Below are positions 1 through 64,000 of a DNA stretch of 64,000 nucleotides, one piece after another. The translations under genes and the position numbers were made by a program. Positions within the stretch are counted from its first letter, which is position 1, and each line of letters begins with the position of its first letter. The notes below the pieces were generated by a model, which saw nothing but the letters and a program-made list of their open reading frames with translations, was not told the origin of the DNA and searched no databases. Source of the DNA: Lingula anatina (Eukaryota; Animalia; Brachiopoda); NCBI GenBank assembly GCA_051362555.1, contig CM120647.1:496001-560000 (forward strand), read 5' to 3'.

Positions 1-248
1 ACAACACCTGTCTCCGGGGAAATACTCGTCCCACTTGTGAAGCGCATCATGAAAGTGATCGTAGGTGAGGAAATTATATAATCAAAAATTATAATTGTCG
101 TCTTTTTTAATGTTAAGTAATGTTAGCACATATTGTACACAGCAAAATAAGATTTCAGAAGGATAAAACATGCCTGAAACACGTGTTAGGCGAAAATTGC
201 GGCTTATCTTGCGTAACACTTCCGGTAAAATGCAATACTTCCGGAAAG

Positions 249-293
249 ATGGACGTTTTGGCAGATGCCCCTAACAATCCGACGATATCAAAG
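249..293 (+). CDS. Putative first (or upstream) coding exon of the gamma-syntrophin gene (MDVLADAPNNPTISK)
   Basis: ATG at 249, phase-0 donor AAG|GTTTCC at 293, in frame with the phase-0 PDZ exon at 6826. CTTCCGG ETS-like motifs lie just upstream. No homology support visible. Confidence 0.35.
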
Positions 294-442
294 GTTTCCA
301 TTTGCTGTATTTTAATCAATTCGACGAAACTGACATTTCCATGAAATTAATTAATTAATCTTGGTCGAATTGTTTGGCATATTACCGTAGTTATAAGTGC
401 CATATCCCAAAGCTATTGCTAGTTTTTTTAGTTCATAATGTT

Positions 443-643
443 TTCTTGTTACCATGGATATTTAACAAGTGGGTCAGATCACTTCTTGTTACCATGGATA
501 TCTAACAAGTGGGTCAGATCACTTCTTGTTACCATGGATATTTAACAAGTGGGTCAGATCACTTCTTGTTACCATGGATATTTAACAAGTGGGTCAGATC
601 ACTTCTTGTTACCATGGATATTTAACAAGTGGGTCAGATCACT
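443..643. repeat. 40-bp tandem repeat, about 5 copies
   Basis: Unit TTCTTGTTACCATGGATATTTAACAAGTGGGTCAGATCAC repeated head-to-tail with no spacers. Confidence 0.95.
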
Positions 644-2031
644 TGCAAACCCTAGAGTTTTATCGTACGTATGCATAAGAAGTGAAATGGAAAGGTTGGT
701 TAGTTCTCATTTTATATCATGTATCTTTGTATACAATGTGACAGTTGCCATTCTTGTCATCCATGCTGTGTGGTTCCAGCCTCAAAGCATTAGAGAGTTA
801 GCACATTAATGACACTGTTAACACAAGAGTGTCACTTCTGGTAGACTGTTTTTAAAGTACCGTAAGTAACTAAAGAACTAGCCATTTACTTTTACTAAAC
901 AACTTAGTTTTACTATAGATCTACAGTAGAGGTGCAGTTGACCACACAAGGCCTGCGGGAGGGGGGACACCATATGTTTGGAGATTCAAATAGAATTACC
1001 AGGGCGTCTTAATTCAATCATCGCAGGGACTATAATTGACTTGGCTATTTCAGCCCCCCACAGGGGTTGTCTGTATTGATTGTGAACTTAGAGGACTTAG
1101 CACGCGCCATTCTACCAGCCCAAGTGGAGCATTCAGACAAAATTCCTTTTGGACCGGAAAATGAGGCCTGGTTGCTTAAATAGATACACAGACATTATAA
1201 AGCCTTATAAAACCAAGCATGTATTTGAAATGGATATTCAGAAAACAAGCACCATAATATGTAAAGTTTCACCCAAATAAAGCATTCTAAGTTCTACCTG
1301 TACTAGTAATTGGTTTAGTTTCTAGTCTGTACTTGGCCAGGTCTGAATGAACTAATGAGTTCTCCTATAGATGGCGCTGTGTGTAAACGCCCCCAGGGTC
1401 TCATTAACCTCCTCCAGAGATCTCCGTCATTGATCACGGTGCCCCCTGGGAGGTGTATAGGAACGCCGCGCCATCTGACTCTCTCTCGTGTGTGTATGGT
1501 TTGGTACCTGAGGCGTTAGTCTATAACAAGATGTCGTTTAAAAACATTAATGTAATTAACTGAGTGGCCGTTACAAGAAAAGCAAGCTTACAGACTGTTG
1601 TACTCACTCCACTGTGTTTAATACATTTATCTGAATTATAACTGCAATCAATCAAACTTAGACTCAGCATGTCTTAGTTAATGGAATCTTATGGCTGAGG
1701 TCAAACTGATATGGATTACCTAGCTTGTTTATTTGAAAAAAATCCATGAAATCTATCTGAAAGATTTTATCTCCTGATAAGTGTGTTATGACATGGGAAT
1801 TTCATCATTTCCCTCTTACTGATCTCTTCTTCAAAATGCTTTTTTCATTGCAATATAAAAATAAATATGTAAAATAAAAATATGAACACATGCAATTTGC
1901 ATTATGGGCTTAGTGTGAAGGAGGAGTCAATTATTATTATTATGTTTCAGGAAAGACCAGTACTTCTACACAGAGAGAAGGTGGGAGGACTTGGTCTCAG
2001 TGTGAAAGGAGGAGTATATTATTATTATTAT

Positions 2032-4943
2032 TGTACCACCAGCGTTAGCGCTGGCGGTACACATGGTTTCGGTCCCGTCCGGATCGTTCCGCCGGCTCCG
2101 TTGGCTCCGCCGGCTCCGCCGGATGGCTACCGTTACCACTTCTCCTCCTAGACGGTAAGGGCCCCCGTACCCATCTCATGGATTTAGGTCACCTATAATC
2201 TCAACTCGTTCCACGTAAAATTTGGGCTTTGTCGGTATTGGGGTCTGGGTGTGGCACTCATTGCAATGCACCCTTGTCTAAAAATGGCAAAATTAAATGC
2301 TAATTATCTACCCTACGGAAGGAGTTATGGGAAAAATTTCTATAGACGGCTTTCCAAAAGTCATATGTGTAGATTTCAAATATACCCTTGGATTTGACCT
2401 TTGACCTCTACTTCAAGGTCAAATGGGCCAAAATTTTCAAAAAAATGAAATTTTTTATGAAAAAAATTTTTTTTGCCCTGTTATTCAGACACCACACAGA
2501 CTTAACCAATAATATTATTGGAAAGTGTTACCCTTCAGGTCATCTTTCATCTCCATGAATGTGGGGTCAATCGGTGCATTTTCACGGGAGTAGCGGCCAT
2601 AAGATACTGAAACTGAAAACTGTCTCTAATTCGGGAACCGTTAATGCTAGAGACCCATTCTTTTTTGCATTTTGTAGAGCATGTAAAGCCCAACACTGGG
2701 GGTGGGCTCGGTTTTTTTGTATTCCATACGGTTTTCGAGTTACGCTGTATCAAAAAGTACAAATTGGTGGTAAAAGCAAAATGTGCAGTACGGTAATGGA
2801 TAATAAATTTTGAACTCTGGAAAAATAAAACATAAGGCTTGGCAAAGCAGACAACTTGTGTTCAAAAATGACATTATTTCATCAAATTTGAAATTCTGAA
2901 ACTTCAGAGCACCTCCTATTTCAAGAATTTTGACCAAAATGACATTTTCTTTATTTTAAATAATTTTTTCTGTACAAAATTTAAGGCACATTATGGTAAC
3001 TCCAAAATTATAACATTTAGTCCCTTATATCTCCAAAACTGGCAGAGATAGGTCCATAGTTACTATTGAAGTTGAATAGGAAGTCATATACTGGCAATCT
3101 TACTATGACCTTGAAATTGACCTTTGACCTACTTTTCACCATGAACTGAACTTTGCAAATTTTTCTTCCCTTTTATCTCCAAAACTGGCAGAGATAGGTC
3201 CATAGTTACTATTGAACTTGAATAGGAAGTCATATACTGGCAATCTAAATGTGACCTTAAAATTGACCTTTGACCTACTTTTCACCATGAACTGAATTTT
3301 GCAAATTTTGCTTTCCTTTTATCTCAAAAACTGGCAGAGATAGGTCCGTAGTTACTATTGAACTTGAATAGGAAGTCATATACTGGCAATCTATATGTGA
3401 CATTAAAATTGACCTTTGACCTACTTTACACCATGAACTGAATTTTGCAAATTTTGCTTTCCTTTTATCTACAAAACTGGCTGAGATAGGTCCATAGTTA
3501 CTATTGAACTTGAATAGGAAGTCATATACTGGCAATCTAAATGTGACCTTAAAATTGACCTTTGACCTACTTTTCACCATGAACTGAATTTTGCAAATTT
3601 TACTTCCCTTTTATCTCCAAAACTGGCAGAGATAGGTCCATAGTAACTATTGAAGTTGACTAGGAAGTCATATACTGGCAATCTAAATGTGACCTTAAAA
3701 TTGACCTTTGACCTACTTTACACCATGAACTGAATTTTGCAAATTTTGCTTTCCTTTTATCTCCAAAACTGGCTGAGATAGGTCCGTAGTTACTATTGAA
3801 CTTGAATAGGAAGTCATATACTGGCAATCTAAATGTGACCTTAAAATTGACCTTTGACCTACTTTTCACCATAAACTGAACTTTGCAAAATTTGCTTCCC
3901 TTTTATCTCCAAAACTGGCAGAGATAGGTCCATAGTTACTATTGAACTTGAATAGGAAGTCATATACTGGCAATCTAAATGTGACCTTAAAATTGACCTT
4001 TGACCTACTTTACACCATGAACTGAATTTTGCAAATTTTGCTTTCCTTTTATCTCCAAAACTGGCTGAGATAGGTCCGTAGTTACTATTGAACTTGAATA
4101 GGAAGTCATATACTGGCAATCTAAATGTGACCTCAAAATTGACCTTTAACCTACTTTTCACCATAAAATGAATTTTGCAAATTTTGCTTCCCTTTTATCT
4201 CCAAAACTGGCAGAGATAGGTCCATAGTTACTATTGAACTTGAATAGGAAGTCATATACTGGCAATCTAAATGTGACCTTGAAATTGACCTTTGACCTAC
4301 TTTTCACCATGAACTGAACTTTGCAAATTTTGCTTCCCTTTTATCTCCAAAACTGGCAGAGATAGGTCCATAGTTACTATTGAACTTGAATAGAAAGTCA
4401 TATACTGGCAATCTAAATGTGACCTTGAAATTGACCTTTGACCTACTTTTCACCATGAACTGAACTTTGCAAATTTTGCTTCCCTTTTATCTCCAAAACT
4501 GGCAGAGATAGGTCCATAGTTACTATTGAAGTTGAATAGGAAGTCCTATACTGGCAATCTAAGTGTGACCTTGAAATTGACCTTTGACCTACTTTTTATC
4601 ATGAACTGAACTCTGCTAATTTCTTTCTCTTTTAACTTCAAACTTGACAGAGGTAGGTCCATAGTTACTCTTGAACTTGAATAGGAAGTCATATACTGGC
4701 AATTTACTGTGACCTTGAAATTGACCCTTGACCTACCTTACGAAGAACTTAAATTTGATTGTACCATATATTTTTTTTTGCAATAGTTTAAAAATTCTTG
4801 TTGATTGCATTTTTACAGCTTGTCAAGCACAAAACTGGTGGCTGTGTCCCTTATTTTGTGTATGTTGGGGTCTATACGAATGCGCTTGCTCCAGCTGGTG
4901 GTACAATATTCCGAGGCGGTATCGCCTCTCTGATCCTCTAGTT
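2032..4943 (+). mobile_element. Helentron-associated non-autonomous element (HINE-like), copy 1, with internal 146-bp satellite
   Basis: 5' palindrome TGTACCACCAGCG-TTAG-CGCTGGCGGTACA, then a GTCC-type microsatellite. 3' subterminal inverted repeat CTGGTGGTACA, hairpin GAGGCG-GTAT-CGCCTC and end CTAGTT. Inserted in an (ATT)n tract. Confidence 0.8.
3025..4735. repeat. 146-bp tandem satellite, about 12 copies, inside HINE copy 1
   Basis: AAAACTGGCAGAGATAGGTCC...GACCTTGAAATTGACCTTTGACC recurs at 146-bp intervals (3035, 3181, 3327, 3473...). Confidence 0.95.
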
Positions 4944-5030
4944 ATTATTATGTTTCAGGAAAGACCTGCACTACTACACAGAGAGAAGATGGGAGGACTT
5001 GGTCTCAGTGTGAAAGGAGGAGTATATTAT

Positions 5031-6768
5031 TGTACCACCAGCGTTAGCGCTGGCGGTACACATGGTTTTAGTCCCGTCCGGTCCGTTCCGCCGGCTCCGC
5101 CGGCTCTGTGGCCATGTTACGTTACCGCTTCTCCTCCTAGACGGTAAGGGCCCCCATACCCATCTCTTGGATTTAGGTCACCTATAATCTCAACTCGTTC
5201 CACGTAAAATTTGGGCTTTGTCGGTATTGGGATCTAGGTGTGGCATTCATTGCAATGCACCCTTGTCCAAAAATGGCAAAATTAAATGCTAATTATCTAC
5301 CCTACGGAAGGAATTATGGGAAAAATTTCTACAGACAGCTTTCCAAAAGTCATATGTGTAGATTTCAAATATGCCCTTGTATTTGACCTTTGACCTTTAT
5401 TTCAAGGTCAAATGGGCCAAAATAAAAAAAAAAATGAATTTTTTTACGAAAAAAAAATTATTTGCGCTGTTATTCAGACACCACACAGACTTAACCAATA
5501 ATATTATTGGAAAATGTTACCCTACAGGTCATCTTTCATCTCCGTAAATTTGGGGTCAATCGGTGCATTTTCACGGGAGTAGCGGCCATAAGATACCGAA
5601 ACTGAAAACTGTCTCTAATTCGGGGACCGTTAATGCGAGAGACCCATTCTTTTTTGCATTTCGTAGAGCATGTTAAGCCCAAAACTGGAGGTGGTCTCCG
5701 TTTTTTTGTATTCCATACGGTTTTCGAGCTACGCTGTGTCAAAAAGTACATATTGGTGGTGAAAGCAAAATGTGCAGTACGGTAATGGATAATAAATTTT
5801 AAACTCTGGAAAAATAAAACATAAGGCTTGGCAAAGCAGACAACTTGTGGTCAAAAATGACATTATTTCATCAAATTTGAACTTCTGGAACTTCAGAGCA
5901 CCTCCCATTTCAAGAATTTCGACCAAAATGACCTTTTCTTTATTTTAATTAATTTTTTCTGTAGGAAATTTATGGCACATTAAGGTAACTCCAAAATTAT
6001 AACATTTAGTCCCTTATATCTCCAAAACTGGCAGAGATAGGTCCATAGTTACTATTGAAGTTGAATAGGAAGTCATATACTGGCAATCTTACTGTGGCCT
6101 TGAAATTGACCTTTGACCTACTTTTCACCATGAACTGAACTTTGCAAATTTTGCTTCCCTTTTATCTCCAAAACTGGCAGAGATAGGTCCATAGTTACTA
6201 TTGAAGTTGACTAGGAAGTCATATACTGGCAATCTAAATGTGACCTTGAAATTGACCTTTGACCTACTTTTCACCATGAACTGAACTTAGCAAATTTTGT
6301 CCCCTTTTATCTCCAAAACTAGGAGAGATATGTCCATAGTTACTATTGAACTTGAATAGGAGATCATATACTGGCAATCTAAATGTGACCTTAAAATTGA
6401 CCTTTGACCTACTTATTATCATGAACTGAACTCTGCTAATTTCTTTCTTTTTTAACTCCAAACCTGGCAGAGATAGGTCCATAGTTACTATTGAACTTGA
6501 ATAGGAAGTCACATACTGGCAATTTACTGTGACCTTGAAATTGACCTTTGACCTACCTTACGATGAACTTAAATTTGATTGTACCATTTTTAGTTATATA
6601 TATTTTTTGCATATTTTGAAAATTCTTGTTGATTGCATTTTTACAGCTTGTCAAGCACAAGACTGGTGGCTGTGTCCCTTATTTTGTGTATGTGGGGGTC
6701 TATACGAATGCGCTTGCTCCAGCTGGTGGTACAATATTCGGAGGCGGTATCGCCTCTCTGATCCTCTA

Positions 6769-6771
<3 letters not shown>
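5031..6771 (+). mobile_element. HINE-like element, copy 2 (same family, about 3-4 satellite units)
   Basis: Same 5' palindrome, body and 3' subTIR/hairpin/CTAGTT as 2032-4943. Followed by (ATT)n at about 6770-6817. Confidence 0.8.
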
Positions 6772-6818
<47 letters not shown>

Positions 6819-6825
6819 GTTTCAG

Positions 6826-9800
6826 GAAAGACCTGTACTACTACACAGAGAGAAGGTGGGAGGACTGGGTCTCAGTGTCAAAGGAGGCGCGGAGCACAAC
6901 CTGCCCATACTGATATCAAGACTGTTCAAAAACCAAGCCGGTATGTTCAGTGGAAATAAGATAATTAGATAGATATATTGGTAAATAAATAGGTAAATAA
7001 GTGAAAAAGACTGGCACAAAGTATAAACTGACAATTTAATTAATTTCAAAGCAAAACAAAAAAGAAAGACCATTAAATTGCCTATTGTTTTTGTAATTTC
7101 AGCTGAGAGGACAGGGGAGCTGTTTGTAGGTGATGCCATCACTAAGGTAACCTGCACCATCACTATGGTAACATATTCCATCACTATGGTTACATATATC
7201 ATTACTATGGTTACATATACCATCACTAAGGTAGCATTATATAACCAACATGGTTGATCATTTAAACCATCGCTAAGGTGCATGTAACATAAGATAAGCC
7301 ACAAGATGGAGTATTTATACCAGAAAAGATACAGAGGCAATAAGTATTTGCCAGTTAAAATGCTAATATTATCTAATGTAAGTTTGGCTTAAGATGATTT
7401 TCCTTGCTCTACTTTTGCTCTCTAAAAATCAATAGTCTAAGTTAAATTACCAATTCCCCTGTAGAGGGTAAACTGTTGAATCCTCATGAGATATTATTCC
7501 CCTGTACTTACAGCTGGGTCTTCAACACTTGCTATTTGAAAATGTGCAAATGTAACAGGTCTATTATTCCATCACATACTCTCTTCACAATATTCAGTAA
7601 ACTGTTTTTTTTTTTTTTTTTTTTTTTTGAAAAAGAGTAGTATATAACTTTACCCTATATTTTTGATTTTTTCTTTCAATGCAAATCTCTTTTATCTGTG
7701 TAAATACAAATTTTAAAACATGGTAAGTCTTTGAGATGTCAAATAATTTTGTTTAGATATAAGCCAGCTCAGTTATAAACATGTATTTTGATTTTGTTAG
7801 AAAAGTAGATGTTAGAAGAATTCAATGTGTATAAAATTTTTGCCAGGTCAACAACATCAATATTGAGCACTTCAACCATGACGAGGCAGTGCTGGCGCTG
7901 AAGAATGCGGGAGATGAAGTGCTGCTGACTGTCCGCCATTTTCACCCTGCGTCTCCCTTCCTGAACAAGAATGGAAACAATAGCAACCAGCAGGAAGAGG
8001 CAAGTCTCTCTCTCTCTCCCCCTCCCTCCTCTCTCTTTTTCTCTCACCCCCCCCCCTCCCCAACAAGAGGGACATTATATAAATGATTAATGTAAATTTC
8101 AAACATAATTGATAGGATTGCCTTCGTTTACAGATTACTTGTTTGACAAGTCTGCGAATTATGTACTTATCTTTACAAAAGTGAGACGCATCATACAGAG
8201 CAATGATAATGTTATTCTTTATAACTGGTTGCAGTGGCCAACAGTTATCCAATGAAATGATTTGTATCATATTCTGTTATAGAAGCTTCACCACCATTGG
8301 TCAACAGTGGTCTCCATACCTCTACAATGGACAACTGTTATCCAATGAAATGATTTGTATTATATTCTGTTATAGAAGCCTCACCACCATTGGTCCACAG
8401 TGGTGTCCATACCTCTACTCTATGCATATGTCACTAAGTACATCACAGGAACAGATAAAATGAGGTGAATACCAGCTTTCTTTATACCATATCAGTGATG
8501 TAAATCTACATTGTTTATTTCTACTGTAGCACATTAAAATACTAATAAGTTCAACAAAATTAACTTTTGTGCTATCAGGTAACTTTGTTTAAATATTGAG
8601 CTTATCAGTCATTGTCAATTTATTTGCCTGTTTGTCTTCATTTCTCTCTGTACTTGTCTATTTGTTTATCCATCTTTTTTTCTGTCTGCTGTCTGTCAGC
8701 TGTCTGTCTATCTTTACAAAAGAATACATTCATTTATTGCAGACCTAACTGCTACGAAGTGATCGCCATGGACGGCACCCTGTCAGGGACGCTGCAGTGC
8801 GAGGACGGGAAGAGTTTGGCGGAGTGGATAAGATGTATCACCAACAATATTGCTGTTCTCAACAACCAGGCTGTGAGTTCACTCTTTACTGTGGGCACTT
8901 GATGAGATCAGTTAGATTTCAATATAACAAACTGCTTTCCCCTGCGAAAATGTGTCTCATTTAACATGATGATGATGATATGTTGGCAAATCTGTAAATT
9001 AGCTTGAGCTAAAAGATGGCATGATATGTGCCTGTAACTCTACATTTAAACCTTTAACATCTACTTGGAATTTAAATGTTTCTTTGCAGGTGCTGGTGTC
9101 CAATAAGGTTCTTGTGCCAAATGAACATGTAAGTATACTGGTCATGGAGGTGCTGTATATGTATCATAGGGGACCATTCAGAATAGATAATCCAAGTACT
9201 AACTGATCTGACGACTAAATATGGTTGACCACACTTACTCCATGATGTTCTCCCCGCCTCCTTGCCGTTGCTGCAGGGACCTAGCAATTAAACTTGGAAG
9301 CCGAGATTTTATCTGTTAAATGGCACGTGTAGAGGTGGGGAGACCATCAGGAATCGGCTGCATTGCTTTTGAAGTGTGGTCAGCCATATTTAGTCGGCAG
9401 ATCAGTAAGTGCTTGGATCATCTATCCTGAATGGCCCCATAGAGTAAACAAGGTGCTGGTATGTTATTAAAGAAGGGAACTGTAACAACACAGGTGATTA
9501 TAACAATCAATAGAAGCAGTTCAATATTCAGTTTGTCAAATGCTGAATGATTTCTTGACTGTAAACTCTATATTTCAGATTCACACCATGTGTTGGAGCT
9601 GTGACTGTAAACTCTATATTTCAGATTCACACCATGTGTTGGAGCTGTGACTGTAAACTATATATTTCAGATTCACACCATGTGTTGGAGCTGTGACTGT
9701 AAACTCTATATTTCAGATTCACACCATGTGTTGGAGCTGTGACTGTAAACTCTATATTTCAGATTCACACCATGTGTTGGAGCTGTGACTGTAAACTCTA

Positions 9801-12638
9801 TATTTCAGATTCACACCATGTGTTGGAGCTGTGACTGTAAACTCTATATTTCAGATTCACACCATGTGTTGGAGCTGTGACTGTAAACTCTATATTTCAG
9901 ATTCACACCATGTGTTGGAGCTGTGACTGTAAACTCTATATTTCAGATTCACACCATGTGTTGGAGCTGTGACTGTAAACTGTATATTTCAGATTCACAC
10001 CATGTGTTGGAGCTGTGACTGTAAACTCTATATTTCAGATTCACACCATGTGTTGGAGCTGTGACTGTAAACTCTATATTCCAGATTCACACCATGTGTT
10101 GGAGCTGTGACTGTAAACTCTATATTTCAGATTCACACCATGTGTTGGAGCTGTGAGCACCTGCAGTCCACGCGGCAGTGGCAGCACTGGCGACCCAAGT
10201 TTGTGGCGCTGAAAGGACAGGAGTTTTATGTGTTTGATGCTCCCCCAGTAAGTCTACTACATTTATGTGTGACAGGAGTTTTATGTGTTTGATGCTCCCC
10301 CAGTAAGTCTACTACCGTACATTTATGTGTGACAGGAGTTTTATGTGTTTGACATTCCCTAAGTAAATCTCTAAGTATGGCATTCATTTACATGTGTTTG
10401 TAGAAATTTACCATCAATTATTACTTGTGATATGTAAAGATATTGTATGTGGTTGAAATGTTGTGTGGAGAATGCAAGAGTCATTCTCTCCATTTTTTTC
10501 TATGTTTTTGTAAGTAAATATAATTTTTTTGCCTGCACAAATGAAAATGGACATTGCTCACAATTATCTCAACAGAAGGTATACAATCTTTTTTCCTTTA
10601 TGTCAGTTTGATGAACTTATTACGAAAGTGAACATATACCAAATGTGTTGATAGTAAGAGTACAAAGTGCCGTCCCCAGTTTGATATATCACTCTGATGG
10701 TCATTGTTTTCAGGTTCAAACAAGAGACTGGGTAAGATGTGAGAGGATTTACAAGATTTATGAAACTATGTTCAGAATATTAAAAGTAAGTTACTTAAAA
10801 ATTCTTTCTTTCAACATGTACATGTTGCACTGCATGTAAAACATATAGTTATCATACAAATATCTCAACTAATCTTATATAACTGTAAACCTGAATTTTA
10901 GAAATACTTGTGTGTATGATTCTATATGTATGTATGTTTTTACATCTTTTATACCTTTTATGAAAGAAAAAGATAAAAACATTCCCAGCCTATCTGACAC
11001 CCTGTCACATTGTTAGCTTCCACATTGTCATCATTGCTGTGATTGGTCATTCCAGCACAAAGAGCTGATAGATGACCGTCAGTACTGTTTTGTGGTGCAG
11101 ACGGCGCAGCACGGCGGACTGTACATGAGCATGGAGACACGAGAACAGCTGCTGCATCTGGAGAAAGCTTGGCACAGAGCCAACTATCTGGCTGTCAGAC
11201 ATGTTGGGGTAAATTAGACTCAGAGAGTCAGACGTTAATTTTAATTCTAGAACTCTGAGACAAATAACTAATTAAAACTTAACCATTTATTAATTAATGA
11301 ATCATCACCAAAATCTAATCACTTTTTACTTGGTCCATTTCTGACCTAAAATTTCATCATAATCCAGCCATAACTTTGTGCATAATGTTGCCTAAAGACA
11401 AAAATTAGCATCATAACAAAAACAAAAATATAACCTCCTCAGCTTCAAACTTTTGTTTTTGATATGTCAAGCTTCAACTTTTTTCCCAGGCAGCAAATGA
11501 GGCTAAACATTAACATAATAATATTTAAGTACTATTAGACCGGGAGCCAGAGCGGGTTCAGGGGTTTTGAAAGACCCCCTCCCCCCCCCCCCCCCCCCCC
11601 CTCTTTTTTTTTTTTTTTTTTTGTCGGGAAAAGGTCCACGCTGGGTAAAATTTTTTCTCGGTACTCAAAGGTTTCATGGTAAAAGGTCCACTTTTTCAGA
11701 ATCCCCCTTTTGAAATTGCAGGCTACAGGCCTGTAATAATAACCTTACCTGTACATGGATATGTGTATTTGTTCTTTTCAGAGTAAAACGTTTGGTTGTT
11801 CTTGGAGAGACAGAATCTGTGGACTGACTCTGGACCTTCAGGCTGGCTTCTCACTCTATGACAGTGAAACCAAGGTAAGGAGGGAGATTTGATTAAGGAC
11901 TGGGGGAAGGGAGTTACTCTGCTGAACAAGATTTGTGACCAAAGTTTTGATCAACAGCTGTTAACATTCTCTATCAAAAACCTGAAGCCCTTTCTACGAA
12001 TTGTAGTCCCTGCTTCATGCTTCTTCCTGACCCATACCAGCCCACTGCTAAACTACATCTATGAGTATGTTAAATGAAAAATAGTGTTATAAATTGCATA
12101 TAAAATTAAGTATGTCTCGCACATCTTTAGAGATATATTAAATCCTTTTATCTTTTGCCTGTTCAGTAAATACAAATTCTCTCAACTCAAGGGGTGGTAT
12201 AATCACATTGCAGTTATCTACTCTTTCAGATTTTCATGTGGAATTACAAATTCTCCCAACTGAAGGGATCGTCTGATGATGGGAAGACAAAACTCCGACT
12301 GAACTTCTTTGCAGAAGACAAACAGAATATTGAAACAAGGGTATGTGGTAAACACTCTTGTTATTTACTTTGGCCCTTTTCTCAGCATGTCGTATACACT
12401 TGGAGTTTTCTGTATCACATTATTTTGTGTATCACCTTGTTTTAACCTGGCTATTACATACAGGAGTCATCTCACAGAGCCCCATGCTTTAACATTTTAT
12501 TAATACACTCTCATAATTTTCAATTTTCTTCTCCAGGAATTGGAGTGTACGGCACTGCAGACGCTGCTGTTGTCAATCCACGCCTTCCTGTCAGCCAAGT
12601 TGGCGTCTGTGGACCCTCAGTTTCTGAAAAATTTCTGA
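6826..12638 (+). CDS. SNTG1: Gamma-syntrophin (PDZ, PH, SU domains), multi-exon
   Basis: Exons 6826-6940, 7103-7146, 7847-7999 (GC donor), 8376-8464, 8743-8872, 9090-9128, 10131-10247, 10714-10785, 11056-11208, 11782-11874, 12230-12340 and 12537-12638 (TGA) join in frame. Peptides KVGGLGLSVKGGAEHNLPILISR, HDEAVLALKNAGDEVLLTV, IPLLYAYVTKYITGTDKMRPN, WNYKFSQLKGSSDDGK and IHAFLSAKLASVDP are characteristic of gamma-syntrophins. Symbol denotes the SNTG1/SNTG2 co-orthologue. Confidence 0.92.
9169..9438. mobile_element. MITE with about 65-bp imperfect terminal inverted repeats
   Basis: GGGGACCATTCAGAATAGATAATCCAAG...TTGACCACACTT is mirrored by AAGTGTGGTCAGCC...CCTGAATGGCCCC. Confidence 0.75.
9559..10156 (+). 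repeat. 46-bp tandem repeat, 13 copies, each containing the splice acceptor and start of the 10131 exon
   Basis: Unit CTGTAAACTCTATATTTCAG|ATTCACACCATGTGTTGGAGCTGTGA starts at 9559, 9605 ... 10111. Confidence 0.97.
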
Positions 12639-15600
12639 GACATCAACCTTCCTGTCTGCCAAGTTGGCGTCAGTAGACCCCCACTTTCTGAAAATTTTCT
12701 AAGACACTAATCTTCCTGTCAGCCAAGTTGGCATCTGTGGACCCCAAGTTTCTGAAGAATTTCTGCTGTGAGGACCCTGTCTCTAGAGTAAAGAGAAGAG
12801 GAAGGCAGGAGTGAGGTGTATTGTTGTTTATACAAGCCTTCCTACCTCCTCTGATGAATAATAAAAGTCTTACTTAAAGGCTATTTATTCACATCTCCCT
12901 ATCAGCCATATTGATTCAAGTTAATAAAATATAATCACACTATAAATAGTTCCACCAAGTTATAATGAAGTTCTCATTAAGTGAAGTTTTTGCTAATAAT
13001 ATACTTGAGTTGCGTCATTCTCAAATGAGGAAAAGAGTTTTTGAGGGTCACTAAAACATGCCTAGATGAACCCCTACCATAGTTGAGGACATTTCATATG
13101 AGAAGGAGAGTTATTTAAAATATTTGAAATCTTTTGCATGTTTGAGTAGATGGCACATTATTGTCAACACAATGGTAGTGGAAGAATGATGTAATGCAGA
13201 CCTGCCTGGCATTGTTGATATACAAGACAAACCTTGTTTAGGCAGAGAGCAGTATTATGTGTGAACTAGTCTATGCCACATCTATGCCATAGTCACCGGG
13301 TTTATAATATAAATTTTATGGCATAGATGAGAGCGGTATTTCTTTTTATTTACTTACATATTAAAAGAAAAAATGTTTTTACATCCCTGGGGAATCATAA
13401 TATCAACTAGTCATCAACTAGTCAGCTGTATAAAGCAGTAATGGATTTTTTACCTATTCACTTTAACCAGATGTGTTGTTATGACATTGATCTAGTCAAC
13501 AGTGGCAGGTGCATGTGGTAACTTCTACAGCATTTTTTTTTTTTTTCTTTTCTTTTTTTTTTTTTTTTCACTTGTAACTTTTTAGGTCTTAAATGCATAC
13601 ATTGTGTCTAAAAAGTCTGATTTCTTGAAATATTTGAGCAGTGAGCATGAAGTAAGTCCCTCTGGTTGATAGACTGGGCATCAGTTGACTTTACAATATT
13701 TATACACAGATATACATATTTATACATAGATGGTGACTTGTCTGTTTATCCACTGCCAAAGCAGTTTGTTTAACTGAGACACTTGTGAGCTTATGCATAG
13801 TATTTAAATTGATTTTTTATTTTATATATTAAGTAAATTTTCCTTTTCTTAGATAATATTATCAACTTAAAACTAAATCCATCTAGAAGTTTATATAGCA
13901 GGGAGAAGGCCAATAGTTAAAAATCTCTTCCATTGTTTTTGTGCCAAACTTGCCTGTCTCTTTATTAAATGTCTCTTCAATATATTTATTAGAAGTTTGT
14001 CCCATATCTTTATTTACATCTCTTTGTTAATTCTTATTCATTGGGATTGTTGGTCAACATTCACATACGTATTCTGTAGACTATTCCCAATAAGTGTTTA
14101 CAATTTTATGATAGATATTACTATGTTCTTTCTCCTTAGTTCACAGGTTTCATTCATCAGTATTCATTCATTCTGTTCTTTTATATTTTTATACAACCAG
14201 TAAAGAGTGGTTTAACTTCATTTTATGTTGTTTGTGTCGCAGTGAAACTGTCACCTTCTGTATAATATTTTACAGCCATGATTGATTTTAAAATGTCACA
14301 TCATCAGTGAATGTTACAAATGATATGGGTGTGTAACAACTTAGCTCCCCCATTTATTTTGTGAAGTTTCACTCGATTCTATTTATTGTGATATTCCACT
14401 TAGATGGCTTTGGAAAAACCGCCATTGCTCTAGTGATTGGTTTCCATTCCTCCATTCACTGTGGGAATGCAGTACGATTTTCAATACCCTTTGTTTTTGG
14501 TATCTCAGTGAAATTTTATTTACAGAAAAATAAAGGTTTTTAAAACTATTTTATCAGATGTCACAATGGAGTTCTCTTTTCCAACATCAAAGTTGGTTTA
14601 TATAAAACTTAAAGTGAACCGAAATTTAGTACAAGCAAGTTTTGAAAGATTTAAGAAATGAATTTTGACTGCAAACATCTGCTGAAAGGTATTTCAATAT
14701 ACAAGAACTGGACTTTTTTCAAATAACTGATTCTATGACAGAAATAAGACATACTGCAGGTTTTTTTAACATAATAACTTTCTTTTATTTTACATATATT
14801 TTATTTGATAAACATATACCTCTTAATAAGAGCAAATCACCTCATTTGAAGATGTTATATGTGGATCAACATAGCCAGAGGATTACCAAGCAACTTCTAA
14901 TATTTCAAATCACCAGAGATCAATGTAGTGTATTAACAATAAGACCTCTATCATCTCATCCATCTTTGAAAAATACTGATCTTCTAGTGAGAGTTGAACT
15001 CATTTGAAAATAAACATCATCAACAGGTTGCCCTGGAACATTGAGTGCAATCTTGACAATTTTACAGATTTATTTTAAATTATTTTACTTTTTACACATT
15101 TAAATGTGGCATTTGGGTTGTTTATTATTTTGATAGTTTTTGAATGACTTGATTACAACATTGGTAGCAGACCCTAAATTAAATTATAGCAGAAACATCA
15201 CTTTGTCTGCCTTCTTTACATACTGCACAACCCACAATCCAAACAACGTTATGATCAGTGTTTGACAAACAAAGAGGGGTTGGTTTTACAAATATTCTTC
15301 AAAAACAACTACTGCCACTGGTTGGACATGCCCAAATTTGTTTCCGTGTGATAAATGCCCAAATTTGTTTCCAAACTTTTGAGGAAATAAAAGAAATTGT
15401 TACATTGTTCAAGATGCACCTCACTTCAAGTAACAACTTTTAATGTAAAACACTGAGAATGACACCTAATGGCAAGAAAGTCCCCCCATGATGGTCCCTA
15501 TAGTACTCTGTGTTCCCTAGTATTGTTGATTATACAGCAAAATACAAAGATGTTAACTTAACAATTGTTATATTAAGTCTGACTCTCATAGATGAACCCA

Positions 15601-16162
15601 AGTAGTGCATGAATGACTTCAGAAGCTGAGGAGATAACATATTAATCCTGGATTCCAGAGCAACTGACACTCAAATGTACACATTATGACAACAAAGCCA
15701 CACAATGTTTCATGTTCTAACAGCCACTGTTCCCCCTAAGCAGCCTGGGACTCACTGGCTTGTCTTAAATAAATGCTTCTTTTTGCACCTTCCTGCATAA
15801 AGCACCCTGACATTTTACAGAAATACTGTGATGATATTAAAACAATTAACAGGGTTTATGTTGCTAGGTTAAAAACACCAAGGAAACTTTTCTTCAAAGT
15901 AAACGAAAACATGCTTAAAACCTGGTTTTTAAAGCAAGCAGTACATGACTCTGTTAACAAAAAAGTTGTTTACTACTCATGGCACATGAGAGCTGTGCCA
16001 AATAAAGTGACATGGTCACTCGCTGAAAGCTGTTACATATATATATATATATATATATTATTTCAAACTAACAAAAACATTAAACAAATGTTTCAATGTA
16101 TCAACTTAAAATAGTAACTGAAAATTCCAAAAGATGGCAGCAGCAGCAGTTGTTTCTGCGTG

Positions 16163-19100
16163 TCATATCCTTTTCTGTTGCCGTGACGATCCCTCTTCTT
16201 CCTTACGCCCCAGTTCTTTGGATCGTTCAGTTGCTGCTTCCACAGCAGCAATGAGAGAGGCGCGGAATCCCGACTTCTCGAGCGAGTGGACTGCTGCTAT
16301 CGTGGTGCCCCCTGGTGAGCAGACTTCATCCTTCAGTTGACCTGGATGTTTGCCTGTATCCAGGACCATCTTAGCAGCACCCTGCACAGACATGAAATAT
16401 CTGGTTATTCTGTTGTCTCTATCATGTCCTCTCATACTTTATCTGCTTTATACCATTAATATGTACTTTGTACTTCAATAATAAATAAATCAAAACAAAA
16501 AACTTGATGTTACAACAATCAATAGAAATTACAATCATAAAGAAGAAGAATAAAATGATAACATTTAACAATCCTCTCCCCCCCCCCCCCCACCAAAAAA
16601 ATAATAAATAACAATAATGATAATAATAATAATGTTAAAAATATATGAAAAAAAAATTAAATTCTCACCATAAGTGTCTGAGCGGCAAGTTTTACAGCCA
16701 GGTCTCTGGGCAGGCCCATCTTGACCCCTCCATCGGCCATTGATTCTATTGCCATGTACCCCTGGTGGTAAAAATAGGAACTAATCATTCCACTGTTTAA
16801 TATATAATAGACTGCATAAATGTTCTCTCTATGAAAAAAAGTTTAGAGACAACTCTATTTAATTTTCAGACAAGTAGGCGGATGATTTATTTGTTTTGGA
16901 AAAGGAAGTTACCAAGCAGAGTCAGTCCATGAGTTCATAAGTCAAAATGTTAAGATACAGTTAAAAAAGTTCAGCAAAAAAAAATAAAATAAAAATAAAA
17001 ATATTTTTAAAAAATGATAAACAAAAATAAAACATTCTGGAGTTTTAGAACATCACTATAACTATTTGAAGAAAGAATCATTGAAACCAATAGCTTCAAA
17101 CTTACATATGCAGGTCCACTGCCGCTCAAACCAGTCACTGCGTCCATCATTTGTTCGGACGTCTCGGCACAAATGCCTATACTGGACAGTAGAGTGGCCA
17201 CGACATCACTGTCGTTGTCCAGCGCATGTTTACCTGGTGCAAACACGGAGGCACCTGTCTGGATCAGCGCTGGCGTGTTCGGCATCACGCGAATCACGCG
17301 CGTCTTGGGCGGCAAGTACTGAAAGTTATCAAAAATTTAAATACTTGAAAAACCAAACTATTTACATCAAACAAAATTACAAATAGAAATATGCATATAC
17401 ACAAATCAAAACACATTTTAACCAGTCACTGCAAATAAACTGTCCTCTGCAGCCGTGACTCACCTTCTGCCTGGCCCAGCCGGTCATCTTGGAGGCCAAT
17501 GGCACCCTCATGACAGCAGAAACGAGAACACTTTAGGGAACTGGTGGGATTCATGGTTGGGGGGTGGGTGGACTGGTGGGGTAGGGGGGGTGGGGGGTTA
17601 ACACTCCATGGCTGACTTTACAGCAATACAAATATACAGGTAGAAAATGAACACTGGGGGCAATTACATGCCCTGGAGACTCCAAACACTATGCTGAAGT
17701 TAGCGTAGACTAGTGTACAGTTGGCCTGCTGACGCTACACTATGCAGTGGGAGGAAATGCATTGCTTTATATACCTGGAGGGTCCTTGCTGGTACTGGGG
17801 AGAGGCCGAGGGAATACACAAATCTAGCAATCTAAATACACTTCACCTTATAAATCATTCAACAATCAGACAGATGCCACATTTTTATTGAAGTGCAGCT
17901 AAATTGGATAATTTAAGTTAAAGTAACCTCTCAATAATTTAATTTTTACAAACCAACTTTCTCTAATCCACTACCTCCCTGATAAAACTCAGCGCCTGCC
18001 ACCAGGAGGCAGCTGCAGTACAAATACCAATTGTACTATGAAAATGGATATTGCATCAGCCACGGCAGCTGCTACTTAAACCAGGGCTTAACTGCGACCC
18101 AGCACGGAAAAAGGGGGGGCATTAAGGTCATTAAGGGGAAGTTGCTATCTTAAATGAGTTCAACTCTATGGTAATGAGAGACAGAGACATCAAAACAAGC
18201 TCCTAGCTGCAGGCAGAGCAAACTATTGGATTTACAGCTATCACACACAATTCTGATTAGCATTTTCTTTTTCCAAATATTTTGATTTCTGCTTTCCATT
18301 GTAAAGCGGGGTGACTTTACCTTTAACATTTCACAGTTTTCCCAAAAATTCAGAGTCTACCAAGTTTATCTGATTATTTTTTTCCTCAAAAGCAACTTGA
18401 TTTGTTTTTAACTTCTTACAGCTGAATTTAGATGAAATGCAGAAAAAGTCAAGCATCCTAAGACGCAGACTATTATTCTATAATGGCAAGAAAGAAGGTG
18501 TGGCTTTGGTGTCAAGAATGCCCTAAGCTACCTTCTTATTCAATGACTAAACAGCTACATAATTAATTCCACTAAGACACCTCTATAATCCAGGACCTGC
18601 CACTGATAACATAAATATTTTCCCTGTAGTTTTATCACAGTTTCATGTCCCCTTGACTACAGACAGGGGAACTGTAGAGAGACAACATTTAACACCATAC
18701 TAAAAACATTTTATTTTTCACTGTCTTTAAGATCCATTCTCTTTTTGAAAGCAGCCAGTATTTTCACCCCAGTTTTATGTCACTTCCCTCTGAAGTAATG
18801 ATGTCAAAAACACCTAGGGTCTGCAGCTAATAATAATAATACACAGGATTGTACATCTCTTTCATTCCAGTAAACAGCAAATTAAGTTTCATGAACAGCT
18901 GAAGACTTGGGTTCACCTTAGGCCAACTATAACAAGTGATCCAAGCTATAATAAATGACCATCAAGCATACTGCAAACCAAAACAGCATTACAGTGTGGG
19001 ACATTAAAGAAGTATATTTCTTCAACACTTAACTGCATCTGGTTGGCCTTAATAATCCACGAAAACAAGGACTGTTTTAACTAAATTGAAACAGAGCCTA

Positions 19101-20483
19101 TCAAATAAAAGACTTACTGTCAAAACAAGTTTGCTGCTTTGAAATGTGTCTGTGCATGAAAAAGGGAGGATACGTGGGTCAACAAGGTCTAAAATGGACC
19201 CCGAATCATAAACTGTCACACAATCTAGGATGATAACAAGATATCCACTACATAAAATACAAAAATAATACAGTAACTTTGTTGTAACTAATAGCTAGGG
19301 AACTAACAAACTAATGTCTGTCAAAATATGGTCACCATGTCAACCTCTGATAACAAATCACTATTCATAATTGAGTTTTTGGGTACTGAGACAGATTTGA
19401 TCAAACCTGTGTGCATACATCTCAGGCTCAGTCCACATCACCCCCTCCCTCCACCCCCTCTATCCCCCCCCCCCCCCCCCCCCCAACAACCCATTCCCAG
19501 CCATGCAGGACAGGGCTTATGTTATTTCTATGACCACTGTCATTTGGACATTTGGGAAAATAAGGTTCACTACTCCCACATGCTAATGCAGCATCCATGG
19601 CAGACAGACCCCTGAACAAGTTCATCTGCCAAATTTATGCAGTTCACCTGACTTAAGTATGATATGCAGTAAATAAGTCAAGCACCAAATGGCTGATATA
19701 TTTGATTTTAATTATGTGCATATCATATAGGTCTCATTCACAAGTTCATCTCCCAAATGAGAACAATTCAACAAAAGTATGATATAACCAAGTCCAACAT
19801 GAAACACCTAACTGATTTGATATAAATTGTGTATATATCACATCCTCAGTCCATGTCACCCCACCCCTTCCCCATAATGCACAAAATACTGTTGGAAATA
19901 CCTGCTGAGCTGCTGTTGTCACCTGATCTCTCTCTCTCTCTCTCTTTCTCTCTCCTGGCCTCATTACAAACGCATATGATATTTACTTTCCTGTTTTAAA
20001 TTTTGTAATCAATAACAATAGGGCTGTATTTAGAACAGCAGACTCACCAGTCCGAGGGCCAAATATGGCAACCGACTGAAAAGCTTCCCATCTAATCCAG
20101 TAATAGACACTAAATAGATATCCCTTGGGGAAGTATTCAAGTGGGTTGGCCATATTTGACCCTTGGACTAATTCGTCCACTGTTCTTAAAACAGTTTAAA
20201 AACTTGAAAGCTGGCAAGATTTTAGAAGTAAAGAAAAGACTTACATTTTCAATGGTGTCCAGTGTCACCCCTGCTGCTATGGAAACAAACAAGTTCCTGC
20301 GTGAGACGAGATGGGAGACTTCCTTCAGTATTGGGGTTACGATGTGGGGCTTGACGGCAATGACAATGAGATCACAGTTCTGGACCACTTCCTTGTTGTT
20401 CTTGGTTGTCTTCACACCCAGCTCCTAGCAACAATGAGGATATATATAAATACACAGACAGACAGACAGACAGACAGAGAGAC

Positions 20484-20554
<71 letters not shown>

Positions 20555-22991
20555 ATTCCCAGACCCTATCATACTAACTGTGGATTGACCTACCTCCGAG
20601 GGAATTGTCTCTAAATTGCAATCAACTTTTTGTGGCTTAGATGTCTGTCATGCCTGCTAGGGGCTAATTAAGTACTGTTCAGCAACTATTAAAAGTTACT
20701 GATTGGTAAATAAGAACCAATCTCTCTCCCTCTCTCTCTCTCTCTGGGTTCCCATACCTAGATCGATCTAACGGGATTGATCCATCTCTGAAACTCTGAG
20801 CAGTTTCTCACTTTTAACTCAAGTGTCTTTGATTTTTGGCACACCTACTGAACATTTGTAGTTTAACAGATTTTCATATTTTCTTAATTCAACCATCACA
20901 CTGCTTACCCCAATATAGTTTAACATGTTGGAATCTAAGTCACTGGCAATGACACTACTGGACTTGATCAAACCTGAAAGTTAAAATAAAGAAAATATTT
21001 CCAGTTGTAATATATATATATATATAAATATATAAACAACAGCAGGATACAAGAACAGCAGAGAAATTAGTAAAATCAGAGTGTATGGTGCCTTGTGACA
21101 TTTTTTTCCCCCAAAAAAATTTCATTTGCTGCATTTTTGTGGAAAAATGAATATATACATGGTAGACACTGAACAAATACAGACTTATCATAATATAACA
21201 TATGGCATAAATAGTAAACTGTTAACAACACACAGTTCAACCTCTGAACAAATAAACAGACAAACTAAACACGAGGCAGTAATGTCTCCTTTGATGATAA
21301 CAGGTACCATAATGAGGGGGACAGGTGTAATCTCAGGTAAACTGGGGCCGTAGTGGTGCCTGGAGTGTAAAGTCCAAACTGTCTATAAACACTGTCAACA
21401 CTGATAGTACTGATCAATACAGGTGAGGAAAGTGACATGTCCCCTGTTCAGGTGTGAAAATTACCTTTATGTCTTTAACTGAGGGGTAGGGGTGTCTGTA
21501 ATACAGGTAGAATAGTGGGAGAATACATGTGCATCATGTGTAGTTTAGATTATTCTCATGCACAGTTTTTAGTATTTTATTTACATCCTCTGCAAAGTTT
21601 TAGCAAACGTATATTATAAAAGCACTAAGGAAACTTGTAATTTTATCCACCTGACTGCCATGTCAATTTTATTTGAGGAGATATGTGTATACATTTAAAG
21701 ATCTACTTTAGATTGATCTCATTCTTTAGAAAAATACGCAGTTTTTAGTATTTTATTTAAATCCTCTGCAAACTTTTAGCATACGTACTATAAAAGCACT
21801 AAGGAAACTTGTAATTTTACCCACCTGACTGCCATGTCCATTTTATTTGGGAAAATATATGTGTATACATTTAAGCATTTACACATATTAATCTACACTC
21901 TACCAGGGTGAGTGATAGATTTTTTACAGATATTCACAGATATGTCTCTAGCTTTCATTTTCAGCTAAACCCACCCTGTTGAGGAATCCCATGTGGGAGC
22001 AATTATCTCTGCCCCCGCGACAAAGGTTTTGTACTTGCTCTGCATGAGCTTCGCTTCACAACCATGTGATAACTGCTCGTTACGCAACCAGTCTAAGGCT
22101 TTTTTATCTGTCATAGAAGAGCAAGTGATTGAAGTCAGAGTAATTAACTGTCTTGATTGCTGTCAAGCAGACTTAGACTGGACCTGCTAAGTGGCAGTGC
22201 CTTGCAAACGATTATCAGCCATGTAATCAGCCTTAAGATTCCTCAACAGGGTGAGTTCAGCTGTAAATGGCTATCTATCTAGCTAGAGACATATCTGTGA
22301 ATATCTGTAAAAAAATCTATCACGCGCCCTGGTAGAGGGTAATATTAATCATGGAGAACCAGCTGCAGTTTAATGACATTACCAAGTTTATTTTACGGCA
22401 GAGAGCTATAGACTGCATTCCCACATATTTAGATCGTTCCATCTGGATCGACCTAACTCCCTGGGGGTTCAAGCAAAATTGCTGTCGGTCGAGTGCCCAT
22501 GGCAGTTAATTACCCCCTTACAGCATTCAGTAGGCAGCACAGCCTTTTAAGCCGGCTAAGCTGACAGTCATCTAGTGAGACTCCCCACGGGTATAGATCG
22601 ATCTAATGCAGTCATAGACTGGTATACTGGATACATTAGTGTACTTTTACTAGTACATTTTATTTAGAAAATCGCAATTCTAAAAAAACCTACCCGACTT
22701 AAAATACGGTGATGATAAAAAAATTGAAGGACAAAAATCACCAAAAGAACGGGATGTAAATAACCTTCTTATCATTTAACTTAAAACTGAACTGAACCTA
22801 TCTAAAACCACAAATAAAAACAGCTCTTTAAGCAAGCCCAGCCCAGAGGCCCAATCTCTACGGTTCACTGCTCACGTACCTGTGTTAATAAACCCCCTGC
22901 ACAGAGCTTGAGCCATCCGCCCCGCGCCTATAAACCCCACCGACATCTCCTCCAGCTTCTTAGGGACTTCCTCCCTCTCGTCTGAGGCCAT
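16163..22991 (-). CDS. PYCR1: Pyrroline-5-carboxylate reductase (PYCR1/2-like), six exons, complete
   Basis: Exons 22991-22880, 20973-20909, 20424-20245, 17318-17106, 16761-16669 and 16381-16163, all GT-AG and in frame. Motifs [53 protein letters not shown] and VCSPGGTT. Confidence 0.96.
20455..20552. repeat. (GACA)n/(GA)n microsatellite next to the PYCR exon 3 acceptor
   Basis: Direct reading of the sequence. Confidence 0.95.
21894..22341. mobile_element. MITE with long terminal inverted repeats in PYCR intron 1
   Basis: TACACTCTACCAGGGTGAGTGATAGATTTTTTACAGATATTCACAGATATGTCTCTAGCT is mirrored by AGCTAGAGACATATCTGTGAATATCTGTAAAAAAATCTATCACGCGCCCTGGTAGAGGGTA. Confidence 0.8.
22411..22613. 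mobile_element. Short MITE (same family as 55805-56022)
   Basis: GACTGCATT...AATGCAGTC termini. Shares the core GATCGACCTAACTCCC..GGGGTTCA...TTAATTACCCCCTTACAGC...TCTAGTGAGACTCCC with the copy at 55.8 kb. Confidence 0.65.
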
Positions 22992-25044
22992 CTGATAGGA
23001 ACAGGAGACGCTAACACACTTTAATGTTTGTGCTTGATGCAATCGACAACCACGTGACGTCTCATTTGGGCGAGAACTAGGTCACATATACAGATATGTG
23101 GCATGTGTGAGTTTTAGTTTTATATATGATATTTTAAATCATTTTTGTGGTAAATGTGCCTTCTATTAACTGATGTTCACTACTTTGTTTTGTTTTGATA
23201 TATTCATATCTATACTTTATGTAAATATGATATTTACGAAAGAGATTAGAGTAAATTATTTTTGGCAATCTTATTTTTAAAAAAAGCAGCATGTCCTGTA
23301 CTTTGATCATTGTACCCCAGACTGACCTGTTGACGTGATCTACATCATTTAACAGGAGGTGACAGAGAGAGAAAGAGAACGGAATGATGTGTGAGTTGAC
23401 TTAATTGCTAATAGTATATTTCTTTTCTTATTAAACTTGAACGGCTACCACGGAAATGACAAGGTGGGTGGATGTTTAAATATGAAAACGAAAGCAGATC
23501 AGTTCAGTACAGGTAGTTCACCCAAACCCAATATAGAGGTGCAAACGATGTCACAGACATGTTCCTAAAAATATGTAGTGCACAGATTACAAACTGTGTT
23601 TGATTATTTTAGGGTCCCACATAAAGAAGTTTGTATTAAAGTTTCACTTTCCTGGAACCACGAATAATAATTTAAAAAAATTCATCCCAGACAGCCTCAG
23701 TGATCTGGGCCACGTCTGGCCCAGATCTGGCAACGTCTGGCAATGTCTGGCAAAAGGTATGGCCCACGTATGGCTTGCCACATGTGGGCCAGATGTGGCA
23801 ATGTTTGGGCCAGATCTGGCCCAGACATTGCCGCATCTGGCCCAGTCTACATTTGCTCATGTGGCCAGATGTCGGCCCAGATCTGGCAATATCTGGCAAA
23901 GGTATCCCAGACAGCCTCAGTAATCTGGCCCACGTCTGGCCCAGATCTGGCAACGTCTGGCAATATCTGGGCCAGATTTTGCCAGACACTTGCCAGATCT
24001 GGGCCAAGTCTGGCAAAGTCTGGCATTTATGCCACATTTTGCCAGACACTTGCCAGATCTGGGCCAAGTCTGGCAAAGTCTGGCATTTATGCCACATTTT
24101 GCCAGATGCTGCCCAGACTTGGGCCAGATATGGTACTTTCATTTTCAATTTTTATTTTCTATTTATTTATTTTTTATTGACCAGTGAGCTGAATGCATTG
24201 AACTGACGTCATTTGATAAATTTTGATTTAATTTTTCTCAAAGTCCCCTCATAAGTGTGCTATTTGTTTAATTTGACTTGGCATTTGAATGAATTCACTG
24301 TTCTAAAACTTTTTTGAACTACTCGTTCCGCTGTTGTAAGATTCCGCTTTTTATGCTAAGCCGGTCAAGGACCCGGATGTAGCGTTTCTTAGAGTTATGG
24401 AACAGATCAGAAGTTTATTGACAATCGCCCTACATCCGGGCATGATCAAATACAAATACAAGAAGTAATCCGCAGAGTGATTACCATATACAGTTTGATA
24501 TACATTATATAATGTCTATACTAAAGCAGGGAAAGTACATGTACTACTCAATAAAGATCAATATAGGGATAATTAAAAAAAAAAAAAACTGATTCAACTA
24601 GAATAGGCTACACTAAACCTTATATTAAACTAACTATTATTTAGGGGGATATGAAAACTGCATCGTCAGTTAATCTAGGTTTTATTCAGCATGGATGCAA
24701 TTTTCATATCCCTAGCTTTAAAACAATCATAAAGAAAATTAGTTGTGCATTTTGCAATATCAAAATCATTACATTGCAGTACGGTAATAAAAAGGTCACT
24801 GATGGACTCAGGGGCTGCACTGCCCAGTATATCTTTAACCTGGTTAAGGAATATGGCTCTTAGTGGAGCATAAGAGGGCCATATCATCATAAAATGGAAC
24901 TCATCTTCAACTGACCCCATGTTGCACACCGTGCATAGCCTTTTCTCTATGGGATTCATGTGTCTCCCCTTTTCAATTGCCAAATTGTGGGCACTTATCC
25001 TGAATTTGCAAAGGAATGTAGATTTGGGTTTGTGGATTTACTGT

Positions 25045-28000
25045 TGTAGTGATCCGTTAATTAGAACTGAGTCTTCTAAATTTGCATACATCAGATATGT
25101 ATATATTTGTACGTTTTAATTATTCAAATATACTTAGACATGACATGTTGCATGGCAGTTTAAGAGAAGTTAATTTAAAATGCAAATCAAGATTTAATTT
25201 AAATGTATCTACAATTAAGTTAATGTACATAGGCATGGCATGTTTCATGACAGTTATGAAAACTAATTTGAAATGCAAATTAAGATAGAGTATAAAGGCA
25301 GTGACTGAGCACGGAGGACTTACAGACTGAGAGAGAGAGAGATAGTTATAGATACGGTAGAAGAGACCTGAGTCTTCAGGCACTTGAATAAACCATGTAA
25401 CAGAAAACAATTCTTGCCTGTCTCAGTTGTCTTATTGGTGAAAATGTAACTCTTAGAACAAGTGTATAACCACCGACTGGTTATTACAAATGGCGAGCTC
25501 GCCAGGACTATATGTGTAGTGATCCGTTAATTAGAACTGAGTCTTCTAAATTTGCATACATCAGATATGTATATATTTGTACGTTTTAATTATTCAAATA
25601 TACTTAGACATGACATGTTGCATGGCAGTTTAAGAGAAGTTAATTTAAAATGCAAATCAAGATTTAATTTAAATGTATCTACAATTAAGTTAATGTACAT
25701 AGGCATGGCATGTTTCATGACAGTTATGAAAACTAATTTGAAATGCAAATTAAGATAGAGTATAAAGGCAGTGACTGAGCACGGAGGACTTACAGACTGA
25801 GAGAGAGAGAGATAGTTATAGATACGGTAGAAGAGACCTGAGTCTTCAGGCACTTGAATAAACCATGTAACAGAAAACAATTCTTGCCTGTCTCAGTTGT
25901 CTTATTGGTGAAAATGTAACTCTTAGAACAAGTGTATAACCACCGACTGGTTATTACAAATGGCGAGCTCCCAGGTTTCACCTTAAGCAGCTGAGACAGA
26001 AAGGCAGTTTATAGTCAGGATGCTGTATGAAGACGAGGACCAGTATGAAGACCCAGACATCTACAGCAGGCTGTTAGATTGTCTGGGTGGAATCAGTAGT
26101 GTTCTGAAGACGCAGGAAACTAGCAAAGAAGATGCACTTTTATTGTCAAATTCCCTTGCAAATCTGTGGGAAGTTATGAAAAATGAAACAACAGAGTTTG
26201 ACAACAGAAACGAACTATCTTTCGAAGCAATAATACGTAGCATTCAGATGGAAGCGGGGCAGAGAAGCAAAATGGATGATGACAGCTGTGGTGAAGATAC
26301 CGTAACATGTAAAGAAGTTGGAGAGAGGATCCAGAGCAATGAGATTGTGATCAGCGGTGTTGCTAACAAATCTCCAAAAGATGAATTCCCTGGTGCCGAG
26401 ATGTTGCAGCTCCCCGATGGAGGCAACAATAATGTGGTCAGTGACGTTGCTGACGAAGCAAAATCTCCCGAATATGAGATTTTGAAACCCTTTATGACCA
26501 GTGGTGATTCTGATGTATTAAATTCCCCTGATGCAGAAATGTTGCTGTTCCCTGGTGAAGAGAGGTTGTCGCCCAGTGATGCCGAACTGTTGAAGTCTAC
26601 TGATGATAAGATGAAGTTTCCCTGTGAGAAGATGATGAAAACCCCTGATGTCGAAATGCTGCGTGTTGAAGAAATGGCCACCAATAAGACCAAACTGATC
26701 GAAAATGAGTGTTACCAGGAAGACAACGAAGAAAATGACGAACAAGCAAAGGAAAAGATTGAGCAAAAGAGATACTATGAGGACAATGACGGAAATGATG
26801 AACAAGTAATGGAAAAGGAAAAACTGCATGTTGGAGAAACGGACAATGATAAGGCCAAGCTGTTTGAAAATGTGTGTTACCATGAGGACAATGAAGAAAA
26901 TGACGAACAAGTGAAGGAAGAGAATGATCTGCGTACTGAGGAAAGGGACAATGATATGGTGAATTTGAATATACCTGCTTATTACAAGGATAAAGACAGA
27001 AATGAAAAACAAGGGAAGAAAACGAATGACTTGTTTGATGTTTTAGAAAGAACTGAAAAACCTCACTTGAAAGGTATAGAGAAATGGAGGTACCCACCTC
27101 ATTGCAAAATAAGGCATTTTTCTAATAAGTAAGTTGTCCATGAGTAATTTTTAATAATTATTTTTTCTTTTATTCAATGTATAAAAAAATGGAGGTATCA
27201 ACTTCACTGGATTTTTTTCAATAAGGCTACTAAATTGTCCTAAGATTGATTTTCATGAAATTTTCTGTTAATTTTTATATGTGGCACTTTCCTTTATTTG
27301 CATCCAATTTTTTTAAAATGCATGCACCAGTTTTTATGTTGTGAAATGTGTACTATCTATTGACTGATTTAAGTAAAAGATGTAAGGCAGTAAGATTTTT
27401 ATTTTTAAATATGTGTGTATGTCTATGCAAAGCTTAAGTATGTATAAAAGTCCTTAAATGCTTATGTGAAGCTATAGTTGTTTTATTATTGTTTAAATTG
27501 TTAAAAATTGGTTAAATTTGATTAGAAGGTGTTCATGTACTTTGTATTATAGCTTAACATTCTATTAATTACAGTGTATAAACAGGTGTCAGTGAAATAG
27601 GTTTTTTTAAAAAAATTAAGTTTCTTAATTTTTTTTCGGTAAAAAAGGGAGATATATGTGTAGTGATCCGTTAATTAGAACTGAGTCTTCTAAATTTGCA
27701 TACATCAGATATGTATATATTTGTACGTTTTAATTATTCAAATATACTTAGACATGACATGTTGCATGGCAGTTTAAGAGAAGTTAATTTAAAATGCAAA
27801 TCAAGATTTAATTTAAATGTATCTACAATTAAGTTAATGTACATAGGCATGGCATGTTTCATGACAGTTATGAAAACTAATTTGAAATGCAAATTAAGAT
27901 AGAGTATAAAGGCAGTGACTGAGCACGGAGGACTTACAGACTGAGAGAGAGAGAGATAGTTATAGATACGGTAGAAGAGACCTGAGTCTTCAGGCACTTG

Positions 28001-28102
28001 AATAAACCATGTAACAGAAAACAATTCTTGCCTGTCTCAGTTGTCTTATTGGTGAAAATGTAACTCTTAGAACAAGTGTATAACCACCGACTGGTTATTA
28101 CA
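25045..28102 (+). mobile_element. Young non-autonomous LTR retroelement with three 444-bp LTRs
   Basis: LTRs TGTAGT...TTACA at 25045-25488, 25515-25958 and 27659-28102, apparently identical. CTGT target-site duplication. PBS TGGCGAGCTC after LTR1 and LTR2. PPT AAAAAAGGGAGA before LTR3. Confidence 0.93.
26020..27132 (+). CDS. Orphan acidic 370-aa ORF inside the non-autonomous LTR element
   Basis: Intact ORF starting about 45 bp after the PBS. D/E/K/N-rich with internal repeats (ENECYQEDNEENDEQ / ENVCYHEDNEENDEQ). No gag, pol or env motifs recognised. Confidence 0.55.
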   Translation: MLYEDEDQYEDPDIYSRLLDCLGGISSVLKTQETSKEDALLLSNSLANLWEVMKNETTEFDNRNELSFEAIIRSIQMEAGQRSKMDDDSCGEDTVTCKEVGERIQSNEIVISGVANKSPKDEFPGAEMLQLPDGGNNNVVSDVADEAKSPEYEILKPFMTSGDSDVLNSPDAEMLLFPGEERLSPSDAELLKSTDDKMKFPCEKMMKTPDVEMLRVEEMATNKTKLIENECYQEDNEENDEQAKEKIEQKRYYEDNDGNDEQVMEKEKLHVGETDNDKAKLFENVCYHEDNEENDEQVKEENDLRTEERDNDMVNLNIPAYYKDKDRNEKQGKKTNDLFDVLERTEKPHLKGIEKWRYPPHCKIRHFSNK

Positions 28103-30645
28103 CTGTGTGTATATTTCTCTTTTAAAATCTTTTTTGAAGGTACTGTAGGTACGTAATTTTTACCCTCCGTGTTCAGGGATGCTAGGTGAGCTTTAAAGGC
28201 CGAACTATAAGAGATTTGGATAAGCGGTTTTATTATGGAAGAGAGTGCGGTCATGGATATTTTAAAAGGGTCCTCCCAAATGTCAGGGCGTCCAATGAGC
28301 GCCAGTGTATTTTTAATGCCAGTTGACCAGGTTGAGGTGTTAAGTCTGTTTAAATTTTCATTTTCGTGAAGTGCATGAGTAACTAAGGAGGTGGTGTCAT
28401 GGTGCTTTTTATATTGGAGGCTGTGCCAGTATTTGAGGGCCAGTGTGTAGGCAGTGGTCAGTATTGGGAAGCTGCCCAGTTCTCCGCGGACAGCATGTGA
28501 GGGAGATTTTCGGTTAACACCTAGGATAGTTTTGCAGGCCTTGAGATGTAAGGTTTCAATGGAAAGTTTGTCACAAATTAGGAAGTAGCTGTCTTTACTT
28601 GAGTTTTTGACAAAGTATGGTGCCCAAACTTCAGAGCCATAGGTAAGAATGGGAGCTATGAGTGAGTCAAAAAGTTTCATGGAAATGGATATGAAAAAAG
28701 CACAAGCATATCAAACTGATACAATTCGTTGAGTGATTTGCTTCGTGATGTGATTTATTTCGAAGGCATCAACACTGGCGACGAGGATTAACACTAGTGC
28801 AAAACTGTGAGCCAACTTTCTTTGAAAAAATGGAGGAAAAATGTGAAATTATGGAATTCGAACCATACAGAAGTCCGGAGACATTAGGGTCACGCTCGCC
28901 GCGATGGCTAGACAGTTTTAACCTCTTCGCTGACGGAAAAGATTGATCTTTTCAAATCCAACGGATGGCATGAATAATGAACAAAGATAGAAAATTAAAA
29001 ATACATGACAGAGGAGACGCGCGCTTATGTTGTATTCAGCAGGGACAGGTGAACAAGATATTTTCAGGACTCTCCCAAACACAGGTTAGAAACATGAATA
29101 TACATAAGACAGTTAACGCTTTGAATGAAATTGGAACACCAGAAACTGTGAGTATGATGAAACCGAAGTCATTTGACAAACCAAGCCAGTCTAAACATTA
29201 CGAGTTTAGACATGAAAAACGAAGTAGAAACTCCCTGACTGAGAAAACATGGAACGTTGGATCACTTTGCAAAAGTCTGCAAAACTGAAACTATTATTCA
29301 TGTAAATGACAGCTTTGAACATGATAATCCAGGAGTGCATATACATTTGGTGTGGGAACCAATGCAATATACACAGAAGACATGGAGGAAATAGAGGAGG
29401 TGTTAATCTCAGTGTATTACCAGATTCAGGTGCATATTGTAATATCATTGATGAAAATACATGGATTTTGACTTGACATTTGAATGAACTGTTGTTAACT
29501 TGGTAGAGTTACTTGTTCCATTGTTGATTCCTTTAATAATTATAAGCTTGTCAAGGAGTATCAAGGAGTATCATTTCTTAGTGTTATGGATTTGAAAAAA
29601 AGCGCAAGCATTGCAAACTGGTTCAATTCATTGAGTGATTTGATTCGTGATGTGATTAAATTCAAAAGCATTGATACTGGGGTTTGTTTTTGTGCACATG
29701 TAATTCTCTTTTAATTGTACATCTATATCTGTGCTGGAGTATACATATTTTTTTTTTCAGAATTTACATGTATGTACAGTACTGTAGCCAGCATGCAAGT
29801 TGAATTGAAACAGTTACTGCATGGTTATTTATAATTTTGTTATAACATTCCATCATCTAAAAAACAATGTTTTTTCATTCATTATTCAAGATTTATTCAT
29901 TACAAAACTATATTCATTAGTGATTATTATTATTAATGATATGTTTGAATTAGTTTAAAAATGACAATGTATAATATTATTTAGGTTGAGGTGTGCAAAA
30001 ATATCTCCCCCTCAAACCCCTCCCCTCCCCTGTACATGCATAATTAATTACAATTTTTGTAATTTGTGTTAATTCAGATTCGATGAGCAGCTTTGTGTTG
30101 AAAAAAAATTGTTGTTATAACTGTTTTCTTTACATGTATGTAAGTGCCATTTCCTCCTGTTAAGTGTCTGTATATTTGCCTTTTTGCAGTGTAGTTTTTT
30201 TTTTCAAACATACATTGTTTTGTACAAAAAGACAAGGAGTGGCCCTTAATTTGTTACATGTTAGTTGCCAGCAAGGTTATATAATGTGTAATAATTTTGT
30301 TTAGGGTTTTAGCACAGAATAAATACTTGAATCTTGAATCTTGTATGTCTTTTAATATAGTAATCTTATTGAATAATTAAAAATAATTTAAAAAAAGAAA
30401 AAAAAAAAAACAATCTGGGCCATATGTGGTCCATGTCCGGCCCTAATCTGGCCCACTTCTGGTCCACATCCGGCATGCCATACCTTTGCCAGATATTGCC
30501 AGATCTGGGCCGACATCTGGCCACATGAGCAAATGTGATATAATAAAAAAAAAACAATCTGGGCCATATGTGGTCCATGTCTGGCCCTAATCTGGCCCAT
30601 TTGAATATGATCTGGCCCACATCTGGTCCACATCTGGCATGCCAT

Positions 30646-33620
30646 CCCAGACAGCCTCAGTGATCTGGCCCACGTCTGGCCCAGATCTGGCAACGTCTGG
30701 CAATGTCTGGCAAAAGGTATGGCTTGCCACATGTGGGCCAGATGTGGCAATGTCTGGGCCAGATCTGGCCCAGACATTGCCACATCTGGCCCAGTCCACA
30801 TTTGCTCATATGGCCAGATGTCGGCCCAGATCTGGCAATATCTGGCAAATGTATGGCATGCCAGATGTGGGCCAGATATGGGCCAGATCATATTCAAATG
30901 GGCCAGATTAGGGCCAGACATGGACCACATATGGCCCAGATTGTTTTTTTTTATTATTTCACATTTGCTCATGTGGCCAGATCTGGCCCAGATCTGGCAA
31001 TATCTGGCAAAGGTATGGCATGCCGGATGTGGGCCAGATTAGGGCCGGACATGGACCACATATGGCCCAGATTGTTTTTTTTTTTTTTCTTTTTTTAATT
31101 ATTTTTAATTATTCAATAAGATAACTATAAAAAAAGACATACAAGATTCAAGATTCAAGTATTTATTCTGTGCTAAAAGCCTAAACAAAATTATTACACA
31201 TTATATAACCTTGCTGGCAACTAACATGCAACAAATTAAGGGCCACTCCTTGTCTTTTTGTACAAAACAATTTGTATGTTGCAAAAAGGCAAATATACAG
31301 ACACTTAACAGGAGGAAATGTCACTTACATACATGTAAAGAAAACAGTTATAACAACAATTTTTTTTTCAACACAAAGCTGCTCATCGAATCTGAATTAA
31401 CACAAATTACAAAAATTGTAATTAATTATGCATGTACATGGGGGGGGGGGGGGGGATTTGAGGGGGAAATATTTTTGCACACCTCAACCTAAATAATATT
31501 ATACATTGTCATTTTTAAACTAATTCAAACATATCATTAATAATAATAATCACTAATGAATATAGTTTTGTAATGAATAAATCTTGAATAATGAATGAAA
31601 AAACATTCTTTTTTAGATGATGGAGAGTTATAACAAAATTATAAATAACCATGCAGTAACTGTTTCAATTCAACTTGCATGCTGGCTACAGTACTGTACA
31701 TACATGTAAATTCTGAAAAAAAAATATGTATACTCCAGCACAGATATAGATGTACAATTAAAAGAGAATTACATGTGCACAAAAACAAACCCCAGTATCA
31801 ATGCTTTTGAATTAAATCACATCACGAATCAAATCACTCAATGAATTGAACCAGTTTGCAATGCTTGCGCTTTTTTCAAATCCATAACACTAAGAAATGA
31901 TACACCCGCCTCCTTGACAAGCTTATAATTATTAAAGGAATCAACAATGGAACAAGTAACTCTACCAAGTTAACAAAAGTTCATTCAAATGTCAAGTCCA
32001 AACACAACATCCCTTCCTTTCTTGGAGAGAAACGGTCCTTTCAAAACATGTTAATTGACAGTTCAGTCTTTAAAATGTCTTTTCAAACATTTGCAGAATA
32101 GCATATGAACTCCAACTTTTATTCCTTAAACCACACTGAAAATTCTCAAAACTAATCAACTCATATCAAATCCCATGTCCTTTCACTACTACTGGTCTCT
32201 TCCTTTGCTTGCCTTTACGTCATATTCAAATGTTCCCTTCACTTTTAAAGGTTTCTCAGACGTGTACATGAATAATACTGTTTGTTTTCTGGTCCTCCAC
32301 AAGAGCCACATTTATTTTTCTTGGATTTCAGCATTCTCCATGTATTGTCATCAATGATATTACAATATGCACCTGAATCTGGTAATACACTGAGATTAAC
32401 ACCTCCTCTATTTCCTCCATGTCTTCTGTGCATTGGTTCCCACACCAAATGTATATGCACTCCTGGATTTTCATGTTCAAAGCTGTCATTTACATGAATA
32501 ATAGTTTCAGTTTTGCAGAGTTTTGCAAAGTGATCCAACGTTCCATGTTTTCTCAGTCAGGGAGTTTCTACTTCGTTTTTCATGTCTAAACTCGTAATGT
32601 TTAGACTGGCTTGGTTTGTCAAATGACTTCAGTTTCATCATACTCAGTTTCTGGTGTTCCAATTTCATTCAAAGCGTTAACTGTCTTATGTATATTCATG
32701 TTTCTAACCTGTGTTTGGGAGAGTCCTGAAAATATCTTGTAAGTTGTACACCTGTCCCTGCTGAATACAACATAAGCGCGCGTCTCCTTTGTCATGTATT
32801 TTTAATTTTCTATCTTTGTTCATTATTCATGCCGTTCGTTGGTTTTGAAAAGATCAATCTTTTTCCGTCAGCGAAAAGTTTAAACTGTCTAGCCATCGCG
32901 TCGAGCGTGACCCAATGTCTCCGGACTTCTGTACGGTTCGAATTCCGTAATTTCACATTTTTTCTCCATTTTTTTCAAAGAAACTTGACTCACAGTTTTG
33001 CACTAGTGTTTATCCTCGTCGCCAGTGTTGATGCCTTCGAAATAAATCGCACCACGAATCAAATCACTCAACGAAATTGTATCAGTTTGATACGCTTGTG
33101 CTTTTTTCACATCCATAACTCTAAGAAACGCTACATCCGGGTCCTTGACCGGCTTAGCATAAAAAGCGGAATCTTACAACAGCGGAACGAGTAGTCCAAA
33201 AAAGTTTTAGATCAGTGAATTCATTCAAATGTCAAGTCAAATTAAACAAATAGCACACTTATGAGGGGACTTTGAAGAAAAAAGAGAGAGATAAATTAAA
33301 TCAAAATTTATCAAATGACGTCAGTTCAATGCATTCAGCTCACTGGTCAATAAAAATAAATAAATAGAAAATAAAAATTGAAAATGAAAGTACCATATCT
33401 GGCCCAAGTCTGGGCAGCATCTGGCAAAATGTGGCGTAAATGCCAGACTTTGCCAGACTTGGCCCAGATCTGGCAAGTGTCTGGCAAAATGTGGCATAAA
33501 TGCCAGACTTTGCCAGACTTGGCCCAGATCTGGCAAGTGTCTGGCAAAATCTGGCCCAGATATTGCCAGACGTTGCCAGATCTGGGCCAGACGTGGGCCA
33601 GATTACTGAGGCTGTCTGGG
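30646..33620 (+). mobile_element. EnSpm/CACTA-like non-autonomous DNA transposon, copy Y, complete (about 3.0 kb)
   Basis: TIRs CCCAGACAGCCTCAGT...ACTGAGGCTGTCTGGG with subterminal repeat arrays at both ends. Confidence 0.75.
32245..32950 (-). pseudogene. Decayed Ty3/gypsy-like gag-protease fragment carried inside the EnSpm-like element (mirrored at about 28860-29460 on +)
   Basis: DHFAKLCK (zinc-knuckle remnant) and VLPDSGAYCNIID (retropepsin DSG motif), with stops and frameshifts. Confidence 0.55.
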
Positions 33621-36429
33621 TATGTACTTGATATATATATCGATTCCTACTATTTTGGTGGTGAAAAAGTCATTTTTGATATTGTTTTGGTGATATAAGG
33701 TGATTTGAAAGGACAAAGGGGGTGTTTTAAGTGCCTACCAAGATATGTGTGAACGCTGCAGAACCATGGATATTGATAACCCGTATTCAAATATATTTCA
33801 ATGCAATTTTTTGTTATATACCATCGATATTGGACCATATTATGAGCAAAAGAAACTCATTTTTATCATTATGGTAGCCCTTGGTGGCCGTTTTAGCCCT
33901 CAAATCCAAGATGGCCGCCAAAAACCATTTTGAAATTGCGCATAATTCCCTATTTTGAAACTATATGTATTACATTTTGTAAATGAGTAACACGTCGTTT
34001 TATATTATTTTCTGGTGCAGAATACATTATATTTCATAAAATGTGTGCCTCAAATCCAAGATGGCCGCCATCCGCCGTTTTGAAATTGGGCATTATTCAC
34101 CATTTTGAATCTCTCAAACCTTCATAAGCGTGCCATACGTCATTTTTTATTATTTCCTGGTGCAGAATACATTTTCGGTTTCATAAAATGTAAATAGAAA
34201 CTTTTATAAGCCTCCAAATAAATGTAGGATTCAGTTGTCACATGGGCCTGCAGTTTTTATATACAATTAGTAGTCTAATTAGTACAAAACTATGTTCTTT
34301 ATCATATTTTAAGGATTTTGCCCGATCTATAAAACAAGTGTCAGCAAATAAAATAGCTGAATTTAAGCAAAAGAATACATCCTTGACCGCATGAGGAAAA
34401 ATTGTTAGCCATTATTTTAATCAAAACCAAGTGTTGGTTGCATGCCACTATTTTAATTATTTGGTGTAATTTATAATCTTTAAACTGTGGGATCCTAATA
34501 CTCTTTTATTAGGTAAAATGGTACTATTTTGGGGGCTCAAAAGTAATTTTCTGATGCTAATTTGGTGACGGAAGATAATAAAAAGGTCATATAAGGTTGT
34601 AAAATAAATTCCAAGATGAGTTTCCTTGAGTAGCCTATATGACAAAAATGTGGAACCTGGACCACATGCTCAAATATATCATCTAGATTTATCTTAAGTG
34701 ACCATCCACTAAAAGATATTGAATAATTTAAAGGTAAGCAATAAACATACATACATAGTTGCATTACATTATTAATCTTTTACTGGTCAATGTGAACCAA
34801 AAAGCCAGATGTACATTTATGTCCCAGTCACCGGTGCTTGCATTTGCATGTTAAATATAGTCCAGAAGATTTGAAGGGCGAAAAATGTGTCGTCTTATAA
34901 TACTATGGAACCTGGTTAGTTGTGTTGAAGCGTAAATGCCCGTGAAAGACAAGCAAATGGACTTTGCTTTGAAAGAGCTCCAGAATTTGTCTGAAAAATC
35001 ATCCAGCATCACTGTAACAGTAACTACGCATGCGCTTCTCTTGTATATTGGATCCGATAGTGCTGCCACGTAGTGTCACTTAGCTTTTACTTGACGGCGG
35101 CACGCGTCCGACGTTCTTAGAAGGTTTAGGCCCCAAACGAGGTAAATCAAGATTTAATCTTTCATTATATTATTACTTTTATTAGAAATCAAAACTTTGA
35201 AGTTATCGTCTCGATTTACAAGTTGTTTATCACTCAATTTCAGAATTATTGTTAGTTTAAGAATTAAGTTTCCATGTCAGCGTATGTGTTCGTAGGACTA
35301 CATGTATGTTTTATGTTTATTTTAGTTCCACGGGAATAATATTTCGTCGGAACCGAATGGGAATAAAGATTTTACCACCAACTTGATACAGTTTTTATTA
35401 TTTATTTATTTAAAGACGCGTGCTGCTACAGTGGAACTCGTTGTGGAACTCGTAGTGGAACTCGTAGCATGGAGATCGATACAGAGATTATTGCAGACGA
35501 TGTGGGTGGTGCGGGAAATTTAGAGAGAACTGGAATTGTAGGAGAGATTTGTTAATATAATATTGGACAAAATGACATTTAATTTGTGAATCATCGACCT
35601 TGTATATTTTGAAACATTTCCAAGCTTGATGTGGACGACTGATATGAGAAACTTTTGTTGATTCCCGCCTTGGAAGATGCGAGATTTCCCGCCCTTTGAT
35701 GACGCTATGTTCCCGCCTTTGGTAGTGACAAGTTTTCCAGCCTATCACGATGTGTGCCTTTGGTCACGTGACTGGTTTCCCGCCTCTGATCCAGTGACAG
35801 TTCTGCCTACGTAAATTTGTATCACTTTACTACATTTATGGACTCACGTAATACAATGTATCAATTTATGACTTGAACATTGAAACAAATATTGGACAAT
35901 TTATTATTTAGATAAAGTGATAGCGTCAATTCATTTGTTTATGTAAACAAACTAGTAGACATTTAAAGTACTTTTGAACAATTGAAAACAGTAACACAGT
36001 GTCAGTTGAATGTTTTTTGCCTGAATGTTTAATTGAGTACGGCAGAGGACAATACAGGAACACTATGCTAGCACACCACAGCATACACAGCTGATTGCTT
36101 TGAATATCTTGCATTAATTTGATCAAGTTTACGTTGTTGTTTTTACTGTTTAGCTATCTTTAATTTGTGTATTCATTTTTACAGCACCAGATTTACATAG
36201 AGCAGATCAGTTATCTACATTGAGCAGTGGTGGCTTGTCAGGCACAGCACATACATGGTAGCGGCAGGTAGAAAGCATGGGAATTTTTAATTTTTTTATG
36301 CCCACCCTGGAAAGGGGGCATATACATGTATAGCGTTCCTTATGACATTTGTCTGTTCACACCGTGATTCATTCCATTGTCTAGCCTGCTTGGTTCTATA
36401 GTCTTGAATCTTTGTTTAAATAAGAAGGT

Positions 36430-39400
36430 ATGTCTTTAGTCAATCTACCAGCGTCTGATGTTACTTTGAAGGAAATCAGACGTTCTGTGAGTGTCCCCTC
36501 CCTAGTAAATGAAAGGGCAGAACTCAAGAAACGTATTCGGCCATTGACTGTAAAGGGTATACAGTGGCAGATGGATAGAAATAGACAGCATTTGCGAAAT
36601 GCAATATCTAGTTGGCGCAAGCAAGCGGCCAAGCTTGAAATAATAGCTGATGACTGTAGTGATGTAGGCCTTCTAAGGACTACACGGAATGAAATCTGTA
36701 CAGCTTTAGATTGTGTACAGAAATCCTTTCATGATGTTGAAACGTGGTGGTTTAGATGAAGATTTTAGGGTAAAGGTAGAGACCATAGAGGAAGAACATT
36801 TGCACCTTCTCAGAAGGACAGGTAATCGTATTAGGTTGCTTGAGTTGGATGATCAAGGTTCGCATATTTCTAGACAATCAAGTCGTAGGTCCTTTGCTAA
36901 ATCTGAAGTAGCCAGCGAAAGATCGCACAGGTCAAGAATTGAAACTCTCCAGGCTCAGATTAAACATTCTGAGTTGGAAGAACAGAAAAGACATGAGCTT
37001 CTGAAAATCCAATCAGAATTGAAACGCTTACAGTTGAATAAAGAGCTAGAAATAGTCCAAGCAGAGTTATTAGATGATGTTGCATATGTTGATAAGGATC
37101 AAATGCCTATGAAGTCTGAATCTCGTAGTGACCATGCAGTCCATCCCAAGGCTCTCCTCAGCTGTGACACTTATGAATCCCTTGTTCAAAATCTGCTAAT
37201 AAGCAGACTTCCAATTCCAGAACCTGCAATTTTTGATGGTAGCTCATTGCAGTATCCAAGCTGGAAAGCAGCATTCACAGCTCTTATCTCTCACCACAAA
37301 ATACCCAACATAGAAAGGTTGTACTACTTAAAGAAGTATGTCAGAGGAGTGGCAAAAGATTGCATAGAGGGTTGTTTTCTTATCAGCACAGAAAATTCAT
37401 TTGACGAGGCCATGTCCATCTTGGAAGAAAGGTTTGGCAGTCCATTTGCCATTGTCTCAGCCTTCAGAGATAAACTTAGTAAGTGGCCAAAGGTATCTGG
37501 GTCAGATGGTACTGGACTTCTGAAATTGTCTGATTTCCTTAACCAGATAAAAGCAGCCATGTCTTGTTATCCTGGGCTGAATATCCTTAATGATGAAAGA
37601 GAAAACCAAAACATTCTACATAAGTTACCTGACTGGCTTATAGCTAGGTGGGGTAGAATGGTCGTTGAACGGAAAGCAAAGGGTTCTTTCCCAACCTTTA
37701 ATGAATTTGCAGAATTCTTGAGCAAGGAAGCAAAGATTGCTAGTGACCCTATTGTGTCTGTTCAGTCTTTAAAACAAAGGGGTAAAGAAGGACCCAAGGG
37801 TGATAAAAGGTTGAGCTCATTCTTCCTTAATGATAATGAAAGTGAGTCAAGGCAAAGGGAGCAGGCACAAAATGTAAGACCTGCTGTGAGTACTAGTAGA
37901 CATACTCAAAGTAGAAGTCAGACTCATGTAGATACAGCCAATTATAGACAGAGTTCAAACAGACAAACAAACATCACAAAATGTCATTTGTGTAAAGGGC
38001 CCCATGATCTGGATAACTGTAGCCAGTTTAAGGCCAAACCTATGCTAGAACGTGAAAGGTATGTAAGAGAGCAATTTCTATGTTTTAAATGTCTCTCACC
38101 AGGGCATCAATCCAAGGATTGCTTAGCCAAAAAGACTTGTCAAACCTGTAACAAATTACACCCTACTAGCCTCCATAAGACCCCACGTCAGACAAGTAGT
38201 ACAGGCCCTCATACAAGTTCTCTGTCTTTCATGAGTGAGACCGTAGACCGAGACAAGACTTCCATGATTGTACCAGTGTGGTTATCTCATACCAGTGAAC
38301 CTGAGAAGGAATGCTTGGTATATGCTCTTCTTGATACCCAATCAGACACTACCTTTGTCTCTGACAGTGTGGTTAAGGACTTAGATATGACAGGGACTCC
38401 TACAAATTTGCGTCTGTCGACCATGACTACCAGCGCGACAATTAAGACAAATAGAATGACTGGTTTACAGATTAGAGGTTATAGAAATGATGAAAAAATT
38501 ATGTTGCCTGTTACATATACAAGGAAGTCAATTCCGGCAAATAGAGATCACATCCCTACATACGACACAGCTAGAAAGTGGCCATACTTGAGTGGCATGG
38601 CAGATAGTTTGCCACCACTATTAGATGTAGATATAGGACTTTTAGTAGGATATAATTGTCCTAAAGCTCTGTTGCCCACTGAGGTGATAGCACCTCAAGG
38701 CAATGGCCCATTTGCACAGAAAACGGTGTTGGGTTGGGGAATAGTAGGCATAGTTGAACCCCTTGTTGAAGAGTCCTTAGACCCCATAGGAGTTAGCCAT
38801 AGGGTGTTAACCTATAGGTCGTCTGTAGATAAGGTCTCATTTGCTGTACGCAACAGTGTCAAAGAAGTAGTGACTGACACTGCAGGGGATTTGGAAGCCA
38901 TTGCCCCATCTCGTTTAGACCGTCAATTTCTAGATATTATGGAAAAGGGATGTAAAAAAAGTGACAATTATGGAGTGCACTATGAGACGCCACTCCCATT
39001 TAGAAATAGTAAACCCAGTCTCCCAAGCAATAGGGATCAGGCATTGTCTAGACTTATGACTCTGAAGAAAAGATTTGTGCGTGACCCTGATTTCAAGAAA
39101 GATTATTACACTTTCATGAATGACATTCTCTCTAACGAGTATGCAGAGAGGGTGCCTATAGAGGACTTAGACAAAGGGGGGTCATGGTATATTCCTCACC
39201 ATGGGGTATATCACCCAAATAAGCCCAAAAAGATACGGGTTGTGTTCGATTGTGCTGCTAGGCATCAAAATAGGTGTCTAAATGATGAGCTACTTACTGG
39301 CCCGGACATGATGAACTCATTGTTTGGAGTTCTTTGCAGGTTTAGACAAGAACACGTTGCTGTTACATGTGATGTGCAGCAAATGTTTTTCCAATTTAAA

Positions 39401-42288
39401 GTGTCTGAGAGCCACAGAGATTTCCTTCGTTTTCTCTGGTGGCCAACAGACGATTTTTCACTTGCCCCAGTCGACTACAGGATGAAGGTACATTTGTTTG
39501 GTGCCACCTCTTCTCCTGGGTGCTCAACCTATGGCTTCAGACAGATGGCGTTAGATTCTCATGCCAAGTTTGGAGATGGTGTTACCAATTTCTTGCTACA
39601 CAACTTCTATGTTGATGATGGATTGATATCCCTTCCTTCAGTTAATGAAGCCAGGAAGTTGTTAGTAGTATGAAGGCATGCAAAAATAGTGGTTTGCACC
39701 TTCACAAGTTCACTTCCAATAGGAAGGAAGTACTCGATGTTGTTGAGAAGGATGATAGGGCAGTAGAGGTCCAGAATATAAACCTAGACAAATCTGTTAT
39801 CGAACGTGTTCTAGGTGTCCAGTGGTGTATTCTATCAGACGCGTTTAAATTTAGGATAGTGGTGTCTGATAAGCCTTACACGAGAAGAGGGATTTTGTCC
39901 ACAGTTAATTCCGTTTTTGACCCCTTGGGATTTTTGGCTCCATTCATCCTGGTAGGGAAGCTTATCCTACAGGAATTATGCAAAGAAAACACTGATTGGG
40001 ACGCACCCCTAACAGATCACCTGAGGCCCATGTGGGAAAGATGGAGAGCTAGTCTCCCACTATTAGTAGATCTCGGTGTAGCTAGATGTTTTAAACCTGA
40101 CAACTTTGGTCTTGTAAAATCTGTTGCACTGCATCATTTTTCCGATGCAAGTGAGAAAGCCTATGGGCAATGTTCTTATCTCCAATTGATTGATGAAAAT
40201 GACTCTGTGCACTGCACGCTTGTCTGTGGGAAAAGTCGGGTGGCTCCTCTCAAGGTTTTGTCAATTCCTCGCATGGAGTTATTGGCTGCAACATTGTCAG
40301 TTCAGGTGAGTTCAGTTCTGACAAAGGAACTAGACATTCAGGACATACAGCACTTTTTTTGGACCGATAGTAAAGTTGTCTTGGGCTACTTAGCCAATGA
40401 AGCTCGCAGATTTAAGGTTTATGTTGCAAATCGTGTCCAATACATCCAAAATCAGTCAGAGATTTCTCAGTGGAAATATGTTGCCTCGGCAGACAACCCT
40501 GCAGATCATGCATCCAGGGGATTGCTTGCCTCTGACCTGGTTCAAAACAGCTTGTGGTTTTCAGGCCCTGCATTTCTTAGAGACCCTGAGTGTAACCAAG
40601 ATTCTGACAGTCCAAAAGTTGTAGATGAAAATGATCCTGAGGTTCGCTCAAAGAATGTTGCATTTGCTACTACTCACACAAATGATGCCCATGCTGAATT
40701 TGATTTGAATAGGTTCAGCCATGTGTCTAGTTGGGATAGACTTCTCAAGACAGTAGCTTTGTGTCTGAGGTTCAAAGAGATATTGCTCTCTAAAGTCAGG
40801 AAGAGAACCCTCAAATCAATTTCTGGACCACTGACAGTTGACAATTTACAAGAGGCCGAGAGCTGTGTTGTCAAATTAGTCCAAAGAGTCTCATTTAGAC
40901 TTGATTATGAAGCTTTACGTCGTATGAAATGTGCCCCTCGGTCTTCTAGAGACAAGAAGTCAAATCACCAGCTCCCTAGATCAAGTATAATACATCGTTT
41001 AGATCCATATATGGATGACGCAGGCATAGTCAGGGTAGGTGGTAGGATGCCAATTGCCTTGGGTATTGTAGCCCAACCTGCTATTATTCCTAGAAAAGGT
41101 CACATCACCTCACTCATAGTGAGACATTTTCACAGTGTGACTGGACATCAGGGTCGTGGAATGACCACAAATGCCATTAGATCACATGGACTATGGATAC
41201 TTGGTTGTAGCTCTGCTGTTTCCCAGCAGATATATCAATGTGTCCATTGTAGGAGAACACGTGGAGCTGTGCAAGAGCAGAAGATGTCAGATCTGCCATC
41301 AGACCGTGTTCAACCATTTCCTCCTTTTACCTATTGTGCTGTCGATTATTTTGGCCCGTTTTTGATCAAGGAAGGTAGAAAAGAACTGAAGAGGGATGGT
41401 GCTCTTTTCACTTGCCTTGCCTCAAGAGCAGTTCACATAGAAGTGTGTGATTCTCTCAACACTGATGACTTTATCAATGCTTTGAGAAGGTTCATAGCTT
41501 TGAGAGGTCCTGTAAGACAAATTTGTTGTGACCAAGGCTCAAATTTTGTTGGTGCACGGTCAGAGTTGTCAAAATGTGTCAAAGAAATGGAAATAGGTAA
41601 AATTCAGAATTACCTTTTCCACAAAAAATGTTACTTCATTACCTTTAAAATGAATGTCCCTACAGCGAGTCACATGGGGGGAGTTTGGGAGCGCCAGATA
41701 AGAACAGTCCGTTCTATCTTGAACTCTCTTTTATTGTCTGCAACATCCCAGTTGAATGATAGTGCTTTACGCACCTTTATGTCTGAGGTCATGGCAATTA
41801 TAAATTGCAGACCTTTGACTGTCGATTGTTTAAATGACCCAATGTCACCAGAACCATTGACTCCAAATCACATTTTAACTGGCAAATCCAGTGTGGTGTG
41901 CCCCCCACCTGGTGAATTTCAGAGAGAGGATCTTTACTTAAGAAAATACTGGAGACGTGTACAGTATTTAGCTGATCAATTTTGGAAGAGATGGAGCAAA
42001 GAATATCTATCTCAGTTGCAGTCTAGACAAAAATGGTGTAAGTTTAGAAAAAATCTGCAAATTGGAGACATTGTTTTAGTCAAGGATGAAAATTTGCCTA
42101 GAAACTCTTGGCCTCTAGCCAGAGTGCACAGTGTGTATCCAAGTGAGGATGGATACATTAGGAAAGTTCAAGTTGCAATGAGCACTAAATGTTTGGATTC
42201 TCGTGGTCGACGAGACAGTCCACTTATGCTTTTGGACAGGCCCATTCAGAAATTAGTATTCATAATGCCCAACCCAAACTTTGAATAA
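36430..42288 (+). pseudogene. BEL/Pao gag-pol polyprotein broken by two frameshifts (about 36740 and 39670)
   Basis: DUF1759-like gag (FDGSSLQYPSW), three zinc knuckles, protease ALLDTQS, RT (YIPHHGV, KIRVVFDC, FYVDD), RNase H (HFSDAS), integrase (H-H-C-C, DYFGP, DQGSNF, GGVWE) and C-terminal WPLARV. Spread over ORFs 36430-36759, 36713-39673 and 39670-42288. Confidence 0.93.
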
Positions 42289-42429
42289 AATGATTGCTAT
42301 AACCAGGGTGTATTCCCCGTCGGGAGCCAATGTTTTTCTCCTGCTACAACTGTCTGTTGATTGCATATGTATGATGTGCTGTGTATGACTTGCCACAACA
42401 CAATTTTGCTATTAATCTTTGAGCTATTT

Positions 42430-42700
42430 TGTAATGTTTAGAGATTCGTAATTGTTAACATTAGTTAACTAGTATGTAATGTTTAGAGATTCGTAATTGT
42501 TAATGTTAGTTAACTAGTATGTAATGTTTAGAGATTCGTAATTGTTAATGTTAGTTAACTAGTATGTAATGTTTAGAGATTCGTAATTGTTAACGTTAGT
42601 TAGTTAACTAGCATGTAATGTTTAGAGATTTATAATTGCAATTGTTAACGTTAGTTTAGTTAACTAGTATGCAATGTTTAATGATTCATAATTGTAAGTG
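42430..42700. repeat. About 45-bp tandem repeat in the BEL 3' untranslated region
   Basis: TGTAATGTTTAGAGATTCGTAATTGTTAA..TTAGTTAACTAGTA repeated about 6 times. Confidence 0.85.
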
Positions 42701-45431
42701 TTAAAGGTAGTATTGTTGCTTGACAAGCATCTGACATTAAATATCTTTAAAATATTGTTATATGCTGACATTAAATAGCTTATGAGAATTTCAAGTTTGT
42801 GGAAAATACAATTTTATGTAAATGTGTATTTTGAGGAGCCATGTAACAGTAACTACGCATGCGCTTCTCTTGTATATTGGATCCGATAGTGCTGCCACGT
42901 AGTGTCAATTTGCTTTTACTTGACAGCAGCACGCGTCCGACGTTCTTAGAAGGTTTAGGCCCCAAACGAGGTAAATCAAGATTTAATCTTTCATTATATT
43001 ATTATTTTTATTAGAAATCAAAACTTTGAAGTTATCGTCTCGATTTACAAGTTGTTTATCACTCAATTTCAGAATTATTGTTAGTTTAAGAAGTTTCCAT
43101 GTCAGCGTATGTGTTCGTAGGACTACATGTATGTTTTATGTTTATTTTAGTTCCACGGGAATAATATTTCGTCGGAACCGAATGGGAATAAAGATTTTAC
43201 CACCAACTTGATACAGTTTTTATTTATTTATTTAAAGACACGTGCTGCTACAATCACAGCAAAAGGAAACATGCATGATCAGCTCTGGTAGGCCAATAAA
43301 ACAACGAGAATTGAGCTTTGGTTAGTATCCTATGAGGAACAGACAAACAATATATTAAAATCCGGTTTCAAGAGAAACATCAATGCATGGGAACAAGTAA
43401 CATCAGACGAAAGTGGTATCTAAATACACAAACGAAGGAGTCTGCAAAACCAACTAGAAAGCAGCAGCTGCGCAGGTAGGCAAGAGGGATAATGCAAAAA
43501 AAAGTCCTAAAAGCAGCCCCCTTTTCTAGTTGACAGTGCCAGTGATCCTTCCTAGTACGATTTGGCCAGACAAGTTATACCAATAGAAATCCACAAGGCG
43601 ACTACATAGTTCTCATTGTTTCCAATGGACGAACAAGCACAAAACATTTACAGCATGTGACAACTACAGGAAAAGTCATCTTGGAATCATCTTAAAACAC
43701 CTTATGCCCTTTTTTATTATCTTATGTCACCAGAATAACACCAGAAATTAATTATGTACTTCCAAAATAGTAACAATTGATGAATTACAATCATATGAAA
43801 GTCCAACAGCTCAAAAAAGGTAAATTATGCCATAATTTTAAAATAGCGACAGGCTCTTGGATTTGAACAACAGAAAAACTAACAATAGTCACTTTAAAGT
43901 CAAATCAGCCATGCTGGTCTCTTGCACTTAATCTATGTCTGGCAAAATCATTTTAAAATTGTTATTTAACATATTTTTGGACTAATTTGACTTCAAGATG
44001 TATGCAAGCGAAGGTGAAGACGTAAGCCTATATTGATGTTGGGGCCTTTTAATATTTTCTTTTTGTATTATATCTCACAAGAGATAAGACACATGACTTC
44101 CAGAACTAAAATGATAAGAAACGATGTATAACATGCTAGTGTAAGAGCAAGAGCTTCAAATTGATGAGTTATGCCTTAGCCGTATTTCAAAATTGTGACC
44201 GGCGGCCATCTTGGATCAGAGGATCAAAATGGCTACCAATTGTCTCCAAAGCACCAAGTATGTGTTCTTTACCTTTAATTAAGCCATTTTGGTCTCTTAC
44301 ACTTGTTTCAAGCTTTTTAGAATGTTATAAAACATTTCGTACTAATTAGACTACATGACACATGTAAGTCTATGTGACAACTTAAGCCTACATGTATATT
44401 GATTTTGGAGGCTAAAATAGTTTGTACTCACATTTTATGAAACAGATAATGTATAATTCTGCACCAGAAAATAATATAAAGCGACATATTACTCATTAAC
44501 AAAGATGTAATACATATAGTTTCAAAATAGTGAATTATGCCCTATTTCGAAATGGTTTTTGCGGCCATCTTGGATTTAAGGGACAAAAAGGCCACCAATG
44601 ACCTCCATAATGGTAAAAATGAGTTCTCTCGCTCATAACATAGTCCAATATTGATGGTATATAACAAAAAAATTGCATTGAAATATATTTGAATATGGGT
44701 TATCAATACCCATGGTTCTGCAGCGTTCACACATATCTTGGTAGGCACTTAAAACACCCCCTTTGTCCTTTCAAATCACCTTCTATCACCAAAACAATAT
44801 CAAAAATGACTTTTTCACCACCAAAATAGTAGGAATCGATATATATATCAAGTACCTGTACATATAGACCAAGCGCTTCAAAATTCACCATAAAATAGCG
44901 AAATTATGTCCACTTTCAAAATGGCGGTTGGCGGCCATCTTGGATTTGAGGCACAAAATGGCCACCAATTGTTTCCATAATATCAGAAATGGGTTCCTTG
45001 TCCCTCATTTAGTCAGGTTTGATAATCTATACATGTTTCTAGGCCAAATATTAATGGAAATATGAAATATTAAATATTTTGGCACCAAATTGGCATAATT
45101 TAGAGGGCGTCTCTTTGGATAAAAAATTTTCTTTTGGCCCAAGGAACATTTATGCCAAGTTAGACATTTGTACTACAAAATGCAGCATTTGGCCAATTTT
45201 TGGTCCTTAACAAGCCTACTATCACTTTTCCATTATTAATGACTCATAGGGTTCTGATAGTGTTTAGCTTGCACAAATGTCCACAGCGCTCAATTAATGA
45301 TCGTGTTTCTATCAGACAATTCCGTGGTAACATATGTTCTTTCTTACGCTTTTTTTACTTCAAACGGTTATCACTTTATTTGCTTACAAAACAGAAACGC
45401 GTGGGCGTAAAATTGGGACATTTGTGGATTT

Positions 45432-46280
45432 TTATGTACAGACACACATGTGTCTGTACATATTGCCATCACCTGCGTCTGTCGTCGCCGATGCCGATGC
45501 CAGCGCCGTCCATTTTCCTTGAAAACACGATAAGTGGAGGGCAGTACTGTTTTACTTTTTGGCTTTATACTTACAGAGCTGATCAAAATTTGAAAAAAAA
45601 AAACTATTTTGGGCACTGCTCCCATGATGACCATTTAAGAAAAACCATGTCACTTACTGTTCTCAAACTTACAGGAAAGAAACATGGGACTAAAATGTAG
45701 CTTCAGTAGGCAATGCAATCTGCCAGTTAAACAGTTTTTTTGTGAAAATTTGATTTTTCACATATTGGCATTTTCAAGGTGTGACTTTGAAGTTCCACAG
45801 GCTTGAAGACCCATGCTTGTCACATTTTCTGAAAATCCATGATACGTATATTTTATTATTAAAAATTGATTGTCATTATGCTGGTAACCATTATGTAATA
45901 TTGCATTAGAATAGAAGAAAACACAATTTTGGGTGCTGCTGCCATGATGACCATTATGGGAAAACCATGTTACTTATGATTGCCAAACTTTCAAAAAAGA
46001 AATACAGGACTAAAATGTAGCCTGAGTTGGAAAAGCAGTCTAATTGACTTCTTTTTCTGGAAGTTTTACATTTTCAAAGGGTGAACTTGAACTCCCATGG
46101 ACCTGAAGCCTTATGTTTGTTACACATTTTACTTACATTGGTATTACCTGTTGAGCATAATTAAAATTTGATGTTGAATTTGCAGTTTAACATAATGTAC
46201 TTTTGCATCAGAATTGACAGTAGCCTATTTTGTTATTTCCTGCTTTTTGTCTGTACATTTGACAGCTTTGCTGCCTTGTT
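45432..46280 (+). mobile_element. HINE-like element, second family (related 5' end at about 55447)
   Basis: 5' palindrome TGTACAGACACACATGTGTCTGTACA plus a GTCGTCGCC tract. 3' subTIR TGTCTGTACA, hairpin GACAGCTTTGCTGCC and TTGTT end. Confidence 0.6.
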
Positions 46281-46576
46281 GTTCTATACACATGTAAGTT
46301 TTAAAAAATTGGATAATACATCGAATTCATTCAATTTCATTTTTTGAGACTTGAACTTGTGAAATGCACCTCTATATTGGGTTTGGGTGAGTTACCGGGT
46401 AGTGCTTTAATAGACCGTGACCTCTTGCAGACACGGGCTCTGGATATGACTTGAAGGTGCATTTGCTAAGTACTGTGGAAATACGAGAAACCATCAGTCT
46501 GCTGTCATGTTTAATAGAGAGAAAGAGTAAAGTCTCGTGAAGAATAAATTACTACGTATACCAGTAGTATACAGAC

Positions 46577-47185
46577 CAGGGGCGGATCCAGGACTTTTTG
46601 AAGGAGGGGTCCGGGAATGCGACTCTAACGTGGGGTTTGGAGGGGGGAGGGTGCAATTTAGTATGGTTAAGAACTATGATTCAGCAAAATTCTAATTTCA
46701 AGGGGGGACCATTGGTGTGAATATCTATTTCAGAAATCGGAAGGGGATCAGGGTCTCCTTACCCCCCCCCCCCTCTAAATCTGTCACTGGTACAGACCAT
46801 TACAATACATTGCATTATGCAGCAGTAGTATTGTGAGCAACCCCAGTGGCAGATTTATGGGGAGGTGTCGGGGGTCCTGACCCCCTTTGATTTCTGAAAA
46901 AAACACACCAATAGTCCTGTCTTAAAATTAGAATCTTGATCGACTAGTTCTAAACCAAATGGTACCAAATGGCACCGTTCACCCTCTAAATTACCAAAAT
47001 TTTCTAGGCTTTTCAGTGGTGTGTGTGTGTGTGGGGGGGGGGGGGGTGGTCAACTTTGCATCCGTTTGCCATCTAAATTACCAACATTTTCCAGGCCCTT
47101 CAGTTGTGTGTGTGTGTGGGGGGGGGGGGGTCGACTTTGCATCTGCGGACCCCCCCTCCTTTATATAACCCTGGATCTGCCCCTG
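46577..47185. mobile_element. One or two adjacent GC-rich hAT-type MITEs
   Basis: CAGGGGCGGATCCAGG...CCTGGATCTGCCCCTG termini. TACAGAC duplication flanks 46577-46789. Confidence 0.55.
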
Positions 47186-47555
47186 AACCCTCTCCCCTTA
47201 CGTACCTCAGTGTGCTGTGCAGGTGTAGGCAAGACCTCATTCAGTGATAGAAATTCTGAGGGCAGATGTGTAACTACAAATGGCACAATGTGCATGTATA
47301 TACAGTTGCTACATAGATGAAAAGATTAAAAGTTTATCAAACTATATCGTGAAATTATTTCAAAGGATTTTCTAAATGCTTAACTTTAAAGATTGTCAGA
47401 AGTCAAACAGTTTTGCCAGGATGTGCATATTTATCACCATGTTGTAGCACAAATGGAAAGAGGCCTTATCTGCATAGCTTGTAATGTCAAAAACAGAGAC
47501 AACCCTCCCCCCCCCCCCACCCTCCTCCCAGTGCATGTATTGGTTCATGTCTTAG

Positions 47556-49517
47556 TATATAAAATGTATTACCAAATACTGTATGTAAAGGTGAAGCAGT
47601 TTGTGTCTATGATGTACATATACTGTTGTATTGTAATGTCAGTCATCATACAGTTTATTTTAACCTTTTACTTTAGTACAGTGTATATATACTATAAAAT
47701 GTATTACCAAATACTGTATGTAAAGGTGAAGCAGTTTGTGTCTATGATGTACATATACTGTTGTATTGTAATGTCAGTCATCATACAGTTTATTTTAACC
47801 TTTTACTTAGTACAGTGTATATATACTATAAAATGTATTACCAGATACTGTATGTACAGGTGAAGCAGTTTGTGTCTATGATGTACATATACTGTTGTAT
47901 TGTAATGTCAATCATCATACAGTTTATTTTAACCTTTTACTTAGTACAGTGTATATATACTATAAAATGTATTACCAGATACTGTATGTAAAGGTGAAGC
48001 AGTTTGTGTCTATGATGTACATATACTGTTGTATTGTAATGTCAGTCATCATACAGTTTATTTTAACCTTTTACTTTAGTACAGTGTATATATACTATAA
48101 AATGTATTACCAGATACTGTATGTACAGGTGAAGCAGTTTGTGTCTATGATGTACATATACTGTTGTATTGTAATGTCAGTCATCACACAGTACAGTGTA
48201 TATATACTATAAAATGTATTACCAGATACTGTATGTACAGGTGAAGCAGTTTTTGTCTATGATGTACATATACTGTTGTATTGTAATGTCAGTCATCATA
48301 CAGTTTATTTTAACCTTTTACTTAGTACAGTGTATATATACTATAAAATGTATTACCAAATACTGTATGTAAAGGTGAAGCAGTTTGTGTCTATGATGTA
48401 CATATACTGTTGTATTGTAATGTCAATCATCATACAGTTTATTTTAACCTTTTACTTAGTACAGTGTATATATACTATAAAATGTATTACCAGATACTGT
48501 ATGTACAGGTGAAGCAGTTTGTGTCTATGATGTACATATACTTTTGTATTGTAATGTCAGTCATCATACAGTTTATTTTAACCTTTTACTTAGTACAGTA
48601 TATATATACTATAAAATGTATTACCAAATACTGCATGTACAGGTGAAGCAGTTTGTGTCTATGATGTACATATACTGTTGTATTGTAATGTCAGTCATCA
48701 TACAGTTTATTTTAACCTTTTACTTTAGAACAGTGTATATATACTATAAAATGTATTACCAGATACTGCATGTACAGGTGAAGCAGTTTGTGTCTATGAT
48801 GTACACATACTGTTGTATTGTAATGTCAGTCATCATACAGTTTATTTTAACCTTTTACTTTAGAACAGTGTATATATACTATAAAATGTATTACCAGATA
48901 CTGTATGTAAAGGTGAAGCAGTTTGTGTCTATGATGTACATATACTGTTGTATTGTAATGTCAGTCATCATACAGTTTATTTTAACCTTTTACTTTAGTA
49001 CAGTGTATATATACTATAAAATGTATTACCAGATACTGTATGTACAGGTGAAGCAGTTTGTGTCTATGATGTACATATACTGTTGTATTGTAATGTCAGT
49101 CATCACACAGTACAGTGTATATATACTATAAAATGTATTACCAGATACTGTATGTACAGGTGAAGCAGTTTGTGTCTATGATGTACATATACTGTTGTAT
49201 TGTAATGTCAGTCATCATACAGTTTATTTTAACCTTTTACTTAGTACAGTGTATATATACTATAAAATGTATTACCAGATACTGTATGTAAAGGTGAAGC
49301 AGTTTGTGTCTATGATGTACACATACTGTTGTATTGTAATGTCAGTCATCATACAGTTTATTTTAACCTTTTACTTAGTACAGTGTATATATACTATAAA
49401 ATGTATTACCAGATACTGCATGTACAGGTGAAGCAGTTTGTGTCTATGATGTACATATACTGTTGTATTGTAATGTCAGTCATCATACAGTTTATTTTAA
49501 CCTTTTACTTAGTACAG
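47556..49517. repeat. 134/135-bp tandem satellite, about 15 units
   Basis: Unit AAAATGTATTACCAGATACTGTATGTACAGGTGAAGCAGTTTGTGTCTATG...GTACAGTGTATATATACTAT. Two shorter variants at about 48185 and 49105. Confidence 0.97.
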
Positions 49518-49687
49518 ACAGTGTGTATATATATATATTAGTCACTCAGAAAAACAAATGTTGTCTCTTTCAGATAATTTGCCAATAGAAACCTTTGATT
49601 ATTATGCAATCATTGAGTAAGAAAAATTCTCTCTTACATTTCAGTTAGGACAGGAAGATAAATGTTCCAGTATAAGTGATAGTAACC

Positions 49688-52600
49688 ATGGCAACAGCAA
49701 GGCCCAGCCCTGATCAGGAGAATTTTTTTCGCATGAGTGTTTTAATCCTGGATTATGCCTTGAATGTATTGCAAGATGCTCTTCAGAAAGAACTTGAAAA
49801 AAGGTATCCCAATTTATTTGACCCGAGCACTGGGTTGTTATGTGGGGTGCTTGGTGATGGAACTGTCAGGACAAAACTGGATGGACTTGTACGATCAAGA
49901 GTACTTAATGTACACCAACAAAACCAGCTGTATCCTGGTGGAAACCCCTCCTCATCAGTAACTGTTGGCGATTTAGACATCACACTGACTGTGCTTTTGC
50001 TGAGAAACATCACAACATTGAATCCAAGTCCAGGGTTGAATGTATGGGACAACCCCTCTGACGGAGACACATCAAGAGAAGCTACGATTGGAAGAGTTAA
50101 AAGATATCGAAACATTGTGTATGGCCATGCTAACAAGGCAGCAATTAGTGATCAAGATTTCAGGGCACATTTCTCAGGGCTCAAGTCCAATTTGCTGCAT
50201 CTCTCTAGTATGTACACCAATGAGGACTATGATGCCATATTGTCTAAACCTCTTGATGCTGCTTTATTGGAGAGAAACCAGAGCATTCTGAAAGAATGGT
50301 ATGATAATGACAAAGATGTGAAAGATCAGTTGATGAACATGCAATCTACAATGGAAGAAATTCCTGAACAAATCATAAATGTGTTGAAAGGAAGTGAAGA
50401 AACTATTCTAAAGAAGATGGACAGTAACTCACGGAAAACACAAAATCAACATGAGGAAATCTCTCAAGGCATCACACAGATGGACATAGGTCAGTCAGAG
50501 ATGGCCGACCAACTCAGACAGTCACAGAAGTGCATTGAAGAGGTCAAAGATGCACAGAAACAAGACTCACAGAAAATACAAGCTCAGCTAGAAAAAGGAG
50601 CAGAAGAACGTGCATCTTTAAGATCAATGCTAGGTCAGCAATTCCAAATAACAAAAGGTATGATCATATGTATTTTATGGTTTAGACATTTTCTTTAATA
50701 TCAGTGAAATTTATGCACGGTTGAATTTCTGTGGTTGACATTCTGATTCAGGAACAACTCCATCTCTGACATTTTCTTGCCTCTAATTGAGTTTGAAATG
50801 TTTACAACATAACACTGCAGATAAAATACAACTTGAGACCTTCTATTTTGTTTTCAGAAATGCAAGAGAATGTCCAGACAATATGTGACAGATACCGAGA
50901 TACACCAGAATTTCAAAAAATTCCAGGTAGTATGCAGCAATAAATTCAAGCCAGAAGAAAGCTAACTGAATATTTTTTTATTAAACTTTAATTTTGAATA
51001 TAATAATAAGAAAACCCATGAGTGTATCATGCAAAATATAACTTAAGAGAATATAGGTGAAAGGTTTCACCAGGCAGCTTACTTTGTTACATTTCTCTTG
51101 AATCCTCCCCAAAACCAACTACCAAAAAGAATACATTCATATTGTAAAGTAGGGAAAAGTTCTGCAACTTGTATGTCATAGATTACTTTATGCCTATAAA
51201 ATTTCTTAATTTCAAATTCCAGGCTCAGTGGATGTCACTGTCCATATGAGCATCAGTCCTTCGGGAATGGAAGCAGTCAAATCATCAGCCATCTTCTCCA
51301 GTAGTCAGAAGACACCAAGTCCAGAGGACACTCAGCCAGACAGGGAAGCCTTATCCTCAGTGACAGGTGATGGAAGTGACACAAACCAGATCACTGGTAT
51401 ACCTCTTCACCTGGATGATCCACCAAGCAAGAATATTACTCAGACAGTGAACTCTAATGAAGCACCAACTGCCTCATCTCCTCCAGAAAATACCACCCCT
51501 CTATGTGAAGCCAGAGACTTACACTTCATGAAAATTAGTGATCTTGTACTGTCTAGAGCAACCAATTTTGAAGAAATTAAAATAGCATTTAAACTTCTAG
51601 AGAAACACCATGCAATGGTTTATGATACAAAGCGCCAGTGTTTTATCTTCCGCTTGGTTTGTCCGTCAGTGCACTCACTGGACCAGCTGTGGCAAAGTTA
51701 TCGCAGCGGTGAGCTACAGGCTGCTGCAGAGGAAGGTTTTGTCAGCATCAAGAACCTGGAGGAGTTGGGCCTGAGCCGAAAGGACATCACTTTGTGGGTA
51801 GAAATGGATGAAGATGATTACAGTGAATGTAGGAAATACATAAAGGAAAAGACAGAGTTGAAAGGTTTCAATTTTTTTTTTTTTGAACTTCATCTGAAAA
51901 GTTATATATATATATATATATATATATATGATATCAGATAAGAGATACTCCTTTGTCATTTATACTTTACTGCTTGCTCTATAGTATAATGTCAGTACTT
52001 CAAGTTGAGCTTTTATTTATTTATTTTTTTTAATTATTTTTTTTTTAATTTATGGTTAAGCTATTTAGTAAACGACCTCCCACACACACACACACTCAAA
52101 CAAACACACAGGCACTCTCATAGTAAATTTAAAGTATTTTTTTAAATCAGCAACAGGTTTAATGAATAAGTTATGAAGTCATGATAAATTATGATTAAAG
52201 ATCATAGTATTTATGAATTAAAACCCCTTTACTTTTGTTTCAACAAATTATAGCAATGATTTACGAAGACTTGAAGATGACAGTTCGTAAAGGTCCACAT
52301 GGCTGTGCAGAGCAGACTATATACGGCATACGTCAAGCCCTGATGGCAGCTTTCAGTCTACGGAAAGAAGACATTCTGATCAAATGGTGGGACTACGGCA
52401 GCCCTGGGGATTTGGCTGTCATATGTTATGGCATACAACCTCATCACGTGGATCACATTGAAGACAATATCCAGGATTTACCCAAAGATGTCCTCCATGA
52501 GCTTGGAGTATTGACCATCACCATCGGCACACAGACTTTACGAGTAGCAGGTCAGATATTTTACATTTATTTGCAACCTGTTAAGGCAGGAGGATATGTT

Positions 52601-55600
52601 CCAGTAGAAGTGACAGTAACCATGGCAACAGCAAGGTCCAGTCCTGACCAGGATAATTTTTTTCGTATGACTGTTTTAACTCTAGATTATGCCTTGAAAG
52701 TTTTGCAAGATGTTCTTCAGAAAGAGCTTAGAACAGAGTATCCTAATTTATTTGACCCGAGCACTGGGTTGTTATGTCGGGTGCTTGGTGATGCAACTGT
52801 CAGGACAAAACTGGATAGACTAGTACGGTCAAGATTGCTTAATGCACATCAACAAAACCAGCTGTATCCTGGTGGAAACCCCTCCCCATCAGTGACTGTT
52901 GGTGATTTAGACATCACACTGACTGTGCTTTTGCTGAGAAATATCACGACATTGAATCCACGTCCAGGGTTAAAATCATGGGACAACCCCTCTGACTTAG
53001 ACACATCAAGAGAAGCCACAATTGGGAGAGTTAAAAGATATCGAAATATCGTGTATGGCCATGCTAACAAAGCAGCAATCAGTGATCAAGATTTCAGGGT
53101 ACATTTTTCAGGGCTCAAGTGCAACCTCCTGTCTCTCTCTAGTAATTACACCAATGAGGATTATGATGCCATATTGTGTCAACCTCTTGATGCTGCTTTA
53201 CTGGAGAGAAACCAGATCATTCTGAAAGAATGGTGTGATTATGACAAAGATGTGAAAGATTGCTTGATGAGCATGCACGCTTCATTGAAGGAAAGTCACG
53301 AACAAATCATACATGGATTGAAAGAAGGTAAAACAAAGTTGCAGGACCATGTGGAACAGGTTCAAAAGAGAAGTGAAGACACTATTCTCAAGAAGATGGA
53401 CAGTGACACACGGAATACCCATAATCAACTTGAGGAAATCTCTCAAGGTATCACACAGATGGACATAGGTCAGTCAGAGATGACCGACCAACTCAGACAG
53501 TCACAAAGGTTCATGGAAGAGGTCAAAGATGCACAGGAAGAAGACTCACATAATATCTTAGCTCAGCTGGAAAAAGGAGCAGAAGAACTTGCATCTTTAA
53601 GATCAACGCAAGGTCTGCAACTCCAAATAACAAAAGGTATGACCATATGTATTTTATGGTTTAGACATTTTCTTTAATATCAGTGAAATTTATGCACGGT
53701 TGAATTTTTTTGGTTGACATGTTGATTCAGGAACAACTCTATCTTTGACATTTTCTTGACTCTAATTGAGTTTGAAATGATGTTTACAACATAACACTGT
53801 AGACAAAATACAACATGAGACCTTCAATTTTGTTTTAGAAATGCAAGAGAATGTCCAGACAATATGTGACAGAAACCGAGATACACCAGAATTTCAGAAA
53901 ATTCTAGGTAGTATGCAGCGATAAATTCAAGCTAGAAAAAAACTAATTGAGTATTTTTTAATTAAACTTTATTTTAGAATATAATGATAAGAAAACCCAT
54001 GAGTGTATCATGCAAAATATAACTTAAGAGAATGCAGGTGAAGGATTTTACCAGGCAGCTTACTTTGTTACATTTATGTTGAATCCTCCCCAAAACCAAC
54101 TACCAAAAAGAATGCATTCATATTGTGAAGTAGGGAAAAAGTTTTGCAACTTGTATGTCATAGATTACTTTATGCCTAAAATTTCTTAATTTCAAATTCC
54201 AGGCTCAGTGGATCTTGACATCCATATGAAAATCAGTCCTTCAGGAATGGAAGCAGTCAAATCATCAGCTATCTTCTCCAGTAGTCAGAAGACACCAAGT
54301 CCAGAGGACACTCAGCCAGACAGGGAAGCCTTAGCCCAAGTGACAAGTGATAGAAGTGACACAGACCAGACCACTGGTATACCACCTCACCCGGATGATG
54401 AGGCAAGCAAGAACATTACTCAGACAGTGAACTATAATGAAGCACCAACTACCTCATCAGCAGCTGTTCATGTGCCTCTTCCAAAAGATACCACCCCCCT
54501 GTGTGAAGCCAAAGACAGGAGCTTCCTCGTCATATGTGAACAATTAATATGTAACCTTGAAGACAAAGAAAAAGCAGTAAAACTGATGGAGAGATGCCAT
54601 GCAATGATTTATGATACAAAGTGCCAGTGTTTTATCATTCGCTTGGTTTGTCCATCAGTGCACTCACTGGACCAGCTATGGCAAAGTTATCGCTGCGGTG
54701 AGCTACAGGCTGCTGTGGAGGACAGTTTTGTCAGCACCAAGAACCTGGAAGATTTGGGCCTAAGCCAAGAAGATGTCAATCTCCGGGTTGAAATTGATGA
54801 AGATGATTACACCGAATGCAGGAAATACTTAAAGGAGAAAGCAGGATTTGAAGGTAACTATTTTTCATTTATGTAATTTTATTTAATTGAAATTGTCTTG
54901 AAAGAGACTTTGTACTACTATAAGGGGCAGATTCCTTTCCTTACCTTTTTATTCACCCTGCCCCCCTCCCCCCCCCAAAAAAAAAAAAAAAACATATCGA
55001 CCTGTAGCCAGATATTTCAAAAAGGGGGTTCTTTTTCTGAAACAAGTGGATCTGTATTCCATAAAAACGTCATGTACCTAAGATCAAATTTTACCCAGAG
55101 TGGACCTTTTCCCAGCAAAGGGGCGGTTCTTTCCAACCCCAGAACCCCCCTTGACTACGGACATGTATATATTGTTTAAAAATCAAAACGTAGAAGGGAA
55201 TATGTTAATTTAATATTAAATAAATCAATAAATAATAAATTAACATAATGATTAAAATATGATGCAAGACCTAAATACTATGTTATATAAGCCCTAGGCC
55301 ACACACTCAGTTGTCAGACCGTCTCATGTAATAATCAGCTACATATTTATTGTGGTGTCGACAGAGGAACTTTTAAAAGACATTTAAGGGGAAAGTTCAA
55401 CAGACGGTTGATGGCATTTAAATTCACAGGGTCCAATAAGACACTTTTTATGTACAGGCACAGGTGTGTCTGTACATATAGCCATCACCTGCGTCTTTCG
55501 TTGCCGACGTCAACATCGTCGACGTTGCCGTGCACTTTCATTGAAGATAACACACACCTGATGAATATTCATAATACACAGTCAAGTAAGATAATCAGCA

Positions 55601-58600
55601 TGATCTGGCCATTTTCATAAAAGTTATGCTGTTTTTTTTTCACTTTTTTCAGCATGTATACAACACAGATATAAAAAAAGTGGAAAAATATTTTACCAGT
55701 GACATTGAAAATTACAGAACTCATGAATATAATTGGTTTCTTTTTCTGTTGTACATTTTTTAATTTTTTTCCTTTCACGTATTGGCATTTTCAATTTGGG
55801 ACTTAGGGCGCATTCCCAGAGATTTAGATCGATCCAGAGATTTAGATTTAGATCGACCTAACTCCCTAGGGGTTCACGCAAAATTTCAGTCAGCCGAGCG
55901 CGCACCATAGTTAATTACCCCCTTACAGCAGGCGGGACAGACGCTTAGGCCAGCTAAGCCGACAGTAATCTAGTGAGACTCCCACATGGATAGATCGATC
56001 TAAAATCTATGGGAATGCGGTCTTATAGAGCTACCACGTGCATTTTAAAATGTCCATGTTATTAAAAGTAACTAATTGATGATAATTATCCAGTTACTCA
56101 ATATGTAATATTGTATCAAAATTGACAAAAAACTCCTTCATGCACTGTCACCACTAGAATGTATATTTCAATCATCATATTTAAAAAATGAATGTAGCTG
56201 CAGATAGTAAAATATATCCATTTGAATTCATGAAAGACTGACTTTGCTGCAGCTACCAATTCCATGTTTAAAAGATGAAACCGACCATGTTTTTTCAGAA
56301 ATCTATGAAATTCCACTTTTATTTAAAATTGCATAAAAATGTCATTTGTTGCCCGCTCATTTTTTTTTTTTTTTTTTTTTTTTTTTGCTTTGCATAGCTT
56401 TCTAGTTTAAACTACGCTCCATGTTTTGGAAAATCAACAAAATGCTTTTTATTGCCATCCTTTTAAAACTTTACATACACTTAAAAGTAGATTTATCCCC
56501 TTAAATATATTTTTTTGGAGCGTACCTGATGTTGATATTTCCATTGGAGCTTTTAGAAAAAAGGTTCCTGTTATAATGACTGACCAGTCACTTAAACATA
56601 AAACCAACCTTCATAAATGTTATCAAAGGTGGTATCCAAGTGCAAAGAGGCAAAGATAAACTATTCACGAGCAAGAGAATTTGCCTTTTCCCCTTTTTCC
56701 CACAGTGGGAACTCAAGAACTGGATTTCTTTCTTTCGAATGGGATTAGGAAACCATGCAATTTTTATACCTTGCTAACTTACATGTAAATCCACAACGAT
56801 CGGTTTATCAGGTTTAGAAAAAGAAACAACATGTTTTTTTTGGCAGAAAAAGAAAGTTTGCATTTGCAACGTATGTTTGATCTTATAAAATAAAGTTTGC
56901 ATTTATTTGGAAAATTAATGAATATTAATGTGGGGTAACTGGCAAGGTGCTGTGATGTTATTGAAAGAGGGTCCTACGCTAAGTGTTTGTGCAGACATTT
57001 ATATTCCACAGGAGTAAAAGTAGTAAAAGGAGTAAATGTATCAAACACCAGTATATATAGGTTTTTAATGGCTCTGAAATTTCCCTAAGTTGCACTGCGA
57101 GGGAATATTTTATCCATTTCCATCCTTAAATATTTCCTAATGGCCTACGTTCACTTGATTCTCTGATTTTTAAAGGCAGTTTCGCCAACATGTTCCTGGG
57201 AAAGTTTGGAAGCAACCCGATAGACCTTCAGGCTCCTACATCTTAAGCCTCGGTCACAACCGGACGCACGAATTTCAGGATCGTATGTCTCCTGCGATTT
57301 TTGGGTGTTGCGGAGGCCGTGGAGTTCGTTGATGTAGAGGAAAGTCTGACTTGCTAGTCGCAAGGGCCACATGAGATGTCCTTTCAAGCAGGGACGCTAA
57401 TTGCAAGGAGCAATGGCCGTGAGTTTGTCTTGCTTCCTGTGTACGTGGTTCACACTCACCACTTACAGAGGGAATGCAACGCATGGCGAAAGTAGTGCCC
57501 TTTTGCGTCAGTTTTGCTTCACACTTGCCTCACACGTTTGCGAACGTCAGTTTTGCTTTCAGTTCTCTTCTTTTGAAATCGTTGAGACATTGGAGAGTAT
57601 ATGTAACTCATGCTTTATTTCAAACGTTCAGTTCAGTAACAATTTGCCATTCACATCGCTTATGTCGGTACAGCAAATGGACAAGTCAACAAATCAGCAT
57701 GACAGCAAGCAAGGTTTTGAAGTTGATAATCAAACTAATGCGTTCTCGTATTTAACATTTACTGTATTTTTAAATATTATTAAAATATTAATGGCCACAC
57801 CCTACCAGGTGCTCTATCTTATATACCAATTTTTTACCTTTATTATTTATACATACAACTAATAAATACACTTTGCAAACACATTTGATAAGATAAAGAC
57901 TTACATTATGATTTCTCCGCAGAACGGTTACATACATCATACTACGTTGGGAAATACGGTAAACTGCAGGAGAGACCCTACTTGTACAGATTCCTGTAGC
58001 GTTATGACTCGGTAACATTCAAAATAGGCGCGCTACTCACGCAAGTAATGAAAACTACTCACAACTAACTGGTACATCTAAAACAAGGAATCTAGTACTT
58101 ACACCTTGTTTATATAAAGCAAGGAATCTGGCACTAACACTTCTTCCCCCTCCCTTTTTCTACTATGTAAGCTTCTTTCTCCTGTCTTATGGAGGCATAT
58201 CAGAAACTAAATTAAGCAAAATTTTTGAAAATTGTTATACACGTTACACAGTCGACGTTCATTGTAAAGACACGAGCGTGCGTCGTGAGCACGACTTTTA
58301 TACACCAGGCGTGGGGGTAACGCACGTGCGATGCATTCTCGGTGTGCTCTCGAATTTGTTCGTTAATTGTGAGGGCGTGCGCCTTACTCAACACGCAAAG
58401 GGCACTTGATCCTTCATTGCTTATGACGTGCGTCTTGCACAACGAGCAATCTCTCTTGCCATCTCCGTGCGAGGGGAGCAAGTTACGCTTGCGCCTTTGC
58501 TGTTCGCAGGCTATTCGTAGAATCTTTTAGACATGTCCAACATCCTCCGCACGTGCTTACGGGCTGTCTGGGAACTGGAAATTTCGTAAGAAGGACCTAC

Positions 58601-58920
58601 GTGGGACGTGAGATTCTGCGCAAAATTTGGACGCAAACAGCCCGTAAGAGCCCGTACAGCCGGTTGTCGGACCGAGGCCTTAGGTAAAACCTCCTTCAGA
58701 AAGGACGCCCTCCAGTGTAAAGGGGCCTTAAGGATATTGTGACCCTTCGCCCATAACTCCTTATTTACTGCCTTACATACATTCTTTTGGATAATAAATA
58801 AAACTTCTGTGTTCAGTGACTACAATTGTGACTAAATTAATTAACACACACACAGTCACACACACACAGTCACACACACACTAATACATATATATAACAT
58901 GCGTGTCGTTAACGGAGTGC

Positions 58921-58959
<39 letters not shown>

Positions 58960-59514
58960 ACTTGAGACGTATGAACCCCAAATCTGAGTTTCACGGCATA
59001 GCCATAAGGTATGCCGGATCATCAGGAGGTGTTTACCTTTCGTCTTTTACTTCCTTTCTTTGTTCATGCTCATTTATTTAATGTGTTTGGAGTGATTTAA
59101 AGTTTTAAAAAGTTACCCTTATCATTACCTTCTTATTTTCATGACAAAATATTCACTAACAAGAATGACATAATATCATTACTGTCATCATTATACCTTT
59201 TTGTTAACAAATACCAGAAATAGATTATGAAGACTTGAAGATGACAGTTCGTAAAGGTCCATATGGCAGTGCAGAGCAGACTATACACGGCATACGCCGA
59301 GCCCTGATGGAAGCTTTCAGTCTACGGAAAGAAGACATTCTGATCAAATGGTGGGACTATGGACGTCCTGGCGACTGTGCTGTCATATGTTATGGTATAC
59401 AACCTCATCACGTGGGTCACATTGAAGGCAACATCCAGGATTTACCCAAAGATGTCCTCCGTGAGCTTGGAGTATTGACCATCACCATCGGCACACAGAC
59501 TTTACGAGTAGCAG
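49688..59514 (+). CDS. Orphan multidomain protein [DZIP3-like HEPN - coiled coil - linker - TRADD-N-like - alpha/beta domain] x2; 3' end not resolved
   Basis: Kozak-context ACCATGG at 49688 preceded by an in-frame TAA. Exons 49688-50657, 50858-50926, 51223-51864, 52254-53636 (possible 54-nt intron 52551-52604), 53839-53907, 54203-54853 and 59218-59514, all GT-AG, phase 1 and open (about 1340-1360 aa). HEPN motifs DLDITL..LLRN and R..RNIVYGH. TRADD-N-like motif F.L.CPS..SL..LW..Y.SG.L. Confidence 0.8.
55805..56022. mobile_element. MITE (family of 22411-22613) nested in a HINE-like remnant
   Basis: GCGCATTCCCAGAGATTTAGATCGATC...GATCGATCTAAAATCTATGGGAATGCG inverted ends. Confidence 0.65.
57246..58679. 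mobile_element. PIF/Harbinger-like non-autonomous element in the last visible intron of the HEPN gene
   Basis: TTA|AGCCTCGGTCACAACCGG ... CCGGTTGTCGGACCGAGGCC|TTA: TIR with 3-bp TTA duplication. Confidence 0.7.
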
Positions 59515-60337
59515 GTCAGATATTTTACATTTATTTGCAACCTTAACTTATATAATACTAAAAATGGTATGTCCAATAAAAAATATTGAACATAAAACAC
59601 TTTCTAAAATACATTTTCAAGAGCTGCATTACTATTAAATTTTTGGATGTAGATGGTAAAATCAATGAATTTACTGAAAAGTGAATAAAAAAGTCCTTGA
59701 GGTTGTCACTGTTCTCGGTTTCGGCACTTTGAATACCTGGGCATTTCATATTTTATAAAATGTTCACTCCATGTTGATAAAAGGTGGTGAATTTCGTGGT
59801 CACATGTGTACATTTTTGTAGCATTTTTACACCACTCATGGCACCAACCTTGTAGTGGTATAGTATTAGTTGTTTGAAGTGCTTCTTGGGATGGAATTCC
59901 AGGATACAATATTAAAAAAATCTTTTTAATGGATTCTTATTGATTACTAAGTCTGTTGGTGGGGCTAAGGTGCTAAACCTGCTATGCATACCCCACCATT
60001 GGTCTTTATATTGCCATGTTAATGCTTGGTAACTCATTCATTTCTATGGAAGTCCGCTGTACAGATGATAATCATCCCATATAGTAAACACAATGTTGGG
60101 ACAAATCCAAAAATGTACTCATCAAAAGGCCCCCGGATTTCCATGCCATTCCATTCCATTCCATTCCTGCCACGCCGGTTTGTTTGAGAAGAGTAAATAA
60201 AGTGTATCCATTGAGACTGTCCACTGAGACTGGGTTTCATGTAGATCAGGTGTACTTAGGCCTATTTATCTCAGGATAGGTCATACCTGAATGTAAGGCT
60301 TAAAAAGACTGCAGTTTTACCCTTACAATTTATTTGG

Positions 60338-60338
<1 letters not shown>

Positions 60339-60402
<64 letters not shown>
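60339..60402. repeat. (TA)n microsatellite
   Basis: Direct reading of the sequence. Confidence 0.97.
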
Positions 60403-60404
<2 letters not shown>

Positions 60405-61144
60405 GGAAATGTTGATGGCCTAACTTTGAGAAGTCATATACAGTTTCTTAGGATTTCTTAAAATTTGTCATTTTGTTGTTGGTTGACCATTCGTCTGTTT
60501 TATTTGCTGCCGCTTTTAGGGTGTCAGGTGATGAGAAGGTATCTTGTGTTGTAACCGGTGGTATCGCTGCTCTGATCATCTAGTTTCCATTTCTTCCCAC
60601 CTTCAAAAATACATATGAAGATAGGAGGCATGTCAAATCATTGCTTGAAACTGTTAAGTACATTGTAACAAATCGCTCCTCTTTAGTGATCAATAGGGCT
60701 TTCACGGTTCTTTGTCTCAGGCCAAAGTATCCTTTGCTCCCCTGCTTTCATTTCATCAACCTTCTGGATTCTCTGCACCACCTGTGCATTTCACATGTCC
60801 TAAAGAATTCACATGGTTGGTTTTTTTTTTCTGTGATCTAACTTGTAGTGGTTCCAGCTACTTATAAAACCCTTTCATCTGACAAATTTTCATAACTTTG
60901 AAAAAGCTCAAAAGGTTTTTTGTCATTACTTCCTGAAATGTGATATTTGAACAAACATTACCTGTTTACTTTCCGCACTTAACATATTGGAGGGGAAGGT
61001 TGGGTGGAACTTCTAAAAGTTTTAGTCTGACCCGTCTTGTATGGCTCTACCGGCAACTTATGCTGTAGGCTCTGTAGGCAATGCATTCTGTAGGCAGATA
61101 CAAGTTACTGTTACTATTTCCTATCCAAGAATACAAGGGTTTTT

Positions 61145-61420
61145 GTTCTCAGCTCTTGGAATTAGGTCACATATAATCTCAACTTGACCACCCTTTGATA
61201 TAGTCTCTGTCAGTTTATTCACCTAGGCATGACACTGTACACAAGGCACCCTTGTCGATATTGTTGAAAATTAAATGCTACATTTATCCCCTAAACCAAT
61301 AGAATTATGGGAAAAGTTAATATAGAAATCTGACTGAAAGTCATATGTGGATATTGTATACTTGTCTTGGGCTTGATCTTTGAACTTTTGGATTAACTTT
61401 AAGGTCAAGTGGCCAAAATG
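61145..61420 (+). mobile_element. Decayed fragment of the HINE family seen at 2032 and 5031
   Basis: TTAGGTCAC.TATAATCTCAACT, CACCCTTGTC, AAAATTAAATGCTA, TTATGGGAAAA, AAAGTCATATGTG and AAGGTCAA are colinear with about 2175-2430. Confidence 0.65.
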
Positions 61421-62679
61421 CTGATTGCACTATAACCCAACTTTGTGGATACCTAATACCTTGGCAGTGTTGCACCTTGCTCTAGGCTGAAAGGCAGCCT
61501 CCCAAACGTGACCTGTCATGGTTTGTTTGCTTCTTACGATTAACAATTTAATGAATTTGAAGGGAGGTTTTTCAAGTTGTTTTCGTGAATTTCTCAAACG
61601 CATATCAGTTTGTGATCCATGCTTGTCAACACCCCGGATCCACTAACCTCTAAAGGATGAGTGCGAATAACCATTGGCAAAGTGCCCATTGTCAAAATTT
61701 AAAAATAATTTGCTATTATTAAGTTTATGCATATATTTGTTGCACGGAAAAAAATATTATTTGGTTTGAGGTATTGTATCTTAGTATTTTTAATGAGTTA
61801 TATGTGGGGGAGGGAGTAGCTGGATTTACCTGTTGTATGCAGTCTAATGAATCAGAGCAACTTGTTTCAGCATTTATATTACATAAACGATTTTTTCTAA
61901 TGAAACTTGTCTTGTGATGTAAAAAAAAGAGTTATATGTTAAATAATTGTGGTGTTGCACAAGTAAATGGGAAAGTAATTATTGTCTTTTTTAATCCTAG
62001 AGAAGAAAGGGAGGGGTGGTATATTACGGTATTTTCTCACAGAAGCCATCACTAATTTCACTTAACTGTATAAAAGTCTAGTTACTAGAAAAACTTGTTT
62101 CAGCGTATTTATTGATTTTATATAACTTTTCTCACAGACCAGCATTTGTTGGTCTAAATAATTGTATTTTTAACCAATACACATTTTGTACAAGGCTCTA
62201 AGGAATAGTAAAAAATGCTAAAAGCAAAAGGCTGTTACAGTACGTAACAACAACAAAAAAATCATGTGTAAAAGCACTCTAAACAGCTATTTGGAATGTT
62301 TCCATAAACCATAAAATAAACAAGGTATAAATTGTACCAAAATAATGATAAGGTATAACTAAAAACTAAATGAAAATATAGTACACATAATAACAGTTAT
62401 GACCAATAATCTGCATGACAATGAAATTAAATCACCTAAAAAGTACTTCATATATGATTGTGTATGTGATAAAGACCTTGTGTAGAATGCAATGCATGAG
62501 TTATTTTATACAAAATACAGTATACAAATATGAGTATAAAATGTATAATGAAACAATGGATAATTAATCAGATGTGCTGTCCGAAACACTTTTTGTCTTG
62601 CTAATACTGTCACCACTTGATGTTGGTAAATGTGAGGTATCCAAACAGCCTTCTCCACAATATAATTTTCGATTGTATC

Positions 62680-63030
62680 CCTGCCTCATGGCAAACCCCA
62701 TATACCACAGGACTGAAGTGATATGTGCACAACTTCCAACTGTCTTGGAACCAGCTTTACACTGTCAGTACCAGCGACTGATGGGTCTAGTTTTGCTATG
62801 GGAGGTCTGAATCCATAATGTGTACTGGTGGCTAGATGTGTGTCTTAATTAACTATTTTGGCTCTGATTAAATCGGGTGCATCCTCGCATACACTGATTT
62901 CAAACTGGCCATCTAGCAGATGCTCATCAGTATATCGGCTAGCTTGCTTTATCTGGTAAACTTCTGGTATTTATTATAGGCTGGTGGTCTCTTGTATGGA
63001 CTATTTACCAAGTCAATAGGTTTTCACTGA
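62680..63030 (-). pseudogene. Decayed transposase C-terminal fragment with SWIM-type zinc finger (ISL2EU/Harbinger-like)
   Basis: Reverse strand reads LIRAKI...HQYTLWI...ISRWY*QCKAGSKTVGSCAHITSVLWYMGFA, with stops. Confidence 0.55.
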
Positions 63031-64000
63031 TTTCCTTGACAAATAAAGTCATTCATAGCATTTTGGTGAAAAAAAAAAAAGAAGAAAAAAACTCTCCAAA
63101 GCTACTATGAAAAGTGCTGGTGTGGAGGATAAGGTCATAAGTAACAAAACAAGGGTGTGTGTGATGAAGACTTTTATTTTACTTTTTATGCAAAATAGAC
63201 ATAAAAGGGGACATTTACACAACAATTTTGGTTGTACAAAATGTACTTTTATGCCCATTAGAGGGGGTTGGGTCAAGCCACCCTTATGTGTAGATGTCTA
63301 TTACAGCATGGGTCTCTATATAAAGATACCGTACTAGGATTAAGAATGTGTACATTTACCCCGTGGACAATTTGAAGATTACACTGCGATTAATGCGGTG
63401 GAAAATACAATAGAGAGAGTGTATAATGATAGGGTCGCTAAATGATTGTTGACGGCATATAGTAACTAGCCTAATCCCCTGGTCGCCTGGGTAGCCACGC
63501 CCCCTTAGAGTACTTATGTAAACAAACGGTCTCCCGTAGCGAACTATCCTTTTGTTCAACAGCTTCGCGCGTGCAGCTGATTATGTATGTAGTGACGTGA
63601 CACTATAGCTAACTGCATATAAATTTGTGCTAACTGTTATTTGATTCATTCTGCTGTGTCGGATGTTGTGGATCAGCCCACTGGTTCGTTGACTTATGTT
63701 TTTCTGAAGATTGGTGGTGCAGATTTTGAGTGCTTAATTATTTACCCTCCTTCTAACAAGAGAAAGGGGAAGGGAGATAAAAAGAGAGAGTGTTAAATGA
63801 AACGGGTAATGAGTAATACATTACATTAAATAAAGGGACTCGCGGTGGAAGAAACGATAGACTGTTTTGCATCAAGGTATGCCATTATAATCCGACATGG
63901 CCCATAACATGATCCATAACATGACTCATTGTTGTATGCCTTATATTTGTGCCGACTTATATTTTACTCTCGTTCATTTCGTGAAACTATTTCCTTGAAT

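What the first reader, a model, noticed from the sequence alone, without database searches (positions are those of the whole stretch)
49688..59514. Candidate animal immune RNase: two HEPN domains plus TRADD-N-like adaptor domains in one chain
Seen: an intact spliced ORF with two copies of a module. Its first domain has the DZIP3-like HEPN signature (ENFFRM..., DLDITL..LLRN, PS..DTS.EA.I.R...RN..YGH), with the R-x5-H motif intact in both copies (50108-50128 and 53042-53062). A coiled coil follows, then an S/T/P linker, a TRADD-N-like domain (CFIFRLVCPSVHSLDQLWQSYRSGEL...EDDYSEC) and a second alpha/beta domain (IRQALMAAFSL...DYGS...LGVLTITIG) that may be a diverged TRADD-N. Established: HEPN RNases (RNase L/Ire1 KEN, Cas13, bacterial toxins) form a composite active site from two HEPN domains, and TRADD-N domains are adaptors in animal death signalling and in bacterial anti-invader systems. 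Inference: this is a lineage-specific defence effector. TRADD-N contacts could gate the RNase, and the duplication could allow an intramolecular, Cas13-like HEPN pair. I do not recognise this architecture as a named gene.
Basis: partly seen in the sequence, partly recalled or inferred. Interest (0 to 1): 0.85.

Follow-up and report, generated by a model that had tools for sequence, protein, structure and literature searches.

The report
Doubled brachiopod HEPN–TRADD-N immune cassette
Two intact, back-to-back copies of an already catalogued brachiopod immune module (a likely RNA-cutting HEPN domain, a coiled coil and TRADD-N-type adaptor domains) sit here; the two HEPN domains are predicted to pair, but they would share one protein chain only if a good splice signal is ignored, which no RNA read showed.

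Summary
Two units of four exons are intact. Each has a DZIP3-like HEPN domain (Pfam E about 1e-40, motif RNIVYGH), a coiled coil, a TRADD-N domain and a second domain predicted to have the same fold. The architecture is not new: the nearest relatives are three Lingula anatina proteins that Kaur et al. 2021 list as HEPN + coiled coil (or ankyrin) + TRADD-N fused to a RIG-I-like helicase, an SF2 helicase or an AIG/IIGP GTPase. Their table also holds a coral protein with two HEPN + coiled-coil units. What is particular here is the junction: unit 2 lost its splice acceptor and follows unit 1 in frame. A two-HEPN chain (1360 aa or more) needs read-through of a donor that paralog transcripts use; splicing at that donor skips HEPN2, also in frame. 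No read crossed the junction, but only 2 of 194 reads were 99% or more like this locus, so the test is weak. Isolated HEPN1 and HEPN2 are predicted to dimerise with the motif region at the interface (0.78 against control 0.02), which fits pairing in cis or in trans equally. No sensor exon lies in the window.

The parts
49645..50657 (+). Exon A1: short 5' UTR, ATG at 49688, HEPN1 and coiled coil
   Evidence: Acceptor and donor read from the sequence; PF18738 E 1.7e-40, residues 51-195; in-frame stop upstream of the ATG
50108..50128 (+). HEPN1 motif RNIVYGH (R141, H147)
   Evidence: Translation
50858..50926 (+). Exon B1 (69 nt, end of coiled coil)
   Evidence: GT/AG, phase 1; tblastn to paralogs
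51223..51864 (+). Exon C1: S/T/P linker and TRADD-N domain (DEDD2 clade; about 51510-51863)
   Evidence: ESM Atlas 0.95; weak Pfam PF20694 E 0.0099; 70-83% identical to paralog domains that Kaur et al. label TRADDN-DEDD2
52254..52550 (+). Exon D1: second alpha/beta domain, likely a diverged TRADD-N
   Evidence: AlphaFold2 pLDDT 82; TRADD-N 1f3v_A Z 6.8, rmsd 2.8, 91 aligned, tied with SEA and eEF1B domains; C-to-D splice seen as a loose end in 3 reads, from this locus or a paralog
52551..52621 (+). Junction: D1 donor GT, 29 nt of intron, breakpoint at 52579/52580, 42 nt of exon-A 5' UTR without its acceptor; open and in frame
   Evidence: Self-blastn; translation and shuffles
52622..53636 (+). 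Former exon A2: HEPN2 and coiled coil
   Evidence: PF18738 E 3e-39; 89% DNA identity to A1
53042..53062 (+). HEPN2 motif RNIVYGH
   Evidence: Translation
53839..53907 (+). Exon B2; its acceptor is the in-frame partner for the D1 donor if A2 is skipped
54203..54853 (+). Exon C2: linker and TRADD-N domain, closest to the IIGP paralog
   Evidence: PF20694 E 0.04; tree support 100/99 with P0003
59218..59514 (+). Exon D2: second alpha/beta domain; ends at a phase-1 donor. If the donor is unused, the frame stops at TAA 59544-59546, with AATAAA at 59575

Best explanation
This is a real tandem pair of a known brachiopod immune cassette (HEPN, coiled coil, TRADD-N, and a second domain that is likely TRADD-N-like), likely joined by a rearrangement between two already diverged paralogs, and its main product is probably a chain with one HEPN domain that would act as an RNase by pairing with another chain. 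Shown: the exons, motifs, domain assignments, the junction and the paralog architectures. Inferred: the spliceosome uses the D1 donor as paralog transcripts do; because exon A2 has lost its acceptor, D1 joins exon B2 in frame and HEPN2 is removed (998 aa up to the end of D2), while read-through gives at most a second isoform with both HEPNs. Inferred mechanism: as in the paralogs, a C-terminal sensor (RIG-I-like helicase, SF2 helicase or IIGP GTPase there; not found in this window) clusters on an invader signal, the coiled coils bring two HEPN domains together, the composite R-x5-H site cuts viral or host RNA, and the TRADD-N domains act as the protein-interaction switch proposed by Kaur et al.
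For: Three paralogs carry the cassette once, N-terminal to an NTPase (labelled so in PMC8195603 source data). The D1 donor matches the consensus at 7 of 9 positions, the joint best of the 8 donors in this gene. Five reads in run X2 leave exon D into the next exon of the helicase paralog, so the homologous donor is used. Depth in the intron-derived bin 52551-52585 is 0 in 3 of 4 runs and under 0.3 per strand in the fourth, too little for any read to span it. The skip is in frame with no stop. The units are mosaic: unit 2 TRADD-N groups with the IIGP paralog (100/99), unit 1 with the helicase paralogs, so the junction may be much younger than the divergence between units. HEPN1-HEPN2 model: ipSAE 0.78, best of 3 controls 0.02, pLDDT 87, runs agree in at least 90% of contacts; this mark was reached by 51 of 78 solved and 2 of 108 mismatched microbial pairs, and by 71 of 105 solved and 2 of 126 unrelated eukaryote pairs; the symmetric interface holds N142 and 146-152 of both chains.
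Against: The junction is in frame and open, which shuffles give about 0.11 of the time, and the unit-1 version of the UTR (44 nt, with stops) would not allow it. A2 is fully intact with its motif, although it would be intron under this reading; neutral decay spares it 80% of the time at 0.5% divergence but only 7% at 6%. The RNA test is weak: 2 of 194 laid reads were 99% or more alike, so most come from paralogs or distant alleles. No sensor exon was found in 59515-64000. No RNase assay exists for this protein, and the complex score may reflect likeness to solved HEPN dimers.
Confidence: 0.5

Rival explanations
1. One reading: the D1 donor is mostly read through, giving one chain of 1360 aa or more (1370 aa if it ends at the TAA after D2) in which HEPN1 and HEPN2 pair in cis, held in check by the TRADD-N domains, possibly without a sensor.
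For: Open in-frame junction, chance about 0.11. A2 has no acceptor or promoter space of its own yet is intact. The breakpoint falls directly before the TAA that closes the homologous read-through frame after D2, and an AATAAA follows that stop. The two domains are predicted to dimerise. dN/dS between units is 0.30 for HEPN and 0.45 overall. A coral protein is annotated with two HEPN + coiled-coil units.
Against: Good donor, used in paralogs; no read across the junction. AATAAA/ATTAAA occurs 5 times in 860 nt there, so it is weak evidence. The dN/dS may predate the junction, since the units are mosaic and introns (93-94% identical) are closer than exons (85-89%). The complex model used isolated domains that are 87% identical and cannot tell cis from trans; the motifs are 683 residues apart in the chain.
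Confidence: 0.3
2. A recent, perhaps haplotype-specific deletion fused two neighbouring paralogs and removed the sensor of the first; the product is silent or without function and has not yet decayed.
For: Almost no reads match this locus closely, and the D2 bin had zero depth in 4 of 4 runs at 92% likeness. No database protein reaches 90% identity in any domain. Two of the paralogs are consecutive accessions on a contig of the same length, as in a tandem cluster.
Against: All eight exons and their splice sites, apart from the A2 acceptor, are intact, and coding indels are in frame. The runs come from other individuals, so low likeness need not mean silence.
Confidence: 0.15
3. The junction is an assembly misjoin between two paralogous loci or haplotypes.
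For: No independent DNA or RNA read across the junction was seen.
Against: The breakpoint is sharp and lies in unique sequence with no long repeat at it; misjoins usually fall inside repeats (general knowledge).
Confidence: 0.05

Closest known systems
Lingula anatina HEPN + coiled coil + TRADD-N (DEDD2 clade) proteins LOC106177707 (SF2/DEAH helicase), LOC106165417 (RIG-I-like receptor), LOC106165415 (AIG/IIGP GTPase); Kaur et al. 2021, PMC8195603, Figure 4-source data 1
   Same: Same cassette in the same order; 78-87% identity in HEPN, 68-83% in TRADD-N, 83-89% in the exon-D domain; identical RNIVYGH motif.
   Different: One cassette each, followed by a sensor. Here the cassette is doubled and no sensor is seen in the window. 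The paper's table does not annotate the exon-D domain.
[quoted passage not shown]
   Same: Two HEPN + coiled-coil units with a TRADD-N domain in one annotated chain.
   Different: No second TRADD-N unit is listed; I saw only the table row and did not check its sequence, motifs or transcript.
DZIP3/hRUL138-like HEPN family (PF18738; Anantharaman et al. 2013, PMC3710099; pearl oyster expansion, PMC9646362)
   Same: Profile match, R-x4-6-H motif with Asn after Arg, lineage-specific expansion, fusion to immune domains; Lingula NACHT, CARD and TPR fusions were also found.
   Different: TRADD-N adaptors rather than NACHT/LRR in this chain.
Cas13 (cis HEPN pair) and RNase L / Ire1 / Las1 / Csm6 (trans pair)
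   Same: Composite active site from two HEPN motifs (passages of 10.1101/760058 and PMC12165695); the predicted dimer fits this.
   Different: No guide RNA or CRISPR context; cis pairing is not shown. The single-cassette paralogs point to the trans mode.

Membership tests
DZIP3-like HEPN (PF18738) | Profile score above the curated cut-off | tested here: met
   138.6 and 134.5 bits against 27
DZIP3-like HEPN (PF18738) | R-x4-6-H motif, typically with Asn after Arg | tested here: met
   RNIVYGH in both units
HEPN RNases | Two HEPN domains pair with the motifs at the interface | tested here: met
   Prediction only: ipSAE 0.78 against best control 0.02; N142 and 146-152 of both chains in the interface; R141 itself not named
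HEPN RNases | R/H-dependent RNA cleavage | not testable with these tools
   Needs a bench assay
TRADD-N, DEDD2 clade (exon C domain) | Homology to curated TRADD-N members | tested here: met
   68-83% identity to paralog domains listed as TRADDN-DEDD2; ESM Atlas 0.95, 219 of 256 features, 10 of the ten best family hits agree. Pfam PF20694 alone stays under its cut-off (16.1 and 14.2 against 23.7 bits).
TRADD-N, DEDD2 clade (exon C domain) | RRM-like alpha+beta fold | tested here: inconclusive
   AlphaFold2 model unusable (pLDDT 52.6, 5-row alignment)
TRADD-N, DEDD2 clade (exon C domain) | uS motif at the beta2-beta3 turn (Ser sometimes Cys; PMC8195603 section 8) | tested here: inconclusive
   Gln-Cys at the matching place in 5 of 5 rows, placed by eye against the paper's alignment; Cys is allowed, Gln is not a tiny residue
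TRADD-N (exon D domain) | RRM/ACT-like alpha+beta fold | tested here: met
   Model pLDDT 82 with beta-alpha-beta-beta-alpha-alpha-beta order; top rows are ferredoxin-like folds
TRADD-N (exon D domain) | Specific kinship to TRADD-N rather than to SEA, ACT or eEF1B | tested here: inconclusive
   1f3v_A Z 6.8, rmsd 2.8, 91 aligned, tied within 1 Z with SEA (7.3) and eEF1B (6.9); no Z of 8 or more; no Pfam hit at E up to 1; Gly-Ser at the beta2-beta3 turn in 2 of 5 rows, Gly-Arg in 3; resemblance by eye to rows of the paper's alignment
Kaur et al. HEPN + coiled coil + TRADD-N + variable sensor proteins | N-terminal HEPN, coiled coil, TRADD-N | tested here: met
Kaur et al. HEPN + coiled coil + TRADD-N + variable sensor proteins | Variable C-terminal sensor or effector (absent in some listed coral members) | tested here: inconclusive
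   No match to paralog C-termini in 59515-64000; the gene may continue beyond the window
Cas13-like cis HEPN pair | Both HEPN domains in one polypeptide | tested here: inconclusive
   Open reading path exists; no read across the junction, but the reads are mostly from paralogs
Cas13-like cis HEPN pair | Pairing within one chain | not testable with these tools
   The joined 1360-aa chain could not be folded; isolated domains cannot tell cis from trans

The most novel reading that the evidence does not exclude
A rearrangement has created an animal RNase with an intramolecular HEPN pair: an alternative 5' splice site switches between a one-HEPN form that must be clustered to cut RNA and a two-HEPN form that is pre-paired in cis and restrained by four TRADD-N-type domains.
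Probability: 0.27. Interest if true: 0.7.

Novelty: new variant of a known kind. Interest (0 to 1): 0.38.

Why it matters
The family is predicted to couple invader sensing directly to RNA destruction in one protein (one paralog joins HEPN to a RIG-I-like receptor), and my searches listed no bench test of a DZIP3-like HEPN domain. The predicted dimer gives a concrete construct and residues to test. The locus also shows how these cassettes are shuffled: all exon borders are phase 1, and the units are mosaics of different paralogs. If the two-HEPN chain is real and pairs in cis, it would be an uncommon animal parallel to Cas13; if not, this is one more copy in a catalogued expansion.

Tried and rejected
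No whole genome is held for this window, so sequence beyond 64000 could not be read. No RNA holder was listed for the stretch; only runs with the same species label were offered. The first read lay was dominated by repeats and listed no joint of this gene among the 15 joints shown (82 more not shown). Two upstream-exon loose ends have no match in the window at up to 3 mismatches, so they come from other loci. Search of 1.84 billion representatives with the exon-D domain gave 9 hits at E up to 0.001: one is the IIGP paralog; the other 8 are long repeat proteins scored over 4-13 stretches and were rejected as spurious (sequences of 3 of the 8 inspected). ESM Atlas gave no hit of 0.9 or more for exon D. 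BLASTP and hhalign between the exon-C and exon-D domains found nothing. The exon-C structure model was unusable and was not searched. TRADD-N was not among the 50 rows shown by the wide fold search or the Foldseek rows. No solved structure matches HEPN1 by sequence. The third homolog search covered only proteins of 2677-5000 residues and found nothing, so no deeper HEPN alignment was obtained. Predicted interface residues are not clearly more conserved than the rest of the domain (34 of 39 against 141 of 162 between units). Splicing D1 to the AG sites at 52586 or 52590 was judged unlikely because the introns would be 35 and 39 nt (size limit from general knowledge). Trees for HEPN and exon D were largely unresolved.

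Full report
Observation. The region 49645-59514 holds two units of four exons, A-B-C-D, with GT/AG borders, all in phase 1. Both units translate without stops. Exon A encodes a DZIP3-like HEPN domain (PF18738, E 1.7e-40 and 3e-39) with RNIVYGH at the stated coordinates, followed by a segment with helical periodicity above shuffles. Exon C encodes an S/T/P-rich linker and a domain that Pfam matches only weakly to TRADD-like_N (16.1 and 14.2 bits, cut-off 23.7) but that the ESM Atlas places with TRADD-like_N clusters at 0.95. Exon D encodes a 97-residue domain with no Pfam match.

Relatives. The exon-C search returned 3 of 432 candidates and the exon-A search 7 of 3527. All are named Lingula anatina, so the window likely comes from a Lingula; none reaches 90% identity in any domain. 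Three carry the whole cassette once at the N-terminus, followed by a DEAD/DEAH-family helicase (LOC106177707), a RIG-I-like receptor (LOC106165417) or an IIGP GTPase (LOC106165415). The other four join the HEPN domain to CARD, NACHT or TPR domains.

Literature. Kaur et al. 2021 (PMC8195603; I read passages, sections 8, 11 and 13, rows of Figure 4-source data 1, which was cut when stored, and parts 198-199 of 200 of the alignment archive) list these three proteins as HEPN + coiled coil (or ankyrin) + TRADDN-DEDD2 + sensor. They also list coral HEPN + coiled coil + TRADD-N proteins (24 of 210 HEPN places seen) and Orbicella XP_020616738 with two HEPN + coiled-coil units. Among the 60 of 65 Lingula places I saw, none has two HEPN domains. 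They propose that TRADD-N is a switch that unleashes fused effectors. Passages of PMC3710099 and PMC9646362 describe the DZIP3-like family as expanded in animals, with a putative RNase motif. Passages of 10.1101/760058 say that HEPN nucleases need two domains, usually in trans and in cis in Cas13; passages of PMC12165695 report twelve further protein clusters with an intramolecular HEPN dimer. Passages of PMC8998645 and PMC8662601 cover varied N-termini of invertebrate RIG-I-like receptors and HEPN-NLRs. Gerdol et al. 2018 was seen only as a citation. Searches listed no bench test of a DZIP3-like HEPN; one search found only Kaur et al. for HEPN, TRADD and Lingula together.

The exon-D domain. 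It is confined to these Lingula proteins in my searches (8 of 9 hits rejected as repeat artefacts). AlphaFold2 gives a beta-alpha-beta-beta-alpha-alpha-beta domain at pLDDT 82. Fold searches return ferredoxin-like folds; human TRADD-N (1f3v_A) scores Z 6.8, rmsd 2.8, 91 residues aligned, tied with SEA and eEF1B domains, and nothing reaches Z 8. Gly-Ser sits at the beta2-beta3 turn in 2 of 5 copies, where Kaur et al. place the uS motif, and the sequence pattern resembles rows of their alignment by eye. I put a second, diverged TRADD-N at about 0.6. The paper's table does not annotate it.

The junction. Self-comparison shows the repeated segment starts at the last base of the A1 acceptor (49644) and ends 29 nt into the intron after exon D (52579 and 59543). 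Unit 2 therefore has no acceptor, upstream exon or promoter of its own. Two in-frame readings exist. Read-through of the D1 donor gives 1360 aa to the end of D2, with motifs at 141 and 824. Use of the donor with the B2 acceptor gives 998 aa with one HEPN. For read-through: an open in-frame 42-nt spacer arises about 0.11 of the time in shuffles, and the unit-1 UTR would not permit it. Against: the donor matches the consensus at 7 of 9 positions, joint best in this gene, and paralog transcripts splice at the homologous place. Reads from run X8 that align from 52582 after a foreign upstream exon, with no indel listed, suggest that a normal paralog already has the unit-2 type of UTR, so the open frame need not have been selected after the join (inference).

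History. Introns AB and BC are 93-94% identical between units, exons A and C 89% and 85%. The TRADD-N domain of unit 2 groups with the IIGP paralog (100/99) and that of unit 1 with the helicase paralogs (5 rows). The units are thus mosaics, and a deletion or unequal exchange between diverged paralogs fits at least as well as a plain duplication. dN/dS of 0.30-0.66 by region shows past constraint but does not date the junction. An intact A2 is expected if the junction is young.

Expression. Five runs with the same species label were laid (4 per call, of 9 listed). Exon bins had depth 0-2.6 at 92% likeness, and the D2 bin had none. Over 52131-53180, 194 reads were laid and 2 were 99% or more alike. 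The intron-derived bin had depth 0 in three runs and 0.26/0.23 in the fourth, against 0.7-4.3 in the bin before. The family is transcribed, on the + strand sense in the two stranded runs; expression of this locus and its isoform remain open.

Structure of the pair. Isolated HEPN1 and HEPN2 (201 residues each) fold as a symmetric dimer with ipSAE 0.78 in three runs against a best control of 0.02, pLDDT 87, contacts agreeing at 90% or more; the mark was reached by 51 of 78 solved and 2 of 108 mismatched microbial pairs and by 71 of 105 solved and 2 of 126 unrelated eukaryote pairs. N142 and residues 146-152 of both chains lie in the interface. This supports an ordinary HEPN dimer, may reflect likeness to solved HEPN dimers, and says nothing on cis against trans.

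Mechanism and verdict. The most likely working is sensor-driven clustering that pairs HEPN domains through the coiled coil and cuts RNA, with TRADD-N domains as interaction switches; every step after the domain assignments is inferred. No sensor exon was found before 64000. I give 0.5 to a mainly one-HEPN product, 0.3 to the two-HEPN chain as main product, 0.15 to a silent young fusion and 0.05 to a misjoin. An earlier, unchecked note of this scan describes a mussel gene with two HEPN domains (e1-9376574), which suggests such doubling recurs. The finding is a new variant of a catalogued kind; interest 0.38.

Noticed in passing
window 35013-43252 (+): Pao/BEL LTR retrotransposon with two long ORFs (36710-39673, 39649-42288; DUF1759, Peptidase_A17, integrase) and 418-bp LTRs 96.9% identical, 6.4 kb upstream of the gene. 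Kaur et al. note retrotransposons near DEDD2-clade TRADD-N genes.
   Followed up: partly
P0002 (LOC106165417, XP_013399073): Paralog that joins an intact HEPN motif, TRADD-N and a complete RIG-I-like receptor: a candidate one-protein dsRNA-triggered RNase. Already tabulated by Kaur et al.; no test seen in my searches.
   Followed up: partly
P0005 (LOC106172698): HEPN-CARD-NACHT paralog with Gln in place of the motif Arg (QNIVYGH), a possible inactive HEPN.
   Followed up: no
window 47558-49517: 134-bp tandem array, about 15 copies, ending about 130 bp before the A1 acceptor.
   Followed up: no
window 17007-17336 (-): Exon of a pyrroline-5-carboxylate reductase-like gene (PF14748, E 1e-4, below cut-off).
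   Followed up: no
window 25987-27132 (+): 381-aa acidic, E/D/N-rich open frame with no Pfam match.
   Followed up: no
window 54854-59217: The intron before D2 is 4.4 kb against 0.39 kb in unit 1 and holds repeats that attract many RNA reads.
   Followed up: no
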